In this document: piece after piece, positions 1 through 64,000 of the stretch
Layout: each line of letters opens with the position of its first letter
How positions within the stretch are numbered: the stretch's first letter is position 1
Source: a virus
IMG/VR virus record: IMGVR_UViG_3300028800_000061
Coordinates: 32,001-96,000 of that record
Length of the DNA stretch: 64,000 nt
Direction: 5' to 3' (one strand)
Program-made: the position numbers and the translations under genes
Notes under the pieces: model-generated
The model's input: the letters and a program-made list of their open reading frames with translations, nothing else
What the model was told of the DNA's origin: nothing
Database searches by the model: none

Positions 1-23
1 TCGCAGGGCAGGGAGAGCGGTTC

Positions 24-221
24 GTGTACCGGATCGAGCGCGCTGGCAAAATCACCCCGCATCAAGCACGGCGCAACGCCGAAGCTGCGCTTGACCGAGC
101 CAGGGTTGCCGGGCTGATCGCAGTGGACCTCCTGCTGCATGTGGCCGGTGAACGCAGCTATGACAGGGCCAAACTGAACCAGGTAGCCGAGGACCTCGCG
201 GCAGCACTTAGAAAGGAATGA
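24..221 (+). CDS. hypothetical protein
   Basis: ORF leads into tightly packed + strand operon; start may lie upstream. Confidence 0.5.
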   Translation: MYRIERAGKITPHQARRNAEAALDRARVAGLIAVDLLLHVAGERSYDRAKLNQVAEDLAAALRKE

Positions 222-227
222 GCAGAA

Positions 228-836
228 ATGCCACACCCTCCCATATTCAAGAATGCGTCACCAGTGCCGACCTGGGATCTCGGATCTGCACCATCCGTGC
301 TGATGGCCCGGTGGGGCAAAGATCACTGGACCACCTTCGCTTACATCGAAACGCGATGGGTGGACCACCGCGGGATGCTCGACCATGACCGCATGCGCTG
401 CGACAGGCGGCGGCACCCGGTCTTGTACTCAGCTAAGCGTCGCGTGATCGCGTTCAGTACTGACGCCGACGCCGCCCGGTACCCGACACGGCTGAAAACC
501 GAGAAACCTGACGGGGACGGCCGCTGGGGGGTTGCGGAGCTCGCAGGCCACGACGACTACGACTGCCTGAACGACGCAATCACCGCCGGCCTGATCGCAG
601 CGATCATGCCCCGCCCAATGCCTGGTGACTTCTTCCTGGATGCACGGGACCAAGGTGTCCGTGTGGCAGGCGGTGAGCTGGTCCGGCCGCCGGTCACAGG
701 CATGACCGAGATGTGGTTGATGACCGCCGCATCGTTCAACCTCACCGAGCACGGCCAGGCTGTCGCGGGGGAGTTGCGCGCACATTTGGCGGCCCGCCGG
801 CCCGCACACCAGTTCATGCCGTCCGGGGAGTTCTGA
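228..836 (+). CDS. phage hypothetical protein
   Basis: AAGGA RBS; ordinary protein composition (WGKDHW...YPTRLK...HDDYDC); stop overlaps next ATG. Confidence 0.75.
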   Translation: MPHPPIFKNASPVPTWDLGSAPSVLMARWGKDHWTTFAYIETRWVDHRGMLDHDRMRCDRRRHPVLYSAKRRVIAFSTDADAARYPTRLKTEKPDGDGRWGVAELAGHDDYDCLNDAITAGLIAAIMPRPMPGDFFLDARDQGVRVAGGELVRPPVTGMTEMWLMTAASFNLTEHGQAVAGELRAHLAARRPAHQFMPSGEF

Positions 837-1282
837 TGGCTGATCCGATCCGGTCGGTGGACTTGTTCGCTGCGGCGATCGCCGCGATGGGACGCGGCGA
901 GAACCCGCTCAGCGACACGTTCTTCGCCACCCACCAAGTGAGCGGCCTTGAGGGTGCGGCGCTCGCTGGTCACATAGCTCAGGGGGCAGTGCTCAGCACC
1001 TGGGTGATCAACCATCCTGAGCAAGCGAGCGCCATGTTCATCCGAGTGGCGCTCGCCGTGGATGACGCCAAGCATGTGTGCCACGCAGCCGGTTGCCGCA
1101 CCCCGGTGCATCCGAAGATGTTCATGTGCCGGCCGCATTGGTTCCGGTTGCCGAAACCAATGCGGGACGCGATCTGGGCGGCGTACCGGCCCGGGCAGGA
1201 GATCCGCAAAGACCCATCCCCGGAGTACATCAAAGCAGCCAGGGCGGCCATCGATCACATCGCCCAGTTGGAGGCGGCGTGA
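836..1282 (+). CDS. hypothetical protein with C-terminal Cys/His zinc motif
   Basis: TGATG coupling; HxCxxxGC...MCxxHW motif. Confidence 0.7.
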   Translation: MADPIRSVDLFAAAIAAMGRGENPLSDTFFATHQVSGLEGAALAGHIAQGAVLSTWVINHPEQASAMFIRVALAVDDAKHVCHAAGCRTPVHPKMFMCRPHWFRLPKPMRDAIWAAYRPGQEIRKDPSPEYIKAARAAIDHIAQLEAA

Positions 1283-1512
1283 CCGGGCCCAGGCAGCCGA
1301 CACCGCCCCGGCGGCCGCGACGGAGCGAGAGCAGCACGCTCGCGCCTGGTGTGGTGGATATCCGGCTGACCGGCGCACCGGAAGATCTAGCCGCGGTCGC
1401 CTCGCGCATAGGCGGCCTGTTCGATGTGGTGAAGCAATCCGGCCAGTACGCGAACGATGGCGGCCGGGCCATGCGGGTGTATATCACCATCCGAAGGGAC
1501 AGCAGCGAATGA
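1279..1512 (+). CDS. small hypothetical protein
   Basis: GTGA/ATGA overlaps with both neighbours. Confidence 0.65.
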   Translation: MTGPRQPTPPRRPRRSESSTLAPGVVDIRLTGAPEDLAAVASRIGGLFDVVKQSGQYANDGGRAMRVYITIRRDSSE

Positions 1513-2090
1513 TCGAAAACCTGCCCATAGACGCCACTGATTTGATCGCCGACGCGTACGGCATCCAGAGACGACCGCGTTACCGAGTAATCCCGCAAAC
1601 CGTTGGCTTGGCCACCGCACTGCTGGTCGCACAGAACGTCACCCGCCGGCAGGCTATTGGTATCGGCCGACCGCGCCGCCATCCTGCTGTTGACGCCGCC
1701 CTGTGCGAGGCTGCGGAAGCGTTCGCACTGGTGCTCGGCTTCGAGTCGCCTGCCGGGTGGCGCGGCGGCGCTCTCGCATCCCTGAGCAGCTTGCTCGGCT
1801 CGGGCTTGCTCGTCGAAAGTCACATGTTCTGGGTGACCGAGGATCGGGCCCGGAGGGATGTGAGGGACTGGGCGGCCGGCGTTGCGCCTGCCGGATTGTT
1901 TCCCTCCGCGTTCGATGTCTTGACCGCCAATCTGCTATCGCACCGGCCGCTGATGGCCAGCTGGGATTGCATCCACGAACGGACCGGGGTAACCCGCGAA
2001 CTGCGCTGCGATTTGCAAGGCCACGATTTCCGCGCCCACCGGGATGTCCGCCACCCCGGATGCTTCCCGGATGTGCCGGTGCCGCAGTGA
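1509..2090 (+). CDS. hypothetical protein
   Basis: ATGA/GTGA overlaps with neighbours. Confidence 0.65.
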   Translation: MIENLPIDATDLIADAYGIQRRPRYRVIPQTVGLATALLVAQNVTRRQAIGIGRPRRHPAVDAALCEAAEAFALVLGFESPAGWRGGALASLSSLLGSGLLVESHMFWVTEDRARRDVRDWAAGVAPAGLFPSAFDVLTANLLSHRPLMASWDCIHERTGVTRELRCDLQGHDFRAHRDVRHPGCFPDVPVPQ

Positions 2091-2272
2091 TCGGCCGGAC
2101 ATACCTTGAGCGCGGCCAGCCGGTCACCGTGCTGGTCCGCTGGCGAAAGGGCGCACGATGCCCGCGCAACGTGCTTATCAAACGCCCCGATGGAAGCCAG
2201 GTTGTGCGACCTTTTCGCGGGCTGCGCCGAGGAAGGAGAACTCTGATTGATGGCGCTAACCCAGGTAGCTGA
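2087..2272 (+). CDS. small hypothetical protein
   Basis: GTGA overlap; PRNVLIKRPDGSQVVRPFRG. Confidence 0.6.
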   Translation: MIGRTYLERGQPVTVLVRWRKGARCPRNVLIKRPDGSQVVRPFRGLRRGRRTLIDGANPGS

Positions 2273-2552
2273 CCTCTTGGCGGCGGCACGGGAACGCAGC
2301 GAACGCCCGCTGCTTCATGCCGGTGCGCTGCCCATCTCCAACGATGCCGTCCGGTGCCTGATGGAGTCGGCCGCCGATGTTCCCTGCCTCCTCGCTGCCG
2401 TAGAGGCCGCTCACCGGCCAGTGAGCGGGCGTTGCGCATGGTGCCGGGAAGCGGGCGGGCAGCGGATGAAGTGGCCATGCGGCGAATACCAGGCCATCTC
2501 TCGTGCCCTTCTAGGTGAATTTGAAGCGGAGGAGGCCGGCCGTGCCCATTAG
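2250..2552 (+). CDS. hypothetical protein
   Basis: AAGGAG RBS; CxxC...WPC motif. Confidence 0.6.
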   Translation: MALTQVADLLAAARERSERPLLHAGALPISNDAVRCLMESAADVPCLLAAVEAAHRPVSGRCAWCREAGGQRMKWPCGEYQAISRALLGEFEAEEAGRAH

Positions 2553-2958
2553 CCAGATCGCCGGCGGTTGCTGGGTGCTCGGCGCTGTCAACGACGCCGA
2601 GTGGGTGCCGCATTTCATATCCGATGCAAGTGTCAGGGAGTGGGCACGAGCCAACGAGCCCGAGTCGCTGGCCACGATCAGGCAGCTTGCTGAGCCGTGC
2701 TGGACCGCTGTGTGTGACGGCCCTGGCGTTGGTCCTTCTGATGTCTGCGGGGTCGAGTTCGAGGACGGCGAAGGCGGTAACCACGGGCCCAGCCGGACAG
2801 TAACTGAGGACTGGATCGCCGCCCACGGCTGGCTGGTGCTCCGCGATGGAACCGTGTTCGGGTTGTGCTGTGAGGATGACTGGCCGCCAGCCAACCCGCC
2901 CGCAACCGTGTCACCTGGCCAACTCACCCTCGACGACCAGGATGTAGCCGATGCCTGA
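2542..2958 (+). CDS. hypothetical protein
   Basis: GGAGG RBS before GTG. Confidence 0.6.
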   Translation: MPISQIAGGCWVLGAVNDAEWVPHFISDASVREWARANEPESLATIRQLAEPCWTAVCDGPGVGPSDVCGVEFEDGEGGNHGPSRTVTEDWIAAHGWLVLRDGTVFGLCCEDDWPPANPPATVSPGQLTLDDQDVADA

Positions 2959-3142
2959 CCACGAGAGCAAACCGCAGTGGTGGGAGAAGCCGGAGGGAAA
3001 GCGGTGGACCCGCGGCCGGTGGGAGTTCTACCGCGATCGCCGTGACTGGTTCATCGGGATGTTCCGGCCAGGCCCGCCCCGTGGGACGTATTTCGTGTTC
3101 TTCACCTTGGTCGCGAAGAAGAACCACCGGGCGGCAGCATGA
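2951..3142 (+). CDS. small hypothetical protein
   Basis: overlaps both neighbours in operon. Confidence 0.55.
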   Translation: MPDHESKPQWWEKPEGKRWTRGRWEFYRDRRDWFIGMFRPGPPRGTYFVFFTLVAKKNHRAAA

Positions 3143-3786
3143 GCCAGCCAGCCGGGGCGGAACCTCTGAATCTGCTTGTGGTCCTTGAGGAAATCAAACG
3201 GGAGCAGCCAGCGCCGTGCATCCACCACTCACCAGCTCGCGGGCTGTTCGCCCGGGCGGCCGAGTTTGAGGCGTGGCAGGAGCAGCACGGCGGGTTCGGG
3301 TCGTACAGCCGGTCACACGCGTGGCATCCGGCGATCATCGCCCCGACCGACCCCGCAGGTCGTTGCCAGCCAACTCTGCTATCAGCGGACATCCGCATCG
3401 CGCACGGACTCGATGTCAACCGGGAGCGCGCTTGCGCATGCGAGGAAACCAACCGGCTGATGTACAAGGGTGCCTGCTGCGGGTGCGAGTGGGAGGGCAC
3501 GGCCCGCGATCACGAGAACAGTGCGGTAGAGGACGCGTGCGATCACTCGTGGCCGGGTTGGCGTGATCTGCCGACAGTGCCCAGAATGCCATCGGAGAAC
3601 GGGCCGAGGGACAAGTTCGCCCGGGACCGGTGGACTGAGCATGTGAACGGGCTGTATCCGCCCGGGTGGCTGGAAGCGGGCGGCCCGATCCGCACTGTCC
3701 GCCGGCCGGCCGAATCTCGGCATGTTGAGGGCGGCACCCAGTTCGGCGGGTACGACATGAACGCCGGCCAGCGGACAGTGACCTGA
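3139..3786 (+). CDS. DUF6349-like protein
   Basis: ENxAVE..DH.WPGWRDLP, PIRT.R...RHV....GGYD motifs recalled from the family. Confidence 0.6.
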   Translation: MSQPAGAEPLNLLVVLEEIKREQPAPCIHHSPARGLFARAAEFEAWQEQHGGFGSYSRSHAWHPAIIAPTDPAGRCQPTLLSADIRIAHGLDVNRERACACEETNRLMYKGACCGCEWEGTARDHENSAVEDACDHSWPGWRDLPTVPRMPSENGPRDKFARDRWTEHVNGLYPPGWLEAGGPIRTVRRPAESRHVEGGTQFGGYDMNAGQRTVT

Positions 3787-4838
3787 TGGCACCTGGTGGA
3801 ACTCTCACCATCACGCCCTCGGCCGCGCCTGCGGAGCCGATCCAGGGGGAGCTGTTTCCCCGCGAGGACCCCGAGCCGGACCTGGCCAGTTACGACATCA
3901 TCCTGGCGAACATCTCCGGCGGGAAAGACTCCCAGACGATGCTGCGGCAACTGGTCGCGGCGTGCACCGCCGCCGGGGTGCCGTTGGACCGGATCGTGTG
4001 CGTGTTCGCCGATCTCGGCAAGGATGACGAGTGGCCAGGCACGGAGGAAATCGCCCGGTTGCACGCGGAGCACTACGGGCTGCGGTTCATCACGGTCTGC
4101 AGGACGATCGCAGACCGGGTGACCGGCGAGCGGCGGCAGCAAGGACTGCTCGAGTACATCCTTCACCGTGGCATGTGGCCGGATGCGAAAAACCGGTTCT
4201 GCACCAGCGACCTGAAACGCGGCCCGATCTTGACTGTCATGACCCGCTTGGTCGGTGAAGTGCGGGCGTCGTGGCGGGTGATGCTGCCAGGTGCCCGGCG
4301 TTGCCGGCCGCGGCGGGTGCGGGTGCTCAACGTGATGGGCCTCCGCGCGCAGGAGAGTGTCACCCGGCGCCTCATGGCGCCGTTCGAGCACGACGAGAAG
4401 TCCAGCAACCAGACCTGCCGGCATGTGGATGAGTGGCTGCCGATCCACCGGTGGACTGCCGGCCAGGTGTGGGCTGATATTCACGCCAGCGGTGTCCCTT
4501 ACCACTTCGCCTATGACCTCGGCATGCCCCGCTTGTCGTGCGTTTTCTGTGTGCTGGCATCCGGGTCGGCGCTGGTTCTCGCCGCCCGGCACCACCCGGA
4601 CGGTGCACGGAAACGCCTGCTCGTTGAGCGCATATTCGCTTGGCGACGGCTCCGGTCGGTCACCGCGGTCATCCTCGCGGCCAGCAACGGCACGGTGTCA
4701 ACAACAACCGCGGTGTTCATGATCAAACGGGTCATGCGGTCCGGTCCGACGTTCCAGAACGGCCGGTCGATGGCGGATGTCATAGCGCGGGCGGCGGCTG
4801 AGCCCGCTGGCAGGCCGGTCCAGGACTGGGCGGCTTGA
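3786..4838 (+). CDS. PAPS reductase family (PP-loop) protein
   Basis: SGGKDS PP-loop, RFCTSDLK, GLRAQES, RLSCVFC. Confidence 0.85.
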   Translation: MAPGGTLTITPSAAPAEPIQGELFPREDPEPDLASYDIILANISGGKDSQTMLRQLVAACTAAGVPLDRIVCVFADLGKDDEWPGTEEIARLHAEHYGLRFITVCRTIADRVTGERRQQGLLEYILHRGMWPDAKNRFCTSDLKRGPILTVMTRLVGEVRASWRVMLPGARRCRPRRVRVLNVMGLRAQESVTRRLMAPFEHDEKSSNQTCRHVDEWLPIHRWTAGQVWADIHASGVPYHFAYDLGMPRLSCVFCVLASGSALVLAARHHPDGARKRLLVERIFAWRRLRSVTAVILAASNGTVSTTTAVFMIKRVMRSGPTFQNGRSMADVIARAAAEPAGRPVQDWAA

Positions 4839-4972
4839 CCGGCAGGCGCACGGGAAGGTCGCAGCGGGTGGGGGACTTATGGCATCATCTGGGACATCCG
4901 GGGGGATAAAGGACAGGTGGCAGTTCGCGTGCACAGGCAGATCTCAGTTGGCCCACGACATGGGGGCGCGTT

Positions 4973-5428
4973 ATGGGCGACAGCCCCGCCCCCATCATTG
5001 ATGCGGAGCGGGCGGCGAGCATCGCCCGGCTGCGGGAGAACCGGGACCGGCTCACCGCCCAGATCGCAGCGATAGATGCCGAGCTGGCCGCGAGCAGCGT
5101 GAACTTGCTACTCGAGCAGCGGGCCGCACTCAACACTGAGATCACCCGGGTGAACAGGGCGTTGAAAGCGCTGGGTGCGCCGATCTCCGATAGGCGGCTG
5201 CGCGGATCCAAAGGCGGCCCGACCGATCTGATCCGCCAGTTCGCCCCGCCCGGTCACCGCGGCGATTTCACAGCGCAGGATGTTGCGGCATCCCCGTTTG
5301 CTGCCGGGTGGCGGACCCGCGCCCAGGATCCGGTTCTGGCGATCAACCATGCGCTGAACCGGCTGGCGGAAACAGGTGAGTATGAGCGGACCGGGGTCAA
5401 AGGCTGGTACCGCCGGTCAGCATCATGA
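4973..5428 (+). CDS. hypothetical protein, coiled-coil plus probable winged helix
   Basis: heptad N-terminus; C-terminal AINHALNRL...GWY wing. Confidence 0.65.
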   Translation: MGDSPAPIIDAERAASIARLRENRDRLTAQIAAIDAELAASSVNLLLEQRAALNTEITRVNRALKALGAPISDRRLRGSKGGPTDLIRQFAPPGHRGDFTAQDVAASPFAAGWRTRAQDPVLAINHALNRLAETGEYERTGVKGWYRRSAS

Positions 5429-5853
5429 CCGGAACGCATGCAGATCCTGATCCGGCGCTGACCGCAGCCCGGCGTGCCGACCTCATCCACAGCCTGCACT
5501 CGTACAGGGCTCACCTGCTGCAAGAGCTGGCTATCACGACGGCAGCTATCGAACAGTACGGCGCGGTCAAAGTACCGCGCGCCCAACCGCATCCGGCCCG
5601 CCGGGGAACTATCACACTGCTGCGCGCTTACATCGCAACCAATCCCGGGCGTATAACTGAGGCGGCCGCGTACGAGTGGCTGCAGCGGCACGGCTGGGAA
5701 AGCGCCGCTAATGACAGGCACGCCGCGGTGAGCACAGGCTTGGCTAACTTCGCCACGTGGGGGCATCTCGTGAGGACACGCCAGGGTGTATATGAAACTC
5801 CAGCAGCGATTGTGGCCGCGCACCAGGCTGCTGATGCCAATCGGCCTGTGTGA
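5425..5853 (+). CDS. hypothetical protein, probable winged helix
   Basis: ATGA overlap; AVSTGL...GHLVRTRQGVY, same architecture as upstream gene. Confidence 0.65.
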   Translation: MTGTHADPDPALTAARRADLIHSLHSYRAHLLQELAITTAAIEQYGAVKVPRAQPHPARRGTITLLRAYIATNPGRITEAAAYEWLQRHGWESAANDRHAAVSTGLANFATWGHLVRTRQGVYETPAAIVAAHQAADANRPV

Positions 5854-6012
5854 GAGCTGCGGCTGATAGCACGCGAACACCCCCAGGAAGGCCGGAACGC
5901 CCTTCACCCCGTCCTGGCCAGGGCAAGCCAATTCGTGTCATCGTGCGTTACGATAGGCAGATCGCACGACATCGAATGGTCTGGCACTAACCGCCTCAGG
6001 GGGACGGCACTC

Positions 6013-6354
6013 ATGGCCCAGAAAGTTCTGGTAACTAGCCTCTGCGACCTGCCGCACGATGGCGCAGAGATCGACGCGGCAAACAGGATCGAGTTCGGAT
6101 GGGGGGGCTTGTCCTACGAGCTTGACAGCTGCGACTCGCATGCGAAGGAAATCACGGGGGAGTTTGAAGGGCTGATCGCGTCCGCCCGTCAAGTATCCGC
6201 GAAACGCCCGCCGTTGAAGCGGACCACGAAAACCCGCAAGCACGATGCGGCTGTCCGTGAGTGGGCGGCGGCGATGGGGTACAAGATCAGTGACCGGGGC
6301 CGGATCCCCGCGCATATCCTTTCCGATTACGCCCGCGAGCACCCAGGGGAGTAA
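6013..6354 (+). CDS. lsr2: Lsr2 nucleoid-associated protein
   Basis: MAQKV..D, F..G..YELD, VREWA...G..ISDRGRIP. Confidence 0.92.
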   Translation: MAQKVLVTSLCDLPHDGAEIDAANRIEFGWGGLSYELDSCDSHAKEITGEFEGLIASARQVSAKRPPLKRTTKTRKHDAAVREWAAAMGYKISDRGRIPAHILSDYAREHPGE

Positions 6355-6359
6355 CTGTC

Positions 6360-6539
6360 ATGGCCGTCCAGGGCAGCGAGCCGGATCTTGATCCGCGTAT
6401 CATCAGCGCTTTGCACCGTATCGAGATACGTACGCCGGGGACTGCGGCGGAAGCCCGGCGCGCTGCCCTGGCCGAGTTGCCGCGGCTTCTCCGCGAGTTG
6501 AGCGAGCTTGATGCGGCCACCAGCCCGCCCAGCGGATAA
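6360..6539 (+). CDS. small hypothetical protein (59 aa)
   Basis: GGGGAG RBS; ends at hairpin. Confidence 0.45.
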   Translation: MAVQGSEPDLDPRIISALHRIEIRTPGTAAEARRAALAELPRLLRELSELDAATSPPSG

Positions 6540-6580
6540 GGGCACGCTGTGCGCTGCCAATACGCAGCGCACAGTGGCCC
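6540..6580 (+). terminator. hairpin closing the left operon
   Basis: CTGTGCGCTGC / GCAGCGCACAG inverted repeat; no U-tract. Confidence 0.5.
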
Positions 6581-6717
6581 GTGCGGCACCTTGAGGTCCA
6601 CACAGCACGACGACCATGGTGCACGCACGCAACTATGCGCTACTGCACCCGACGCCCGGAGGCGTGGCTTACAACACTGCACGGGTGAACTGCTCGCGGG
6701 AAGTAACACTAAACCAA

Positions 6718-6746
6718 TTGCATGCCAGTCCAAGATCATGTAGTCT
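6718..6746 (+). promoter_or_regulatory. principal sigma factor promoter for the tRNA array
   Basis: TTGCAT-17bp-TAGTCT in AT-richer intergenic DNA. Confidence 0.6.
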
Positions 6747-6969
6747 TAGTATCAGTCAATGATACAAGGTGGTCAAAGGGTGAAACCCGCAGCCAGGATC
6801 GCAGGATCCCTGCACCGGCACCAGCCGGCAGCGGGCGACCCTGCCCTGCGCTGGAATGGGATGGAGAAGGCCACCGGAGAGCCTTCCGGGTAGCACCAAG
6901 CTAACCGCGAAGGCCGCCCCCGGGACCAGGACCCGGCGGGCGGTTTTCTGTTAGCCGGAACAGTTTCAT

Positions 6970-7043
6970 AGGGATGTAGCTCAACTTGGTAGAGTAGCGG
7001 TCTCCAAAACCGCTGGTTGTGGGTTCGAATCCTGCCATCCCTG
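6970..7043 (+). tRNA. tRNA-Trp(CCA)
   Basis: cloverleaf; loop CT-CCA-AA. Confidence 0.95.
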
Positions 7044-7169
7044 CGGAGCACCACCCTTCGGGGGGAATGTGCCTGGCACACCTTGATAACTCCACAGCGG
7101 AAACACCATGATTAACCGTTCCCGTCGCGCGGCGTGGCCAGCCGGCCGGTCGCGCGACGGGAACACCAT

Positions 7170-7243
7170 GGGGCTTTAGCGCAGCCCGGTAGCGCGCCTC
7201 GTTCGCATCGAGGAGGCCGCCGGTTCGAATCCGGCAAGCTCCA
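7170..7243 (+). tRNA. tRNA-Ala(CGC)
   Basis: cloverleaf; G3:U70; loop TT-CGC-AT. Confidence 0.95.
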
Positions 7244-7321
7244 CGGCGGGAAGTTGAGGGTTCGAATCCCTCCTGGTCCACGCATTGGGCTGGTACCTCA
7301 ATTGGCAGAGGCCCGCATCTT
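7244..7321 (+). ncRNA. circularly permuted tRNA-like element (YrlA-like topology)
   Basis: T arm and 3' acceptor strand precede 5' acceptor strand and D arm; GCGGG/CCCGC closes the ends. Confidence 0.75.
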
Positions 7322-7394
7322 GGGACTGTAGCTCAGCTGGTAGAGCACCTGCTCGGCAGGCAGGGGGTCCGCGGTTCAAATCCGCGCAGTTCCA
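7322..7394 (+). tRNA. tRNA-Ala(GGC), C33
   Basis: cloverleaf; G3:U70; loop TC-GGC-AG. Confidence 0.92.
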
Positions 7395-7536
7395 CCGTCC
7401 CGGTTGCGGCATGCCGCACGATGGGGCAAGCGGTGTGCTGCCGCCAGCAACGTGTACGCAGTAAGGGCGAGCGGCCCGGAACTGGCTCCGTGACGACGGG
7501 GCAAAGCCGGGCGGCGGCAGTACGGGCCGTCTTTCA

Positions 7537-7613
7537 GGGGATGTAGCTCAGCTGGGTAGAGCAGCCGCCCTGCAAGCGGCAGGTCATCGGTTCGACTCCG
7601 TTCATCTCCACCA
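7537..7613 (+). tRNA. tRNA-Ala(TGC), C33, encoded CCA
   Basis: cloverleaf; loop CC-TGC-AA. Confidence 0.92.
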
Positions 7614-7709
7614 GGTGCCCGGTCTCGTGGCCTAAGCCGCCACGGGGCAGGCGGGCACCCCGTGGCCGGCGTGCCTCCCGGGTGGCTCCCGGGCCGCCGG
7701 CCACGTGAA

Positions 7710-7783
7710 CGGGATGTAGCGCAAGCTGGTAGCGCACCTGGTTTGGGACCAGGGGGTCGTCGGTTCGATTCCGGCCATCCCGA
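7710..7783 (+). tRNA. tRNA-Pro(TGG)
   Basis: cloverleaf; loop TT-TGG-GA. Confidence 0.95.
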
Positions 7784-7787
7784 CTAC

Positions 7788-7861
7788 GGCTACTTAGCTC
7801 AGTCGGTACGAGCGCGCCCCTGAAAAGGGCGAGGGCCCCCGTTCGATCCGGGGAGTAGCCA
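7788..7861 (+). tRNA. tRNA-Phe(GAA)
   Basis: cloverleaf; loop CT-GAA-AA. Confidence 0.93.
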
Positions 7862-7865
7862 CTGT

Positions 7866-7937
7866 GCGGGCGTGGCCGAATGGTTTAGGCACCTGGCTTC
7901 CAACCAGGACACGCAGGTTCGATTCCTGTCGCCCGCT
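7866..7937 (+). tRNA. tRNA-Gly(TCC)
   Basis: cloverleaf; loop CT-TCC-AA. Confidence 0.95.
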
Positions 7938-7941
7938 CTCC

Positions 7942-8014
7942 GCGCCGCTAGCTCATCTGGCAGAGCAGCAGACTCTTAATCTGCGGGTGCGGGGTTCGAG
8001 TCCCTGGCGGCGCA
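7942..8014 (+). tRNA. tRNA-Lys(CTT)
   Basis: cloverleaf; loop CT-CTT-AA. Confidence 0.95.
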
Positions 8015-8027
8015 CACAGAAACGGGG

Positions 8028-8567
8028 GTGAAGGCGATGAGGCCGGCGATCCTGATCGACGTGGATGAGGTCCTCAACCCCTCGTTCCGCTGCAACCCCC
8101 CGTACTGCCGGTGCCACCCCCACTGGATCCGGGCGTTCGCTTACGCCCGGGACGGGCAGAAACTCAAGCTGATCCTCAACCCGGCGCACGGCCCGGCCCT
8201 GCTGCAGCTGGCCGCCGACACGGGTGCGGAGCTCGCCTGGTGCACATCCTGGGAGGACCAGGCCAACGACGACATCGGACCCCGGATCGGCCTGCCCCGG
8301 CTGCCGGTGGTCCCGTACCCGCCCCGCCCGAAAACAGGCCCTGGCTCAGTACTGGCCGTGGGCGCGTGGAAAGCACGCCACGCCGTGGCATGGGCCGCAC
8401 GCCGCCCGTTCGCATGGTTCGAGGATGAGCCCGACGCGGGCCCGGAATGCTTCCGGCTCCTCGGTGCCGCACCGCACCTGGTGATACCGGTGGACCGCCG
8501 GACCGGGCTGACCGTGGGCCACATGAACGAGGCTTGGGACTGGCTGAGCGAGCTTACGCGGGCGTAA
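8028..8567 (+). CDS. HAD phosphatase of the Swiss-army-knife RNA repair type
   Basis: IDVDEVLN motif I, WCTSW, WK, FAWFEDE, GLT; start 8028 or 8037. Confidence 0.8.
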   Translation: MKAMRPAILIDVDEVLNPSFRCNPPYCRCHPHWIRAFAYARDGQKLKLILNPAHGPALLQLAADTGAELAWCTSWEDQANDDIGPRIGLPRLPVVPYPPRPKTGPGSVLAVGAWKARHAVAWAARRPFAWFEDEPDAGPECFRLLGAAPHLVIPVDRRTGLTVGHMNEAWDWLSELTRA

Positions 8568-8632
8568 CCCAATCTGGCAGAGGTGGCAGTCTCAAAAGCT
8601 GCACGGTGCGGGTTCGAGTCCCGCCGCCCGCA
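8558..8632 (+). tRNA. tRNA-Leu(CAA), short variable loop
   Basis: cloverleaf; loop CT-CAA-AA. Confidence 0.9.
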
Positions 8633-8633
8633 C

Positions 8634-8933
8634 TCACCTGACGAAGGTGAACATCTCGGTCAGGTGCAGGATATCGAGTAGCCGGCGGACAGCCTGTGAT
8701 GGTGCCCGCAACGCCAGCGTGCTGCCTGTCTCTGCCGCCAGTTGTCGGGCGGCGAGTAGCACGCGGATCCCTGATGCGTCCATGAATGACACTGCGGACA
8801 TGTCCGCGATCAGGTCAACCGGGCCGCCGTAGAGGACAGTGCTCATGGCGTTCCCCATGGCAGCGCAGGTGGCGATATCAATCTCGCCGGAGATGCGAAC
8901 TGTGGTGATGGTGGACAGCAGAAGGTCTGTCAT
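8634..8933 (-). CDS. STAS-domain anti-sigma factor antagonist
   Basis: GEIDIAT...DMSAVSFMDASGI...VRRLL. Confidence 0.88.
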   Translation of the reverse strand: MTDLLLSTITTVRISGEIDIATCAAMGNAMSTVLYGGPVDLIADMSAVSFMDASGIRVLLAARQLAAETGSTLALRAPSQAVRRLLDILHLTEMFTFVR

Positions 8934-9091
8934 TGCGGGGGCCCTCCGCACTTGTGCAGCGCGATAGGGCTGGGTCCGGACCCTTTGGCGGCGACTATAT
9001 CCCGATCATGAGCGGGGTTGTCCAGGCACATTGGCAGAGTCTAGGCGATTAGGCAATTGCAAGATGTTCCGGCCCGTAGGGCTGGGAGTAA

Positions 9092-9163
9092 TGCCGGGTG
9101 GGGTAATTGGCAGCCCGCGAGGCTCTGATCCTCGTCGTGTAGGTTCGAGTCCTGCCCCGGCAG
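9092..9163 (+). tRNA. tRNA-Gln(CTG)
   Basis: cloverleaf; loop CT-CTG-AT. Confidence 0.94.
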
Positions 9164-9175
9164 CTAAGATGTTGC

Positions 9176-9247
9176 GCCCCCGTAGCTCAGTGGTAGAGCG
9201 ACCACCTCGTAAGTGGTAGGCCAGCGGTCCGATTCCGGTCGGGGGCT
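9176..9247 (+). tRNA. tRNA-Thr(CGT), variant T loop
   Basis: loop CT-CGT-AA; T loop TCCGATT. Confidence 0.88.
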
Positions 9248-9395
9248 CAGGGAGACCGGCAGAGACGCCCTGTCCTGGCCAGGACAGGGCGTGCGATACC
9301 GGAACTGTCTCCCAGGTCCCGGCCAGGAGATGGCCACCTGGTCAAGGAAGCCAAGTCCTGTATCATGGCGCTACGGTCATCAAACCTGTTGACTG

Positions 9396-9466
9396 CGGCG
9401 CCGGCGGGATTCGAACCCACACCCAAACCATACGACTGGCATGCTCATCCATTGAGCTACGGCGCC
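9396..9466 (-). pseudogene. degenerate tRNA antisense to the array (isotype undetermined)
   Basis: intact acceptor, D and T arms; 6-nt anticodon loop GTCGTA. Confidence 0.7.
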
Positions 9467-9601
9467 TGAAGCTGGCCCGTACGACCGTGTCCGCCAAGGC
9501 CTGGTCGTCGGGCCTTCTTCCATCTTGGGTGGCTGATGGACAGGGACCGGATTCTCCCACCCGGCTTGGCGCACGGAACCGGTGTACGTGTTGCGGGCCG
9601 C

Positions 9602-9675
9602 GTCCTCGTAGACCAATGGCAGGAGTCACGGCCCCGAGGAGGCCGGCAGTGTGCGTTCGAATCGCACCGAGGACA
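9602..9675 (+). tRNA. tRNA-Leu(GAG), C33, short variable loop
   Basis: cloverleaf; loop CC-GAG-GA. Confidence 0.88.
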
Positions 9676-9676
9676 C

Positions 9677-10024
9677 ATGAGCGATGACTACGACCTGACC
9701 TCCGTGCATTACGCCGAGCCGGTTTTCGGCATGCAGATGGGCACCGGGGTCCTCCGCACCCACGGCGCCTCGGCTTGCGCCGGCCGGGCCTGCTGCATCC
9801 ACAACCCGTCCGCCCATCACATGCGCGGCTGGGAGATGAACTGGCGCGGTGACCTGCGCGTAATGGAGCGGATCTGCCCGTGCCATGGCGTCGGCCATCC
9901 GGACCCGGATGATGTGGCGTACCGGCGCTTGATCGGCCGCGGCGGTGGCACCCACGGCTGCCATGGGTGCTGCCATGCCGGCCATGCGCCGGATGATGGG
10001 ACCGGGCACTCTATGCCCCTGTAG
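9677..10024 (+). CDS. Cys/His-rich phage hypothetical protein
   Basis: CCIHNPSAHHM...MERICPCHGVGHPDPD. Confidence 0.75.
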   Translation: MSDDYDLTSVHYAEPVFGMQMGTGVLRTHGASACAGRACCIHNPSAHHMRGWEMNWRGDLRVMERICPCHGVGHPDPDDVAYRRLIGRGGGTHGCHGCCHAGHAPDDGTGHSMPL

Positions 10025-10091
10025 CTCAGTTGGCAGAGCAGCCCCCTTGTAAGGGGCAGGTCGCAGGTTCAAATCCTTGTCAGGGGCTCCA
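10015..10091 (+). tRNA. tRNA-Thr(TGT), encoded CCA
   Basis: cloverleaf; loop CT-TGT-AA. Confidence 0.93.
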
Positions 10092-10149
10092 TAACCGGCC
10101 AGACTGTTACAATGCGTGACATCCTGGGTTTTCCTGGCCGGAGGCCGCA

Positions 10150-10485
10150 GTGACCAAGCAACGATCCCCCTGGCTTCTCATCCTGATCTTGGTTGCCAGT
10201 TACGCGATCGGCCACCTGGCCGGCCTGATCCTCACCGCCGTGATCGCGTTCCTCGCCTACCTGGTGTCCGTTCGGATGAACCCGCGGATCGCGTGCCGCA
10301 AATGCGACGGCAAAGGCCGGTTCAACGGGTGGCTGTTCACCTGGGTGTGGCACTTCTGCCACCACTGCGCAGGCAAGGGCGCCGGAATCCGGTGGGGTGC
10401 GGCACGGTGGGGGACTGAGGCCGCCCGCGCTGAAGCGCTCCGGAACCAAACCACGCTGAAGAACGCGACCACTCGACGCCGCTGA
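10150..10485 (+). CDS. membrane protein with CxxCxGxG zinc finger
   Basis: GGAGG RBS; two TM segments; CRKCDGKG and CHHCAGKG. Confidence 0.75.
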   Translation: MTKQRSPWLLILILVASYAIGHLAGLILTAVIAFLAYLVSVRMNPRIACRKCDGKGRFNGWLFTWVWHFCHHCAGKGAGIRWGAARWGTEAARAEALRNQTTLKNATTRRR

Positions 10486-10503
10486 TTAGAAGGAACCGCC
10501 GCT

Positions 10504-10992
10504 TTGGGTAGCAAGCATGAACGGCACGCACGATCCAAGGAGTGGGACACCCCACCAGCCCGATCCGCTGAGGTGCGTGCCGCTGCGGTAGCAGACCAGG
10601 GCGAGCCGGTGAAACGGACCCCGGCCCGGAAGGACACAGCCCGCTGGTGCGGCGGTCACACCGGTCGTGAACACGCCCCGCATCTGATGACACCGGCAGA
10701 AACGACTGGGTGGCGGCAGCGCGCATGCGGGTGGGTGACCACCTGGGACCGCAGGGAACGCGACTACAAGATCGCATGGCGTTGCGGGCACTGGGTGCGG
10801 TGCGGGCAGTGCGGCCGGACCCTCCGTGACATCGGATCCCTGGAGCTCACCGAGTGCAAGACTTACCCCGGGACCAAGGTGCAGCGCGCCGCAGCCGAGG
10901 CAGACCTGGCCGACTACCGGGTGCGCAGGGCGAAATGGGCCAGGCGCAGGCTGGTGATCAACGGGCCACAGGGATACCGCAGATCCCGTTAG
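10504..10992 (+). CDS. Cys/His zinc-binding hypothetical protein
   Basis: AAGGA RBS; motif spacing shared with 19267-19716. Confidence 0.7.
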   Translation: MGSKHERHARSKEWDTPPARSAEVRAAAVADQGEPVKRTPARKDTARWCGGHTGREHAPHLMTPAETTGWRQRACGWVTTWDRRERDYKIAWRCGHWVRCGQCGRTLRDIGSLELTECKTYPGTKVQRAAAEADLADYRVRRAKWARRRLVINGPQGYRRSR

Positions 10993-11177
10993 CCCGGTTC
11001 GACGTAGTAGCCGACACCAGGAAAGCCGCACACAGGGCAGTCGTTCTGCGTGTGATCCGATCCGGGGATGCCGGCGCACGCTGCCACCAGCAGGGCACGG
11101 TACGCCGCGGTGTACTTCTCGCCTGTGCGCTCCATGCGCTCCCGGACGAGATCCTTGAGTTCGCCGCTACCTGTCAT
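10989..11177 (-). CDS. small hypothetical protein
   Basis: VRERMERTGEKYTAA motif, C-terminal CPVCG. Confidence 0.6.
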   Translation of the reverse strand: MTGSGELKDLVRERMERTGEKYTAAYRALLVAACAGIPGSDHTQNDCPVCGFPGVGYYVEPG

Positions 11178-11370
11178 CGTTCATCCGCTGCCCGGCGGCC
11201 GCTGCCCGCGCTCCGGTCGCCGTGATTGCTGGGCGATGACAGTAGGTGGTGAACGCGATCCCGAACTTTGCGGTTCGTGGGGTCCTTGTCCTCGGCGCTG
11301 ACGTGGACGCGGGCCGCGGCAGCTCGGAGAGTGGCAGGCGCTCTCAGCCAACCGGAAGTGTAACAGCCGA

Positions 11371-11446
11371 TGGGGAATAGGGTAATCAGGCAGCCCGCCA
11401 GGTTTTGGCCCTGGGTCTTGTGGAGGTTCGAGTCCTCCTTCCCCAG
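11371..11446 (+). tRNA. tRNA-Gln(TTG)
   Basis: cloverleaf; loop TT-TTG-GC. Confidence 0.92.
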
Positions 11447-11469
11447 CTAGCAACGGGGAGGGACCGTCA

Positions 11470-12027
11470 ATGTCGAACCGGTTCGTGACGGCAGACCTGC
11501 ATCTGATGCACATCGCTCAGTCCGGCCGCCGTGGTTACGCCACTGCCGCCGAGCACGATGAAGCGATCATCACCACATGGAATGAGATCGTGCGACCGCG
11601 CGACATGGTGATCGTGCTCGGCGATGTCGGCGTGGCCCCATCCCGGCTGTTCCTGCCGCTGATCGGGCAGCTGCACGGCACCCTGGACTTGATCTCCGGC
11701 AACCACGACGAGGTACACCCGATGCACCGTGGCGCGGCGGCGAAGATGGCGGCGTGGATAGGGCCCGGACGGTTCCGGTCGATCGGATCCCAGGGCATGC
11801 TGCGGGCTGGCACGCACCGGGTAATGCTGTCCCACTTCCCGTACAAGGGTGATCACACAGCGAAAGACCGGTGCGCGGAGTGGCGTCCCCGGGATGAAGG
11901 GTTGCCGTTGTTCCACGGGCACACGCATTTCAAGGATCGCGGCGGCGGCCAGGTGGTCCATGCCGGCTGGGATGCGTGGGGAGCACCTGTCCCAGTCGAT
12001 ACGCTGTGTGCGTTGATTGCCGCGTAA
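11470..12027 (+). CDS. calcineurin-like metallophosphoesterase
   Basis: DLH, LGD, GNHD, SHFP, HGHTH. Confidence 0.9.
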   Translation: MSNRFVTADLHLMHIAQSGRRGYATAAEHDEAIITTWNEIVRPRDMVIVLGDVGVAPSRLFLPLIGQLHGTLDLISGNHDEVHPMHRGAAAKMAAWIGPGRFRSIGSQGMLRAGTHRVMLSHFPYKGDHTAKDRCAEWRPRDEGLPLFHGHTHFKDRGGGQVVHAGWDAWGAPVPVDTLCALIAA

Positions 12028-12033
12028 ATTTAG

Positions 12034-12106
12034 GCCGCTGTAGCTCAGCCGGCAGAGCACCTGCATGGTAAGCAGGAGGTCCCGGGTTCGATTCCCGTCA
12101 GCGGCT
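12034..12106 (+). tRNA. tRNA-Thr(GGT)
   Basis: cloverleaf; loop AT-GGT-AA. Confidence 0.93.
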
Positions 12107-12157
12107 CGGCGGGGGAGAGTTAACCAATCTAGCGCCTGGACGCTCTCCCCCGCGCGT

Positions 12158-12230
12158 GTGGATGTGGCTCAGCTGGTAGAGCATCACCTTGCCAAGGTGA
12201 GGGTCGCGAGTTCGAATCTCGTCATCCACT
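12158..12230 (+). tRNA. tRNA-Gly(GCC)
   Basis: cloverleaf; loop TT-GCC-AA. Confidence 0.95.
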
Positions 12231-12234
12231 CCGG

Positions 12235-12292
12235 TTGCCCAGTTCCCCGTAACTTGGTATAGTTGAGCAAAACTAGGTTACGGGAAGCTGGG
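12235..12292 (+). promoter_or_regulatory. putative promoter inside an inverted repeat
   Basis: TTGCCC-17bp-TATAGT; CCCAGTTCCCCGTAAC...GTTACGGGAAGCTGGG. Confidence 0.5.
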
Positions 12293-12300
12293 ATCTTGAT

Positions 12301-12528
12301 ATGGCAGAGCTGCAGGCCATCCTCGCCATCCAAATCGCCGGGGACCGTCCCGGCGGCGGGCGCACCTACTCCCACGAAGAAATCCTCGACGGGGCCGACT
12401 GGGCAACACGTGCGCAAGTACTGGATCACATGCTCAGCCAGATTGACTTGCGATACCGCACAGCCACAGAGACCTCACGAGCCGATATGACCATCCTCAA
12501 TTTCACCGTCGAGCCGAACAACCTGTGA
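12301..12528 (+). CDS. hypothetical protein
   Basis: 75-aa ORF directly after promoter. Confidence 0.55.
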   Translation: MAELQAILAIQIAGDRPGGGRTYSHEEILDGADWATRAQVLDHMLSQIDLRYRTATETSRADMTILNFTVEPNNL

Positions 12529-12566
12529 TGGAACGGCAACTCCGCGGTGGCGAGGTGGGCGGCTAG

Positions 12567-13244
12567 TTGCTGTACCTCGCAAACCCGTCAACGACGCCTA
12601 TACGGCAAGCCATGACCAGCTATGAACTCGGCTGCATCATCACCCCCAGGCAAGGCAACCGCCTCCCCAGGGAAGCGCTCTGGGGTGCCGACAACGGGTG
12701 CGGCCCTGGAAAAAACGGCATGATCGGCCAAGGGTTCCCCGGCTACGAGCCCTTCCTGGGAATGCTCCAAGACCACGCCGACTACGCCGACGATTGCTTG
12801 TTCGCGGTAGCACCCGATGTGGTAGGCGATGCGGACGGGACGCTTAAACGGTCCAAGTGGATGCTCGAATGGATCCGTTACGCCGGCTACCCGGCCGCGC
12901 TCGCCGCTCAAGACGGACTGGAGAACCTGACGGTGCCCTGGGATGATTTCGACGCCTTGTTCATCGGCGGCAGCACAGCGTGGAAACTTGGCGCCGCGGC
13001 CCGCCGGCTGATCGCCGAAGCGAACCGGCGGAACAAGTGGGTTCACATGGGCAGGGTCAATACACTGAAACGTCTCCGGTACGCGGCCACGGTCGGATGT
13101 CACAGCGTAGATGGCACGTTCCTCACATTCGGCCCGGATATCAACCTGCCGCGGCTGCTCCGGTACCTCCGGATCGTCAACACGCAACCAACTTTGTGGG
13201 CGTCGAGCTGGCCGCCGCCGCTCCCGTTGACGGTCGCAGCATGA
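12567..13244 (+). CDS. TGT-fold (DpdA-like) transglycosylase
   Basis: DNG, PDVVGD, QDG, FIGG, VHMG, SVDGT in TGT motif order. Confidence 0.65.
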   Translation: MLYLANPSTTPIRQAMTSYELGCIITPRQGNRLPREALWGADNGCGPGKNGMIGQGFPGYEPFLGMLQDHADYADDCLFAVAPDVVGDADGTLKRSKWMLEWIRYAGYPAALAAQDGLENLTVPWDDFDALFIGGSTAWKLGAAARRLIAEANRRNKWVHMGRVNTLKRLRYAATVGCHSVDGTFLTFGPDINLPRLLRYLRIVNTQPTLWASSWPPPLPLTVAA

Positions 13245-13831
13245 CCGGCCAGATCCATGTAGCAGGCGAGGGTCAGCAGCTTGCCTTGCCGGGAACGCTA
13301 TGGCCAGCAGGCTGCGACCGCGGGCAAGGAGACCCGCTGTTCTTCGGGAAGCTTAAAAAGGACCAGGCGAACGACCTGATCGCAGCGTTCGGTCACCCAC
13401 TCGGCCCGTTCACCCGCCCGTTCGGGTACCAGGCATGGGGCCTGGCGATCGATGGGCAAGCCGTCGCTGTCGCGATATCCGGATCAACTGTCGGCGCGAC
13501 CTCTGCCGGATACAAGCGCAGGCAAGTTGTCGACCTCGCCCGGATCGCACGCCACCCAGACCACCCAGGAGTCATGAGGGTCATGCTGCGCTTGTGGCGG
13601 GACTACCTCGCGCCGCGGTGGGATTACGGAGACGGGCAGGTGCAAGCCGCTGTCTCCTACGCACTGCCCGGCAAAGCAGGGAACCTGTACCGGTTCGACG
13701 GGTGGAAGCTTCACGGGTACTGCAAACCGTGGGCTGGCGGCGGCACCTGGAGCAAACCGTCGAAAGCGAACGGGATGGCTGATGGGGTAAAGAAGCTGTT
13801 CTACTACGAGTACCCGCAGCGGGTGGCGTGA
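13241..13831 (+). CDS. Mom-like GNAT nucleic-acid modification protein
   Basis: DLARI, VSYA....GNLYRFDGW motifs; ATGA coupling. Confidence 0.6.
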   Translation: MTGQIHVAGEGQQLALPGTLWPAGCDRGQGDPLFFGKLKKDQANDLIAAFGHPLGPFTRPFGYQAWGLAIDGQAVAVAISGSTVGATSAGYKRRQVVDLARIARHPDHPGVMRVMLRLWRDYLAPRWDYGDGQVQAAVSYALPGKAGNLYRFDGWKLHGYCKPWAGGGTWSKPSKANGMADGVKKLFYYEYPQRVA

Positions 13832-14919
13832 TGCTCGCCACTGAGGCAGATGTACTGCGGACCCTGAGAACCGGCACTTACACCGTCAGCGAACTGTACG
13901 ACCTGTGTGAACAGCGAACAGTGGTCGGCCGGGATGGTGGCCAGGACCCCATCCCGGCCCACTCAGGTGATCTCCGGTGGAAGCGCCGCGTTCGCGGCGC
14001 TCTGGAGACTCTGCGCCGGGCCGGCCGGGCCGAGCGGATCGACCGGACCTGCTGGGCAATCCAGGGCACACCCCGCCAGCCGGCCCGCCTGCTGCTGATC
14101 GTGACCGGCGCAACCCCGCGTGACTTCGAACTGCGATTGCAGGCCGCGGCCGAACTGCTCGCCGAACTGGACGAGCCTGCCGACCTGGTGCTGTGCGACC
14201 CGCCGTACGGACTGCGCCGCGGCCGCGGCCACTACACCGACGGCAACGGGTACCGCCGCGACCACACCAGCGTGATCGGCGGCTACGTCGACGTCGACCC
14301 GGGCGAGTACTCCGACTTCACCCACGATTGGATCCGGGCCGCAGCCGCTGCGCTCCGGCCGGCCGGGCAGCTCGCCACGATCACCGGACCGCAGCGTGCC
14401 GCGATCGTGCAGTGCGCCGCCGAGCAGGCCGGGCTCACCTGGGTCAGTACCATCGCCGCCCGGCGCACTTTCCCGCTGGCCACACTGCGCCGGCCAGCCG
14501 CAGCGCATTGGGCCATCACGGTCATGTGCCGCAACGCGCTGAGCAACCCTCGCCGGGTGTTCAACCCGCCACCCGATCTGCCCAGGGCCCGCAGCGGCCA
14601 CCCTTACCCGCTGGACTGGTGGGCTGACGGCAACGGCCGGGCCGACCGCCCCGGGCTGCTCCGCTACGACAACAGCCTCCCGCTTCCCCTTGTCCTGCGG
14701 GCGGTCACCGCGTTCAGTAACCGCGGCGAGCACGTCGTAGACCCGTTCCTCGGCGCGGGCACAACCGCTGTCGCCTGCTGGAAAACCGGCCGGCGCTTCA
14801 CCGGCAGCGACCTGAATCCAGCCGCCGTCCGCTTCGCAGCCGCACGGCTGCTCGATGAGCACGCCTGGCCGGATGAGCGCGAGCCAGGATTGTTTCCCGC
14901 AATGGATGTCGCGCCGTGA
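13828..14919 (+). CDS. N6A/N4C DNA methyltransferase (beta class) with N-terminal winged helix
   Basis: DPPY precedes DPFLGAGTT. Confidence 0.88.
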   Translation: MMLATEADVLRTLRTGTYTVSELYDLCEQRTVVGRDGGQDPIPAHSGDLRWKRRVRGALETLRRAGRAERIDRTCWAIQGTPRQPARLLLIVTGATPRDFELRLQAAAELLAELDEPADLVLCDPPYGLRRGRGHYTDGNGYRRDHTSVIGGYVDVDPGEYSDFTHDWIRAAAAALRPAGQLATITGPQRAAIVQCAAEQAGLTWVSTIAARRTFPLATLRRPAAAHWAITVMCRNALSNPRRVFNPPPDLPRARSGHPYPLDWWADGNGRADRPGLLRYDNSLPLPLVLRAVTAFSNRGEHVVDPFLGAGTTAVACWKTGRRFTGSDLNPAAVRFAAARLLDEHAWPDEREPGLFPAMDVAP

Positions 14920-15461
14920 GCACCGGCCTGGCCGCGATCAACCTGGACCTGATCGAGGACGCGGCGAACATCCTGGCGTGGCGCGGCTGGTGGGAACCCG
15001 GCGATGAGGACAGCTTCGTACCCGACGAGCTCGTCACCGAACTGATCGAGGCTGCCCGGGCTCCTTGCGAGGTCTGCAGCACACCGGAGGGGGTGTGCAG
15101 CACACCGGACGAGGTGGCCGATCACTTCCTCGCCCGCAAACAGGAAGAGTGGGAACGGTCCTGGCCGGCGTGGGCATGCAACTGCGGTCACGTTTACAAA
15201 CTGCTCAATGAAGAGTTCTTCGAGGTCGCAGACAACGGGTTCCACGGCCCGTTCTGCGCCGGCATGGCCGGGGAGCAAGATTGCCCGCACCCATCCTGCG
15301 CGAGCATTCTGCTCGGCGGCCACCTGCCGGGGGATCGCGCCGGGTGCATCCGCCGCGGCAGCAAGAACCGGGTCAAGCACAGCGACGCATGCCGGGGATG
15401 CGGCTGCAAGTTCGCGGATACGATAGCCGACCAGCTCAACCCGCAGCAGGCCCTGTTCTAG
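14916..15461 (+). CDS. Cys-rich hypothetical protein
   Basis: GTGA overlap; internal 21-nt duplication near 15072-15113. Confidence 0.65.
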   Translation: MSTGLAAINLDLIEDAANILAWRGWWEPGDEDSFVPDELVTELIEAARAPCEVCSTPEGVCSTPDEVADHFLARKQEEWERSWPAWACNCGHVYKLLNEEFFEVADNGFHGPFCAGMAGEQDCPHPSCASILLGGHLPGDRAGCIRRGSKNRVKHSDACRGCGCKFADTIADQLNPQQALF

Positions 15462-15565
15462 AAGATCCTGGCAGTAAAGTCGTGCACCTGCGCTCAGCGG
15501 GTTGCGGCACAATCGTGCGGGCGGTGATCTGAATTAGTCCATCGGGATCACCGCCCGCGCGCCTT

Positions 15566-15640
15566 GCCCCTCTAGCCCAATCCGGCAGAGGCGCCACGTT
15601 CAGGGCGTGGAGGTTCGGGGTTCGACTCCCCGGAGGGGCA
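15566..15640 (+). tRNA. tRNA-Leu(CAG), short variable loop
   Basis: cloverleaf; loop TT-CAG-GG. Confidence 0.9.
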
Positions 15641-15644
15641 CTTG

Positions 15645-15732
15645 GGAGGGGTCGCCTAGTCGGCCTATGGCGCGTCACTGCTAATGACGTTGGGCATTGC
15701 GTCCCTCGCGGGTTCGAATCCCGCCCCCTCCG
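15645..15732 (+). tRNA. tRNA-Ser(GCT)
   Basis: long variable arm; loop CT-GCT-AA. Confidence 0.93.
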
Positions 15733-15735
15733 CAC

Positions 15736-15828
15736 GGAGACGTCGCGCAGTGGCCTAGCGCTCTAGTCTTGAAAACTAGCAGAGCACGGGAGTGTCTCTC
15801 GTGGGTTCGAATCCCACCGTCTCCTCCA
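15736..15828 (+). tRNA. tRNA-Ser(TGA), encoded CCA
   Basis: long variable arm; loop CT-TGA-AA. Confidence 0.93.
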
Positions 15829-15829
15829 A

Positions 15830-15903
15830 GGGCATGTAGCTCAGCCGGTTAGAGCACTCCCCTGATAAGGGAGAGGCCGGAGGTTCAACTCCTCCTGTGC
15901 CCA
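15830..15903 (+). tRNA. tRNA-Ile(GAT)
   Basis: cloverleaf; loop CT-GAT-AA. Confidence 0.95.
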
Positions 15904-15994
15904 CTGCCAGCAGGCCACTGCGGCCGGGGTTGTCGCAGCGACAACAGGGCCGGGAAGCCCCCGGGCCGCGGGCCTGCTGGCCACGACGGGAGCG

Positions 15995-16264
15995 GTGGTG
16001 TCAGGGCGGCAGCGGCAGCGGAACCGGCTCGGGCGGCGGCAGGGGTGGATCTGCCCGTGGTGCCGCCTCCCGATCACCCGCGCCCAGTTCGCGGATGCCA
16101 CCCGCGACCATGTGATCCCGAAGTCCCACGGAGGCACTGCGGTACTGCGGAACCTCCAGTTGCTGCACGGCGAGTGCAACGCGGAGAAAGCGAGCCGGTG
16201 CCTGGGTTGCCCCCGGTGCGTCCCTGGCGAGATAGCTCAGCCGGTCAGAGCGTCCCGCTCATAA
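15995..16264 (+). CDS. HNH endonuclease
   Basis: CPWC...DHVIPKSHGG...NLQLLHGECN. Confidence 0.85.
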   Translation: MVSGRQRQRNRLGRRQGWICPWCRLPITRAQFADATRDHVIPKSHGGTAVLRNLQLLHGECNAEKASRCLGCPRCVPGEIAQPVRASRS

Positions 16265-16302
16265 CGGGATGGTCGCAGGTTCAAGTCCTGCTCTCGCTAC
16301 CA
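16226..16302 (+). tRNA. tRNA-Met(CAT) elongator, encoded CCA
   Basis: cloverleaf; loop CT-CAT-AA. Confidence 0.9.
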
Positions 16303-16376
16303 GTACGCCAACATGCAGTCCTAGATAGGGGAGGTGAACGGGTTGAAACCCTGCGGTAAACAGATACGCATCGCAG

Positions 16377-16450
16377 GCCCTGTTAGCTCAATTGGATAGA
16401 GCAGCGGACTTTTAATCCGCGAGTTCTGGGTTCGAGTCCCAGGCGGGGCA
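16377..16450 (+). tRNA. tRNA-Lys(TTT)
   Basis: cloverleaf; loop CT-TTT-AA. Confidence 0.95.
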
Positions 16451-16454
16451 CAAT

Positions 16455-16526
16455 GCGCTGTTAGCTCAGTGGATAGAGTGACTGCCTTCTAAGCAGGGGA
16501 GCGGGGTTCGAATCCCTGACGGCGCG
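16455..16526 (+). tRNA. tRNA-Arg(TCT)
   Basis: cloverleaf; loop CT-TCT-AA. Confidence 0.9.
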
Positions 16527-16541
16527 CAAAGCACAAGGCAA

Positions 16542-16615
16542 GCCCTGGTGGGGTAATTGGCCAGCCCGCCACCCTCTCACGGTGGAGACTGCCGGTTCGA
16601 ATCCGGTCCGGGGTA
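16542..16615 (+). tRNA. tRNA-Glu(CTC)
   Basis: cloverleaf; loop CT-CTC-AC. Confidence 0.92.
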
Positions 16616-16616
16616 C

Positions 16617-16692
16617 GGCGCGGTAGGCAAAATGGAGAAGGCCGCCAGACTTTCAACCTGGTGACTTGCGGGTTCGAGCCCCGTCCGCGCTA
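16617..16692 (+). tRNA. tRNA-Glu(TTC)
   Basis: cloverleaf; loop CT-TTC-AA. Confidence 0.88.
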
Positions 16693-16706
16693 CTATGGGA
16701 TCACGA

Positions 16707-16780
16707 CGCGGGGTGGAGCAGCTCGGTAGCTCGGTGGGCTCATAACCCACAGGTCGCAGGTTCAAATCCTGTCCCCGCTA
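16707..16780 (+). tRNA. initiator tRNA-fMet(CAT)
   Basis: C1 mismatch; GGG/CCC anticodon stem. Confidence 0.95.
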
Positions 16781-16895
16781 CCGCCGTGCCGGGTCGGCTC
16801 CGGTCGCGGCTAATTACGGCTGGCAGACGTGCTAGGGCCCGTGGCGGATTGGGGATCTAGCCGACCCCGCGTGAAGCGCGACGGGCACCAACCTT

Positions 16896-16967
16896 TCCCC
16901 CGTAGCTCAATAGGCAGAGCGTCCGGCTGTTAACCGGTTGGTGTTGGTTCAAGTCCAGCCGGGGGAG
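16896..16967 (+). tRNA. tRNA-Asn(GTT)
   Basis: cloverleaf; loop CT-GTT-AA. Confidence 0.94.
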
Positions 16968-16971
16968 CGAT

Positions 16972-17046
16972 GGTCCTGTAGAGCAGGTTGGAGTGCTCGC
17001 CACCCTGTCAAGGTGGAGGTCGCGGGTTCAAATCCCGTCGGGACCG
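16972..17046 (+). tRNA. tRNA-Asp(GTC)
   Basis: cloverleaf; loop CT-GTC-AA. Confidence 0.95.
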
Positions 17047-17050
17047 CTAA

Positions 17051-17122
17051 ACCCGGTTAGCTCAGTGGCAGAGCACCACGATGACAGCGTGGGGGTCGGA
17101 GGTTCGGTTCCTCCACCGGGTA
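17051..17122 (+). tRNA. tRNA-Val(GAC)
   Basis: loop AT-GAC-AG; T loop TTCGGTT. Confidence 0.9.
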
Positions 17123-17314
17123 CAGGCACCTGGGAGCCTGGCTTCAAATGGCAGGAGCAAAGTGATAACGCGCCGAAAGGCTATGCCCACTCCGGTGGGC
17201 GGGTAGCGGTCGCCCAGGTGCCGTTGCACACCGAGAGGATCGCCTTGCTGACCGGGTATGTCTTGCTGCCGGGTGATTGTGACAGCCCGGCCGCGGCAGC
17301 GTTAGGCTCCCGGC

Positions 17315-17869
17315 ATGCTTCTCTCTGACCGGGACATCGCCGACGCGATCGCGGCCCGCGACCTGGTGGTAGACGGCGAGCTGGCCAGCGACTCATTCCA
17401 GCCTGCCAGCCTCGATCTGCACCTTGGCGCCGAGTTCCGGGTGTTCCTCAGTCACCGGGTCGCTTGCATCGACACTGCCGGCGGCCAGGGGGATCTCACT
17501 GAACCGGTAGTGATCTCCGACGGTGAGCCGTTTGTCCTGCACCCCGGCGAGTTCGCCCTCGGCTGCACTGTGGAGGCCATCACTCTCTCCGATGATCTGG
17601 CCGCCCGGCTCGAAGGCAAATCCAGTCTCGGCCGCCTCGGCCTGCAAGCGCACTCCACCGCCGGGTGGATTGACCCAGGGTTCAGCGGGCAGATCACCCT
17701 GGAGTTGTCCAATGTCGCCCCGGTACCGATCAAACTGTGGCCTGGCATGAAAATCGGCCAGCTGTGCTTGTTCCGCCTGGGCGCCCCGGCGTTGCGCCCG
17801 TACGGGCACCCGGGCCTCGGCTCCCGTTACCAGGGGCAGCGAGGCCCGGTGCCGTCCCGGGCTGGTTAG
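17315..17869 (+). CDS. dcd: dCTP deaminase
   Basis: [51 protein letters not shown]. Confidence 0.95.
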
Positions 17870-18216
17870 TGGCTGGAGTAGGAGCTGGTGGTCCGTCGCC
17901 ACCGTTCCGTCCACGCCCACTGGTCTAGCACCAGTTGGGTGAACGACTGGTCATCCATCTGCATGGTGTCCGTCACGGACCACCTGAGCATCTCGATCGC
18001 CGCGTCGTAGTCGGCGGTGTGGTTCTCCGGCTCGGGCAGGTCGGCGTGCCGGTCCGCCTTCTGGCCGGCCCGCAGTTCGGCGATCCGGTCCTGGTGCCAG
18101 CCGATCATCTGCTCCCGGTAGGCGACGATAGCCTCCTGGTAGGTGGCGAGGTGCGCGGCCCGGTTGGCTTCCAGCGCCTCGAGCAGCCTGGCGCGGTCAA
18201 CGGTTACTGGTCTCAT
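17866..18216 (-). CDS. phage hypothetical helical protein
   Basis: PEPENH..DYD.AIEML...LVLDQW.W; protein-like composition. Confidence 0.75.
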
Positions 18217-18221
18217 TTCTT

Positions 18222-18295
18222 GCTCCCATAGCTCAGTGGATTAGAGCGCCGCCCTCCGGAGGCGGGTGCCGCAGGTTCGAGTCCTGCTGGGGGCG
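18222..18295 (+). tRNA. tRNA-Arg(CCG)
   Basis: cloverleaf; loop CT-CCG-GA. Confidence 0.95.
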
Positions 18296-18298
18296 CGC

Positions 18299-18727
18299 TT
18301 AACTGCTCAGCGGATCTGTGCGCGGTGCCGGCCACTCGGGGGCCGCTGTGAAATCGGCCGGGTCGACGCTGCCGAGCTCGCAGACGCGGGTGACCAGGTC
18401 GATGTACGCGGCGCTGGGATCGTCGCCGCGGCCGATCGGCCACCGTTCCTGGTTGGCCCGGTGCCAGAAATCCTGGCACTCGATGTCCGATGCGGCCCAG
18501 TCCGTCCAGGGCGTCTCGGTCAGCATGTGCGGGTCCACGGGGAACGCCAGCCAACTGCGACCCTCGTAGGTGCCGTTGTACCTGGCCTGCACAACAACCG
18601 CAGGCTCGGCTTCTGGCCGGTTACCGAAACCACCTGCGGTGATGTAAAGCTTCGCGGTCAGCATTATTTTTCCGCCGGGTGCACCGGGCCACTCAACGAA
18701 GATGCTTCGCTCATTCACACCGGGCAT
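18299..18727 (-). CDS. hypothetical protein
   Basis: RYNGTYEG..WLAF...GRGDDP; fits exactly between two tRNAs. Confidence 0.65.
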   Translation of the reverse strand: MPGVNERSIFVEWPGAPGGKIMLTAKLYITAGGFGNRPEAEPAVVVQARYNGTYEGRSWLAFPVDPHMLTETPWTDWAASDIECQDFWHRANQERWPIGRGDDPSAAYIDLVTRVCELGSVDPADFTAAPEWPAPRTDPLSS

Positions 18728-18743
18728 TGTTTCACGTATCGTT

Positions 18744-18816
18744 ACCCCCGTGGCCCAACGGATAAGGCGCCAGACTACGGATCTGGAGTGTGCCGGTTCA
18801 ACTCCGGCCGGGGGTA
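18744..18816 (+). tRNA. tRNA-Arg(ACG)
   Basis: cloverleaf; loop CT-ACG-GA. Confidence 0.94.
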
Positions 18817-18875
18817 CAAAGGCTTTCCGGTCTGAACGTCCCATTCCGCCGGCTGCACGGCTGGTGCAGATCAGC

Positions 18876-19034
18876 ATGCCTTACGCCACGTTCGCTGTGG
18901 CATTCGCCGATGGTGTGATTGTCGCTGCCGCGCCCATCGCCCAGTGGGCAGTAGGTAAAGATGTGAGCACTGTCAAGGACTACTACCAGCGGAAAGGTGC
19001 TGTGTTCGCGCACGTCCCAGGCACACCCGGTTAG
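18876..19034 (+). CDS. small phage hypothetical protein
   Basis: G.IV.AAPIA.W.VGK motif; start 18864 or 18876. Confidence 0.6.
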   Translation: MPYATFAVAFADGVIVAAAPIAQWAVGKDVSTVKDYYQRKGAVFAHVPGTPG

Positions 19035-19096
19035 CTCACCGGCAGAGCGCCTCGTTCACACCGAGGAGGCAGAGGGGTCGGCACCTTCACCGGGTA
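19025..19096 (+). tRNA. tRNA-Val(CAC), non-canonical T loop
   Basis: loop TT-CAC-AC; T loop GTCGGCA. Confidence 0.85.
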
Positions 19097-19130
19097 CAGG
19101 TCACCGTAAACTAGCCGGGTAACCGGCCTT

Positions 19131-19209
19131 GGTGGGTGTAGCTCAGTCAGGCCAGAGCGCCCGGTTGTGATCCGGGTACGCATCGGTTCGAATCCGGTCA
19201 CCCACCCCA
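19131..19209 (+). tRNA. tRNA-His(GTG) with G-1 and CCA
   Basis: G-1:C73; loop TT-GTG-AT. Confidence 0.95.
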
Positions 19210-19266
19210 AAAGAGCCCTGCTGTGCGGGGCGGAGTGACAATGCGGGAAGGCTGGACCGGGCAAGC

Positions 19267-19716
19267 ATGGGCAAGGGCCAGGGTGCGGGCAACCCAACCG
19301 GCAAAGGACGCGCACCTAGGAAGCCCGTAGCGCGCACGGACAGGAAACGCTGGTGCAAAGACCAGCATGGTGTCAAGCATGTCCCCCATCTCGTTTTCAG
19401 GCCCCGGGGCGTGGCATACACGGAGTGCCGGCTAGCACGCGATTTTGAGGTATGGTGCCGGGATGGCTGGGTGTGCATGCACAGAGACGAGTGCGCCCGA
19501 TGCGGCCAGGTGCTCCGGCCCCGGCTCGGCGGCATTCCCCGCGAGGAATGCCCGACCTTTCAGCAAGCGATGAAAGACGAAACCCGTGAGATCCTCGCCG
19601 ACCCGCTCGTGCTGATCCGCATCCGCCAGGCGCAAGCTGTGGTGGCGGCCGGGAACATTACCCGCAGCGTGCAAGCAGTCCGGTCACTTCTGCGTGTCCC
19701 CGGGAACCGCACATGA
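19267..19716 (+). CDS. Cys/His zinc-binding hypothetical protein
   Basis: RWC..H...W.C.H...CxxCG..LR...EC as in 10504-10992. Confidence 0.7.
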   Translation: MGKGQGAGNPTGKGRAPRKPVARTDRKRWCKDQHGVKHVPHLVFRPRGVAYTECRLARDFEVWCRDGWVCMHRDECARCGQVLRPRLGGIPREECPTFQQAMKDETREILADPLVLIRIRQAQAVVAAGNITRSVQAVRSLLRVPGNRT

Positions 19717-20114
19717 CCACCTGGCAACCCGGTGACATCTACGAGGATTGCGCGTTCCACCCGGTGCTCTGCTACCTGGTTATCCGCCGCCGCCGCGAGG
19801 GCAGCCCGTGGTGGCGGCTCCTGCTCGCCGACGACTGGGATCTGTGCGGGATATCGCTGCTCGACGGCTCCCGGCCGCGCACATGCTCAGTGAAACACTG
19901 CGCACCGCAGCGGATCACCCTCGACCAGGCGCTGAGCATGCGCGGCACATGGGAGCAAGGCCACCGGCGCCCAGAAGATCACGCGTCAGCGGAGGCTGAG
20001 CTGGATGCGATGCTCACCAGCATGCGCACAATCGATGCGCTGCCGGATGCCACCGGTAAACGGGTCGTGGCGTGGCTCATGTCCCGGTTCAGGGTCAGCT
20101 GCGGCTGTGATTGA
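19713..20114 (+). CDS. hypothetical protein
   Basis: ATGA overlap; PGDIYEDC.FHPVLC...GISLLDGS..R.CS..HC. Confidence 0.7.
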   Translation: MTTWQPGDIYEDCAFHPVLCYLVIRRRREGSPWWRLLLADDWDLCGISLLDGSRPRTCSVKHCAPQRITLDQALSMRGTWEQGHRRPEDHASAEAELDAMLTSMRTIDALPDATGKRVVAWLMSRFRVSCGCD

Positions 20115-20123
20115 TTTGAGCTT

Positions 20124-20205
20124 GGCAGGTTGCCCGAGCGGCCAAAGGGAACGGTCTGTAAAACCGTCGTGTAATGCTGCGCTGGTTCGAATCCAGCACC
20201 TGCCA
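20124..20205 (+). tRNA. tRNA-Tyr(GTA)
   Basis: long variable arm; loop CT-GTA-AA. Confidence 0.94.
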
Positions 20206-20207
20206 CG

Positions 20208-21092
20208 ATGAAACCCACCCGCATCCCCTCCGGGCATGTCCCTCAGGTGTGCTGGCGCCTGCGAGGCCGCTGGCTCGTGGCCTACCTCGACATCAACACC
20301 CGGGCCCGGTGGAAAGTGCTCCGCGGGTTCAGCGCGTGCCTCCGGTTTGGCCCGCTTGACCCGCCAGACCCTGATGACCCGTACTGCTACCGGTCACCGT
20401 GCTGGGGGTTCACCCTCGATGTCCAGTCAGCCGATGACGCACCGAACAGGCTGCACCTGATGGGCCGCCGGTACATGGCCATCATCGGCCTGCCGGGCCG
20501 GGAGCGGGTGTTCACGGAGACCGGCCGGCTGGGCCTGGCGGTCATCGGCGAGTGGAAGCGCGGCCGGCTGCGGATCATGCGGTCACAGGCGTGGGACTGG
20601 CGGGCCGATGAGTGGGCGGGCCGGTGGAAGGTGCTCGCCGTCCACCCGGCCGACCACCGGGAACGGTGGGAGCGCGCCCACCCAGCGCAGGCGGCGCAGA
20701 ATGCGGCCCGGCTCCGCCGCAGGCACATGTGGGCGGTCTTCAGCGCGGACGCCCTCCCGGACCGCTGGTACGTGTGCCCGGGGCACATAGACCACGCGCG
20801 GGCCCGGCGGGTCACATGCACGGCCTGCGGCCCGCTGAAGGCAGCGGAGGTGTTCGATCCGGGCCGGTGGTGGCTCACCCCCTGGACTCACGCGCAGATC
20901 GCAGTACTTGGCGCCGGGCAGAACAACCCAGCCGGCCGGCCGTACTTCCCGTACTTGTGCCGCGGCGGACTGCACGACGAGCGGGAGGAACCTGGCCCCC
21001 TGCTGATCCCGCACCTGAGCGGCTGGCGATGCCCGGACAGTGCGTGCCCGTACACGCAAAACTGGGCGCACGCTACCGCAGTCCCGGGCTAG
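20208..21092 (+). CDS. hypothetical protein
   Basis: 294-aa Trp/Cys-rich ORF filling the gap between two tRNAs. Confidence 0.65.
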   Translation: MKPTRIPSGHVPQVCWRLRGRWLVAYLDINTRARWKVLRGFSACLRFGPLDPPDPDDPYCYRSPCWGFTLDVQSADDAPNRLHLMGRRYMAIIGLPGRERVFTETGRLGLAVIGEWKRGRLRIMRSQAWDWRADEWAGRWKVLAVHPADHRERWERAHPAQAAQNAARLRRRHMWAVFSADALPDRWYVCPGHIDHARARRVTCTACGPLKAAEVFDPGRWWLTPWTHAQIAVLGAGQNNPAGRPYFPYLCRGGLHDEREEPGPLLIPHLSGWRCPDSACPYTQNWAHATAVPG

Positions 21093-21158
21093 TAGCTCAG
21101 CGGATAGAGCGCCTGCCTCCTAAGCAGGATGCCGCCAGTTCGATTCTGGCCTAGCCCA
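21086..21158 (+). tRNA. tRNA-Arg(CCT)
   Basis: cloverleaf; loop CT-CCT-AA. Confidence 0.94.
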
Positions 21159-21162
21159 CGAT

Positions 21163-21237
21163 GGCCGTGTGACCGAGTGGCACAGGTAGCAGCCTGCAAA
21201 GCTGCGCACCCCGGTTCGAATCCGGGCACGGCTTCCA
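21163..21237 (+). tRNA. tRNA-Cys(GCA), encoded CCA
   Basis: cloverleaf; loop CT-GCA-AA; U73. Confidence 0.95.
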
Positions 21238-21259
21238 CGTTTCCGCTGTGCTGAGTTCC

Positions 21260-21598
21260 CTACCCGGCGATGGGGGCGGGCTGCCGCCGCGGCGGCCGCG
21301 GCCGCCCGGGAGCGCCGCGGCCAGGCGCTGCAGCTCTGTGCACGACGATCGTCCGGTACCGCCACACCTTAGAGTTGCCAAACCTGTCGTCCTGCTCTGG
21401 CCACTCCGGGCTGCCGTCGCTGAGTGTCCGCTGGGACATCCGGTAGATCGACCCCGGCTTGAGACCGGTCCACTCGGCGAGCCTGGTGGCATCGGCCAGC
21501 TCGTCAATGATCGGCTCACACTGATCGAGCACCCCCGGCCCGTGTTCCCGGACCAGGGACACAAGGGTGTGGAAATCCGGCAGTCCGGTTACTGTCAC
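21260..21598 (-). CDS. AlpA/excisionase-like HTH protein
   Basis: LAEWTGLKPGSIY...WP..D..FG....W; PGRG tail; GGAGG RBS. Confidence 0.65.
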   Translation of the reverse strand: MTVTGLPDFHTLVSLVREHGPGVLDQCEPIIDELADATRLAEWTGLKPGSIYRMSQRTLSDGSPEWPEQDDRFGNSKVWRYRTIVVHRAAAPGRGAPGRPRPPRRQPAPIAG

Positions 21599-21936
21599 TG
21601 GGTTACCTCCTGCCGTCGTCCACGTTTCGGTTTCGGGCCGCCGCCAGCACCCGGGCCGGGCCGCACGTACCGGTGCCAGTACAGGACGCGGGCCCGCGCC
21701 CACCGGGGGACAGTCCCGACCCGCTGCTCTGGATCATCCGGCGGGAAGGCCAGCGGGGTGCCGTGAGTGCTCCGGTACCGGTAGACGTTGATCGTGTTCC
21801 TCGACAAACCGAGAAACACGGCGATGTCTATCAGTTGCATCCATTGTGGCAGGCCGAGCTCAGCGGCCTCGTCGTCCAGCTGTGCGGCGATATCCTCCCA
21901 TGCGGGGATCACGCCGTTTGCTGTGTGACCGGCCAA
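21595..21936 (-). CDS. AlpA/excisionase-like HTH protein
   Basis: IAVFLGLSRNTI..Y...FP...VG..PRW; RPG tail; AGGAGG RBS. Confidence 0.65.
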   Translation of the reverse strand: MAGHTANGVIPAWEDIAAQLDDEAAELGLPQWMQLIDIAVFLGLSRNTINVYRYRSTHGTPLAFPPDDPEQRVGTVPRWARARVLYWHRYVRPGPGAGGGPKPKRGRRQEVTQ

Positions 21937-22234
21937 CCCGGTGACCTCCTGTTGCTGCCGCCGATTTGATCGCACACCCCAACAGTACCACAACCATGTA
22001 TGGTTGCATGATACAAGGTTGCGCGGTATCTTCGTATTACCAAACGTAACAGGGGTACAAGGGCAGGTGGAAGGGTATTGATGGCAGTGAGAATGTCAGG
22101 GCTGCGCGTTACCATCAGCGGAAGGTCAGCATGGTGGAGCATCCCTGTGGTCGGCCGGGGCATGATCGGCTGCCGGTTTGGCTGGCTGCGCATCGGCGCG
22201 TTGACCGGCCAGAACCGGGGGAGACGTGCCGGAG

Positions 22235-22558
22235 CTAAGCGGTCAACTGCAGGTCGCGGTCGCGCTGCATCTCGCGCTGGCACTCGGCGGCGGTGAGCAA
22301 CCGGTCAACGTACACGTACCAGGCGAACCCGCCGCCGGCGATCTTGCGGTTCTCCATCCGTACCCTGTGGGTGCGCTTGTACCCTTTGGCGTTGATGGCC
22401 GCCTGCGCCCCGTCATACAAGTCGAGCGCTTTTGCGTGCTCGACCTCACTGCCAACGAACCTGACACGAGGCCCGTTCAGGGCCTTTTCTGACTTACCGC
22501 CGAGAGCGACAACGGCCTGCTCACGGCTGATAGCGGCATGATCTTGGCTCATGATCAT
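22235..22558 (-). CDS. hypothetical protein
   Basis: protein-like composition; start approximate. Confidence 0.55.
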   Translation of the reverse strand: MIMSQDHAAISREQAVVALGGKSEKALNGPRVRFVGSEVEHAKALDLYDGAQAAINAKGYKRTHRVRMENRKIAGGGFAWYVYVDRLLTAAECQREMQRDRDLQLTA

Positions 22559-22838
22559 AGAGTGCCACGAACTGCGCTTATCACCTAACGGAACTGCGTG
22601 ATTGCAAGATCCCGCAGCCGTATCACTCGCTGGCACCAGGGCCGCACCACGGCCGGTGAGCAGCAGAGATTTCCCCGCGAACTTTCACCAGGACACGTGC
22701 GAACCGCGCACCAGGCATGCCATGATTGCGTCCGGGCCGGCCGGGAGAACGATCAAACCGGCCCTGTCACACACCGCCGGGGGGAACCCTCGGGCCTCCG
22801 CGCCCAAGGGCAGATGAGGCGGAAGGACACCAGGCCCA

Positions 22839-23126
22839 ATGACCATCATGCTCGACCGGCCAGCCGGCACCACACCAGCGGCAACCATCACCGGCACGAT
22901 CACCGTCCTGCACCAGGCCGGCATCGCACCATTCACATGGGACAAGAGCGACCCGACATCTGTCGCCGCGGCCGCCGCGCGGGTGAAAGAACTGATCCAC
23001 AGCGGCCACCTTGTGTACCAGGCTGACGGCGCGGCCGCCGATAGCGGCGGCACCCAAATCCGGGACCTCGCCGAGTGCCCGGACGCGGAGAACCTCATCG
23101 CAGTCAGGGCGAACGTGGCCGGCTGA
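22839..23126 (+). CDS. small protein ending in C-terminal Gly
   Basis: AAGGA RBS; WD..DP..V.AA...G..IR...P.AE.LI......G. Confidence 0.7.
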   Translation: MTIMLDRPAGTTPAATITGTITVLHQAGIAPFTWDKSDPTSVAAAAARVKELIHSGHLVYQADGAAADSGGTQIRDLAECPDAENLIAVRANVAG

Positions 23127-23128
23127 TC

Positions 23129-23794
23129 ATGCCGACTGCTGAAGACCCAGGTGCGCCCGCTGACCAGCACACAGCGGGCGCACCTGGTCCACTGCCGCCC
23201 TTGCGCCTCACCCTGTTCACCAACGCTGTCCGTCACAGCACATGGCCGGCGCGCACGATGCCGAACCTCGATCTCATCACCCGCACCCTGCTCGAAGGCC
23301 GCGACCCTCGCACCGGCCACCCGATCGCCGCCGAAACTGTCCAAGCCGAACTGGACCAGCGCATCCGTGCCCGCGAAGAGATCGCCGTGGCCCGGGCGCG
23401 AGCTGCCCGGACCCGCGAGCAGTCGCTGCGCATCTCACTCACGGACGCATGGGATGCGCAAGAGAAGGTCTTCCTGAGCATCCTCACCCCAGAGCAGACC
23501 GCAACGTACCGCGAGCACCACTACGTTGATGTGATCAGCAACCGCAGCAACCGGTGGCGGATCTTCACCCGCGGCCAAACCGGCAACGTGGCCATGCTCG
23601 ATCCGGACGGCCGCCACCTGCTGGCCAGCGCCTGCGCGCACCCACCAGGCGGCCACCCGGATCCGGCCGCCTGGGTGGCACAGGCACTGATGCTCAAAAC
23701 GGACGAGGAACTGTTCGTTGACTCAGCGAATGTCAGCTGGTGGCAACCAGGCACAGGCCCGCGAATAGCACCAGACGGTCACCACGGCTGGTGA
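23129..23794 (+). CDS. hypothetical protein (CAHP motif) coupled to upstream gene
   Basis: LTPEQ..Y...R.RI..G..GNV...CAHP...AQAL.L.TDE..F...AN. Confidence 0.7.
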   Translation: MPTAEDPGAPADQHTAGAPGPLPPLRLTLFTNAVRHSTWPARTMPNLDLITRTLLEGRDPRTGHPIAAETVQAELDQRIRAREEIAVARARAARTREQSLRISLTDAWDAQEKVFLSILTPEQTATYREHHYVDVISNRSNRWRIFTRGQTGNVAMLDPDGRHLLASACAHPPGGHPDPAAWVAQALMLKTDEELFVDSANVSWWQPGTGPRIAPDGHHGW

Positions 23795-23923
23795 CCGCCC
23801 GAGAAGTACTTGTGCTGGTGATCTACCGTGTACCCGACCGGTTGATTTCCTCCATCGCAGCGATGGACAGCCCTGTATGCACCAGCATCGGAGTGACCTC
23901 CACCAACTCGACTTTCGAATCAG

Positions 23924-24376
23924 TCATTCAGAGCCACTCTCACACGCGACCACGTTGTGATCACGGTACGCCTGCGCGTCAACTTCCCAGCCCTCATACG
24001 GTTCCCCGAACCTGGCAGCCGATGCGCAGATCCAGATGTCCTGCAACGAACGCAGCACATCACTGGGCAGAGTGTGCCGGGCGGCGAAAAGCACGGCGAC
24101 CGCCTCGTATACGGTTGGTCTAGCCTGCCCAGACACCTGCTTACTGCCAGGCGGCACGACCTGAGTTCCATCGGTACGGCTCTCAGTCCCTAGCAGACGG
24201 TAGAACGGGACAGTCATGTACTCGTCGTGCACAGAGCAGTAAGGTGGCGCCGCCTCATCCCACTCCCCGGCAGGCATCGGATCGCGAGAACACTCAGGCA
24301 GGCAACTCTCATATCGCGGGCAGACAAAGGAAACCAGATAACCGGGAGGGGGAGTAACCTCGGGCCGCGGTATCAA
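23924..24376 (-). CDS. hypothetical protein
   Basis: overlaps upstream stop. Confidence 0.5.
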   Translation of the reverse strand: MIPRPEVTPPPGYLVSFVCPRYESCLPECSRDPMPAGEWDEAAPPYCSVHDEYMTVPFYRLLGTESRTDGTQVVPPGSKQVSGQARPTVYEAVAVLFAARHTLPSDVLRSLQDIWICASAARFGEPYEGWEVDAQAYRDHNVVACESGSE

Positions 24377-24606
24377 CTGTCCTCACTGTCAGCGATCACG
24401 TCGAGCAGGTGGGCGACCCGGCTGACCATATCCCGGTCGGCCCCATCAAAACGTTCAGGCCAGCGGGTCAGCGCGTCACGCAACTGGTCGGCGAGCTCGC
24501 CGGGGTCGAGTGCCGGGTAGTTGCCGCCGCCGATGCCTGCCGCGGCGAACACGGCAGCGACTGCATCTCTCGGATATGGGCCTTTTCTCCGTGGGGTGCC
24601 TGCCAT
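24373..24606 (-). CDS. hypothetical protein
   Basis: AAGGA RBS. Confidence 0.6.
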   Translation of the reverse strand: MAGTPRRKGPYPRDAVAAVFAAAGIGGGNYPALDPGELADQLRDALTRWPERFDGADRDMVSRVAHLLDVIADSEDS

Positions 24607-24792
24607 GAGGATTCCTTCCTGGGGGAGCGGCTCACCTGCGTACCGGCCGGTGGCCCGGGGCATGCTCGCGTGGCCGGTGCGGGTGCCGCCCATGACCGCA
24701 CGACGCGGAGTGGTCACCCGGTTCGGCTTACGCATCACCATGAAACCCAGTATAGCCCAACTGTACGAAGAAACACCCGTGCAGTTCGCAGA

Positions 24793-25077
24793 TCATGGCC
24801 ACATTTTTCGGCACCCGTTCCGGTGGCACCGCAGCACCACATCCACCCGGTCGGCCGGGCGGGCCAGCTCCAGGATCAGCATTGGAACACCGCACTGGCC
24901 GCCACCATCATCATGGATGATGTGGTACCGGCCGCCCCGGCCCGGATGATCGAACCAAGATGCGTCCCGCGGTGCCGCCTGCCCGGCGCGAGGCTCCGTG
25001 CCGGACCCGAGATCCCAGCCGCGTATCCGGCGCCCAGCAGCGGTCATTCCGCACGCCGGCCCGCTGATCCATGCCAC
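24793..25077 (-). CDS. hypothetical protein
   Basis: follows RNase H in minus-strand operon. Confidence 0.4.
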   Translation of the reverse strand: MAWISGPACGMTAAGRRIRGWDLGSGTEPRAGQAAPRDASWFDHPGRGGRYHIIHDDGGGQCGVPMLILELARPADRVDVVLRCHRNGCRKMWP

Positions 25078-25661
25078 ACAGAAAGAAAGGCTTCAACAAG
25101 TCCTGACGCCCGCGCGCACGCTTCACCAGCGGGGACTCTGCGTCTGGCGATCGACGCTAGAGAATCAGCTGCCTCGTTCAACGGGTGACCGGCATGCCCG
25201 GGAACATGCTCTACCGCGAGAATGCGATGCCATCCATTCATTAGCAAGGCCAGCCGGACCAGCGTTGGCGCCTGGCCACCGCTACGCTGCCGCAGGCTGT
25301 ATCCCTCAGGCATCCTGTCGGTATCTCCCCGCTGCCAGGACCGCAGGTACTCAACCGCAGCTTTGCTGTCCACCAGCAGGATCGCCGGGTCTGGCCCGCT
25401 GGAATCCTCGAACAGGAGCGCGACCGCGCGGAGTTCCGCGACTAGTACAACAGACGAGCCGGTCGGGTCGATGTACCCGCCAGGGCTGACCCAGCTGCGG
25501 AGCCCCCACCGGCCATCGGATACGACATAGGCGATCCCAGCGGTTCCACGCTTGAACGATGCATCGGTGGCTGCCGCTACCGGATCTTTGCCGATGAAGC
25601 CGGGAACTGCGCCACGTCTCGCTGAGGCAGTCATAGTCCACTGCCATGCGGAGCGCACCAC
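25044..25661 (-). CDS. RNase HI-family protein
   Basis: TDAS, AELRA, VDS, VPGHAGHPLNEAADSLA (D-E-D-D). Confidence 0.85.
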   Translation of the reverse strand: MVRSAWQWTMTASARRGAVPGFIGKDPVAAATDASFKRGTAGIAYVVSDGRWGLRSWVSPGGYIDPTGSSVVLVAELRAVALLFEDSSGPDPAILLVDSKAAVEYLRSWQRGDTDRMPEGYSLRQRSGGQAPTLVRLALLMNGWHRILAVEHVPGHAGHPLNEAADSLASIARRRVPAGEACARASGLVEAFLSVWHGSAGRRAE

Positions 25662-25828
25662 CGGCCGGTGTCACGGAAACCACGGAGCCACGCCTGGGCG
25701 GTGCGCACGTCGAGCACAGCCGGTTCTTCTCCGCTGCCCAGGACTGTGGTCATGTCCGTGATCAGGTCGTCGATCTCGACGAGCAGCTTCTCTATGACCG
25801 TCCGCTCCTGATCACTGAAGGGAGTCAC
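25631..25828 (-). CDS. small hypothetical protein
   Basis: GTGA overlap. Confidence 0.5.
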   Translation of the reverse strand: MTPFSDQERTVIEKLLVEIDDLITDMTTVLGSGEEPAVLDVRTAQAWLRGFRDTGRWCAPHGSGL

Positions 25829-26379
25829 CGGCCCGCCTTGTCGGCCGCGAGCTGCTCGGTGACCCATTTGACTGCCGCACGCCGTGATGGCCAGTCCTGG
25901 TCGGCGTGGACACGGACGATGCCGTGCTCGGTAAGCCAAAGCCCCGCGAACCATTTGATCCCACCGCGCGGGCCAAGATTCCACCCGATCACACCGGCAA
26001 CCGCATCGTACGATTGGGGGCGCTCCTTCGTTTCGGTCACGTAGAAGGTGGTCGGGCCGCGGGTGTCGTTGTGCCAGATTCGCGGGCCGGGATGCAACCA
26101 CAAGCTGCCTACGCGCTCCGGTTTGGCCCCGTAGCCGACCTGATCGGCGTGAGTGCGCTCCACGCTGGCAGGCTCGCGATCGAAGGTTTCGAACGAAACG
26201 GCACCGCAGTCATGGCACGCGAACCGGAAGACGATCTCGCGGATGTCCGCCCCGGAGAAATCGGTCCGGGTGTACCTGGTGACCTCCCACGAGTTCGCTT
26301 GGCGTCGCGGGCACACCGGCTCGTGCGCGGCCGCGGGCACGAACTCGAAGTACAAACGCTTGATGTCGAGGGTGATCAT
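25825..26379 (-). CDS. hypothetical protein
   Basis: ATGA overlap with recombinase. Confidence 0.7.
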   Translation of the reverse strand: MITLDIKRLYFEFVPAAAHEPVCPRRQANSWEVTRYTRTDFSGADIREIVFRFACHDCGAVSFETFDREPASVERTHADQVGYGAKPERVGSLWLHPGPRIWHNDTRGPTTFYVTETKERPQSYDAVAGVIGWNLGPRGGIKWFAGLWLTEHGIVRVHADQDWPSRRAAVKWVTEQLAADKAGR

Positions 26380-27383
26380 GGTGACTGGGTGCCTCCGATC
26401 TCAGCGGGGGAGGGGAGATGCAGCGTGTCCACGACATCGCGGATCGCCCGGCCCCCACGGTGGTCGTACAGCGCTGTCGTGGCCGGTGAATCATGGCCGA
26501 CAGCGCGCTGCGCGTGGACAAGATCAAGGCCGGCATCGAGGACATCACCGACGAACGTCCGCCGGAAGTCGTGTGTCGACAAGGGCGGCAGCCCGGCCTG
26601 CTGCCGGCGCTCATTAACAATCCGGCCGATAGACCGCGCGTTCAGCCGGTCAGTGCCAATGTGACCCCACCGGTCGATCGGCCGGAAGATAGCGCCGCGG
26701 CGATCGCCAAGCACAACCAGCCACCGGTCAAAGTGGGGGGCGGCGGCGGTGCTGATGTACACCGTCCGCTGCTTGTTACCTTTGCCGATCACCTGCAGAG
26801 CGCGCTCACCCGGGTTGTAGCACTCAATCACCGCGCTGGCCGTTTCCTCCCGCCGGCATCCGGTGGAGTAGAGGAACGCCAGCACGGCCGCATCCCGGAT
26901 CCCGATCAGAGTCGGCCCGCCGGTCTGGTCATCGGGTTTCAGGCAGATCCGCAGGAGGGCTTCCCGCTCGTCTGCGTGGATGGTGCGGCCGGCCGGCTCC
27001 CGGTGGCCTTTCAGCCCGTCGATGTCGATGGCACGCTGGTAGTCGTCGGCGGTCATGAGCTGCAGCCGCCAGCACTCTTTCAGGATCTGCCGGAGAGCGG
27101 ACAGGTGCTGGTTGAAGCTGCTGGGGGACCAGTGCAGATCCAGCATGGCGGCCCGTACAGCGGCGGTGTGCTCGTACCTCAGGTCCCACCAGGCCCGGCT
27201 CGCGCCGGTAATGTGGTCTCCGTGGATCGGCTCGCTGGCTTCCTGGCCGAGGACAATCATGGTGATGCTGTCTAGGCAGCGGCGCATCGCCCGCCGGGAC
27301 TCGTCGCTTTGAAGGTTGTCCAGGTACACCCAGTACGGATCCCGGGACCGGGTGGGTGGCGGATCGACCAGCGTAAGAGGCAT
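26376..27383 (-). CDS. tyrosine recombinase (Xer/Cre-like)
   Basis: TGCRREE, GKGNK, HDFRRT, GH..P.TT..Y. Confidence 0.93.
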   Translation of the reverse strand: MPLTLVDPPPTRSRDPYWVYLDNLQSDESRRAMRRCLDSITMIVLGQEASEPIHGDHITGASRAWWDLRYEHTAAVRAAMLDLHWSPSSFNQHLSALRQILKECWRLQLMTADDYQRAIDIDGLKGHREPAGRTIHADEREALLRICLKPDDQTGGPTLIGIRDAAVLAFLYSTGCRREETASAVIECYNPGERALQVIGKGNKQRTVYISTAAAPHFDRWLVVLGDRRGAIFRPIDRWGHIGTDRLNARSIGRIVNERRQQAGLPPLSTHDFRRTFVGDVLDAGLDLVHAQRAVGHDSPATTALYDHRGGRAIRDVVDTLHLPSPAEIGGTQSP

Positions 27384-27594
27384 TCAGTGGTTCCCCTCTT
27401 TCTCCGTGGGGACAGGGATCATTCTCCCCGATGCGGTCAAGCTCAGCGTTCACCCGGGCCAGGTCATCTGGGGTGTAGACGTCTTCCCAGGATCCCGGGC
27501 CGGTCTCAGTCCGGCGGAAAATGTCAATCCACTCGGCGGCGAGGGACCGGGCCTCACGGGCGGCTTGCCTCCTGTCCACGATCAGGCCTTCATC

Positions 27595-28008
27595 TCATTC
27601 GGGGGTTGGAGCATCATCAGCATCCTGTCTGTGGCAGTAGCCGTAGTCGCCCGTGATCGGGCCCGCCAGGACCCATCCCTCGTTGTGCAGGGTCTGGAGG
27701 TAGTCGGCGAAGGTGCGCACCTTCTGCGCGGCTTCATTGAGCGTCCGGGCGCCGTCCAGAGCCCACTTGGCTCGCACGATCTTCATTTCGTCACCGAAAC
27801 CAGCAAGCGCCGAGGCGGTATCGGGGGTGAGCGCCGGGTCCGCGAGCACGGTGCGGGCCTCCCTCGGCAAGGTTGTGCCAGCGAGCATCTCATCGACCCT
27901 GAGACCGAGGGCGCGAGCTTCGTACTCTGGCATGCCAGAGTGGATCCAGCGGGCGAGCCGTTCAGCGCGCTGACGTGAGACCCGCGGATCGTTGACGGAA
28001 TCAGGCAT
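27595..28008 (-). CDS. hypothetical protein
   Basis: AAGGAG RBS; RAKW.LDGA.TL.EAA...GW.L..PI..DYG. Confidence 0.7.
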   Translation of the reverse strand: MPDSVNDPRVSRQRAERLARWIHSGMPEYEARALGLRVDEMLAGTTLPREARTVLADPALTPDTASALAGFGDEMKIVRAKWALDGARTLNEAAQKVRTFADYLQTLHNEGWVLAGPITGDYGYCHRQDADDAPTPE

Positions 28009-28024
28009 TGGTCGTTCTCCTTAC

Positions 28025-28321
28025 CTAGTTAGGCGGTTTGTCTTCCTCGCCGCCAAGGATCCGTTCCGGCGTGCCGAACGTCTCGGCGAGGTCAGCCCAC
28101 GTGGGGTCATCGCTGCAGGCGGCCAGCTCGTTGACGCGACGGTAAATGCGCTGCCGTTCAGCAGTCATCACGGCCTTGCACTCATCGGGGCTGCCGCATA
28201 CGCGTTGGCCGAGTTCACGGGCCAGGAAGCACAGCGCGCCGATCTTGGCGGGCTCGGGGCCGTATGCCTGGCAGTACCACTCGGCGTCCTGCGCCTCACG
28301 CGCGCCCGCGGTGCTGTTCAT
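28025..28321 (-). CDS. hypothetical protein
   Basis: ATGA overlap. Confidence 0.6.
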   Translation of the reverse strand: MNSTAGAREAQDAEWYCQAYGPEPAKIGALCFLARELGQRVCGSPDECKAVMTAERQRIYRRVNELAACSDDPTWADLAETFGTPERILGGEEDKPPN

Positions 28322-28632
28322 AGGGCATCGGCCTGGTCGCGCGTGTACTTGCCGTCTACGACTCCCCAGAACACTTTCTGAATGTCAGGATCACCCGTGT
28401 GGCGCGAGTTGAGCAGCCAGTCGATCGCTTGATTCCAGCGATCCTCGGCGTTCCTTCTGGCGAAGGTCACGGGCCCGAGTTTCTGGAGGATGAGATCCGC
28501 GACCTTCTCGCCGGTCAGGTCACCGGGCAGGCTGTGGCGGTGGTTCATCATGCGGGTAACCGCCAAGACAAGGTTCGCCCGGGTGATTTCAAAACCGTTG
28601 AGAAGGTCAGCCTCGGTGAGTTGCCGGCTCAT
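28318..28632 (-). CDS. hypothetical protein
   Basis: packed minus-strand operon. Confidence 0.65.
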   Translation of the reverse strand: MSRQLTEADLLNGFEITRANLVLAVTRMMNHRHSLPGDLTGEKVADLILQKLGPVTFARRNAEDRWNQAIDWLLNSRHTGDPDIQKVFWGVVDGKYTRDQADAL

Positions 28633-28636
28633 CTAG

Positions 28637-28933
28637 TTACGACTTCCTCTCCCTCTTGTGGGAGCACGGGGAGCCGCACTTATCGTCGTCGCAGTGGGGG
28701 GCACCCCAGTGGATGACAGACGGATCCGCGTCTGGGCCGCGATCCCAGCGGAGTACCGTGCCTTTGGTTTCGATCGGATAGACGCCGACGCCGATGCGGC
28801 CGTCGGCTAGCTGGAACAGCGTGATCTGTGCGGGCAGTGGGGCGCCGTCCGCTGCGGTGAACATCGCATAGATGTCCCGTTGGGCGCCAAACGGGACGGG
28901 AATCTCAGTGTGTGGGGGCCGTATGGGGGGCAT
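28637..28933 (-). CDS. hypothetical protein
   Basis: AAGGA RBS; packed operon. Confidence 0.6.
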   Translation of the reverse strand: MPPIRPPHTEIPVPFGAQRDIYAMFTAADGAPLPAQITLFQLADGRIGVGVYPIETKGTVLRWDRGPDADPSVIHWGAPHCDDDKCGSPCSHKRERKS

Positions 28934-28936
28934 CGA

Positions 28937-29215
28937 TCATCTTCCTTGCTTACGTAGCGTGACTTTGACGGCGCAACCGTAACCGTCTGTATTGGGTCCG
29001 GCTTGCTTGGCGGTGTAGCCGCGGCCGTGAAGGTACAACTCGACGGCCAGGGCGTTGCCGCCGGAGTTCACCCGGATGATGACAGCGCCTGGTGCGCGCT
29101 CGACTGCGCGCAGGGCTTCGGGTGCGGGGTATCTGAGGCGCTCGCTGATCGCGCGGCGCGCGTGGTTCGTGAGATGACGCATGTCAAGCCGGGCGGGGGA
29201 TGGTTTGAGTGCCAC
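28937..29215 (-). CDS. hypothetical protein
   Basis: AGGAGG RBS. Confidence 0.65.
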   Translation of the reverse strand: MALKPSPARLDMRHLTNHARRAISERLRYPAPEALRAVERAPGAVIIRVNSGGNALAVELYLHGRGYTAKQAGPNTDGYGCAVKVTLRKQGR

Positions 29216-29326
29216 GTGAGCCTCCTGTCAACGTCCGGTAATTACCATTACCGGACGCCAGGATAACCCAGACCCAGAAGGGGATGCGGGACCAAAACGC
29301 CGGCGCGCCGGCCTACCATCAACCCC

Positions 29327-29638
29327 ATGGAATGCCGGATAGACGACGACGGTGGTGCGGTTGTCCTGGCCATCGAGGCGGGCGATCGCCCGCAGTCGCT
29401 GTGGGCGCGCGTCGGGCCCGTGTACGACGGTGACACCGTCCGCAGTGAGCCCGGAGTTTGGATCAACTACCAGCGACATCACCTGAACGGCCGCTTGTCC
29501 GGGCCGGTTCTGCTGACCCCTGCAGTGTGGCAGCAGCTCGTCCAGAGTGTCGAGGATAGACTGACCGGCCTGGCTGCACCGCGCCCAAAGGGCTGGTTGA
29601 GGAAGCTAGTCGACAGGCGGACTACGCAGCAGAAATAG
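29327..29638 (+). CDS. hypothetical protein
   Basis: protein-like composition. Confidence 0.55.
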   Translation: MECRIDDDGGAVVLAIEAGDRPQSLWARVGPVYDGDTVRSEPGVWINYQRHHLNGRLSGPVLLTPAVWQQLVQSVEDRLTGLAAPRPKGWLRKLVDRRTTQQK

Positions 29639-29734
29639 CGGCATCTTGACATCGCGCCGGGAGTCAGGTCACTTTCCGGGACGCCACGCCGGACATTTCA
29701 TGACCGTCACGGGCGGATGGCGCCCAGTGACAGA

Positions 29735-30283
29735 ATGGCGCGCATGCCAAGCAAAGCGCCCGGAGTAATCATCGCGCTCGCGCTCGCGCTCGCTGTAAGC
29801 GCGTGCGGGACCTCGTCGGGACCAGCGGCGGCGCCGTTCTCTGCCAGGCCGCACGCGACGCCCACTTTCGTGTATCCCGGGGATCCGCAGTGTGCCATCA
29901 CCTACCGCGACGATGGTGACGGCACGATGAGCTGGACCGCTACCGTCACTGTCGCCGGGGAGCTCATCACGCACGCCGCCGACATCGAAGGCAACATTTA
30001 CCGCCATGTCGTGCAGGTTAGCCCCGGCCCGAACCGGTTCATGGCCCCGGTGCCGCTCTCACAGGTTGACGATATGGGCGGCAACCTGGACGGCGCGGGC
30101 GCTTCGTACGGCTGCTCGGTCGCACCACAGTTATCGTCGGGGCCCCCCGGAAGGGGTTCTGGAAGCAACACGCCGGGTATGCCAGCTACTTTCCGTGTCG
30201 CGCCGCTCACCGGGACACGGCATGATGATCTGCGTGAATCACCGGAATCCCGCACCACCCGACGGGCCAGGTTCCGCCTCTGA
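29735..30283 (+). CDS. putative lipoprotein
   Basis: hydrophobic signal with AVSAC lipobox; C-terminus uncertain. Confidence 0.6.
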   Translation: MARMPSKAPGVIIALALALAVSACGTSSGPAAAPFSARPHATPTFVYPGDPQCAITYRDDGDGTMSWTATVTVAGELITHAADIEGNIYRHVVQVSPGPNRFMAPVPLSQVDDMGGNLDGAGASYGCSVAPQLSSGPPGRGSGSNTPGMPATFRVAPLTGTRHDDLRESPESRTTRRARFRL

Positions 30284-31520
30284 CCTGATTGCCGCGCTGC
30301 GGGAGCGGGCGCCCCGCCTGGCGGTCGCGGTCGCTGCCGGGCAGGCGGCGTGGCCGGCGGTGGCCCAGCTGAGGGTGAAGGCGCGCGAGCGCTCCACTTA
30401 CACCGTCAAGATCCCCGGCACCGACGACATTTACGACGAACTGCACGAGTGGGTCCTGGGCCTGCTGCCATCCCGGGAGCAGCGTGCCCTCGTCGCCTGG
30501 TCCTCGAAGCGCTCCGCCGTGGACATGGACGACCTGGGGCAGCGGCGGGCCGCGCCGGCGCTGCGGCTGCGGTACGACGGGACCCGGGAGCAGTCGATCA
30601 CCATCGGCGGGCACAAGGTCAAGGTGATCGTGTCGGACGGCGGCCCGGTCGCGTCCGCCGGGGACCGGTGGCGGCCACCGGAGATCATATTCACCGCCGG
30701 CTCGCTGCAGGCGCGGGAGGCGCTCCTGGGGGAGATTGACGGGGTGCTGAGGCGCACCCACCAGGCGAGGCGGCAGCCGTCGTTCCGGATGCTTGACAAG
30801 TGGGGCGACTGGGAGCGGCTGGACGACCTGCCGCGCCGCGGCCTGGACAGCGTGATCCTCCCGCCGGGGCAGCTGGAGCGGCTCACCGCCGACGTGGGCC
30901 GGTTCCTGGCCGCCGAGCAGGACTACGTGCGCAGGTGCATCCCCTGGCACCGGGGCCACCTGTACGAGGGCCCGCCGGGGACCGGGAAAACGTCGGTGGC
31001 CAGGGCGCTGGCCAGCCACTACGGCATGGACGTGTGGTACCTGCCGCTCGCGGACGTGGCGAAGGACGGCGAGCTGCTGCGGATGGTGACCCGGGTCACG
31101 CCCCGGTCGATGCTGCTACTGGAGGACATTGACGTGTTCAGCGCCGCCGCGCAGCGCGACGACAGCACCGCCGCACAGGACGACGGGGGGAACGTGACCT
31201 TGTCCGGGCTGCTCAACACCCTGGACGGGATCGCCACCCCGCACGGCCTGCTGACCGTGCTGACCACCAACAGGCCTGAGGTGCTCGATGACGCGGTGAT
31301 CCGGCCGGGCCGCATTGACCTGACCGAGCATTTCTCCGTCGCCGACGACGACCAGGTGGCCCGGCTGGTGGGCCGCTACTACGACCAGCCCGCACCGGAC
31401 GCGGCGGGACTCGGCGGGGTCGCACCAGCGGACGTCGTTGAGGTGTGCAAACGGCATGACGACCTGGTGGCAGTGCTCACCGAGCTCGCCGGTGGGGCCG
31501 AAATGGTCCGGGTTCCGTGA
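30222..31520 (+). CDS. BCS1-like AAA+ ATPase
   Basis: GPPGTGKTS, LLEDID, TLSGLLNTLDG, TTN...RPGRID. Confidence 0.9.
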   Translation: MMICVNHRNPAPPDGPGSASDLIAALRERAPRLAVAVAAGQAAWPAVAQLRVKARERSTYTVKIPGTDDIYDELHEWVLGLLPSREQRALVAWSSKRSAVDMDDLGQRRAAPALRLRYDGTREQSITIGGHKVKVIVSDGGPVASAGDRWRPPEIIFTAGSLQAREALLGEIDGVLRRTHQARRQPSFRMLDKWGDWERLDDLPRRGLDSVILPPGQLERLTADVGRFLAAEQDYVRRCIPWHRGHLYEGPPGTGKTSVARALASHYGMDVWYLPLADVAKDGELLRMVTRVTPRSMLLLEDIDVFSAAAQRDDSTAAQDDGGNVTLSGLLNTLDGIATPHGLLTVLTTNRPEVLDDAVIRPGRIDLTEHFSVADDDQVARLVGRYYDQPAPDAAGLGGVAPADVVEVCKRHDDLVAVLTELAGGAEMVRVP

Positions 31521-31545
31521 CGGCAGCTTAGGCGCGGGTGAACCA

Positions 31546-32022
31546 GTGTCCCTGGTAGATTTTCTGGTCATGAGGCACTTGTCGGTTAACGGTGAAGACG
31601 GCCACTATTCTGCAGATCTCGAAGGCCTGCCCCCTTTCAGGTTTGCTGACCCCGAGCAAGCCAACCAGTGGCTCCGTAACCTGGTGAATGCAGGTGACCT
31701 AGATCTGGTGAACGTAGTACTTGCTGGTCATCAGCCTTGCGCTGCCCTGGGGTGCAGGTACCTTGCGTCGCGCCTAGTCATTTGCAATGAGGCAGAGAGG
31801 TGGATGCCGAATCTATCCTGCGGAGGTCACGAATTGGGTTTCGTGGATCACGCGAAGGCGTGGGGATACAAGAGCCAAGTGGTCACTCCGTACACGTCCG
31901 AGATGGGCGACAGGGTCGCGCAGTACGGGTTTCAGCTCTACAAGGCCGACCCAACCTCACGGAAACGACTGCAAGAGATCGCTGGAACTCACATCATCCG
32001 ACGAGAGGTTTGCGAGCCATGA
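31546..32022 (+). CDS. hypothetical protein, visibly lower GC
   Basis: protein-like ORF; start uncertain. Confidence 0.55.
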   Translation: MSLVDFLVMRHLSVNGEDGHYSADLEGLPPFRFADPEQANQWLRNLVNAGDLDLVNVVLAGHQPCAALGCRYLASRLVICNEAERWMPNLSCGGHELGFVDHAKAWGYKSQVVTPYTSEMGDRVAQYGFQLYKADPTSRKRLQEIAGTHIIRREVCEP

Positions 32023-32459
32023 GAATGCCCATGTGTGCCAGCTTGGCTGTGGCCGCCCTAGCGACCGCAGGCGCCACCGTCCCCCTGGTGTCCGCCTCGG
32101 CCGCGGCTAAGCTGCCATGCCACGCTTCGATGTCCGTCACCCACCCGTCGCACAACACCACCACGGATGCCAAGGTCACGACCGCGGGCGGGGCCTGGGT
32201 GGCGACGTTCGCCCACTACAAGACGGTCCGGCGGGAGAAGACCACCCACGCGAACGCGGCCGGGCACGCCACCCTCGCCTACGACATCAGCAGGGCGACA
32301 TACGGGTACAAGGTGGTGGTCACCGTCTACGTGGACAAGGGCACGCGGAAGGGCAGCTGCAAGACGTCGTTCACGCCCATGGCGGCGTCGGCTTCCACTC
32401 CGGCCCCGAATCCCACACCGTCCGGACCGGCTCCCACACCCACCAGCACCCCCGGCTGA
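32019..32459 (+). CDS. secreted protein with Pro/Thr tail
   Basis: signal peptide ASA-AA; two Cys; beta-rich. Confidence 0.7.
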   Translation: MRMPMCASLAVAALATAGATVPLVSASAAAKLPCHASMSVTHPSHNTTTDAKVTTAGGAWVATFAHYKTVRREKTTHANAAGHATLAYDISRATYGYKVVVTVYVDKGTRKGSCKTSFTPMAASASTPAPNPTPSGPAPTPTSTPG

Positions 32460-32516
32460 ACCCCTGCGCCGTGCCCCAGCCATCCAATGTCCGGCGGGCT
32501 ATGTAGACTCCGGAGC

Positions 32517-32825
32517 ATGGCAGCACGAAGTGTTCAGGTCACCCTGCATGTGGCGCTTGTCCTGCGGGAGTTCCTCGCGGACCCGGAGCGGCCCCGGTAC
32601 GGCCTTGACCTGATGGGGGTCACCGGGATGCAGGCCGGGACCATGTACGTCATCCTCGCCCGGCTCACAGCCGCCGGGTGGCTGGACCGCGCCTGGGAAG
32701 ACGTTGACCAGTCCGCAGCCGGGCGGCCCCGCCGCCGCTTCTACCGGCTCACCGGGGACGGCGAGCAGCTGGCCGCCGCCGCGCTGGCCGCGCTCAACGC
32801 ACGGCTGCAGCCGCCAGCACCCTAG
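32517..32825 (+). CDS. PadR-family transcriptional regulator
   Basis: YGLDL...GTMY.IL.RL...GW...GRPRRRFYRLT..G. Confidence 0.9.
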   Translation: MAARSVQVTLHVALVLREFLADPERPRYGLDLMGVTGMQAGTMYVILARLTAAGWLDRAWEDVDQSAAGRPRRRFYRLTGDGEQLAAAALAALNARLQPPAP

Positions 32826-33100
32826 CCGCGGCGGGTGAGCACGGCCCAGATGTCGCGGCACCCAACATCCGGGTCGGCCCGCACCTCGCGGGCGAACGAG
32901 CGCGCGAAACTGGCGGCGAAGACGGCGGCCAGGGCCCCGCACAGCGCGAGCGCGGCGGCAGCCCAGCCCTCGGTGCGGGCCAGCTCGCCGACGAGCAGGC
33001 CCCCGGTGAGCGGCCAGGCCGCACCGGGAACTGAGCGCAGGAGCCTGCGGGCACGTCTCATCCCGGGCATAGCATCCCACTGGGGATGACGTCGCACCAT
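32822..33100 (-). CDS. small membrane protein
   Basis: two hydrophobic segments. Confidence 0.5.
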   Translation of the reverse strand: MVRRHPQWDAMPGMRRARRLLRSVPGAAWPLTGGLLVGELARTEGWAAAALALCGALAAVFAASFARSFAREVRADPDVGCRDIWAVLTRRG

Positions 33101-33125
33101 GCCCGTTTGTCCGGCCGGTGGCAGA

Positions 33126-33557
33126 ATGCCCCGCATGGCACACCGGGGGGCGCCAGCAGGCAGGTCGCGGGCACGCAGGGCGGACATTGTGGTCGGCGCC
33201 GTCGCCGCGGTCACCGTCATCGTGGTCGCCGCGGCGGGCGGCGGGGTCAGGGACGCTGCCGTGAGCGCCAGGTCCGGGCCCCGGACCGTCACCTATTTAG
33301 TGACCGGCTCCCCCGCTGCCGTGACGTACGGTCCCACGGGGATGGTGTTCATGTCGGGGGTGCCGCTGGACCGGACGGAACGGCTGCGGGCACCCCTGTA
33401 CTACGACATCCGGGCCCGGCTCCGCGGCGGCGGCCTGGTGCGGTGCGCCATCAAGGTTGGGCGGCGGGTGGTGGTGCGGGCCACGGCGGAGGGCAGGCAC
33501 GGCGTGGCCGTGTGCGAGGTGTCGCAGGACCCGGCCGGGCGGTGGCACGGTGACTGA
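33126..33557 (+). CDS. MmpS-like membrane-anchored protein
   Basis: TM then VTY.VTG..A.VTY...C.I.V....C. Confidence 0.6.
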   Translation: MPRMAHRGAPAGRSRARRADIVVGAVAAVTVIVVAAAGGGVRDAAVSARSGPRTVTYLVTGSPAAVTYGPTGMVFMSGVPLDRTERLRAPLYYDIRARLRGGGLVRCAIKVGRRVVVRATAEGRHGVAVCEVSQDPAGRWHGD

Positions 33558-33891
33558 CGGGGCGGCACCCGGCTCTCCCCGGCCATCGCTGGAGCGCGCC
33601 ATGCCAGCTGACGCGGTGCCCGGCTCCACCGTCCCGGAAGACACCGAGGCCGAGGTCCTGATGAGTGATGGAACGTGGGATGTCGTGCGGGTGATGGGCC
33701 AGCGGCGCGACCGGCACGGCCGGTGGTGCATCGGGCTCCGGTGGTTCGCCGGCCCGGCGGCAGGCGGCAGGGAGGGATGGTTCCTGCTCGACCGGGGGCG
33801 CATCAGGCGCCCCCGGTCGAGCAGGCTAAGCGGCCCGGCCCGGGAAGCCCCTTTGCGCCATGGCAGGGCGGGTTCGCCGTTCACGTGGTAG
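33550..33891 (+). CDS. hypothetical protein
   Basis: SH3-like beta pattern. Confidence 0.5.
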   Translation: MTDGAAPGSPRPSLERAMPADAVPGSTVPEDTEAEVLMSDGTWDVVRVMGQRRDRHGRWCIGLRWFAGPAAGGREGWFLLDRGRIRRPRSSRLSGPAREAPLRHGRAGSPFTW

Positions 33892-33948
33892 GCCCGTAGC
33901 GCGCTTGCACGGGACAACTCCGGGACTGACGCCTCCCGGGCCGGACGT

Positions 33949-34245
33949 TCAGTACCTGTGCCAGTTCTCCGGGTCGTCAGGGTCGTAGGTGAAAACGAGC
34001 ACGGCGGTGCCCGGGTCGCCTTGCTGCTCGCCGAGCCAGACCGAGATCCGCAGGGGCAATGAGAGCCACTGGTTCGCGGCGGCCTCGTCAAGCCGGCTGC
34101 TCAGGACGTCCTCAACATAGGCGCGAGGTTCGTCGCTGGTGGTTTCGGTGCCGGCCTGGCCAGGTTCAGCCATCCAGATCTTCGACGGCTCAGCGATCGG
34201 CAGGCCGTCATCGCTGGCCTCAATGAGGTAGGTGTAGGTAGGCAT
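33949..34245 (-). CDS. hypothetical protein
   Basis: TGATG coupling. Confidence 0.65.
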   Translation of the reverse strand: MPTYTYLIEASDDGLPIAEPSKIWMAEPGQAGTETTSDEPRAYVEDVLSSRLDEAAANQWLSLPLRISVWLGEQQGDPGTAVLVFTYDPDDPENWHRY

Positions 34246-34580
34246 CAGGCACTCTCTCTGTGCGGGCCCGCCTCGGCGCGTTTGTGCGCTTCCGCGGCCC
34301 TGTCCGCGCGGGCATCGTAGCCAGTGTCGCGTTCCATGTCCCCTGCGTACTGGTGACGCGGCGAGCCGTCCGGCCAGTAGTCGACGAGCAGCTCGGCGTC
34401 GTGCTCGTCGCAGTTCCCGAACGATGCGCCAGGCTTCGATAGGGTGCCGCAGATTTTCGGCGCACCCCAGTTGCCGTACTCGACCAGCCACCCGCAGATC
34501 CCAGCCCGGAACGCGGCGGTCTCCTCTTCGGTGAACCGGTCGGGGTCGGTGTCCGGTGTGATGATCCGGTTGCGGTCCAT
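34245..34580 (-). CDS. hypothetical protein
   Basis: AGGGG RBS; Cys motif. Confidence 0.65.
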   Translation of the reverse strand: MDRNRIITPDTDPDRFTEEETAAFRAGICGWLVEYGNWGAPKICGTLSKPGASFGNCDEHDAELLVDYWPDGSPRHQYAGDMERDTGYDARADRAAEAHKRAEAGPHRESA

Positions 34581-34594
34581 GCTGATTTCCCCTA

Positions 34595-35149
34595 TCAAGT
34601 TGCGTCGATCACACCTACGGTCGGCTGCCGTTTCTGGCGTCGCTGCTCGACCAGTGCGGGATCTGGCCGGGGTCTTTCGAGTAGCCAGGCGTCGGTGCAT
34701 TTGGCGTGCACCCACGCACCTCGAGGCGGGTTGAACTCCGGGTGCCGCACGGGGACCTCGTAGGTGTAGTAGCCGGTCTCGGGCAGCTCGTCCGGGTCGT
34801 TGACCGCGCACAGGTCGGTGCCGCAGTACCGGCACCCGCCCGGCACCCGCACCGGCGGTGTGTTCACGCAGCACGGCCCGAACGTCTGCGGGATGGTCAC
34901 CAGGATCGTCCCGCAGTAGCACGGGCGCAACGGCATCCCCATGTACCCGAGATCCTGCGGGGTGCGCGGGCAACCGTACGGGTGGCCATCCAGTGAGCAA
35001 TCGACGATGCAGCGGCGGCATTGCGGGCCGTGGCCGGCTGGCCACTCCCCCGCGCGCTGCGCGCCGCACAACTGCCCTGGCACGGCGGCCCGGCCGACCG
35101 GCCGGTTGTGCCACGCTTCCCACTCCGACCAGTCGTGGCCTGCGGTCAC
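34595..35149 (-). CDS. Cys-rich hypothetical protein
   Basis: several CxxC; GTGA overlap. Confidence 0.6.
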   Translation of the reverse strand: MTAGHDWSEWEAWHNRPVGRAAVPGQLCGAQRAGEWPAGHGPQCRRCIVDCSLDGHPYGCPRTPQDLGYMGMPLRPCYCGTILVTIPQTFGPCCVNTPPVRVPGGCRYCGTDLCAVNDPDELPETGYYTYEVPVRHPEFNPPRGAWVHAKCTDAWLLERPRPDPALVEQRRQKRQPTVGVIDAT

Positions 35150-35553
35150 TGGCTCGCCCTGTCCGCAGGTAGAAGGTCACCTGATCGCCACGGCTCGTCT
35201 TCGTAACGCCAGGACCAGCGCAGTTGGCACCCGGTCAGTTGTGCACCGAGAGCGCGCATCAGCTGCAGGTGGCGGCGCCGGTCAGCATCGGGCTCCCCCG
35301 AGCCTGTGGTGAATGAAACCAGGACGTAACCTGCTGGCCAGGTTTCGTCTTCCTTGTTGTTTTCCTTGTAGAGTCCGCCAGCGGCCGGGAAATGCACGCT
35401 TACCCGGGCAGGCCCCGGTCTTTGGAGCATGTGGTGAATGCCATCGAGATTGGTCAGGTGCCAGGCCCGGTCTGATGCTGGCAGGCCCGGGCCGAGACAC
35501 ACCGCGTGAGGATCAACTGGGTCTTGGATGATAACGGCTGAGTCGGCGCTCAT
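35146..35553 (-). CDS. hypothetical protein
   Basis: ATGA overlap. Confidence 0.6.
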   Translation of the reverse strand: MSADSAVIIQDPVDPHAVCLGPGLPASDRAWHLTNLDGIHHMLQRPGPARVSVHFPAAGGLYKENNKEDETWPAGYVLVSFTTGSGEPDADRRRHLQLMRALGAQLTGCQLRWSWRYEDEPWRSGDLLPADRASQ

Positions 35554-35795
35554 CGCTTGTCCTGCCGTATCGTCATGCGCTCAGCCATCTCCCGGGGCGT
35601 GATGAGCGCCGCGGCGACCTCGGCCTCATCCAGCCAGTACAGGGCATCACCATGGTCCTGAAAACCGAACTGGCGGCGGGCCTCAGCGACCGCCTCAGTG
35701 GCACCCCGCCGCCCGCCAGCGTGCGCCAGGACGTTCGCCGCCCGGCGTTCCAGTTCTCCCGCTGTCAGATCGGCGTTCCTGGTGATCAGCTTCAT
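35550..35795 (-). CDS. hypothetical protein
   Basis: AAGGA RBS. Confidence 0.6.
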   Translation of the reverse strand: MKLITRNADLTAGELERRAANVLAHAGGRRGATEAVAEARRQFGFQDHGDALYWLDEAEVAAALITPREMAERMTIRQDKR

Positions 35796-35836
35796 GGCCG
35801 TTCCTTTCCGGGGGTCAGAGCTGGTCCGGGTGCACT

Positions 35837-36301
35837 TCAAGCAGCAAGATCCGTGCAGGTATGCCGCTTGCCATCAGGGACAAGGACGCTGCACTTGCGG
35901 CACTGGCGGAACACTTTCGCATCAGCCGGGAATCCTCGCTCGGTGCCATCCCAGTCCGATGGGGATCGGGTGCCGCAGTGGAGGTCGATGGCATGTCTCC
36001 ACGCTTCCTCGGCGCCGCCAGCGGCGGTGAGCGCGTGCCTCTCAGGCCGCACAATGCTGTAGGTGCATCCCCGGACTATCTCGTTCTCCTGCGCGGAGTC
36101 CGCAAAGATGATGTGGTCCACAGCGGCCCGCGTCTGGAACTTGCGCCATCCGCTCCGAGCGCCGAACACCTCCACAAGGAGCAGTACGTTTGGGTTCCCC
36201 TCGTGGAGGAACCTCAGCCCGTACTCTTTCCCGACTACGTGGTTTGGCACGGAAGGCTCATTGACGATCATTTTCCCGTCCGCACGCCATTGCTGCTTCA
36301 T
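35837..36301 (-). CDS. hypothetical protein
   Basis: AAGGAG RBS. Confidence 0.65.
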   Translation of the reverse strand: MKQQWRADGKMIVNEPSVPNHVVGKEYGLRFLHEGNPNVLLLVEVFGARSGWRKFQTRAAVDHIIFADSAQENEIVRGCTYSIVRPERHALTAAGGAEEAWRHAIDLHCGTRSPSDWDGTERGFPADAKVFRQCRKCSVLVPDGKRHTCTDLAA

Positions 36302-36305
36302 CCCG

Positions 36306-36662
36306 TCACTCCTTTCGCGATCGGCCCTTGGGGGTGATGTAGTAGATGGGCTCCCAGCTCCACCGCGGTAGCCGGCCGGGCCGCCTGATCTGCCGCTCCC
36401 ACGGTGTGAGTGTCACCGGGTAGCCGAGTTCGGCCGTGACCGCGGCTTCCAGGGTCGCTTGTTCGGTGTCGCGGGAGTCGGTGAACAGTTGTGGTGCCCA
36501 GTGGCCGCCGTGGCAGGCGTCGTAGTCCGGGCGCAGTAGCAGTTCCCAGCCGCCATCTTCCTCGGTGGCCGTGTCGCCGAGCATGAACGCGGGCCACCAG
36601 GCGAGCACGTGGGTGGCGGCCGCGGGCGCCACCGGGTCGGCTGCGGCTGTCTGGAGGCTCAT
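36306..36662 (-). CDS. hypothetical protein
   Basis: ATGA overlap. Confidence 0.6.
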   Translation of the reverse strand: MSLQTAAADPVAPAAATHVLAWWPAFMLGDTATEEDGGWELLLRPDYDACHGGHWAPQLFTDSRDTEQATLEAAVTAELGYPVTLTPWERQIRRPGRLPRWSWEPIYYITPKGRSRKE

Positions 36663-36871
36663 TGCTCGATCTCGATGGCCCGAATGGCGCCGGCGCGGAC
36701 GAGGCGCTCGCGATCCGGGCCGCCAAGCGTGAGCCGGCATGTGATCCGGGCCACGACTTCGGGCTTCCCTTCCATGAGCTTCCGGAATTCGTCCACGTGC
36801 AGTTCGTCTGCACCTGTTTTGATCAGGGTTTGCGGGCCGTTTCCAAAATCACAGATGATGAGCAAGTTCAC
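36659..36871 (-). CDS. small hypothetical protein, first of leftward operon
   Basis: GGAGG RBS before GTG. Confidence 0.6.
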   Translation of the reverse strand: MNLLIICDFGNGPQTLIKTGADELHVDEFRKLMEGKPEVVARITCRLTLGGPDRERLVRAGAIRAIEIEQ

Positions 36872-36889
36872 AAGGTTCCTCCGGGGATG

Positions 36890-36965
36890 TTTGTACGTAC
36901 CATCGCACCGTACGTCAATAATGCGTGATCTTGTACGTACAACACGCCCGGGTTTTGCGTACGTG
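36890..36965 (-). promoter_or_regulatory. leftward promoter with four GTACGT boxes
   Basis: TTGACG-17bp-TACAAA on minus strand; TTGTACGTACAA palindrome. Confidence 0.55.
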
Positions 36966-37172
36966 GCATGCTCCGGCCGGAACCGCCCGCGACTGCGATC
37001 GCGGACGGCACCAGGCCGGGGGCAGGATGGGTCCATGCGGTAACGCTGGGCCGCTTCTCGGGCTGTGAGCGCTCTCGGGGAACCAGAACGTCCTGCCCCC
37101 AATCGGCCCTATACGCCTACACCGGGCGCGTTCCCTCACCAGGGCTGACATGGTGGAAGTAAGTTCGCGCGC

Positions 37173-37409
37173 GTGACTCCACGCAAGCCACCCCGCCCTG
37201 GGGCTGTGCCCCGGCCAAGAACTGGCTCGCCCGCGTTCCTCACCAACGAGGACCTGGCCGCCCGGTACGGGGTGGCCGTGGACACCATACGCACCTGGCG
37301 GAAACAAGGCCAAGGTCCGGTGGCGACGAAACTGGTCAGCTTGGTGCGGTACGCGATCGCGGATGTCACATCCTGGGAGAACGCCGGCCGGGAAGACGGC
37401 CCGCGGTGA
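37173..37409 (+). CDS. excisionase/MerR-like HTH DNA-binding protein
   Basis: LTNEDLAARYGVAVDTIRTWR.QG.GP...VRY...DV..W. Confidence 0.85.
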   Translation: MTPRKPPRPGAVPRPRTGSPAFLTNEDLAARYGVAVDTIRTWRKQGQGPVATKLVSLVRYAIADVTSWENAGREDGPR

Positions 37410-37894
37410 GGGCCAGCGGGCTGGCCGGCGGTGCGTGTTTCGCAGCCGGGCTGGCAGTAGGCAGCTTCCTCAGCTGGGCCCGTTACCGGGCGCTGATCCG
37501 GCACCGGGACGCGGCCCGCCGCGACGACCTTTTCGCCGAGTTCGCGCAAGGGTGCGCTCACCTGTCGACAGCCGCGAGGATGTACCCGGGATCGCTGATC
37601 CCCGGCGCGCAGGAGCGGGCGTTGCGCCAGGGCCTGATGCCCGCGGTAGAGAAGGTCACCGCGGCCGCCACTTCACTGTCCATGCTGAGCGGTGCGTTCA
37701 GTGAGGCCGTCAGCGAGCTCCCCCGCGCCGTGGACGCCCTGATCAAGAGTGTCGGCCAGCCGGATGACATCCGCACCGCAGCCGATAGCGAACTGCAGGC
37801 GGTGCTCACCCTGGTCCGCCGGGCCCGCGACGAGTCCGCCCGCGGCGCCCTGCGGCGCAGGCTGAATCCGGCCGGTGTCGTGTGGAGAAACTGA
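37406..37894 (+). CDS. membrane-anchored hypothetical protein
   Basis: GTGA overlap; N-terminal TM. Confidence 0.6.
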   Translation: MRASGLAGGACFAAGLAVGSFLSWARYRALIRHRDAARRDDLFAEFAQGCAHLSTAARMYPGSLIPGAQERALRQGLMPAVEKVTAAATSLSMLSGAFSEAVSELPRAVDALIKSVGQPDDIRTAADSELQAVLTLVRRARDESARGALRRRLNPAGVVWRN

Positions 37895-38030
37895 TCCGCC
37901 GGTGGGTGCTCACGGCCGTGGCCGCGGCCCAGTCGGAGTGGGAGCGCCCATCCCGTATCACGGTGATCCTGATGGTCGCTTTCACGTGGGGCCTGGCCGT
38001 CGCCGCCTGCGTGTTCTCTGTGTGGCATCC

Positions 38031-38363
38031 GTGGAGCCGGTTACCGGTGAGCAGTGGTCGCGGCTGCCTGCGGCACTGCAAACTGTCACCCCGATCTTGT
38101 GCTGCCAGGGTTGCCGCCGCACCAAAAACCGCCTGACCGAAGATCCGACAGATCTTTTCCCCGCCGACAGGTGCGGCGAGTGCCAGCCGCGGGAGTGCAC
38201 CGTGTGCGGGCGCATGGACTCAGCGGATGATCATTGCCCGTGCTGGATCAGCCTCGATGGCATGCCACTAGCGGACATCAAAAGCTTGTTCGCAGCCGAC
38301 GGCACATTCCACGTCGGCGGGCTCGCCAGCGAGGGCGGGGAAGGGCATGAGGCCGGTGCTTAA
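38031..38363 (+). CDS. Cys-rich hypothetical protein
   Basis: CxxC pairs; start uncertain. Confidence 0.45.
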   Translation: MEPVTGEQWSRLPAALQTVTPILCCQGCRRTKNRLTEDPTDLFPADRCGECQPRECTVCGRMDSADDHCPCWISLDGMPLADIKSLFAADGTFHVGGLASEGGEGHEAGA

Positions 38364-38595
38364 ACTGCGTTGCCAATCCGCCGATGGGCACCCTGTGCTG
38401 CTGCTCGGGCTGACCCCAGCGAACATCGAGCGACTGACCGGCGGCTCCCCCATTGTCCTCGATCCGGCCGATCTGGGGGACCTGGCGCTGCCACCGATGA
38501 TGGTTATCGTCCACTACGGCCAGACGGATGCTGCCATTCTCGCCGAGGTGGACACGCGCGGTGTGGTCATCATCGCGGCGCCGCCACAGGATTGA
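38347..38595 (+). CDS. small hypothetical protein
   Basis: LLGLT..NIERL..G.PI. Confidence 0.65.
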   Translation: MRPVLKLRCQSADGHPVLLLGLTPANIERLTGGSPIVLDPADLGDLALPPMMVIVHYGQTDAAILAEVDTRGVVIIAAPPQD

Positions 38596-38620
38596 CAGAG
38601 CCGGATGTTACCGTTCCGGA

Positions 38621-39097
38621 ATGCTTGAGTTGCGTGCTGCCTGCGGCCTGCCTGGCTCGGGGAAGACAACCGAGGGCCGGCGTTGGGTGAGCGCCGATCC
38701 TGACCACCGGGCGTACGTCGACCGGGATAGCCTGCGGGCCATGCTGCATGACGGCAGGTTTGTCGCGGATATCACCGAGCCGGTCATTGTCGCCGCCGAG
38801 ACAGCGCTGATCCGGGCACTGCTCGCCCGCGGGATCTCCGTGTTCTGCGGTGACACGAACTTCCCTGAGCCGGTGATGGCCATGTGGGTGGAGCTGGCCG
38901 CCGAGGCGGGCGCGGTGTTCACAGTGGCCGATCTGCGGGATGTGCCCCTGCTGGTGTGCATCGGCCGGGACGCGAAGCGGCCGTGCCCGGGCGGCGGCCT
39001 GCGGTCGGCCGGTGAGGGATCGCAGGTCGGTGAAGCGGTTATCCGCCGGTACCACACGCAGTACATCGAGGGCAGGTCCCCGGTCATGGCGAGCTGA
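38621..39097 (+). CDS. polynucleotide-kinase-like P-loop protein
   Basis: GLPGSGKTT, DRDSLR, DTN, C..RD..R. Confidence 0.82.
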   Translation: MLELRAACGLPGSGKTTEGRRWVSADPDHRAYVDRDSLRAMLHDGRFVADITEPVIVAAETALIRALLARGISVFCGDTNFPEPVMAMWVELAAEAGAVFTVADLRDVPLLVCIGRDAKRPCPGGGLRSAGEGSQVGEAVIRRYHTQYIEGRSPVMAS

Positions 39098-39331
39098 GCG
39101 CCCGGTCCTCTCCCCCGCGCCCGGGTGCGTGCAAGCTGGGGCCCAGTTGGGGGTTGAGTAACCGGGGGTTCCCAGCCCGCACACACCCTGTGACGGGCAA
39201 GGGTGATTTTAACGCATTGTGACCGGGTCTGGACAGGTTTGCGGTTGTCCTGTTAGGTAGATCATTGGGGTGGCAACAGTAAACCAGCAGTAACCCGGGG
39301 GACGGGGCGGGCAATGGTAACTGCGTGTTGT

Positions 39332-39361
39332 TTGACAATACTAGGTTTAACTTGGTATTAT
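39332..39361 (+). promoter_or_regulatory. near-consensus sigma70-type promoter
   Basis: TTGACA-18bp-TATTAT with TG extension. Confidence 0.7.
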
Positions 39362-39408
39362 CCGGCTATGCAAAGTTACAGTGCGCGTGGGAGCGGGGGC
39401 TCAGCGTA

Positions 39409-39684
39409 ATGCGCAAACGATTCACCCCCGCCGAACGTAAGCAGTTCACCCCCGGAACATCCGTCGAGTGGCGGAACGGCGGCCACTGGCACCCCGGCAC
39501 GATCTCCGGCCCCATCGAAACCAACAATGGCTGGCACTCGATTCCCCTGACGAACCACGCCGACACGCGCACCGTCGTGTCCGGCCAGCGCATCAGCGGC
39601 AGCCCCGCTTTCATCCGGCTCCCCGCTCCCCCAGCCGCCGAAGCCGCCACAGTGACACAACCCGCCCCGGAGTCGCTGGTCTAA
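39409..39684 (+). CDS. small hypothetical protein
   Basis: first ORF after promoter. Confidence 0.6.
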   Translation: MRKRFTPAERKQFTPGTSVEWRNGGHWHPGTISGPIETNNGWHSIPLTNHADTRTVVSGQRISGSPAFIRLPAPPAAEAATVTQPAPESLV

Positions 39685-39728
39685 GAGCGCCCCCGGCCAA
39701 CACCCCCGCGCAGACGGAAGGAAACCAC

Positions 39729-40004
39729 ATGGCACGTATCCCACTCCCCCGCACGCTGATGCTGCGCCTCGCGCTACCCGCCGGCGTAGCCCGCCACTTC
39801 ACCGGCGATGAGATCGAAACCCTGGTACGCACCGCCGGCGAGGTCACCGGCGGCGGCTTGACCGAGGATGATCTCAGCACGCACCAATGCGACCTGGCCG
39901 TTCAGGTCTGGAATGCCCAGAACGACCTCGATGCGATGCTCCTGGAGCGCGCCCCTGGCGGCCGTGCGATCGCCCGCAATTCCCGCTCTCGCCCTCGCAG
40001 ATGA
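39729..40004 (+). CDS. hypothetical protein
   Basis: AAGGA RBS. Confidence 0.6.
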   Translation: MARIPLPRTLMLRLALPAGVARHFTGDEIETLVRTAGEVTGGGLTEDDLSTHQCDLAVQVWNAQNDLDAMLLERAPGGRAIARNSRSRPRR

Positions 40005-40711
40005 TGCCCGAACCCGACCCGGTCGCACACCGGGATCTAGCTGCCGTGATCGCCCAGCAAGCCACGGCGATCGCCGATGGCCGCGCGAGCAGTGCCTCGG
40101 CACAGGATCTGCTCAGCAAAGCGCCGATGCTGGCATCGTGGACAAGCCCGGGCCCGCTCACAGTCGCCGGGCTTGCTGACCTGATGGCAGGCGGCTACCA
40201 GCCACAGTTTCTCTACTTCTGGCAACCACCTGACTCCTCGTGCCTGGGCCTGGATGCGTCATGCCTATCCCAGTGGTACCGGGCATCGTTCACGGTCAAC
40301 AGCGAGTGGTATCCGACCGCTGAGCACTACATGATGACAATGAAAGCAGGGACCTTCGGCGATCTGGGCACTGCCCGGCGGATACGGAACGCACCTCATC
40401 CCCGCGATGCCCGCTCGCTCGGCCGCAAGATCACGCCGTTCGATGAGGCCATATGGGCGAGGAACCCGGTCCAGGTCGTCACCAGGGGAAACCTGGCAAA
40501 GTTCTCCCAGAATCTGTCGCTGCGAGAGTACCTGCTGTCCACAGGCGACAAAGTCCTCGTCGAGGCCAGCCCGCACGATCCGGTATGGGGCATTGGCCTG
40601 GCCGCCGGTCACCCGCAAGCCGCCGACCCGCGGCGCTGGCGCGGGCTCAACCTGCTCGGCTTCATCCTCATGGACGTCCGAACTCAACTGCAGACGTCCA
40701 GCCGGCTCTGA
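40001..40711 (+). CDS. NADAR (YbiA) family protein
   Basis: LSQWY, TAEHYMM, KFSQN, LVEASP.D.VWGIG, G.NLLG..LM.VR. Confidence 0.92.
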   Translation: MMPEPDPVAHRDLAAVIAQQATAIADGRASSASAQDLLSKAPMLASWTSPGPLTVAGLADLMAGGYQPQFLYFWQPPDSSCLGLDASCLSQWYRASFTVNSEWYPTAEHYMMTMKAGTFGDLGTARRIRNAPHPRDARSLGRKITPFDEAIWARNPVQVVTRGNLAKFSQNLSLREYLLSTGDKVLVEASPHDPVWGIGLAAGHPQAADPRRWRGLNLLGFILMDVRTQLQTSSRL

Positions 40712-40782
40712 GTTTCCCCCTGGGGATGCACCCCCAGATCTGGTGCCTCACTACTTCTCCCATCTGCCGGAGGCAAGGACCC

Positions 40783-41319
40783 ATGACGGTCATACCAGTC
40801 GATCATGCGATGTGCAGGGATGTCTTGCGTGCGCTAGCAGGCGCCGGCGGCGCCCAGCGGGTGATGCACAGCCTGGGGGCGATGTCCTGGCTGACCCGCG
40901 CCGGCACCCGGCATCCGGCCATGGCTGTGAGAGTCCCTCCCGGGCAGAAGGAGCGGCTGCAGGCACGCGCTGACGCGGCCGGGGTGACACTCAGCCAGCT
41001 CGCCCGGGCACGATTCGCCGAACCGGAGGACTGGATGCACGGGCACTGGGAGGCGATCTGCGAGTGGGCCGTGGTGCACCGGCTGCCCGTTCAGATGGTC
41101 CGGGACATCCTGGCGATCGGCGCGACCCACGAGTACGAGCCGGAGGACAACCGGCGCCCAGAGATGCGCGTATTCGATACGGCCATGCAGCTCGCTGCCC
41201 GGATGCCAGGCATGAGTCATGATGCTGCGTACCACGCGGCCCGTGCGTGGCTGCTGGCGATGGATTTCCCTCCTGAGAGTGTGTTAGCCGGTCGCACGAT
41301 CGCACTGTGTGACGCATAG
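40783..41319 (+). CDS. hypothetical protein, possible ribbon-helix-helix domain
   Basis: AVRVP...KERLQARA...GVTLSQLAR. Confidence 0.55.
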   Translation: MTVIPVDHAMCRDVLRALAGAGGAQRVMHSLGAMSWLTRAGTRHPAMAVRVPPGQKERLQARADAAGVTLSQLARARFAEPEDWMHGHWEAICEWAVVHRLPVQMVRDILAIGATHEYEPEDNRRPEMRVFDTAMQLAARMPGMSHDAAYHAARAWLLAMDFPPESVLAGRTIALCDA

Positions 41320-41516
41320 TCGCACTGTCGCATTGCCGGTGTCCCATGCGACAGATTCCTGTGTCCTGCCTGGTGGTTGCGGCCCTGGTCTTGCGCGCCC
41401 CAGCCGGTACTACCTGCTGAGACTCTGCTTTCTCGTTCGCGGTCGCCGTGATCCGGCCAGGTCAAAGGCGGGCGGCGCACTGTCTGTCGTACTGTCGCAC
41501 GCTCGCACTGTCGCAC
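41291..41516. repeat. parS/centromere-like 8-bp-period TCGCAC repeats
   Basis: clusters at 41292-41353 and 41475-41516 upstream of parA. Confidence 0.7.
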
Positions 41517-41818
41517 GCCGTGGCCCCTTGTCCGCCGCCATCCCGGCGTGGCCCCCGGCCGCACCACCTTTCCGTTCCCTCCCCATGCTGCGCGGCGCTC
41601 GCCCTGGGGTGCCGCCAGGCGTGCGCCCGTCGTTGCGCGTCCTGGCACGCGCCGCGCGTCCCGCGACTCCCATCGCCCTGTCCCGGCCTTGCAAGTGGCC
41701 GTGTGCTGTGCTAACCGCCACGGCATGCGCTATCCGTTACTGGCGTACCACGGGCCATCAGGGGAATGTGGCGGATGTACTTCACAACGCCCGCGCGAAC
41801 GGTCTACGATCCGTGCAC

Positions 41819-42580
41819 ATGACCTCCAGGACGGCTGCTGCTACCACCAGCAACACGCCCGCTGCGCATCCACTGTTCAATGTCACCTACGTGCCCGGCC
41901 GGCCGGTCACGGTCATCGCTGTCGCCTCCCAGAAGGGAGGGGTCGGTAAGACGACTGTTGCCATGACCTTCGCAGCGGCGTTCGCGCACATCGGCTATAA
42001 GGTCCTGCTTGTTGACATCGATCCGCAAGCGAGCGCGTACGACATGTCGCAGCTGATGGGGGACGCGTGCCCTTACCAGGTCGTGCACGAGGTCAACCCA
42101 GCCGAGCTCGCCACGTTGCGGGATATCGGCGGGGTAGAACTCATCTTCGTCGACTGCCCGGGGCATCTTGAGAACGCCCCCGTTCTCGGCACAGTCGTCA
42201 AGTCGGCAGACAGCGTGATCATCCCGTATCCGCATCAGATCGCGGCCATGCAGATGACGGTGAACACGGTCGATTTCGTCAACCGTGCCGCGGCTGAGGC
42301 TGGCCGGGAGGTCCCGTGCTGGGTCCTGCTGAACAACATCGACGCCCACTGGGGTTACGCCCGCATTGAGGACGCCTGGCGCACTCTCGACCAGGAAGGC
42401 ATCCGGTCTTTCCGGTCGTACCTCCGCGCATATCAGGCGTACCCGGACGCACAGGCCCTGGGCATACCACTGATCGAGATGCGCGGCGGATCTATGACCC
42501 GGGTCCGTGACAACCTGGCCCGGGTCATAGAAGACTTTGATGAGATTGTGCTCGGCAATCCGCGTTGGCGGCGCGGGTGA
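41819..42580 (+). CDS. parA: ParA partition ATPase
   Basis: QKGGVGKTT, VDIDPQAS, VDCPG. Confidence 0.92.
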   Translation: MTSRTAAATTSNTPAAHPLFNVTYVPGRPVTVIAVASQKGGVGKTTVAMTFAAAFAHIGYKVLLVDIDPQASAYDMSQLMGDACPYQVVHEVNPAELATLRDIGGVELIFVDCPGHLENAPVLGTVVKSADSVIIPYPHQIAAMQMTVNTVDFVNRAAAEAGREVPCWVLLNNIDAHWGYARIEDAWRTLDQEGIRSFRSYLRAYQAYPDAQALGIPLIEMRGGSMTRVRDNLARVIEDFDEIVLGNPRWRRG

Positions 42581-43260
42581 GTCCGCAGCCGCGCGTGTCG
42601 CTCGCCGCAGTGCGAGCCCAGCAGATAGCTGATGCGGCGGCCAGCGCGCCGCCTGGCGAAGACGACCAGGGGCCCGCGCTTGAGTCCGTGCCGCCCACCG
42701 CGGGCGCACCAGCCCAGGCGGCAGCGCCGGCCCTCAACCCGATGCCGGCCAGCGCGCAAATCGCTGTCATGCCCGCGGTGGCAACACCCGCCACGGAGGC
42801 AGTACCCGCATCCGGGCTGCTGCCACGGATCTCTTTCACCTCGATCCTGGCCGCGTGCGATGACGCCAAGATGTCCCGCAGGTGGGTGATGTACTCAGTC
42901 AAGATGCCCGATCCATTGCGGGCCCGGCTGACAGGGCTGATGCTCGAGCATCGTGAAGCAACCGGCGATTACAGGCTGGCCCTCAACCACTACCAGAATG
43001 TTGCGTTCGCTCAGATCCCCGCCGATGTGCGGGAGGCAGCCGCATGGGGTGTGATGTGGCGCGACCAGCAGGAACTCCGCCTGACCGATGCGCCGGGATC
43101 GGGAACGAAACTGCACGGCGATGTTGTCGAATCAATGCGGCAGCTCGGCGGCCGCTTGCGGACTTTGGAAAGCCGGGTGTGGCTGTGGGAGATTCAGGCC
43201 GCAGCTATCGAGCGGCTTCTCAGCCAGCTGGATCCTCCGGGCCGGCAGCCGGTTCAATAG
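42577..43260 (+). CDS. probable centromere-binding partner of ParA
   Basis: GTGA overlap with parA; disordered N-terminus; no ParB CTPase motif. Confidence 0.55.
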   Translation: MSPQPRVSLAAVRAQQIADAAASAPPGEDDQGPALESVPPTAGAPAQAAAPALNPMPASAQIAVMPAVATPATEAVPASGLLPRISFTSILAACDDAKMSRRWVMYSVKMPDPLRARLTGLMLEHREATGDYRLALNHYQNVAFAQIPADVREAAAWGVMWRDQQELRLTDAPGSGTKLHGDVVESMRQLGGRLRTLESRVWLWEIQAAAIERLLSQLDPPGRQPVQ

Positions 43261-43516
43261 GCTGGTATCCCAGTGGTTCCGCCGCCCACTCGTGCAGCTT
43301 CGCCGCCGCCAGGCGCAGCGCCGGGTCATGGTCGTAATCGTCGGGTGCAGCCAAGATGTAACTGATCGTGCCGCGCACTTTCGCCGCGCGCCTGCCCCAC
43401 GCCCTGATCCAGGCCTGGTCATCCCTCGAGTTCGCGGGAAGCGGTACATCGAGAGCTACGAAGATGGCGGATAGGAGATCACGCATCGGGCTCATGCCGT
43501 CTGGTTGCACGCTCAC
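43220..43516 (-). CDS. hypothetical protein
   Basis: GTGA overlap with rep. Confidence 0.55.
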   Translation of the reverse strand: MSVQPDGMSPMRDLLSAIFVALDVPLPANSRDDQAWIRAWGRRAAKVRGTISYILAAPDDYDHDPALRLAAAKLHEWAAEPLGYQPIEPAAGPEDPAG

Positions 43517-44541
43517 TGTTCACCTGGTCCTGATCTGCGTGGTTGTGCTGGTTTAGCGTACATCTGGGTGCGCTGGATGACCCGGGCGGCTTCTGGGCTT
43601 GCCGCGGCCAGCAAAGTGCGGGCGTGACGGGCGTGCCGGGCCCGGGCGACCTGGTCGAGGGGCACTCGGCTCGCCGCTTGCCGCCGGCCGGCGGCAAGCT
43701 CAGCGCGGTGCGCGGCCGCGCGGTCCCGCAGGACCTCGCTATGCGGACGGGCCGGAGTGCCGCGAGCATCCTGCCAGGCTGCGAGCCGGGCCCGCGCCCA
43801 CCCAAACGGATGCCTGACCTGATGATCGTGTGTGCGCACCAGGCCGTCAGGGGTGCAGGAGATCGCGTACACCAGATCGGCGGCGGTCCACCCGGCGGCG
43901 AGAAACGGGTACGCCAGGCGGCTCAGCGCCTGCGGGCGGATGTTCCGCAGGTCCCTGAATGTGATCTGCAGCGTTGTTACTACCGGGTCCGCCCCTGTCA
44001 GTGCTGCTTTTGGGCCCTTTTCGGGGCGGTCGCTCTCGCGCGCGGGAGGGGTTGTCGACAACGGTGGTGATGGGGTGACACAACTTCGCACAGGGACATT
44101 GACTGGGACCATCAAACGGAACTCCTTCGCCAGTGGGCCGTCCGGGTTGCGCGCAATGATCCCGGGCCGGTGACGGGGCAAAGTCCCTGGTTCGGTGACG
44201 GTAAGCAGCCGGCGGTCTTCGAGCCACTTCCACCACCGGGTGACTGTGCGCTCACTGCACCCGCACGCTGCGGCAACGCCGGCCCGGGTCGGTCTTGTGA
44301 GCTGTGTTCGCCAATCAGCGCGCCACGCGAGGACCCGGACCACGGAAAGCAACGTGTCGTAGCCGCGCGCATTCAGCATGATCACTTCGGGGCATGTTGT
44401 GGCTGCGCGCATCCACTCCCGGTAGGAGCGGGCTCGCCTGTATTTCACTGGGTGCACGACTGGCAGCTGCAGGCGCCCACGGATGGACACGCCCGGAAAA
44501 GGGAATAGCTGGCCAGCCGAGGTGGTAGCTGGTATTGTCAA
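43513..44541 (-). CDS. HTH replication initiator (plasmid Rep-like)
   Basis: ADW....TRPT..VA..CG.SERTV.RW..WL; AGWT..DL; adjacent to par locus. Confidence 0.7.
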   Translation of the reverse strand: MTIPATTSAGQLFPFPGVSIRGRLQLPVVHPVKYRRARSYREWMRAATTCPEVIMLNARGYDTLLSVVRVLAWRADWRTQLTRPTRAGVAAACGCSERTVTRWWKWLEDRRLLTVTEPGTLPRHRPGIIARNPDGPLAKEFRLMVPVNVPVRSCVTPSPPLSTTPPARESDRPEKGPKAALTGADPVVTTLQITFRDLRNIRPQALSRLAYPFLAAGWTAADLVYAISCTPDGLVRTHDHQVRHPFGWARARLAAWQDARGTPARPHSEVLRDRAAAHRAELAAGRRQAASRVPLDQVARARHARHARTLLAAASPEAARVIQRTQMYAKPAQPRRSGPGEQ

Positions 44542-44661
44542 CCTCGGTTGAGACGGGCGAAGCCCAGCCCTCCCGCTAAGGGGGCTTTGGTTCGCTCAGG
44601 TGGTTGGGTGCCGCGGGTTTGGTTGCGAGCCTGTGGCCGCGGGCCCAGATGAAGTTGTGAT

Positions 44662-44694
44662 GCGCTCCCCGCCTGGGGGGCGCTTTCGTCGTCT
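44662..44694 (+). terminator. intrinsic terminator antisense to the rep leader
   Basis: GCGCTCCCC-GCCT-GGGGGGCGC then TTTCGTCGTCT. Confidence 0.55.
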
Positions 44695-45102
44695 AACGGC
44701 GGCTCCTCGCGCATGCGGATCGAAGATCGGGTACAGGTGCATGATGGCCGGCCTGGTGGGCGCGTGTCTTTAGCGTCGCAAGTTTCGGCGTGTCGCAGTC
44801 AAAGTCTCCGCTTGTCACAGTCGGCGGTGGTCCCGGCGTGGGGTGTCGAACCGGGCGGGTATGCCCCAAAATGGCTACGTAGTGTTATACCGCCGGGCAA
44901 TTCCAACCGGACATCACGGGCGTTCTGCACCTCTAGAACCATTGCTAACAGTTAGATGATCGTTACTCACCTCTGTCAACCAAACGCCTACCTGCGGTTA
45001 TAACCCAAGGACTTGTCCACAATGTCTGTTGAGCCCCGCAACGATCTGTTATGGTCAGCCACGGTTACTGCAAGTGACTGGAACTAGGGGGGATACACCA
45101 TC

Positions 45103-45333
45103 ATGACGGGCGGTAGGCGTCTCAACGCGGCACCAGGTGATGAGCAGCTGCTCACAGCGGGAGAGGTCGCAGCAAAGTTCCATGTCTCTCCCAAGACAGT
45201 CGGCGCCTGGGCGGCGCAGAGCAAAATCCACTCAATCCGGACCCCTGGCGGCCACCGCAGGTTCCGTGAGCAAGACGTGCGCGCGTTCCTCAACGGAGAA
45301 GGCGGCGGCACCCGGCTGCAGGCCGCAGGGTAA
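45103..45333 (+). CDS. bldC: BldC-family MerR-like regulator
   Basis: LLT..EVA..F.V.PKTV..WA...K..SIRT.GGHRR.RE..VRA.L matches recalled BldC. Confidence 0.8.
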   Translation: MTGGRRLNAAPGDEQLLTAGEVAAKFHVSPKTVGAWAAQSKIHSIRTPGGHRRFREQDVRAFLNGEGGGTRLQAAG

Positions 45334-45371
45334 CCCCTCGATCACAGCCAGCCACCCAGGGGGAACCGACC

Positions 45372-45908
45372 GTGCACCCATTGCCATGGGTCGACGACAC
45401 AGGCGAAACGCCTGACAACGCCGACCTCGATCCGCTGCCTGTTGTCATGGACCGCCGTCCGGGCATGCACCGGAGCCATACCACCAGGCACCAACCGCAA
45501 ATCGTCATAGCAAGCGTGGTGATCGCCGCCATCGTGGCGATCACGCTCGCCACGATGCTCGCCGTAAGCCTCATCGGCAACGGCACCACCAAAACTGCCG
45601 GATCGCAGTCCAGCGCAACCTCCCGGATTCTTGGATCGTTCAAAGGCACTGGTAGCGGCCGGACTCCCGCATTCACGGCAGGCGGCGAGGGCACATGGGA
45701 GCTGATCTGGTCTTACGACTGCGCAAACGCCAGCCACCCAGGCACCTTCGCGGTCACAGAGGCACCACCCAACCCGCGAGCGGTCACCGTTAACGCAACT
45801 GGTGACAGCGGCCACGGCAGCACCTACGCTTACGCCGACACCGGCATCCATTACCTGCGCGTTACTTCAACATGCGCATGGAAAACCCGCGTGAAAGGAC
45901 AACCCTGA
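45372..45908 (+). CDS. membrane-anchored exported protein
   Basis: single TM then beta-rich domain. Confidence 0.7.
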   Translation: MHPLPWVDDTGETPDNADLDPLPVVMDRRPGMHRSHTTRHQPQIVIASVVIAAIVAITLATMLAVSLIGNGTTKTAGSQSSATSRILGSFKGTGSGRTPAFTAGGEGTWELIWSYDCANASHPGTFAVTEAPPNPRAVTVNATGDSGHGSTYAYADTGIHYLRVTSTCAWKTRVKGQP

Positions 45909-45959
45909 CCCTCCCCAGCCCATCCAAGGCCCGCTCAGACCAAGGAGAACGCAACAACG

Positions 45960-46928
45960 ATGGCAGCACGAGCAGCAATAGCGAAAGAAATCGCGACACC
46001 CTTCAGAGCACCGGCAGGCGACAGTGAGCCGCCTGCCGGCGTGAGGAAACCCGCCTCAGTCAAACTCGCCGCCGCAGCCACAATCGCCGCCAACCCCGAG
46101 CTCCCCGGGCTGGAAGCCGAGTGGATGCTGGTCACACCGGAGCAAGCTGCGGAGTGGCTGGCCGAGTGGAACGAAAGCAACAGATCACGTCGCGACGACC
46201 ACTCCGAAGCGCAGCACCGGGACATGCTCAACGGCGACTGGATGATCAACGGCGCCACCCTCGTGTTCGATCCGGACGGCAACATGCTCGACGGCCAGCA
46301 CCGTTGCGAAGCCATCGTCAAAGCCGCCCAGGCCCAGTGGTCACTCATCGTCCGGGGCATCCCCAAAGAAGCTCAGACGACCATGGACAGCAACACCCCC
46401 CGCAGGCCGGGCGACCGGTTCGCGTTCGATCGCGTCCCCCACCCGACCGTCGTCGCGGCGCTGGCCCGCCGCTGGTGGGCATGGGAACGCGGTGAGCGCG
46501 CCCAGATCGGCCACGCCCGGCCTACCCACCGGGAGATCCTGCACGCGCACCGCGACCACAGCGAGCAGATCCTCGCCGCGGCCGAGTTCGCCGCGGCGGC
46601 ACGCTCAGTGAAAGAGCTGCGCAAGGCAACCACCACGGTGTGGGGCACAGCGTTCCTGATTTTCACTGAGACATCCGACCAGGCAACGGCCCGGTTCTTC
46701 CTCGAGCACGTCCTCTCCGGCGAGGACCTCGGCAAGGGCAACCCGATGCTGGCGCTGCGGAACCGGCTCATGTCCGCCGCAGTCCCCCCCGGCGAAGCGC
46801 TCGGCGAAGTCAAACTGCTGTACCTGTTCATCGCCGCATGGAACCTCTTCCGGGGCGGCCAGACCGTTGAGCGACTGCAACTCCCCAAATACGGGGTGTC
46901 CGGAAAGAACTTCCCAGAGCCATACTGA
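45960..46928 (+). CDS. ParB/Srx-fold DGQHR-motif protein
   Basis: AAGGAG RBS; VTPEQA..WL..N..NR...G.W...LDGQHR..AI. Confidence 0.75.
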   Translation: MAARAAIAKEIATPFRAPAGDSEPPAGVRKPASVKLAAAATIAANPELPGLEAEWMLVTPEQAAEWLAEWNESNRSRRDDHSEAQHRDMLNGDWMINGATLVFDPDGNMLDGQHRCEAIVKAAQAQWSLIVRGIPKEAQTTMDSNTPRRPGDRFAFDRVPHPTVVAALARRWWAWERGERAQIGHARPTHREILHAHRDHSEQILAAAEFAAAARSVKELRKATTTVWGTAFLIFTETSDQATARFFLEHVLSGEDLGKGNPMLALRNRLMSAAVPPGEALGEVKLLYLFIAAWNLFRGGQTVERLQLPKYGVSGKNFPEPY

Positions 46929-47514
46929 TCACCATCTGATTCGTCGCGGGTTTAGCCCCCCGGCGCCCGCGGCGGCGCAACCCCCCATGTGGCGGGCGGG
47001 TTGCGAAGGTCCCCGGCAGGGCTACATCTCCCGTGACCCTGCCGGGGGCCGCACCGCATACAAGGTCATACCGCCGTAACTGAACGGTGACCGCAGGTCA
47101 GTAATCTCCTGACAGGCCGGAAACGTCCAGTTAGTAGCGGGCAGCCTCACATGCCAGCGCACCCCTGGGATGCACCCCCGGGACTGCGCTTCGAGCCGCC
47201 ACCCTGATGACACCAGGACAGGACCCTTGACCGGCCACAATAACGCCCCGACTCCAGTAGCGGAACCACCAACCCCGCAATGGTCCCAATCCGCACAGCA
47301 ACAACAAGCTGGCCTCGACGCACTGGTGGACACCGCGGTCGGTGCCGCGCTGACCCGCCCGTTCGCCTCAATCACTTTGCCGGCATCGAATCCAGGGTCA
47401 CGCCGGCGTAGAAACCAGGAGACATCTCGTGCGCGCGTTCCTGCCCACCCTCATGATGATCACGCTCGGGTCGGTGGCTGTGACGGCGATAGTCGTGGTG
47501 CTGGCCCGGCACAC

Positions 47515-48948
47515 ATGGCGCCGCGGCAAATCACTCCGGGAGCCCTGAACGCCCACTACAACATCCCGGTCTGCTCCCTGCGTCGACGGGAGGCCCGCGG
47601 CATCATCCTGACGTCGATCCTTCTCGCAGGCATGGGAGTTCGCTTCGGGTTCCTGGTCGCCTCGTACCCTGCGTTCTGGCCGCTAGAGGCTGTCTGGCTG
47701 GTGCCGCTCGCCAGCATGGCATTCCAGTGGACGGTGTCATGGCGTGACCGGCCCGTGGCTCCTGATCCCCGGGTGGAGCGCTGGCTCGCGCGTCTCAACG
47801 TCACGGTCAACATTCCTGTCTACAACGAGGACCCCGCGCTCCTTGACCGATGCTTGTTCGCGCTCATCAACCAGTCCAGGCCACCTCAGAGAATCGACGT
47901 GGTCGATGATGGCTCGAAACTCGACTACACCCTCCTGCGATCCCATTGGGAACGGCAGTGGCCAGGTGGCCCTGAAATCCGGTGGTTCCGCCAAGCAAAC
48001 GCCGGGAAGAAGCATGCGCAATCCCTGACGTTCGCCAGCGCTCCCAACGCCGACGTCTTCGTGATCATCGACTCAGATACCTGCCTTGACCACCGGGCGC
48101 TAGAGGAAGGGCTGCGGCCGTTCGCCAACCGCAGCGTCGCCTCGGTGGCAGGCATCGAGCTCGCGATGAACGCGGCCAAGAACTGGCTCACCAGGACTGT
48201 CAGCGTCCGCGCCCTGTTTTTCCAGATGCTCCCCTGCGCCGCGCAATCGGCAGTAGGTGACGTGCTCATCAACAGGGGTGCGTTCTTCCTGATCCGGGCT
48301 TCGGTTGTCCGAGAGTATCTGCGGGCATACCTGGACGAGACGTTCCTTGGCCGGCCGATAAAGCTCGGCGATGACGCTGCGCTCACCCTGTTCGCCCGGG
48401 CGAGTGGCCGGACCGTGCAGCAGTCCACCTCGTTCGGCCTCACCATGTACCCAGAGACCCTCTCGCACCACTTGCGGCAGTGGACTAGGTGGATGCGCGG
48501 CTCCACAATCCGGACCGTGTGGCGGCTCCGGTATCTCTCCCCGCTGACTTTCGGCTGGTGGTTCAGCGTGCTGGGGGTCTACTCGCTCTGCATGTCTACA
48601 GCTTTCCCGGTGATGCTCACCGTCATGTGGCCGAACTCCGAGCGGGCTATCGAGTACGTGATCGCGGTCATGATCCTCTGGGGTTACGTTTACGGCCTGC
48701 GGTCCTTGTCGATCCGCCGCAGCGACCAGACCTTGGCCTACCAGATCGGATCCTTGCTGGCTTATCCGTCAGTGCTCCTATGGGGACTCTTTGTGCTGCG
48801 CCCACTCCGGTTCTACGGCACGTGCACATTCCTCAAGCAGAACTGGGTGACGCGCGTCAACGGCGCTGAGATCGTCTTGGCTCCCCAGGCGCCAGAGCCT
48901 CACGCCGCCGGCGCACCGGAAGCGGCCACAGCCGGCGTTGCCCCATGA
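47515..48948 (+). CDS. processive GT2 polysaccharide synthase (hyaluronan/chitin synthase-like); true start possibly 47429 across a frameshift
   Basis: IPVYNE, DDGS, GKK.A, DSD, GDD, QxxRW, flanking TM helices. Confidence 0.88.
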   Translation: MAPRQITPGALNAHYNIPVCSLRRREARGIILTSILLAGMGVRFGFLVASYPAFWPLEAVWLVPLASMAFQWTVSWRDRPVAPDPRVERWLARLNVTVNIPVYNEDPALLDRCLFALINQSRPPQRIDVVDDGSKLDYTLLRSHWERQWPGGPEIRWFRQANAGKKHAQSLTFASAPNADVFVIIDSDTCLDHRALEEGLRPFANRSVASVAGIELAMNAAKNWLTRTVSVRALFFQMLPCAAQSAVGDVLINRGAFFLIRASVVREYLRAYLDETFLGRPIKLGDDAALTLFARASGRTVQQSTSFGLTMYPETLSHHLRQWTRWMRGSTIRTVWRLRYLSPLTFGWWFSVLGVYSLCMSTAFPVMLTVMWPNSERAIEYVIAVMILWGYVYGLRSLSIRRSDQTLAYQIGSLLAYPSVLLWGLFVLRPLRFYGTCTFLKQNWVTRVNGAEIVLAPQAPEPHAAGAPEAATAGVAP

Positions 48949-49910
48949 AGCGGCGCAGCGTAGGAGCCGCCACGGTGATCGTGATCCCTGCCGCGCTGCT
49001 AGGGGTGTTCGCCGCGCTGGTAGTCGCACATCATGTGACCCAGCCGGGCATCTATACCGCACCGGCGCCTGGCACTCCCGTTCACGCCACCGCAGCCCAA
49101 GGGCGATACGTAGGCGTCTATGAGCCCGGCTCTCCAGGCTCCTACGCGCCAGTTCGGGCATTCGAGGCGACATCTGGCGTCAGGCCCAACCTTGCGCTCT
49201 ACTACAGCAGTTGGTGGGAGCCGTTCCGTTTGCAGTTCGCTAAGGCTGCCTACACGAACGGCGCCATGCCGTTCGTGCAGATGATCCCCCATGGCCGGGG
49301 CGTGTCCGTGGACAGGGTTGCCCAAGGTCAGTACGACGGATACCTGCGGACCTTCGCCGAGCAGGTCAGGCGGTACGGTCATCCGGTCGTTCTGGGCTTC
49401 GCCGCCGAAGCCAACGGGTCCTGGTACAACTGGGGCTTCAAGCATCTCTCACCGAAGGTGTGGATCGCAGCGTGGCGGCACGTAGTGACCGTCTTCCGGG
49501 AGCAGGGCGCTGACAACGTCACCTGGCTGTGGACCATAAACCGCAGCGGGAAGCGCACTGGCCCGGTCCGCGACTGGTGGCCCGGCTCCACATACGTCAA
49601 CTGGATAGGCATCGACGGCTACCTCGAGGAACCGCCGTCTACATTCAGCGGCGTGTTCGCGCCGACCATCGCCCAAGTCCGCCAGTTCAGTAACGACCCC
49701 ATACTGCTCGCCGAAACGGCAGTCGGCCCGCTCGCGGACCCAGCAGGGAAGATCCCCGGGATGTTCGACAGCATCCGGGCCGATCACCTGCTCGGGCTGG
49801 TCTGGTTCGACAAGGCCCAGCACAACGGTGTCTACCACCAGGACTGGCGACTAGAGGATGATCCGCCAGCACTCGCCGTCTTCCGGAAGGCTGCCAATAA
49901 CTTCAAATAA
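48945..49910 (+). CDS. GH26 glycoside hydrolase, exported
   Basis: N-terminal TM; E.NGSWY.W, WPG..YV.WIGIDGY, PILLAET. Confidence 0.85.
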   Translation: MKRRSVGAATVIVIPAALLGVFAALVVAHHVTQPGIYTAPAPGTPVHATAAQGRYVGVYEPGSPGSYAPVRAFEATSGVRPNLALYYSSWWEPFRLQFAKAAYTNGAMPFVQMIPHGRGVSVDRVAQGQYDGYLRTFAEQVRRYGHPVVLGFAAEANGSWYNWGFKHLSPKVWIAAWRHVVTVFREQGADNVTWLWTINRSGKRTGPVRDWWPGSTYVNWIGIDGYLEEPPSTFSGVFAPTIAQVRQFSNDPILLAETAVGPLADPAGKIPGMFDSIRADHLLGLVWFDKAQHNGVYHQDWRLEDDPPALAVFRKAANNFK

Positions 49911-50098
49911 CCGGGACCAGGCCGCGCCCTGGCAGGAATTCAGTCATACGGCCCCTTTGGGCTTGTTAGGTCCAATGTGCCGCCGAATGACCCAGCGAAT
50001 CCCTGTAGCAGGCGGTATGGCGCTATTCTTTGACCGCCCGCAAGGTGTAACAGGTGCGATGCAGTGAATGGTCTCACGGGGCAGGGGGTGAGCATTCC

Positions 50099-51598
50099 GT
50101 GACCGTGGCAACGGTAACTCAGGCGTACAAGTACGAGCTGGACCCAACCCCCTCACAGGCGCGGATGTTCGCCTCCCATGCTGGTGGGGCCAGGTTCGCG
50201 TACAACTGGGGTATCGCCACGATCATTGCCGCACTGGATGCGCGGCAAGCTGAGAAGGACGCGGGCGCCGAGCCGACCGTTCCGGTGCCCGCCCACTTCG
50301 AGTTGTGCAAGATGTGGACGGTGTGGAAGGACACCGCCGAGTGGACCGACCGCGCTACCGGGAATGTCACTGATGGTGTGGGGTGGGTCGGGGAGAACTT
50401 CGTCGGCACGTACCAGGCGGCGTTGCGTGATGCGGCCGGCGCATGGAAAGCGTTCTTCGCGTCCCGTTCGGGGAAGCGGAAAGGCCGGCGGGTCGGCCGG
50501 CCCCGTTTCCGATCGAAAGGAAAGGCCCGGGAGTCCTTCCAGGTCCACGGCGCCGTGTTCCGGCTGGCGCCCGGGCCTTCGGCCAAGTACCCGGGCACAC
50601 GGCGGGTCCGCGCGCACACACCAGCGCCGATGGCCTCGTACATAATGCTGCCGAAGATCGGCCCGGTCCGCTCGCACGAGTCGACACGGAAACTGCGCCG
50701 CAGGATTGACAACGGCACCGCGAGGATTGTCCGCGGCACCGTAGCGAAAAACGCCGCAGGCCGGTGGCACATCGCGATCACCGCCGAGGTGCAACGGGAC
50801 GTGCGGCTGAAGCCGTCTGCCCGGCAGCTGGCGGGCGGCATCATCGGTGTCGACTTGGGTGTGCGGGACACGATCACTTTGTCCACCGGGGAGTCTGTGA
50901 AGAACCCAGCTCACCTTGAGCGCTCGCTGCGCCGGCTGGCGGCCGCGCAGCAAACTGTCGCCCGGCGTACCAGGATCGGCCGGCCGTCCTCGGCGCGGCG
51001 GTTGAAAGCTGTCGAGCGGGTCGGCCGGATCCACACCCGGGTCAGTAATCTCCGGCAGGATTACCTGCACAACCTGTCCACCCGGCTGATCCACGAGCAT
51101 GCTGGCATCGGGGTGGAAGGTTTCGACCTGCAGCAAGTTGCAGCCCGCGGCGGCAGGAGCGTGCCCCGGCGGGTGCGACAGGTGCGGAACAGGCTCCTGG
51201 CCGGATCCGCACTCGGAATGTTCCGCTGGCAACTGCAATCGAAAAGCGCCTGGTACGGGTGCCAGGTGCTGGTCACCGGCGCGCAAGCACCGTCGGGCAG
51301 GACATGCTCCCGGTGCGGGACGGCAAAAGCCACGCCGATCCCGCCCCATCTGGAGCTGTTCCGGTGCCCGCAGTGCGGCCACGTCCAGGATCGGCGGCTT
51401 AACACTGCCCTGGTTCTGGCGCAGTTCGCGCGTGAAACGAAAACGACGTCCGGGACTGGCTCGGAGTCGCTAAACGCCCGTGGAGAGGATGTAAGCCCCG
51501 GGCCCGTCCGCAAGGGCAGGACCGGGCGATCCTCGTTGAAGCGGGAAGCCCGCCCCAGGGGGCAACCCTCGGGTAAGACGGGCACCCCCAGCACGTAA
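50099..51598 (+). CDS. tnpB: TnpB-family protein with substituted third RuvC Asp; no adjacent tnpA
   Basis: AYKYELDP, RFAYNWG, GVDLG, VE, CxxC...CxxC, DRRLN in place of DRDxN. Confidence 0.88.
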   Translation: MTVATVTQAYKYELDPTPSQARMFASHAGGARFAYNWGIATIIAALDARQAEKDAGAEPTVPVPAHFELCKMWTVWKDTAEWTDRATGNVTDGVGWVGENFVGTYQAALRDAAGAWKAFFASRSGKRKGRRVGRPRFRSKGKARESFQVHGAVFRLAPGPSAKYPGTRRVRAHTPAPMASYIMLPKIGPVRSHESTRKLRRRIDNGTARIVRGTVAKNAAGRWHIAITAEVQRDVRLKPSARQLAGGIIGVDLGVRDTITLSTGESVKNPAHLERSLRRLAAAQQTVARRTRIGRPSSARRLKAVERVGRIHTRVSNLRQDYLHNLSTRLIHEHAGIGVEGFDLQQVAARGGRSVPRRVRQVRNRLLAGSALGMFRWQLQSKSAWYGCQVLVTGAQAPSGRTCSRCGTAKATPIPPHLELFRCPQCGHVQDRRLNTALVLAQFARETKTTSGTGSESLNARGEDVSPGPVRKGRTGRSSLKREARPRGQPSGKTGTPST

Positions 51599-51670
51599 GG
51601 GCTGGGCGTCCCCAACCACCTGCCGAAAAGCAGGCAGCACAACTCAACAGAGGCAAGCGCAGACGTTCGA
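51465..51670 (+). ncRNA. putative omegaRNA scaffold plus guide overlapping tnpB 3' end
   Basis: AACGCCCGTGGAGAGGAT...ATCCTCGTTGAAGCGGGAA pairing and GNRA hairpins; boundaries estimated. Confidence 0.55.
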
Positions 51671-51955
51671 CCGGTGGGCGAGGGGAGGCTCGCGAATCCC
51701 CTGCTGGCTACTGCTGATGTCCGGGACGAGGGGCCTAGCGCAGGTAACGTCCCATGCCGGCCATGCTGGGCGAGAGGGAGATCACCAGTCACGGGGGTGA
51801 GAGGTGTAGCAGTGGTGCCCCGCGTGGCCCGGGCCGCTCACACGGAGGGGATGCGGGGAAGTGAACGACTTGCCTGGTACCGGGATGAGGGCATCGGCAC
51901 ATTGCTGGGGCTGAGAGCAGTGGCAGCAGGCCGGCGGCGAGAGCAGTAGAGACAC

Positions 51956-52005
51956 AAAAAAGGCCGCCCCTGCTACCCGGCACGAAGCCAGGTAGCAGGG
52001 GCGGC
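51956..52005 (-). terminator. intrinsic terminator of the late operon
   Basis: ~19-bp GC stem followed by T6 on minus strand. Confidence 0.85.
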
Positions 52006-52027
52006 AGAGAGTAAGCGGTGCCTGTGG

Positions 52028-52411
52028 TCAGCTGGTAGCCGACTCCGGTGGTGGGATGACGCTAGGCGGGTTCAGCTTGGCCACAGGCGTGATGGCTTGA
52101 CGGAGCACCAAGGACAGCACCAAGGACAACGCCGGCACCGCGGTGCCGATCTGATCCGCTGTCAGGTGCAAACCAAACGCCGCCGCTGCTGTGGCGATCG
52201 TGGCCACCGCACCGGTCACCACGGGAACGCTCGCCGGCCTGGCCGCGGCCGCCGCGATGAGAGCAAGAACGGCCGTGGCCGCAGTGGTCACCGCACCGGT
52301 TTGGGTGGCCGTCAGGTGCAGGCCAAACGCGACAGCGGCAGCGATCACACTGTTGACACCGCCGACGATAACCGCCGGCTCGTTTCGGATCTCGGTGAGT
52401 AGTTTGTTCAC
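52028..52411 (-). CDS. holin
   Basis: EPA motif; four TM segments with duplicated AFGLHLTA.Q; end of lysis cassette. Confidence 0.7.
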   Translation of the reverse strand: MNKLLTEIRNEPAVIVGGVNSVIAAAVAFGLHLTATQTGAVTTAATAVLALIAAAAARPASVPVVTGAVATIATAAAAFGLHLTADQIGTAVPALSLVLSLVLRQAITPVAKLNPPSVIPPPESATS

Positions 52412-52424
52412 ATGCCTCCGGGGA

Positions 52425-53228
52425 TCAGATGTGGAGTTGCCGGAAATCGCACCAGTGACCTAGCGCGGCGAACGTGGACAAGTGCGCCCGGCCATCACCA
52501 TCCGCTCCCCACGACGTCGACCAGGAGTTGCGGAACCGGATGGTGGTGCGTTGCAGATCGAGGCGGCCGAGCAGATCAAACTGGACGTTCTCGATCGTGT
52601 GCCAGTACGTTTCGTGGCCACCGACGACACCGCCGGCGATATCCCCGGCCAGATGGGTCAGTGATCCGTCGCCGTCGATGAACCCGTCATCGTCTGGGGT
52701 CATCCACGCTGCCAGCCACGGCTGGCCGACGATCAGCCCGCCGTCCTGCATCAGGGACACGATGTTCTCGGCGCCGTGCGCGATTTTGTGGCCGGCGATC
52801 ATCGCTGTGGTTTCGAGCATCTGGCAGACAGCGACACCGCTGGATCCGCAGTCCTCCGGCGGCCACTCTGATGCCGGGTTGCCGGTTTCCATCGTGAGCG
52901 CGTGGTACAGCTTGATGGCAAACTTCTCATCTGCTGCCGGGTCCTGGGTGATGCCGTATTCGGTCAGTTTCGCTTCCGGCAGAATCCCGGCCAGCGCCGC
53001 GGTGGTCGCGTTAGCGACACACGATCCGAGAGAGTCTGCTTTCGGCGCACCGGGCACCAGCTCAGATGTGTCGATGCCCTGGGCGATCAGGTCCTCTTGA
53101 TCCAGGACTGGGATGCGTGGCGGGTGCGCGACCGGTTTGAGTTCGCTTTCACCGCGGTGGAAATGCAGCCTGGCGAGCGACGATGGCGGCTCGGCGACAT
53201 GCAAACGGCCGAACTTGGTTGCGGACAG
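52425..53228 (-). CDS. papain-like (C1) cysteine peptidase
   Basis: GSCVANA, GGHE, RNSW..SWG..G; start uncertain. Confidence 0.8.
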   Translation of the reverse strand: MSATKFGRLHVAEPPSSLARLHFHRGESELKPVAHPPRIPVLDQEDLIAQGIDTSELVPGAPKADSLGSCVANATTAALAGILPEAKLTEYGITQDPAADEKFAIKLYHALTMETGNPASEWPPEDCGSSGVAVCQMLETTAMIAGHKIAHGAENIVSLMQDGGLIVGQPWLAAWMTPDDDGFIDGDGSLTHLAGDIAGGVVGGHETYWHTIENVQFDLLGRLDLQRTTIRFRNSWSTSWGADGDGRAHLSTFAALGHWCDFRQLHI

Positions 53229-53422
53229 CGTTAACAGCCCCTTCCTGGGGATGAGGGCAGGTTCGGGTGGCGCGGGGAATGAGGGGAAGGCGGACAGCAC
53301 CCTGGCCCCCGGGCGCGCTAAAGGGGGTGGGGGGTAGATGTCGCGGTGCGGGCCGCCGGGGATGAGAGGACCAACGAGACTGCGAGCGGGCAATCGGGGA
53401 CGAGAGGCCGCAGGGAGGTGGG

Positions 53423-53644
53423 TCAGGCGCTGATCGTGTACGACGTTCCAGCGCCGCCGGCTGCACCGATGCTGTAGTTGCTGCTGTACCAGGTGACAGC
53501 CGGGTAGGTGTGCGGCCACGGGTGCACGCAGGTGTGGTGATGGCAGCCGTGGCATGCCGGCTGGCCGGCCAGTGCAGTACGCAAGTTCGCGATCTCCTCG
53601 CGCAGGGCTGCGACTTCGGCGGTCAGGTCCTGCTTTCCGCTCAT
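53423..53644 (-). CDS. small hypothetical protein
   Basis: short coiled coil then His/Cys patch. Confidence 0.55.
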   Translation of the reverse strand: MSGKQDLTAEVAALREEIANLRTALAGQPACHGCHHHTCVHPWPHTYPAVTWYSSNYSIGAAGGAGTSYTISA

Positions 53645-53664
53645 GATGTTTCCGTTTTCCTTTC

Positions 53665-54597
53665 TCAGATCAGCGCAACAGCACCGGCGACATCGGAATC
53701 GCTGGTGACAGCGAGGGTGATGAACGCGCTTGTCTTCCCCGCTGGAATGGCCACGTCCTGATTGCCGCGGCTGGCGAACACAAGCTCGTAGCCGGGTTTG
53801 CCATCGACGAAATCCACATCTGCCTTGCCGGGGGCGTTCAGGCAGACCCGGACACCTTTGGCGGCTGGGATGATCGGCACCGGGGTCGGTGTTCCGTGCG
53901 GCAAAAGAGGGAGCATGGGGTCCTCCATGGTCGTGATGAGCGATGGCCCGGCTGGTTTCGGGACGGGCACTGGTTTCGGGTGCGGCTTAGGTGCAGGTTT
54001 GCCGATCACGGCCCGCATGCCGGTGAGCGTGGTGAAGTTCGCTACATCCCGGTCGATAGGCCCGGTGATCGTGTGCTGGTGGATGGTCCACGCTTTCCAC
54101 GGCACTGGCACCCGCGGGAACCCGGGCGCGCTCGACGGGTCGGAAACCCACAGCGGGAACCGGCTCAGGTGCCGGCCGTAGGCCGCGGCGTAGCTGAGGT
54201 TGACGTACAGCACCGGTGCCCGGCCGGTGCGCTCTTGCAGCAACGCGAGCACTTCCGCTGCCCACCCGGCCACCTGGGCGCCTGTGCGGCCATCGGTGGT
54301 TTCCAGGTCGAGGCACACACCGTCGTGGTCCGTGAAACCGATACGGGTGAGCTCGGCGAGGAACAAGCCGGCAGATGCGGCCGCGCCGACTGCCGGGTGC
54401 CCGAACATGTACCCGATCCGGCCTTTGCTGTTGGCTCCGAGCCACGCCCAGTCGGCGCCCGCGTCAGGGTTGGTGTACGGGCCGGCCACTGATAGCTCGG
54501 TGATTTTCACGCCAGCCCAGGAGATCGCGCCGGCCTCAGCGCGCCACGCTCCTGGCGGCCCTTGGTAGCTTGATACGTCGACGCCGGGTAGGGTCAC
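53665..54597 (-). CDS. GH25 endolysin
   Basis: GVDVSSYQG, K.TE, LDLE, LW, W.IHQ.T...D.D. Confidence 0.9.
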   Translation of the reverse strand: MTLPGVDVSSYQGPPGAWRAEAGAISWAGVKITELSVAGPYTNPDAGADWAWLGANSKGRIGYMFGHPAVGAAASAGLFLAELTRIGFTDHDGVCLDLETTDGRTGAQVAGWAAEVLALLQERTGRAPVLYVNLSYAAAYGRHLSRFPLWVSDPSSAPGFPRVPVPWKAWTIHQHTITGPIDRDVANFTTLTGMRAVIGKPAPKPHPKPVPVPKPAGPSLITTMEDPMLPLLPHGTPTPVPIIPAAKGVRVCLNAPGKADVDFVDGKPGYELVFASRGNQDVAIPAGKTSAFITLAVTSDSDVAGAVALI

Positions 54598-55049
54598 ACG
54601 CCTCCGTTGAGGGTGTTGAGGCTGGACACATGGATTTCGCCGGGTAGCGGGCCCGCCTCGGCGGCCAGTCGTGTCCCGGCGGGTGTGAGTTGCCACAAGC
54701 AGATACGGCGCCCGCGGGCGGCGGGCGCGGCCGACCGGATTGTGCCGGTGGCGGCGGCCAGGCCGGCCCGGGCGAGCGCTTGCAGCGCGTTGGAGATCAG
54801 CGGCCGGGCGCGGGCGGGAAGGACTGGGCGCAATGTGTCAGCGGAGAATTGCTGCCCGTGCCGGGCCCGGACGATGATGTGCCGGGCGGTCCGGGGTATA
54901 TCCCACGACCAGGTGACATCCTGCAAGCCGAGCGCGTCGAGCAAAAGCTGGGCGTCCTCGAGGTCGGCGGCTTCACGCAGGATCGTCCAGGCGGCCTCGG
55001 TGGCGGCGGCGTTGTCGTCTGCGTCCAGTATCTGCGCGGCTAGGGTCAC
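54594..55049 (-). CDS. hypothetical protein, winged-helix-like
   Basis: GTGA overlaps; AAGGAG RBS. Confidence 0.6.
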   Translation of the reverse strand: MTLAAQILDADDNAAATEAAWTILREAADLEDAQLLLDALGLQDVTWSWDIPRTARHIIVRARHGQQFSADTLRPVLPARARPLISNALQALARAGLAAATGTIRSAAPAARGRRICLWQLTPAGTRLAAEAGPLPGEIHVSSLNTLNGGV

Positions 55050-55444
55050 TCTTCTCCTTCGGCTGGCAGGCCCACCGGGGGCCGGGCAGCGAGCATGGTT
55101 TTGATCTCATCGACAGTGGTTGCGATGTGGGTGAGGGCCTGGTGCTGCGCGTCGGATTGCGCATCGGATGAACGCTGCGTCTTGTTGCCCACGTACACGA
55201 GCAGTGGCAGCGCGAACAGCTGGATCCACCCGGAGGAGTAGAAGAAGAACCGGGATTGCACGCTGGCGGGGAACAACTGGACGAGCAGAGGTGCGGCGAT
55301 GAACGCCCACACGGTCCAGATCAACCCGAACAAGATGGCCAGATGGGTGGCGGCCCAGTCGTTGAACCGGCCGACCGCGTTTCTTTCCTTGGCCAGCAGC
55401 TCGGCCGGGTGGATTACCTGGTCATGGGTGCGGCGTTGGGTCAC
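55046..55444 (-). CDS. membrane protein (DUF1003-like)
   Basis: RFNDW.A..., two TMs, SS.WIQL.ALPLL.VG. Confidence 0.7.
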   Translation of the reverse strand: MTQRRTHDQVIHPAELLAKERNAVGRFNDWAATHLAILFGLIWTVWAFIAAPLLVQLFPASVQSRFFFYSSGWIQLFALPLLVYVGNKTQRSSDAQSDAQHQALTHIATTVDEIKTMLAARPPVGLPAEGEE

Positions 55445-55459
55445 ATGCCTCCGGGTGGG

Positions 55460-55705
55460 TCACAGGATGTCGCCGATGGTTATGTGCACCCAGTCCGGGC
55501 CGGCTTCCTCGGCGGTAAACGGCAGCCCGCGTGCCTCAGCGACCCGCATCACCATCTCGGCGTTATCCGAGTGCAAAGTCGCGATCACGAACGGCTCGTA
55601 TTGCAACCGGGTCCACAGCATGCCGATCTCCACACCACGCCGGAACTCGGTGCTGTCCGTGTCGAACGGCAGCAGCAGCCCGAACTCGTGCTCGCTGCCG
55701 CTCAT
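55460..55705 (-). CDS. small hypothetical protein
   Basis: ATGA overlap; F.RGVE.G.LW. Confidence 0.6.
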   Translation of the reverse strand: MSGSEHEFGLLLPFDTDSTEFRRGVEIGMLWTRLQYEPFVIATLHSDNAEMVMRVAEARGLPFTAEEAGPDWVHITIGDIL

Positions 55706-56331
55706 GCGGCCGCGAGGATCTGGTAGGCGACAATGCTCGCATCCGCGCTCGATGTGGACTCGATGGTGAACGACACCCCGGGTGCGCGTGCTGCGACATA
55801 CAGCGCACCGGGTGTGCCGGAGGGTGTTTGAGCAGTCAGGAAGATCGGTGTACCGGTAGCTACCGCGGCGGTAGCCACCGTGGCGGTCCCGCCTGTGAGA
55901 GTCACGAACCCTTGCTCGGACGGCAACGACACCGCACCGGAAACACCGTTGACGGAGATCACGTACAGGCCGGGCTGGGCCGGGATGAGCGGCACCGGCC
56001 CCAGCCGGCTGATATCGACCGTGGAGCCCCAGGATGACGGCAGGTATGCGTCGAACGCGATCGCGGCACCGGGGACATTCACTTGCACGCTGTACGCCCA
56101 CCCGGCAGGCAGCAGATCGGCGTTATCGGTGCACGGGAGAACCACCGAGAACTGGCCGGTGGAATGTGACACCGCGGCGACAATCGGGTTGGCGGACAGG
56201 ACTGCCTGACCGGTCATATCGGTGAGCGGCACCGAGGGCGCGAACAGCACGGTCCCGCCGAGCGGCGTCCCTGCTGCGGTCAGGTAGGTGCCGGTGACCG
56301 TGATCGTGGTCAGGCCGACTGGAAGGCTCAC
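55702..56331 (-). CDS. minor tail/structural protein
   Basis: TVTGTY...G.P..G.V.F.P...G.FSV.LP.TD...P.GW.Y; SVNG.SGAV. Confidence 0.7.
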   Translation of the reverse strand: MSLPVGLTTITVTGTYLTAAGTPLGGTVLFAPSVPLTDMTGQAVLSANPIVAAVSHSTGQFSVVLPCTDNADLLPAGWAYSVQVNVPGAAIAFDAYLPSSWGSTVDISRLGPVPLIPAQPGLYVISVNGVSGAVSLPSEQGFVTLTGGTATVATAAVATGTPIFLTAQTPSGTPGALYVAARAPGVSFTIESTSSADASIVAYQILAAA

Positions 56332-56807
56332 TCGTGGCCTGCTTTGCTGATCAGCCCGTGCACATACTGGCTGGCCTCGTAGTCGGAATGGCTCGCTGTG
56401 TGCGCGCCGGCGGCGCCGCGATGGTGCCAGGCGCACAGCCACCGCAGGTTCTCGGCCGACTCCACCCACGCCCCCACCTGCGACGGGTCGCTGATACCCG
56501 GGTAGTCCTTCTCGAGGGCGGTCAGGTCAACGCCCTGCTGCAAGGAGAACTCAACGTGTGCGTGGTGCAACTCCAGGCCGGGCTGCTCGCCGGCATCGTC
56601 CGCCGGGGGGCACGGGTGCATTTGCGCGTCCATGCAGTCGCCGAACCCGATCCGCTCCCCGATGTGGCAGCGGGCTGTGGCGCGGGTGGCCTGGTGGTAG
56701 TGGTGGAAGTCCCTGTAGTGCGGGTCGTCCTCGCGGGCCGGGTGCGGCGGGAAGTGCATGACGTACCGGTGGGTTTCAGCCTGCGCGTGTGCGGCGACTT
56801 CGGTCAC
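56328..56807 (-). CDS. His-rich HNH-like protein
   Basis: LELHH...NL..LC..HH. Confidence 0.6.
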   Translation of the reverse strand: MTEVAAHAQAETHRYVMHFPPHPAREDDPHYRDFHHYHQATRATARCHIGERIGFGDCMDAQMHPCPPADDAGEQPGLELHHAHVEFSLQQGVDLTALEKDYPGISDPSQVGAWVESAENLRWLCAWHHRGAAGAHTASHSDYEASQYVHGLISKAGHE

Positions 56808-56835
56808 ATGCCTCCTGGGTGCAGCAAAAAGGGCG

Positions 56836-57156
56836 TCAGCGGCGGACGGCCGGGGCGTTGCATCCCAGGTCGGTCCCTAGCTGGTCGAGCGTGGCGTGGA
56901 GCCGCTGGTCGTACGCCCGGGACGGGTTAGTGACCGGGTTGCCGGCCGGAGGCTTCAGTGCGGCCAGCTCGCGCATCGTCGTGCAGATCTTGCGTTCCAC
57001 GGCGATCCCCTGATGTTGCTGCACTGCTTGCTCCCGGCGTTGCGCGGCTTGCGCGGCGCGCACCTCGGCCCGGGTGGCCAGCAGGTTCCCGGCGCCGACG
57101 ATCAGCACCAGTGCCAGGAGTGCCGCCATCGCGCGCTGACCAGTGATCCATCTCAT
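56836..57156 (-). CDS. membrane protein (lysis accessory?)
   Basis: TM, coiled coil, two Cys. Confidence 0.6.
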   Translation of the reverse strand: MRWITGQRAMAALLALVLIVGAGNLLATRAEVRAAQAAQRREQAVQQHQGIAVERKICTTMRELAALKPPAGNPVTNPSRAYDQRLHATLDQLGTDLGCNAPAVRR

Positions 57157-57527
57157 GAGGAGATGTCCATCTCCTTCCCGTCGCTGCGCTGAGGATGATG
57201 GGACTCCATGCGGTCACGCATCGCTGCCTGCTCCGCTTTGATTTCAGCGACGTCCTCTGCGGTGCGATGCACGATGTCACGCAGGGATTTGCCGTGGTTA
57301 GGGCTTGTCTCAGCGACGACGTGGGCGATGGACGCCTCAACGGCCTGGAGCCGGGCCATCACCCCGGGCCGGGACGGCACTCCAGGCCGGCCCGGCTCAC
57401 CGAAGTAGTCGTCCAGGAACTGAGTGGTGCGCACGAGAATCCGCCACGCCTGCCGGGCACACCAGGCGAGGCATCCAATGACGGCGGTTGCCAGGGCTAC
57501 GGCTGCAACTATCCATGCCGGGTCCAT
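57153..57527 (-). CDS. membrane protein (lysis accessory?)
   Basis: TM; GEP.RPG...RPGVM.RL; PNHG.SLRD. Confidence 0.7.
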   Translation of the reverse strand: MDPAWIVAAVALATAVIGCLAWCARQAWRILVRTTQFLDDYFGEPGRPGVPSRPGVMARLQAVEASIAHVVAETSPNHGKSLRDIVHRTAEDVAEIKAEQAAMRDRMESHHPQRSDGKEMDISS

Positions 57528-57538
57528 TCACCCCCCAG

Positions 57539-58681
57539 TCACAGCGATATCCAGGTGATTTCGATCGTGCATCGCTGCCCGGCGGTAATCACCGGTGTGC
57601 CGTTCCCCCCGCTGGAGGCGTAGAACGCCCACCCGGAGATTGTGTCCGATCCGCCGTACAACTGGAATGCCGCCGAGCCGGAGACGATCCCAGCGGATGT
57701 TTGCGGCACCCATCCCCGGTCACACGTGTAGGTGATGGCGCCGTTAAGGCCCGCGGCCGCCTCCACTTTGGTGACCGCGTCAGCGGCTGCGGCGGTGGAG
57801 ACGGTGACCGACACCTCATAGGTGCCGGAGTATCCGGCCGGGCATTCCCATGCACTGCTACCGGAGTTCCACCCGGAAAACGGGTCCTCGATGATGCTGT
57901 TGAACGGGATGACAACATCCACGTTGTTCGTCCACGTCGCGGAGTTGGTCAACTCGGCCCGGAAAACCACTCTGCTGGTGAGAAACGCGAACGGTGCTTG
58001 CACCCAGCCATCAAAATCGGCTGCCAGCGGGGCGTACCCGGCGATGAACACAGGCACCGCGGGCTGCAAGGACACCGTGAACGTGAGAGTGATCTGCCCT
58101 GTGTGGCCGGCGCCGCCAAGCTTGCCCTTACCGGCCCCGCCACCGCCACCGCCGGGGCCACTGCCCGGTGCAGCCCCGGCCACCCCGTTGTTCCCGCCGG
58201 CCCCACCGGGGCCGCCGCCGGTGACCGCGCTCGCACCGGAGGCACCGGTGCTGGTGGTCGAGTTTGAGCCATTGTTCCCCGCCGCTGCGCTGCCACCGGA
58301 TCCGCCGCCGCCACCGCCACCGGTGCTGGTCGCTGTGCCGCCCTGGCCGCCGTCATGCGTGACGCTGTTAGTTGAGCTGGTGCCACCGAACTGGAGCACA
58401 GCTCCGTTCGCGATGACCGCGCCGGCGAACACTGTGGCCTGGCCGCTGCTGCCGTGGGCGCCGCCTGCGCCGACCGTGAAGCTGTACACCGTCCCTGGGA
58501 CCACGGTGAACGCGGGCTCGGCGGCGTACTCGCCTCCGCCTCCGCCGAGGCCTCCGGTGGTGCCGGAGGTTTCGTCTTCCCCGCCGGATCCGCTGCCCCA
58601 GCACTCAACCTGGATCTGGGTGACCCCGTTCGGGCACAGCCATGTGCCGGAACCGGCTGCAGCGAATGTCTGGGTGGCCAC
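57539..58681 (-). CDS. glycine-rich minor tail protein
   Basis: W.CP.GVT...VECWG.G and GGGG repeats. Confidence 0.75.
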   Translation of the reverse strand: MATQTFAAAGSGTWLCPNGVTQIQVECWGSGSGGEDETSGTTGGLGGGGGEYAAEPAFTVVPGTVYSFTVGAGGAHGSSGQATVFAGAVIANGAVLQFGGTSSTNSVTHDGGQGGTATSTGGGGGGGSGGSAAAGNNGSNSTTSTGASGASAVTGGGPGGAGGNNGVAGAAPGSGPGGGGGGAGKGKLGGAGHTGQITLTFTVSLQPAVPVFIAGYAPLAADFDGWVQAPFAFLTSRVVFRAELTNSATWTNNVDVVIPFNSIIEDPFSGWNSGSSAWECPAGYSGTYEVSVTVSTAAAADAVTKVEAAAGLNGAITYTCDRGWVPQTSAGIVSGSAAFQLYGGSDTISGWAFYASSGGNGTPVITAGQRCTIEITWISL

Positions 58682-59799
58682 TAGGAGGATTCCCAGCAGA
58701 TGACCAGGTGCGTGTCGCCGTTGAGTGCGAGAGCCCCGCCAGTGTTCTGGCTTCCTTGCAGGGAGATGGTCTGCCCGGCGGTGACCCGGACCCGCCGGCA
58801 GATGGCCACGTCGACGACGTGGCCGGTGTCCGCGTTGGCGTTGACCCGCTGACCCCAGGTGGTGGTGCCGCCGTTGACGGAGATCCCGGCGGCGTACGCC
58901 CCGCTGCTACCGGAGCCGGCCAAGCCGACCTGCCCGTACACGTAGTAGACGCCGGCGACCGGGCACACGTACTGGTTGTTGGTGCCATCCCAGGCGGTGT
59001 AGTTGTCCACCGTCGCCGTGCCCATGGCGATCTTCGACCCGGCCGGGAACGTCTGGCTGCCCAGGGTCGCGCTACCGGGGGTGTAGGTGTAGCGGAGGAT
59101 CGGCGGGTTCGCCAGGAAAGCGATCGTGTCCCGGATGTTGGTGTTAAGGAACGTGGAGGTCACGATGCTCGGCGGGGTCACCCATGACGCGTTCGCCGGG
59201 ATGGCCAGCGAGGTGGCTGCGCCGGTTGCCACCCACCGGAGGGTGAGCCGCGGCTGGTTCGGCGAGGCTGACTGCACGCTGACCGAGCCGGCACTGGACT
59301 GTTTCGCGATGAGGGTGACGTAATCGACGGCCGCGCCGCCGATCGCCCCGGCGCGGGACAGCTGGATGAGGTCCGCCCCGAACACGCCGGGGTTGCGCTG
59401 GGAGTCAACCGGGTGATCTTGTCCCGGGTAGACGGCTGATCCGGCGGCGGTGACCGCCCCGATCGACACCTGGAAGTTGACTTGCGTGGCCGTGGTGTAC
59501 GCCCACGGCATGTACCCCTCGCACAGGTACCAGCCGGGAGCCTGGCACCAGTAGCGGTCCGGGTTAGCCGACAGAGGGTCATGCCCGGCCCAGGTGTCGT
59601 ACACCTCCGTGTCGAGGGCGAGCGTTGTGTTGGTGGCCGACGGGATGGCCGGGCCGCCAGTGCACAGGCCGGTGAACGCTGGCCTTTGCGAAAGGAACAG
59701 CACACCGTTGGTCACATTCGAGCGGAGAGACGAGGTGAGGACCGGCCCGGACGACCAGGTAGACGGACTGGGCACAGGAGGATAAGGGGGAAACGGCAT
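58681..59799 (-). CDS. minor tail protein with duplicated beta domains
   Basis: two units of L..N....I/V.FL...P...Y.C..PG.Y. Confidence 0.75.
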   Translation of the reverse strand: MPFPPYPPVPSPSTWSSGPVLTSSLRSNVTNGVLFLSQRPAFTGLCTGGPAIPSATNTTLALDTEVYDTWAGHDPLSANPDRYWCQAPGWYLCEGYMPWAYTTATQVNFQVSIGAVTAAGSAVYPGQDHPVDSQRNPGVFGADLIQLSRAGAIGGAAVDYVTLIAKQSSAGSVSVQSASPNQPRLTLRWVATGAATSLAIPANASWVTPPSIVTSTFLNTNIRDTIAFLANPPILRYTYTPGSATLGSQTFPAGSKIAMGTATVDNYTAWDGTNNQYVCPVAGVYYVYGQVGLAGSGSSGAYAAGISVNGGTTTWGQRVNANADTGHVVDVAICRRVRVTAGQTISLQGSQNTGGALALNGDTHLVICWESS

Positions 59800-59827
59800 G
59801 CGCTCACCGCCCCGCCACGCATGTCAC

Positions 59828-62800
59828 TTACCAGGGAAGCGAATTGCTTCCGTTCAGTTGCCCGAAAACTGGATCGTCCGCTATCAGAACTGCACCTTCA
59901 GGGAACGAGTCTGTTTCGATAGCCACCTCGGCTGTGCCCGCTACCCTGTCGATTTTCTTTGTGACTTGCGTAATGATCGCCTGGATTTGCGTTGTGGCTG
60001 ACGCGCTCAGCGGGCGCCTTGTCACCTGAACGATCTGGGCGGGTTCCACACCCAGAACGAACGGCCAGTTGACCGGGTTAGCGTCAGCCGTGACACGCAC
60101 ATTTTCGGCACGGTTGAACACGGTCCCCCGCGTATTCGCGATCCAGTTAGCCTCATCGACCACGGTGTCCGGGTCCTGCTGGTAAACCGTCGCCGAGTAG
60201 GTGTACTGGCCGTGTTGCGCCGCCGATGGCGCGTTGAAAGCCACAACAGCGGTACCACTACCTGTTGACTGGGTGAGCTCAACGTCGTTGTACAGCAGGC
60301 TCTTGTCGTACCCGAAAACGATGTCGGTTTCGTATGGGGTTTCGCCGGAGAGAACATCCTCCCCGAGGAACCATATCGGGGTGTTTCCGTACAGGTCGCT
60401 TCGTGACAGGTAGCACAGGACCCCGTTGCCATCGACACCCATGAACCCGTTATCGCTGACAACAATGTTGGTTATCGCCTCGGCGGCGGTTTGCCCTTGT
60501 GAGGCCGAAACCACGCCATTGGCTGAGATGCTCCCCTCGGAGCCTTGAATATCGGAGATCCCGGCCATGCCGGTTGTGGATTTGTGGCTGATCGACCGGG
60601 CCCCGGTCCACCCGCCGTAGCCGGCGAGCCGCTCGATGCGCAGGTCGGGGTGCTCGGAGCCGAACTGGCCGTTGTTAGCGACGGGGAACCCGGCGCCGAC
60701 GATCGCCGCCAGCCGGTCCTCGGTGAGGAGACGGGGGAAGATGGCAAGGTGGCAGCACGCCCCGTTGATCATGGACCCGGTGAAGTACCGGTCCGCGTTG
60801 CCCATGAAGTCGATCCAGGTCATCGAGGACGGCATGTTGCATGATCCGGAAGCTCCGGTGAACGCGCCGCCGTCCACAACGACTTGCCATGTGCTCTGGG
60901 TGAGCAGCAGCGCGAAGTGGCTGAGGCCACCTGACAGCCAGTTCTGGCTGTTTACCACAGTGTCTGTCCGGGCCCGTGTGGATTGGTCGTACACGGCGAT
61001 CTGCAGGCCGCCTGGGCTGCCTGAGGTGGGACTGTTGAGGTACATCTGGAACATGGGCCCGACACCCGCGTTGGTGCCCCGCATCAGGATCAGCTGATGC
61101 GGGATTTGCACGGTCGGTGAGTCTGGGGCGAACCAGCCCATGATGGTGATGCCGTTGGCGATCGACGGGTAGGACTGGTCGATGCATTGCAGGCAGTAGC
61201 CGTATCCGGTGGCGTCCCCGGCGGTCAGGCCGGTCTGCGTGTAAACGGTTCCGCCAGGATCACCCGGGTCAAGACCGGAGTTATCGCCGAAAGTGAATGT
61301 GGCGGTCAGCGCACCGGATTTGGACTCGACAACTTGCAGCGAGTTACTGTTACCTGGCGCTGAGTTTTGCGCTGCCGTGCTCCCTGCAGCATCACCGCAT
61401 GTCCAGTATGCGTAAGGCTGGTCGAGAAGTATCTCTTCCTGCTGGACTGCGGCCAGTTCCGCTGTTTGCAGTGACCATACATCGACAACGGTGATCTGCG
61501 TAATCCCGTACCACACCGAGTCCCAGGCCTGCGGCCACCGTTCCACGTAGCCGCTGAAGACACTGTATGTGCGGCCATCCCAGGTCATCAGCAGCCGTAC
61601 AGGAACATCCGCGAGGACGAAAGGCGCAAAAGGCGATGCGTCGTTCTCGGGCGTCAGCGCGGCATCGTTATTATCCAGGGTCAGGGTTATTTCCCCAGCC
61701 TGCAACTGATCCAGTTCGTACTGCTTCCCGCGTTTCGCGCTTGTCTCAGTCGAGCCAAGCCACCTGTTAGTGATATCCGTCCAGGTGATCTGCGATGGCG
61801 GGGTCAGCGCACCAGAACCGAATCCCATTTGCAGTTGCGTCGCCGGCCAGGACGCATCCGGCTGCGCGGGCCCGGCGTTGACCACAAGGATCGCCGCGGT
61901 GCACGCCGACAGGTCCCCCGTAGTCCCGGTTGTCCATGATGCGGTTTCCGATGTGGATGCCACCTGCCACGCTGGTGAGGTGTGCAGGATCGCAGGCGCT
62001 GTCCCCGACACGCTCACCGCGGTAAGAGCGGTCCAGCTGCCCCCGGGCCCGGTGCTGAAAGTTGATGCATCACTGGCCGCCACTGTGGCCAGGAACGCTG
62101 CAGCTCCCAGGCCGGGGGCGTTTGCTGCGATCGCGGTGGCCGCGTTGGCGTAGTTGTTCACCACGACAGGCGTACCGGCGTAATCGCTCATGCCGGTGAT
62201 CTCGATCACGGTCACGCCGATAACTGCCGGATAGGTGGGATTCGGGAGGCCGCACGGGGACACGTAAACATGCCCGGCGCCGGGGACGGACGCGCCGGCG
62301 GGCCGGGCCCAGATCGAGCACCTGGTGAACCCGGACGCACTGGAATCCCCGCTGGGTGCGCCGAGCGGGATCCAGTAGCCGTGCACATCATCGGACACGG
62401 CCATGGTGCCGCCGAGGTACCCGGCAGGCAGGGTCCACGAGCAGAACGCGATCAGCCAGTTCCCGGTTGTGCTCGCCACCGGGCAGTCGAGGGATCCGGA
62501 TGGGGGGGCGTTCAGAGAGAAGCCGCTGACAATGGCCCGGTTCGCCGTCCATGTGTTGATCACCGTGATGGAGGACGGCTTGATGGCGGCCGCGGTGATG
62601 CTTGCGCTGGCCGACCTGGTAGCCGACGCGACGTGCACCTGCGTCATGGCCGCGGTGACCGTCGCGGTCACTGCCCGGGCGGCCGACGCGACGTGCACCT
62701 GCGTCATCGACGCGGTGATGGTGACGGTGGCCGACCGGGTGGCCGCCCCGTTGCGCACCCTGGTCGCCGCCGCGGTGATCGCGGCGGTGGCGGTCTGGGT

Positions 62801-63586
62801 GGCGTCGATGGTGACGGCACCGGTGATGACAGTCGCTGCCGCGGTGACTGTTGCGGTGAAGCTCGGGCTTGCCGCACCGTTGCGGACCCGGGTCGCTGCC
62901 GCGGTGGCAGTCGCGGTGAACGTCGGGGTGGTGGCTGCGGTCTGGGTGGCCGGGAACTGCGCGACCCAGACGCCGCCGTACCCGGCGGTGCCGATCTGCT
63001 CCAGCGCCGTCCAGGTCAGGCCGCTGGTGTCAGACACGGCCATGCTGACCGTGCCGGACCCGCTGTAGTTCGCGGAGATGACAGCGACCAGCAGCGCGGC
63101 GGATGGCGGGGTGAAACTCGCCGTCGTGATGGTCTTCGCGGCGTTCGTGTTCGCGCTGGCGGGCGACGACGCGTCCTCGGCCAGGGTGCCCGAGTTCTTG
63201 ATCTCAGCGAGCGCGATCGCGGCATCGCCTGATGTGGTCGTCGGCAGTGTCGCCCCGACAGTGACCGGCGTGCCGCCTGTTGTCGTGGAGGTGGTGCGGA
63301 ACGTGCCGCGTTTCTGGGCGTTGGTCGCGTCAGTGTTGTTCGCGCTGAACGTGGTTGCGGCGTTCGCGGTGAACGTGCCAGCAAGATTCTCGCTGAGCGC
63401 GCCGTAAACCCAGTTGCTGGACCCCGCCGGGGTGATGGCGAGCTGCGGGGTCGTGATCGTCGCCGAGTCGTTGACGGTGCCGGGCTGCGACCCGGCCGCG
63501 GCAGCACTCGTCACGACCTTGACGGTCAGGGTGATGCCGTTCTTCGATCCGGTTCCGCTGGCGGTCGCCGTTACCGTGATCGCCAT
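59828..63586 (-). CDS. large tail protein (1252 aa) with LamG-like region and Ala/Thr repeats
   Basis: WTDIT...RG.Q.ELD...G...LTLDN; P.AYW. Confidence 0.8.
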   Translation of the reverse strand: MAITVTATASGTGSKNGITLTVKVVTSAAAAGSQPGTVNDSATITTPQLAITPAGSSNWVYGALSENLAGTFTANAATTFSANNTDATNAQKRGTFRTTSTTTGGTPVTVGATLPTTTSGDAAIALAEIKNSGTLAEDASSPASANTNAAKTITTASFTPPSAALLVAVISANYSGSGTVSMAVSDTSGLTWTALEQIGTAGYGGVWVAQFPATQTAATTPTFTATATAAATRVRNGAASPSFTATVTAAATVITGAVTIDATQTATAAITAAATRVRNGAATRSATVTITASMTQVHVASAARAVTATVTAAMTQVHVASATRSASASITAAAIKPSSITVINTWTANRAIVSGFSLNAPPSGSLDCPVASTTGNWLIAFCSWTLPAGYLGGTMAVSDDVHGYWIPLGAPSGDSSASGFTRCSIWARPAGASVPGAGHVYVSPCGLPNPTYPAVIGVTVIEITGMSDYAGTPVVVNNYANAATAIAANAPGLGAAAFLATVAASDASTFSTGPGGSWTALTAVSVSGTAPAILHTSPAWQVASTSETASWTTGTTGDLSACTAAILVVNAGPAQPDASWPATQLQMGFGSGALTPPSQITWTDITNRWLGSTETSAKRGKQYELDQLQAGEITLTLDNNDAALTPENDASPFAPFVLADVPVRLLMTWDGRTYSVFSGYVERWPQAWDSVWYGITQITVVDVWSLQTAELAAVQQEEILLDQPYAYWTCGDAAGSTAAQNSAPGNSNSLQVVESKSGALTATFTFGDNSGLDPGDPGGTVYTQTGLTAGDATGYGYCLQCIDQSYPSIANGITIMGWFAPDSPTVQIPHQLILMRGTNAGVGPMFQMYLNSPTSGSPGGLQIAVYDQSTRARTDTVVNSQNWLSGGLSHFALLLTQSTWQVVVDGGAFTGASGSCNMPSSMTWIDFMGNADRYFTGSMINGACCHLAIFPRLLTEDRLAAIVGAGFPVANNGQFGSEHPDLRIERLAGYGGWTGARSISHKSTTGMAGISDIQGSEGSISANGVVSASQGQTAAEAITNIVVSDNGFMGVDGNGVLCYLSRSDLYGNTPIWFLGEDVLSGETPYETDIVFGYDKSLLYNDVELTQSTGSGTAVVAFNAPSAAQHGQYTYSATVYQQDPDTVVDEANWIANTRGTVFNRAENVRVTADANPVNWPFVLGVEPAQIVQVTRRPLSASATTQIQAIITQVTKKIDRVAGTAEVAIETDSFPEGAVLIADDPVFGQLNGSNSLPW
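62585..62940 (-). repeat. ~60-nt (20-aa) tandem coding repeats
   Basis: GCCGACGCGACGTGCACCTGCGTCAT repeated 60 nt apart. Confidence 0.8.
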
Positions 63587-63622
63587 AGCTCACCGCCCCC
63601 CGTGGTGCAGTAAACGAGCGGG

Positions 63623-64000
63623 TCAGGCGGCGAGCGGGGTGAGGGCGACAGTCAGAGTGGTCAACTCCAGCGTGTCCCCTGTGTTCACGGTTTTACTTGA
63701 GGAAAGAGCGGCGGAAAAGTAGAAGGTGCCGCTAGAACTCGCGGACCACACGGAGATATCGGTGACCACTTCACCGTTGGTGCCGGCCCAGCTGGACCAG
63801 GTCGGCGTGTTCGACTCGGAGATAGATCCGCTGCTCGCCGCGTTCCAAGTCACCGAAGGCCGGGTTGTCACACTCGAAACGTTGGCGGTGCCGTTCGCTC
63901 CCGGGGAACCTGTGTGAAGCTGCACGAATGTGGTCGCGATGCCGGTGAAGGTGGTGTTGTTGAGCACATTCAGCCAGGCGTTCGCCAAGTTGGTGGTCTG
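63623..64000 (-). CDS. tail-associated structural protein, 5' end outside window
   Basis: LHTG.PG..GT...V.W......K.V..GD.L; frame open to edge. Confidence 0.7.
   Translation of the reverse strand, partial: QTTNLANAWLNVLNNTTFTGIATTFVQLHTGSPGANGTANVSSVTTRPSVTWNAASSGSISESNTPTWSSWAGTNGEVVTDISVWSASSSGTFYFSAALSSSKTVNTGDTLELTTLTVALTPLAA

Follow-up and report, generated by a model that had tools for sequence, protein, structure and literature searches.

The window, the 64,000-nucleotide stretch of DNA that we analysed, comprises bases 32001–96000 of a virus genome of 159,823 bp and 66% G+C (labelled G000), an IMG/VR record that is 98% complete. ARAGORN finds 37 tRNA genes in the window, all in a single co-oriented array. 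Two of these, tRNA-Ala(CGC) and tRNA-Ala(GGC), are separated by a spacer of 78 nt, and the element described here occupies the whole of it, from the nucleotide that follows the discriminator (A7243) of the upstream gene to the last nucleotide of the leader of the downstream gene (entries 1, 2 and 13, table 1). No terminator-like sites were seen between window positions 6600 and 8100. The G000 record was found in rhizosphere metagenomes, and a second rhizosphere sample carries an identical copy of the element. In one X2 contig position 7243 is joined to 7322, so that exactly the element is missing; the match has 25 nt on one side and 80% likeness. This contig may represent tandem tRNAs from another organism, and we left it out of the analysis.

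Table 1. The element, its parts and its flanking genes in the window (entries 1–13), and the orthologues of the element, numbered within the locus named (entries 14–17).
Entry	Feature	Position	Strand	Basis or setting
1	Upstream tRNA-Ala(CGC), without encoded CCA	7170–7243	+	ARAGORN; Rfam tRNA 66.7 bits
2	Whole element: circularly permuted, anticodon-less tRNA-Ala-like RNA, 78 nt	7244–7321	+	Fold; ARAGORN after re-permutation; orthologue alignment
3	5′ lead CG; C[G/A] in 5/5 orthologues	7244–7245	+	Alignment
4	Closing stem GCGGG, equivalent of the anticodon-stem 3′ strand; pairs with 7312–7316	7246–7250	+	Fold; covariation
5	Variable loop AAGTT	7251–7255	+	Alignment
6	T arm GAGGG / TTCGAAT / CCCTC; 100% paired, 2 pairs covary	7256–7272	+	Rfam; fold; covariation
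7	Acceptor 3′ strand CTGGTCC (7273–7279; U70 is 7276) and discriminator-equivalent A7280	7273–7280	+	Fold; covariation
8	Loop CGCATT sealing the acceptor helix	7281–7286	+	Fold; RNAalifold
9	Acceptor 5′ strand GGGCTGG; G3 is 7289, G3:U70 pair	7287–7293	+	ARAGORN; covariation
10	U8 A9, then D arm CCTC / AATTGGCA / GAGG (7296–7311)	7294–7311	+	ARAGORN; fold; covariation
11	Closing stem CCCGC, equivalent of the anticodon-stem 5′ strand; without nucleotide 26	7312–7316	+	ARAGORN; fold; covariation
12	3′ tail ATCTT, also 5′ leader of the next tRNA	7317–7321	+	Alignment
13	Downstream tRNA-Ala(GGC)	7322–7394	+	ARAGORN; Rfam tRNA 63.2 bits
14	Orthologue, 155-kb phage G004	L056 274–348		Between Leu(CAG) and Leu(CAA)
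15	Orthologue, 149-kb phage G005	L072 12185–12261		Between Ala(GGC) and Ala(CGC)
16	Orthologue, metagenome contig	L133 3509–3584		Between Ala(CGC) and Pro(UGG)
17	Orthologue, 605-kb contig of an Actinomycetota MAG	L350 7091–7168	minus	Between tRNA-Ala(UGC)-like gene and Pro(CGG)

How is the element put together? A first-pass annotation, made from the sequence, had listed the segments of a permuted tRNA body (entries 4–11, table 1), and each of them lies in the order and at the place that it gave. It had also proposed that the acceptor strands pair, G3:U70 included, and are joined by a loop, while the open ends sit at the position of the anticodon. The minimum free energy fold (RNAfold) is exactly this permuted four-way junction, which accounts for 66% of the ensemble; at z = −1.2 the folding energy itself is ordinary for so GC-rich a composition and has no discriminating power here. 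The acceptor helix contains 7 bp, beginning with G1–C72, G2–C71, G3:U70 and C4–G69, and is followed by A73. U7286 is able to pair with A7280, that is, A73 with U(−1), creating an eighth pair in four of five orthologues and reducing the loop to 4–5 nt. The nucleotides that make tertiary contacts in tRNA are present: U8, A14, G18G19, A21, the T-loop UUCGAAU and G53:C61. The D stem includes C10:G25. The Levitt pair A15:U48 can form between A7301 and U7255; in the alignment of the five orthologues three sequences have A:U at 15:48, and G004 has G:C there.

Neither ARAGORN nor the Rfam tRNA model (RF00005) calls a tRNA in the native sequence 7244–7321. When the element is re-permuted, so that 7287–7321 precedes 7244–7280, ARAGORN calls a complete 72-nt cloverleaf; a comparison of this kind was among the checks that had been suggested for the element. 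A scanner written for the permuted topology gives the element its maximum score of 21, a score that no site attained in five block-shuffled copies of the 160-kb genome. We conclude that the permuted layout of 7244–7321 is confirmed and lies well outside chance.

Is this structure maintained elsewhere? Pattern scans turned up four orthologues, each of them first by a pattern that fixed the bases G1–C4 and G69–A73 (entries 14–17, table 1). The carrier arrays are of high G+C content and of phage type, those of G005, L133 and L350 being syntenic with the array of the window (Trp, Ala, Ala, Pro, Phe, Gly, Lys, and so on). All five modules start 1–2 nt past the upstream discriminator and stop 4–5 nt ahead of the next tRNA, the 3′ tails of the orthologues reading AUCU, AUUU or AUCUA; in the 2.5 Mb of loci that we examined the five are the only modules with tRNAs directly adjoining both ends, and we refer to them as solo modules. 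A scan of metagenomes with a 17-base pattern returned chance matches in coding DNA almost exclusively, a single one of the 80 listed loci being real. A more specific 27-base pattern had no match in bacterial genomes, and a pattern free of the acceptor recovered only the orthologues of G004 and G005. In phages related through the upstream PAPS-reductase-like protein no tRNAs lie near the gene for that protein; their arrays are elsewhere in the genome (Rfam).

The five-way alignment has standard pairs in 104 of its 105 base-pair cells. At six pairs both partners have changed; the closing stem contributes three of its five pairs, the T stem two and the D stem one. The observed covariation values were attained in 0 of 500 shuffled controls, and when the register was slid, pairing fell to 30–51%. 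RNAalifold, applied to the five orthologues, independently recovers the same structure. Covariation among related phage arrays had been named as a check on the permuted reading, and the double compensatory changes supply it. The combination of G3:U70 with A73 is likewise present in all five, an invariance that is biased by ascertainment, since the search patterns fixed the acceptor bases.

The identity of the module between G000 and the other carriers is 78–82%, that of the genuine tRNAs they share a median of 66–73%; in the comparison of G000 with G004 the module exceeds all 16 shared tRNAs. About 17 module positions were fixed by the search pattern, and allowing for these the identity is still about 77%. 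As judged from these alignments, conservation of the module matches or exceeds that of the real tRNAs shared by the same pairs of phages. The module is nevertheless dispensable, because the relatives G001 and G003 have syntenic arrays that lack it. We rejected the notion that the module substitutes for a missing tRNA-Ala(UGC): in G000 and G004 the two coexist, and in G005 and L133 only the module is present.

From what did the module arise? Both of its halves come nearest to a single genuine tRNA type, tRNA-Ala(UGC), as represented in other phages, with 57/65 and 53/65 core positions in common. The Ala tRNAs of G000 itself, the present neighbours of the element, match its core at 44–45 of 65 positions, the Ro-linked permuted modules considered below at 46–50, and those linked to DUF7873 at 42–48. 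The best reading of these likenesses is that the element would be a permuted derivative of tRNA-Ala(UGC) that shares its architectural class with the alanine-type YrlA Y RNAs.

YrlA (Rfam RF02553) contains a permuted tRNA-like domain and is found also among the tRNA genes of actinophages; near its 5′ end lies a published Ro60/Rsr-binding motif, GNCGAAN0-1G (PMC4201824; 10.1101/312249). This motif is carried on a long stem that the 5′ and 3′ ends form together, and the family is marked further by a position within about 4 kb of a Ro60 orthologue on the same strand. The element shares with YrlA the order of variable region, T arm, loop-closed acceptor stem and D arm, with a stem substituting for the anticodon arm, and it shares the tertiary-contact nucleotides, including the covarying 15:48 pair. 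The T-acceptor-D topology of YrlA, recognized in the first-pass annotation, is borne out by cmscan: the Rfam YrlA model scores 33.4 bits, with model positions of about 23–86 falling on 7246–7316 and including 4 bp of the closing stem. This compares with 33–47 bits for the YrlAs of actinophages that encode Ro, with as much as 29 bits for junctions between two tRNAs, and with an Rfam gathering score of 69 bits. Because the modules of the Ro-encoding actinophages themselves reach just 33–47 bits, the 69-bit threshold tells one little about phage members.

The differences from YrlA concern Ro60. The element has neither the 5′/3′ stem nor the motif that binds Ro60, its phage has no Ro60 gene, it is bounded by tRNAs at a total of 78 nt, and its sequence is nearer to genuine tRNA-Ala(UGC) than to the cores of Ro-linked YrlAs. 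BLAST with the element retrieved permuted modules, not annotated as such, from phages of Gordonia and Streptomyces, and every one of these phages that was examined encodes a Ro-like protein. In these Ro-encoding phages GATGCGWAG or GGGTCGRA, a loose form of the published motif, lies about 30 nt upstream of the core. At the element no GNCGAA-like motif is present, the tRNA genes lying 2 nt upstream and 5 nt downstream; since these tRNAs abut both ends, there is no space for a Ro-binding stem, and cmscan can place the outer, Ro-binding helices of YrlA only on the sequence of the neighbouring tRNAs. That the Ro-binding helix is missing and that the window holds no Ro/Rsr gene had both been noted, and the latter extends to the remainder of the 98%-complete G000, in which we found no TROVE (Pfam) match, no hit with the Ro proteins of BRock and Jay2Jay as queries, and no RtcB. 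TROVE matches were likewise absent from G004, G005 and G006. The element resembles the tRNA-like domain of YrlA, yet it lacks two features that define the family, the Ro-binding module and the linkage to Ro.

Permuted modules of another kind occur in the same genome. Two of them lie on the minus strand of G000 at 152869–153088, directly after a DUF7873 gene (153142–153873) that is 114 kb away from the element. G000 and G004 alike have a DUF7873 gene with twin modules behind it. Like the element, these modules are permuted and occur in phages without Ro60; unlike it, they are paired and lie directly downstream of DUF7873. DUF7873 is absent from G005, which has the solo module, so the solo module is independent of the DUF7873 pairing. 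The papers that we searched contain nothing on DUF7873, nor on permuted mimics that stand alone, without Ro, in the tRNA arrays of phages.

What might the alanine character of the element signify? AlaRS charges any helix bearing G3:U70, whatever the anticodon. The element contains the identity set of tRNA-Ala, namely G7289:U7276 (G3:U70) in a 7-bp acceptor helix together with A7280 (A73), and the larger set of G1–C72, G2–C71, G3:U70, C4–G69 and A73 is common to the Ro-linked modules of BRock, Kenrey and pSt2308. In a sample of phage modules unbiased with respect to the acceptor, the acceptor stem was of 7 bp in 19/19 and contained G3:U70 in 0/19, and alanine identity is therefore a trait of a subclass. 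The same acceptor pattern applied to bacterial genomes yielded 60 true permuted modules among 80 loci. A Ro homologue lies within the 8-kb locus of 40 of these 60 alanine-type modules, and directly after A73 there follows CCA in 25, UCA in 10 and ACA in 5, CCA not having been included in the search pattern. The alanine-type cellular YrlAs resemble the solo module in having G1G2G3:U70, C4:G69 and A73, then a short loop, then G+1. They differ in that two thirds adjoin Ro and 25/60 encode CCA, whereas the solo module reads ACGCA (ACACG in L350) and has no Ro.

The acceptor stem of M. smegmatis YrlA is also of 7 bp, and in vivo this RNA undergoes cleavage by RNase P and addition of CCA (PMC4201824; 10.1101/312249). 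The likeness to the element lies in this tRNA-like acceptor stem, which in M. smegmatis is cut by RNase P at its 5′ end, trimmed and tailed. On the other hand, the M. smegmatis RNA has a long stem by which Rsr binds it, and its gene lies beside rsr, and the acceptor loop of the solo module is just 6–7 nt long. By analogy with M. smegmatis YrlA, an RNase P site is predicted at 7286/7287. Opening at this site, followed by trimming and CCA-tailing, would give a two-piece product that AlaRS could charge by way of G3:U70 and A73. For the class, such opening and alanylation are a real possibility, because AlaRS reads G3:U70 and the M. smegmatis precedent exists; for the element, the analogy makes the sequence of events possible rather than probable. 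The acceptor loop of the solo module, ACGCAU(U), is short, at 4–5 nt if A73 pairs with U(−1), while those of cellular alanine-type YrlAs are 7–9 nt and CCA-bearing. It is the tightness of this loop, together with its failure to encode CCA, that renders opening by RNase P uncertain. The stronger proposal, that the phage lineage makes a partner-free, anticodon-less alanine acceptor which is nicked by RNase P, given CCA and charged by AlaRS, we regard as unlikely on the whole; were it so, the RNA would serve as a non-decoding donor or sink of alanyl groups, or as bait for host toxins that modify the acceptor or CCA end rather than the anticodon.

Could the element be a mere scar? Two tandem copies of tRNA-Ala that had lost their outer halves would leave a 3′ half followed by a 5′ half and so mimic a permuted tRNA. 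The Rfam YrlA model does match plain tRNA–tRNA junctions, and BLAST matches of the element in Rctr197k and in Bacillus phage C30-3 are junctions of this type. In addition, the Ala block of G000 is rearranged relative to G001 and G003, and at one locus (L324) a tRNA-Ala(UGC) is followed by a segment resembling a 5′ half, a possible intermediate. But 99% of pairs are kept in five orthologues, with six double compensatory changes and conservation at least equal to that of real tRNAs; both break points fall inside the anticodon loop, leaving all four helices whole; and the module is unlike its current neighbours. That the halves might be traced to two separate decayed tRNAs had been foreseen in the first-pass annotation as grounds for refutation, but both are closest to one and the same type. 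Since the pairing, covariation and identity of the orthologues show selection on structure, a scar is very unlikely. An RNA with a protein partner must also be considered, either one that uses host Ro60 in the manner of YrlA or an extra ligand of the DUF7873 protein of the phage. The core score, at the level of the Ro-encoding actinophage YrlAs, favours this, as do an acceptor and D loop resembling the Ro-linked modules of BRock, Kenrey and pSt2308, and the presence of DUF7873 with twin modules in G000 and G004. However, a Ro-binding stem has no room between the two tRNAs and the Ro motif is missing, G005 carries the module but neither Ro nor DUF7873, and the identity of the core to Ro-linked and DUF7873-linked modules is below that to genuine tRNA-Ala(UGC). 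We consider such a partnership distinctly improbable.

If the open ends were instead ligated and the acceptor loop opened, the element would be a true permuted tRNA gene of the Cyanidioschyzon type, specifying a decoding tRNA that in G000 would have the anticodon CUU and alanine identity. RNase Z and RNase P would leave 5′-phosphate and 3′-hydroxyl ends, joinable by an ATP-dependent ligase. A single unit comprises 3′ half, linker and 5′ half in that order, and ARAGORN reads the re-permuted element as a tRNA(CUU) with U33. The 7-nt loop ATCTTCG that had been anticipated upon ligation is not a constant feature, however: the joined loops of the five modules would be AUCUUCG, AUUUCG, AUCUCA, AUCUCA and AUCUACG, of 7, 6, 6, 6 and 7 nt, the triplets vary (CUU, CUA or none), and C37 stands where a purine is expected. 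RtcB is absent from G000, and a PF09414 ligase is absent from G000, G004 and G005; there is no bulge-helix-bulge motif; and a tRNA for a Lys codon that carried alanine would mistranslate. We find this alternative scarcely credible. The permuted tRNA genes of Cyanidioschyzon merolae, other algae and archaea (Soma et al. 2007, as cited in 10.1101/312249) are like the element in having the 3′ half upstream of the 5′ half, with the acceptor stem closed by a short linker; they differ in possessing a bulge-helix-bulge and a ligated, conserved, 7-nt anticodon loop that decodes, where the element and its orthologues have 6–7 nt and no conserved anticodon. Might the uncut 78-nt hairpin then act as a decoy or competitor, titrating a host defence enzyme that attacks tRNA and reads the elbow or acceptor arm? 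Phage tRNA arrays have been linked to escape from tRNA-targeting defences, and the element sits within such an array; its elbow is intact, its acceptor loop is tight and the module is known from phage-type arrays only. Against this, no particular target is indicated by the sequence, a stoichiometric bait is a poor counter to a catalytic toxin, and the feature that anticodon nucleases recognize, the anticodon loop, is missing. The specific suggestion of a decoy for anticodon nucleases is unlikely for this last reason, and the broader one we hold to be improbable.

Two other systems bear comparison. mascRNA and its MEN-beta counterpart (Wilusz et al. 2008, as cited in 10.1101/312249) are, like the element, non-decoding tRNA-like RNAs excised from a longer transcript by tRNA-processing enzymes; they differ from it in being eukaryotic and unpermuted, with an open acceptor end to which CCA is added. 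The tRNA-like domain of tmRNA, including its two-piece permuted form, shares alanine identity through G3:U70 and has no anticodon, and a two-piece phage tmRNA (L013) is identical to the element over a 23-nt stretch that covers the T arm and the acceptor 3′ strand. The element differs in having a full D arm and a closing stem, and has neither a tag reading frame nor pseudoknots. We rejected a two-piece tmRNA: only 35 nt extend from the acceptor 5′ strand to the next tRNA, and ARAGORN makes no tmRNA call in the window.

Our preferred explanation is that 7244–7321 is probably the gene for a free-standing mimic of the tRNA-Ala body, permuted in order, which would be released by tRNA processing and would act via host proteins that read the elbow and acceptor. 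The structure, its conservation with compensatory changes, its position as a tRNA-to-tRNA spacer, the lack of a Ro60 stem and the lack of a Ro60 gene in the carriers are matters of observation. The element would be co-transcribed with the tRNA array. Processing of the 3′ end of tRNA-Ala(CGC) after A7243 would create its 5′ end, and RNase P cleavage at the 5′ end of tRNA-Ala(GGC) its 3′ end, giving an RNA of about 78 nt. Release by the processing of the flanking tRNAs, as had been envisaged, fits the layout, the spacings of 1–2 nt and 4–5 nt recurring in all five modules. The released RNA would presumably fold as a tRNA-like L and act through host proteins whose contacts are with the elbow and acceptor arm of tRNA rather than with the anticodon. 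As a more speculative further step, RNase P might nick the acceptor hairpin, whereupon CCA would be added and alanine charged. Its role could be to lure defence enzymes directed at tRNA, to carry alanyl groups or to compete for a factor that binds tRNA.

Work on YrlA has consistently treated its tRNA-like domain as an appendage to the Ro60 particle. The element presents a YrlA-type tRNA-like domain by itself, without a Ro60 handle, in phages without Ro60 and placed as a tRNA gene would be. Because the domain stands alone, free of Ro60, and is conserved at least as well as real tRNAs, we argue that the tRNA-like body is active in its own right. With its 78 nt the element offers a minimal substrate with which to ask which host factors are engaged, be they RNase P, the CCA-adding enzyme, AlaRS, EF-Tu, modification enzymes or defence nucleases. 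Given the alanine identity set and the ACCA that many cellular relatives encode, the long-standing question whether Y-type tRNA mimics are aminoacylated can be put directly to the test; should the element prove to be a charged mimic, the frequency of encoded ACCA in Ro-linked bacterial YrlAs would mean that aminoacylation is widespread, and has been overlooked, in a subclass of Y RNAs. The contents of phage tRNA arrays now include non-decoding members. G005 and L133 also share a second solo module, which is not of the alanine type.

Where else does the permuted order of T arm, loop-closed acceptor stem and D arm occur? In bacteria, 60 permuted modules of the alanine type (G3:U70 and A73) were counted on genome contigs from many phyla (L332–L411). 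A homologue of Ro, the Ro60 protein that partners Y RNAs, lies within 8 kb of 40 of these. In the acceptor loop, the triplet that directly follows discriminator A73 is CCA in 25 of the 60, UCA in 10 and ACA in 5. Read from the sequence, these triplets suggest that the loop would be opened by RNase P, with a CCA end ready made.

Permuted modules also occur in other phage-type tRNA arrays (see table). The three of G003, a relative whose array is syntenic, are all of non-alanine type, a tandem pair directly 3′ of tRNA-Pro(GGG) and a single module directly 3′ of tRNA-Leu(GAG); none of the three occupies the position of the window's module. A second solo module, again non-alanine, is found 2 nt past tRNA-Gln(CUG) both in the 149-kb phage G005 and in the metagenome contig L133. 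The two are positional orthologues with differing stem sequences, and at their place the spacer in the whole virus record (G000) is only 11 nt. The 133-kb phage G006 has neither Ro nor DUF7873. Its alanine-type module, together with an extra unit, is enclosed by one outer stem in the 130-nt spacer from tRNA-Val(UAC) to tRNA-Ile(UAU). The tRNAs read with anticodons CUA and UCA in the G003 and G005 arrays are, by sequence, candidate amber and opal suppressors.

Outside the window, G000 itself carries twin modules that begin a few bases past the end of a DUF7873 gene, the higher-scoring at 49.6 bits against the Rfam YrlA model. No Ro was found near the twins; the genes downstream are PAPS-reductase-like, GATase and cupin. 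An identical 23-nt stretch, comprising the T arm and the acceptor 3′ strand, is shared by the window's element and the acceptor piece of a two-piece tmRNA from a low-GC phage.

At L324, a segment resembling a tRNA 5′ half, ordered acceptor-like strand, TA, D arm, CCGC and ATTT, stands immediately 3′ of tRNA-Ala(UGC). This arrangement may be an intermediate toward the permuted module. In the tRNA-Ala(UGC)-like gene of L350, an Actinomycetota MAG contig with an orthologue of the window's module, the anticodon arm, T arm and acceptor stem are normal but the D arm is aberrant, and the gene gets no ARAGORN call.

Within the window, an ARAGORN ‘tRNA-???’ runs opposite to the array; its acceptor stem, D arm and T arm are well formed, but its anticodon arm is abnormal.

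Coordinates of permuted modules and accompanying features in the window, the whole record (G000) and fetched loci (L numbers)
Feature	Location	Strand	Remark
Three non-alanine permuted modules	L048 (G003) 15295-15367, 15223-15292, 13154-13223	minus	
Second solo permuted module, non-alanine	L330 (G005) 3127-3199; L133 5128-5198		
130-nt spacer holding an alanine-type permuted module	L073 (G006) 2424-2553		with extra T-arm-like and D-arm-like unit
tRNAs with anticodons CUA and UCA	L048 11116-11189 and L330 4932-5010		ARAGORN
Two-piece (permuted) tmRNA	L013 1388-1913	minus	IMGVR_UViG_3300033073_000366
Two tandem permuted tRNA-like modules	G000 152869-153088 (= L005 1525-1744)	minus	
DUF7873 gene	G000 153142-153873		243 aa
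tRNA-Ala(UGC) and adjoining tRNA-5′-half-like segment	L324 ~111-217	reverse strand of locus	
tRNA-Ala(UGC)-like gene	L350, ~80 nt upstream of module	reverse	
Antisense ‘tRNA-???’	window 9395-9466	minus	2-nt anticodon
Long near-perfect GC-rich inverted repeat (hairpin)	window 7117-7165		spacer between tRNA-Trp and tRNA-Ala(CGC)
Promoter-like site	window 7083-7112		weak

Follow-up and report, generated by a model that had tools for sequence, protein, structure and literature searches.

A TnpB-fold effector gene in a soil actinophage genome

The 64,000-nucleotide stretch that we analysed (the window) belongs to the 159.8-kb genome of a soil actinophage. It carries a single-copy gene for a TnpB-fold effector together with the following genes and terminator.

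45103-45333, plus strand: 76-aa HTH_17/MerR-like protein
47515-48948, plus strand: GT2 processive glycosyltransferase, NodC/PgaC-like
48975-49910, plus strand: GH26 glycoside hydrolase
50099-51598, plus strand: Cas12n-like/TnpB-fold effector ORF (P0004), RuvC triad D-E-R
51963-52005, no strand assigned: 19-bp hairpin terminator that closes the convergent gene blocks, U-tract on the minus strand

The effector ORF is intact (50054-51598). Its probable start is GTG 50099, which is preceded by a Shine-Dalgarno-like site, GGGGGTGAG, and gives a protein of 499 aa; an in-frame GTG at 50054 provides an alternative start. The Pfam domains HTH_OrfB_IS605, OrfB_IS605 and Cas12f1-like_TNB were detected, and with them the architecture of a transposon TnpB (HTH_OrfB, OrfB_IS605 with RuvC, and a zinc-finger TNB). 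The zinc finger (CxxC...CxxC) is intact, as is the ORF, in agreement with a first-pass annotation of this DNA. The AF2 model of the effector has a mean pLDDT of 86, with a C-terminal tail (residues 452-499, pLDDT <50) that is predicted to be disordered. The leading Foldseek matches of the model were TnpB, Cas12f and Cas12n (E 2e-23 against ISDra2 TnpB), and the top PDB match by sequence was RdCas12n (9J09; E 4e-44, 154 bits).

The Pfam architecture, with IS607_TnpB as the top NCBIfam match, would suit a decaying IS200/IS605- or IS607-type element that had landed beside GT2-GH26 by chance. However, the NCBIfam score (283 bits) is under the 350-bit cut-off, the gene is single-copy, and no tnpA of resolvase or Y1 type was found in the whole 159.8-kb genome, which bears out the annotated lack of tnpA.

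An Arg replaces the third RuvC Asp across a clade

Residue-by-residue HMMER alignments of the effector to ISDra2 TnpB (8bf8/8h1j) and RdCas12n (9j09) placed the three catalytic positions as follows.

50852-50854, plus strand: RuvC-I Asp codon GAC (P0004 D252), the Asp of GVDLG, aligned with ISDra2 D191 and RdCas12n D287; 116/116 of the clade
51116-51118, plus strand: RuvC-II Glu codon GAA (P0004 E340), the Glu of GVEGF, aligned with ISDra2 E278 and RdCas12n E386; 116/116 of the clade
51395-51397, plus strand: codon CGG (P0004 R433), Arg in place of the catalytic RuvC-III Asp; 116/116 clade members have Arg, the 4 sister sequences Asp

The D-E-D triad is not intact in the effector. The second Arg of DRRLNTA aligns with the third catalytic Asp, which is D484 in RdCas12n (PMC12216341) and D361 of ISDra2 TnpB in chain numbering, not D363 as previously given. 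These alignments confirm the earlier call of an Asp-to-Arg replacement with the Asp and the Glu kept. The change is not a read error, in keeping with the earlier argument: Arg occupies RuvC-III in 116 of the nearest 120 homologues (~30 clusters at 50% identity). The Arg-bearing members span 41-69% identity, and the change is conserved under purifying selection rather than being private decay. This is the opposite of the Asp-keeping homologues in random contexts that the annotation had associated with a decaying IS. The clade shares further changes (G341, R256, R360, R363, T399-G400-R401, E/D419 and T436), and the altered VEGF and PSGRTC motifs, which had been read as drift, are real and conserved clade-wide. 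The phage effector departs at only two of ~95 highly conserved positions, both conservatively (K138R and T399S).

The altered triad could belong to an RNA-guided nuclease that is active with a rearranged site, in which the Arg stands in for metal B or another carboxylate (Asp343 or Glu/Asp419) makes the site complete. Asp252 and Glu340 are kept throughout, and the clade has gained acidic residues at 343 (Asp in 104/116) and 419 (Glu or Asp in 109/116; Arg in the sister clade). A census paper has argued that conserved RuvC-III alterations imply retained activity (PMC10691335), and the authors of the TldR definition demanded at least two mutated RuvC residues, since a lone change is often the sign of a rearranged site that is still active, and leads to spurious 'dead' calls. 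Against this, Ala substitution at any DED residue ends cleavage in TnpB and Cas12 (PMC12721324), and the co-acquired substitutions are mostly to Arg, comparable to DNA-clamping Cas12m. Position 343 is Asn in 12/116 members and in the sister clade, and in the model it N-caps helix 344-349, which suggests that the role of this residue is structural and not catalytic. We consider an active nuclease possible but rather unlikely.

The clade lies within array-bearing Cas12n-like effectors

When 50%-identity representatives were searched exhaustively, RR-type sequences made up 27 of the 33 best matches, and DRD types appeared from rank 30. The RR (D-E-R) clade was monophyletic in the tree with an SH-aLRT support of 100, and its sister group consists of canonical, array-bearing Cas12n-type (type V-N) effectors. 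Sister DRD proteins (L171, L172) carry the same arrays and RNA as D-E-R loci. The phage effector groups with P0005, which has an array, and P0006, which is linked to Cas1/Cas2 (support 100). The effector's terminal branch (0.30) is not much above those of its array-bearing neighbours. On this phylogeny, the Arg is best placed as a single, ancient acquisition inside a CRISPR-array-bearing Cas12n-like clade. The D-E-R members occur in actinobacteria and their large phages.

Two transposon-based readings were rejected. A freshly domesticated transposon gene does not agree with the position of the effector inside a CRISPR-array-bearing Cas12n-like clade. The decaying IS is refuted by its closest homologues, which all carry the Arg and are array-linked, in contexts that are not random, and by the tree position; we give it a negligible probability.

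The scaffold RNA is retained and the CRISPR array is lost

The region around and beyond the ORF 3' end contains the following elements.

51441-51650, plus strand: tracrRNA/omegaRNA-like scaffold, overlapping the ORF 3' end, where it codes for the disordered tail
51607-51613, plus strand: anti-repeat element B, CGTCCCC, which in relatives pairs with the repeat 3' end GGGGACG
51641-51650, plus strand: conserved AAYTCAAYAG element
51665-51692, plus strand: relic of the first CRISPR repeat, GTTCGACCGGTGGGCGAGGGGAGGCTCG, ~16/28 identical to the consensus and in register with the first repeats of relatives
51693-51725, plus strand: candidate fixed guide or fossil spacer, 33 nt directly following the first relic, by the 28+33-nt register of relatives
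51776-51803, plus strand: second repeat-like relic, PSSM score in the top 0.028% genome-wide

Arrays were found in 24 of the 30 non-redundant D-E-R loci with DNA. They have 28-nt repeats and 33-nt spacers (61-nt period) and begin 60-110 nt past the stop codon, after the scaffold. Cas1/Cas2 lie near the effector in two D-E-R phage loci, and phage G003 has a Cas2 match above the cut-off and a weak Cas1 match beside the array. Two related loci, L010 and L141, have some spacers in common and others that differ. Arrays with spacer turnover and Cas1/Cas2 remnants would suit an immune nuclease.

Retention of the 3' RNA scaffold, as annotated, is supported by a match to Rfam RF03015 (Transposase-2 RNA) at 51538-51610 (48 bits against a gathering score of 42.7), partly inside the ORF. 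RNAalifold analysis of 14 array loci revealed compensatory CG-to-UA changes at two repeat:anti-repeat pairs in 2-3 sequences; in L176, CATCCCC is paired with GGGGATG. In alignments of relatives the AAYTCAAYAG element sits between the anti-repeat and the first repeat, and is therefore not a private guide. The guide start formerly proposed at 51651 follows this element, upstream of the first repeat in relatives, and was not upheld.

No CRISPR array was found in the window or in the whole 159.8-kb genome of this phage, and neither Cas1 nor Cas2 in the whole genome. The first repeat relic is immediately preceded by a ~22-nt deletion. The PSSM score of this relic, -0.16, ranks in the top 0.034% genome-wide, but real repeats reach at least 15.5. 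Two relic-level matches were seen against ~0.1 expected in 340 nt. The relics are statistically detectable, yet far under functional scores. Judged from sequence comparison, the array loss is secondary, because the closest relatives retain arrays. Collectively, we are highly confident of the D-E-R clade identity and of the loss of the array in this phage.

The locus might be a non-functional leftover, from which the array and adaptation genes were deleted while the effector gene is not yet degraded. The genome without array, Cas1 or Cas2, the repeat relics with the deletion ahead of them and the lack of a guide target in the phage genome (below) fit this reading, as does the frameshift in another solo copy, L014 of Streptomyces odonnellii. 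It is opposed by the intact ORF with its two conservative departures, the modest terminal branch, an RF03015 match still over threshold, and a sequence identical in four other rhizosphere runs. Protein and scaffold of this phage look constrained, and we consider a mere leftover unlikely.

Candidate guides and the GT2-GH26 neighbourhood

Three candidate guides, including 51693-51725, had no target in the phage genome at ≤4 mismatches per 20 nt, in line with the annotation, which had found no convincing target, and the best 15-mer guide matches in this genome were at chance level. A conserved guide, which the annotation had proposed to seek among homologues, was not found. A surviving guide, if any, would more likely lie after the relic repeat, at ~51693, and the phage effector has one fixed guide at best.

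GH26/GT2/HTH_17 linkage was seen in 5 of ~20 D-E-R loci. GH26 homologues, with or without GT2 and the HTH_17 protein, adjoin the effectors of L091, L138, L140 and L142 in rearranged gene orders; GT2 homologues lie upstream of the effectors in L140 and L142, and HTH_17 homologues near those in L091, L138, L140, L156 and L157. The adjacency noted in the annotation thus recurs in four other loci, but GT2/GH26 are absent beside P0006, the closest relative with neighbours on record, and also beside L089, L092 and L146. The linkage may therefore reflect only shared phage ancestry. A protein partner conserved across the D-E-R clade was not found.

A TldR-like domesticated regulator would use one fixed guide to a host or phage promoter and cooperate with the GT2-GH26 surface-glycan module. 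Consistent with this are the solo locus without tnpA, its intact ORF and scaffold, and the recurrent GH26 neighbours. Among the other solo D-E-R loci, L176 has kept one good repeat, for which its anti-repeat compensates, and in L011 scaffold and repeat are fused into a compact unit. The collapse of arrays into a single guide has a precedent in sigma-associated dCas12f (PMC10691335). However, the lineage is CRISPR-associated and not transposon-derived in situ, the relic repeat is badly degenerate, the candidate guides lack a target in the phage genome, and GT2/GH26 are missing beside four relatives. In the relatives that have both GT2/GH26 and an array, there are between 2 and 15 differing repeats and spacers instead of one conserved guide. 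We regard such a regulator as distinctly unlikely.

A putative non-cleaving DNA binder

On balance we favour, with some reserve, the interpretation that the phage gene is the orphan effector of a probably non-cleaving, DNA-binding Cas12n-like D-E-R CRISPR branch, which has lost its array and has at best one fixed guide. The loss of cleavage is, on the sequence evidence, an even call. In this branch of the type V-N (former V-U4) lineage, the RuvC-III Asp changed to Arg once, with a fixed set of further substitutions. A D-E-R system usually comprises the effector, a scaffold with the anti-repeat at its end, and an array in which 28-nt repeats alternate with 33-nt spacers. This phage has lost the array and any Cas1/Cas2, and degenerate repeat relics are all that is left. 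The ribonucleoprotein would recognise DNA through guide pairing without making double-strand breaks, with Asp and Glu holding one metal and the Arg occupying the second-metal position. Interference would occur via occlusion, as for Cas12m, Cas12c and TldR. The phage copy may act through a single fixed guide (the relic repeat and ~33 nt from 51693) or through crRNAs in trans; failing these, it may be heading for decay.

The relic repeat departs from the consensus at ~12/28 positions and its candidate guide has no target in the phage genome, which speaks against this interpretation. So does the invariance of the locus in all metagenome runs compared, which leaves no selection signal within the population. 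The kept Asp and Glu, array turnover and occasional Cas1/Cas2 would equally be expected of an active nuclease with a rearranged site.

The annotation had described a domesticated RNA-guided DNA binder. A non-cleaving, DNA-binding role is reasonable, but the effector is not an IS TnpB that was domesticated in this phage. A bolder reading, which we hold to be improbable, is that D-E-R effectors are a natural nuclease-dead miniature CRISPR family (~450-500 aa core), used by large actinophages and actinobacteria for RNA-guided silencing, whose array here became one guide that, with GT2-GH26-HTH_17, re-programmes host envelope polysaccharide. Array collapse into one guide would, in that reading, have re-created an omegaRNA-like transcription regulator in several lineages.

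If D-E-R effectors bind without cutting, nature would have turned a TnpB-sized nuclease into a programmable DNA binder by a second route besides that of Cas12m. The route would run through the Cas12n branch, the one nearest to TnpB, with big soil actinophages as its main carriers. The ~450-residue core would be of interest for compact CRISPRi or base-editor scaffolds, and the return of CRISPR effectors to omegaRNA-like systems with a single guide would be recorded in the solo derivatives found in this phage, Streptomyces and Jiangella. Should the proteins still cut, their RuvC site would be a natural one that works with an Arg replacing a metal ligand. In both cases, a 'dead TnpB' called from one residue in a genome scan has to be placed in its clade before domestication is concluded.

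Comparison with known systems

Cas12n (type V-N, formerly V-U4/c2c9; RdCas12n PDB 9J09, AcCas12n) is the best solved sequence relative of the effector. Both are TnpB-sized in architecture and have actinobacterial hosts, a tail at the C-terminus that is disordered and a tracrRNA that overlaps the ORF at its 3' end, and the immediate sisters of the effector have the DRD motif with the same RF03015 RNA and 28/33-nt arrays. The triad of Cas12n is the canonical D-E-D (D287/E386/D484), and the enzyme cuts dsDNA at 5'-AAN PAMs, whereas in the D-E-R clade the third residue is invariably Arg and other substitutions, many of them also to Arg, are fixed. Where Cas12n has its PAM-reading motif (PAPEK or HHDV), the clade has a conserved FQVHG, the aligned segment of the effector reading FQVHGAV in place of FTVPAPE. 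The adjoining array of Cas12n is absent from this phage's copy.

Cas12m (type V-M) is likewise miniature with a conserved non-canonical RuvC triad (clade 1 HEK/HQK, Cas12m2 HDD), and some of its clades have a basic residue at RuvC position III, as in the D-E-R clade. These clades bind DNA without cleavage (PMC10442227), and Cas12m interference operates through tight binding and transcriptional silencing. However, the kinship is distant (UnCas12m4a, E 5e-4). Cas12m works with a single crRNA and no tracrRNA, contains a coiled-coil insertion in REC2 and is altered at RuvC-I and II too, whereas the effector has a tracr-like RNA and its AF2 model lacks a large REC2 insertion.

TldRs (fliC-, csrA- and oppF-associated) resemble the effector in the TnpB fold, damaged RuvC and retained guide-RNA scaffold. 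They too can be phage-borne and lie beside genes for surface structures, and the phage effector may likewise work solo with one guide. In contrast, they descend directly from transposon TnpB, usually have at least two mutated RuvC residues and/or a C-terminal truncation, and their guides match a defined promoter. The effector has one changed residue, an intact zinc finger and C-terminus, a CRISPR-associated ancestry within the Cas12n-like clade and no target in the phage genome, and the TldR-like class proposed in the annotation is held to be unlikely.

Sigma-factor-associated dCas12f (RpoE-TnpB, Altae-Tran et al. 2023) belongs to another Cas12 lineage, has lost all three RuvC motifs and has an obligate sigma-factor partner. 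The path proposed for it is the same: the array is lost, and fusion of a half-repeat with the tracrRNA again yields an omegaRNA-like single guide.

The effector and its locus

The virus record that holds the window, a soil actinophage, is 159.8 kb long and 98% complete, with the window as its bases 32001-96000; typical tail and lysis genes are annotated. Three co-oriented genes concern us here:

47515-48948, co-oriented with the other two: GT2 glycosyltransferase
48975-49910, co-oriented with the other two: GH26 hydrolase
50099-51598, co-oriented with the other two: TnpB-fold effector ORF, 499 aa

The effector gene is single-copy in the phage genome. The next 430 nt are non-coding and end in a hairpin terminator facing the lysis/tail block, which is on the minus strand. 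Neither kind of tnpA was found in the phage genome, so the absence noted in the window holds genome-wide. The phage has 65% GC, and 36 tRNA genes are clustered at window positions 6970-21234, 35 of them on the plus strand.

Contigs carrying the locus come from several rhizosphere metagenome runs, a label also borne by all eight sequencing runs listed for it, none of which is an RNA run. Three of the eight contain at least 0.24 of the sampled words and the other five contain small shares. Contigs of four runs were compared; they are identical across the locus, and no array-carrying variant was found among them. A near-identity DNA search of the INPHARED phage collection with the locus gave no match, and a protein search of it retrieved relatives only below 31% identity. 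Pattern scans of viral contigs (GH26; single protein) gave nothing useful.

An altered RuvC triad is conserved across a clade

The effector was aligned with solved proteins using HMMER. The Asp of GVDLG aligns with D191 of ISDra2 TnpB and D287 of RdCas12n, the Glu of GVEGF aligns with E278 and E386, respectively, and the position of the third catalytic Asp (ISDra2 D361 in chain numbering; RdCas12n D484) is taken by the second Arg of DRRLNTA. These alignments, together with the CGG codon at 51395-97, confirm the altered third RuvC Asp described in the first-pass annotation; of the ISDra2 residues named there, D191 and E278 are correct and the third Asp is D361, not D363. The zinc finger and 3' RNA scaffold had been described as retained, and indeed the zinc finger is intact and Rfam RF03015 (Transposase-2 RNA) matches 51538-51610.

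Among the 120 best homologues in a 5.8-billion-protein collection, 116 carry xRRxN[TS]A and four carry DRDxNAA. Asp252, Glu340 and Arg433 are each invariant in those 116, so the Asp-to-Arg change, whose conservation had been put forward as a check, is found in 116/116 members of this Asp-Glu-Arg (D-E-R, or RR-type) clade. When 50%-identity representatives were searched exhaustively, about 30 RR-type clusters occupied nearly all of the top 33 ranks. Further positions are fixed apart between the clade and its DRD sisters, which keep the third Asp: G341 for D, R256, R360, R363, T399-G400-R401 for SSK, E/D419 for R and T436 for A. With its clade-wide invariant Arg and these fixed co-changes, the altered site is under strong purifying selection and is not decaying. 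At positions highly conserved in the clade, the window's protein has only two substitutions, each of them conservative, and its terminal branch in the maximum-likelihood tree is not unusually long.

The D-E-R clade is associated with CRISPR arrays

The array scan covered every locus obtained from genomes, viral contigs, metagenomes or individual retrievals. Arrays were present in 24 of the 30 non-redundant D-E-R loci that had enough downstream DNA, beginning 60-110 nt past the stop codon with a 61-nt period (28-nt repeat plus 33-nt spacer). Downstream of the gene for P0008, a relative 61% identical to the window's protein, lie about 22 degenerate 28-nt repeats. P0006 (65% identical) is encoded on a phage-like 116-kb contig, where its gene is followed by a 1.1-kb gene-free gap and then by Cas1 (weak) and Cas2 genes. 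In phage G003 (154 kb), short frames immediately 3' of the array contain Cas1 and Cas2 matches (C1:68644-68977, equivalent to ~8155-8490 of locus L092); the Cas2 C-terminal match is above the cut-off at 27 bits and the Cas1 N-terminal match is weak at 13.8 bits. These fragments may represent a degraded adaptation module. On a 283-kb phage-like contig, about 22 degenerate 28-nt repeats lie 3' of a D-E-R effector (L089:9584-10935) and are far more variable than those of other arrays; a group I intron is also present in this locus, on the minus strand at 15251-15505.

The four DRD sister proteins examined have the same RNA motif and arrays as the D-E-R clade. A quick maximum-likelihood tree placed IS-type TnpBs outside, then the DRD-plus-array clade, then the RR clade (SH-aLRT 100), and grouped the window's protein (support 100) with array-bearing P0005 and Cas1/Cas2-linked P0006. 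RNAalifold analysis of 14 loci revealed pairing between CGTCCCC, located just past the RF03015 core, and GGGGACG at the 3' end of the repeat, with compensatory CG-to-UA changes at two pairs in 2-3 sequences. At a Streptomyces sp. locus (L176:6560-6680), the altered repeat (GGGGATG) is matched by a compensating anti-repeat (CATCCCC). The D-E-R loci L010 and L141, which are closely related, have two spacers in common and differ in the others, which shows that spacer content changes by gain or loss. Genomic context thus identifies the D-E-R clade as CRISPR-associated.

Array loss at the window's locus

Neither a repeat model run with nhmmer nor a scan for k-mer periodicity detected a CRISPR array in the window or the whole genome, and no Cas1 or Cas2 was found in the 159.8-kb genome. 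The scaffold aligns with those of relatives and is conserved through the AAYTCAAYAG element (51641-51650), directly after which a ~22-nt deletion takes out the conserved pre-repeat element. The segment at 51665-51692 is in register with the relatives' first repeat and ~16/28 identical to it. This site and one at 51776 are in the top 0.03% of genome positions by repeat PSSM (two such matches versus ~0.1 expected), with scores near 0 against at least 15.5 for real repeats. On a manual reading, the relic repeat could pair with the anti-repeat across 9/10 positions. A near-palindromic 12-mer, GA(C/T)GTCCGGGAC, occurs at 51445-51456 (scaffold 5' edge) and 51716-51727 (fossil-spacer region); the copies pair with each other in the MFE fold, with a non-significant z of -1.6.

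Solo D-E-R loci also occur in Streptomyces, Jiangella and one metagenome contig. L176 retains a mini-array, made up of a single well-kept repeat and a 33-nt spacer with a second repeat that is weak, and another Streptomyces solo copy is frameshifted. In Jiangella anatolica (L011:5370-5400), the repeat 3' half (CCCGGGGATGACGG) lies almost directly 3' of the anti-repeat, a fusion that looks like a natural single-guide RNA created by linker deletion. The window's gene is thus an array-less member of the D-E-R branch of Cas12n-like CRISPR effectors. The first-pass observation of an altered RuvC site stands, and the interpretation given with it, a domesticated TldR-like regulator, is partly supported; the gene belongs to a CRISPR-array-bearing clade.

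Guides and targets

When 51611-51955 was compared with the phage genome by blastn-short, just two exact 15-mers were matched (window 9973-87 and 20218-32), both at chance level (E 0.04), and three candidate 20-nt guides had no match in it at up to 4 mismatches. Of the guide search proposed earlier, the part on this phage's genome gave no match above chance for any candidate. None of 83 spacers from relatives matched this phage, the L142 and L158 arrays had no match in the phage collection, and the L091 and L092 arrays showed no self- or cross-targeting among four virus records. The candidate guide of the Jiangella locus had one 2-mismatch match, judged to be chance since the site falls within an oxidoreductase gene, at its GxGxxG-coding start, and has no AAN PAM.

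The 11-mer AACTCAACAGA was ruled out as a guide for two promoters: it is the relatives' conserved AAYTCAAYAG element, and its two other sites are paralogous intergenic repeats in which agreement stops at 11 nt. Elements of the form AAGGACAA-N30-AACTCAACAGAAYTGT, paralogous and intergenic, lie past the window end at genome positions 123894 and 124802 and have 11 nt in common with the scaffold element at window 51641-51651; they most likely represent a regulatory repeat of the phage that has no connection with the effector.

Linkage to GT2 and GH26 is partial

The first-pass annotation had proposed that linkage to GT2 and GH26 be checked among homologues. GH26 homologues (42-52% identity) adjoin D-E-R effectors in L091, L138, L140 and L142, with GT2 homologues near those of L140 and L142; homologues of a 76-aa HTH_17 protein occur in L091, L138, L140, L156 and L157. 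Gene order differs between these loci, and all three homologues are missing beside P0006, L089, L092, L146 and the bacterial loci. The linkage, as judged from gene neighbourhoods present beside some D-E-R effectors and missing beside others, is real but partial. All-against-all clustering of neighbours, dominated by antisense ORF artefacts, gave no partner protein common to the clade. The linkage may stem from common phage ancestry or from an accessory island that these loci share, rather than from joint function.

Predicted activity and relation to known systems

TnpB/Cas12 cleavage is abolished when any one of the DED residues is mutated (PMC12721324), and Cas12m lineages whose triad reads HDD or HEK/HQK act by binding and silencing and do not cut (PMC10442227). 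Both precedents point to D-E-R effectors that would bind DNA without double-strand cleavage. Alternatively, the RuvC site could be rearranged and still active: Asp and Glu are invariant in the clade, and the authors of a TnpB/Cas12 census argue that conserved RuvC-III alterations imply activity (PMC10691335). As for neighbouring residues, Asp343, which is specific to the clade, resembles a helix N-cap in that Asn replaces it in 10% of members and in sisters, and Arg433 may have a charge-swap partner in Glu419.

No description of the D-E-R branch was found in the papers searched, and within that literature the branch was previously uncharacterised. The significance lies mainly at the family level; the window's own copy may act as a regulator with a fixed guide or may be a leftover. 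The closest solved relative is RdCas12n (9J09), a type V-N (formerly V-U4) nuclease with a disordered C-terminal tail and a tracrRNA that overlaps the nuclease's own ORF (PMC12216341). The window's protein resembles it in that residues 452-499 fall below pLDDT 50 in an AF2 model with a mean pLDDT of 86.
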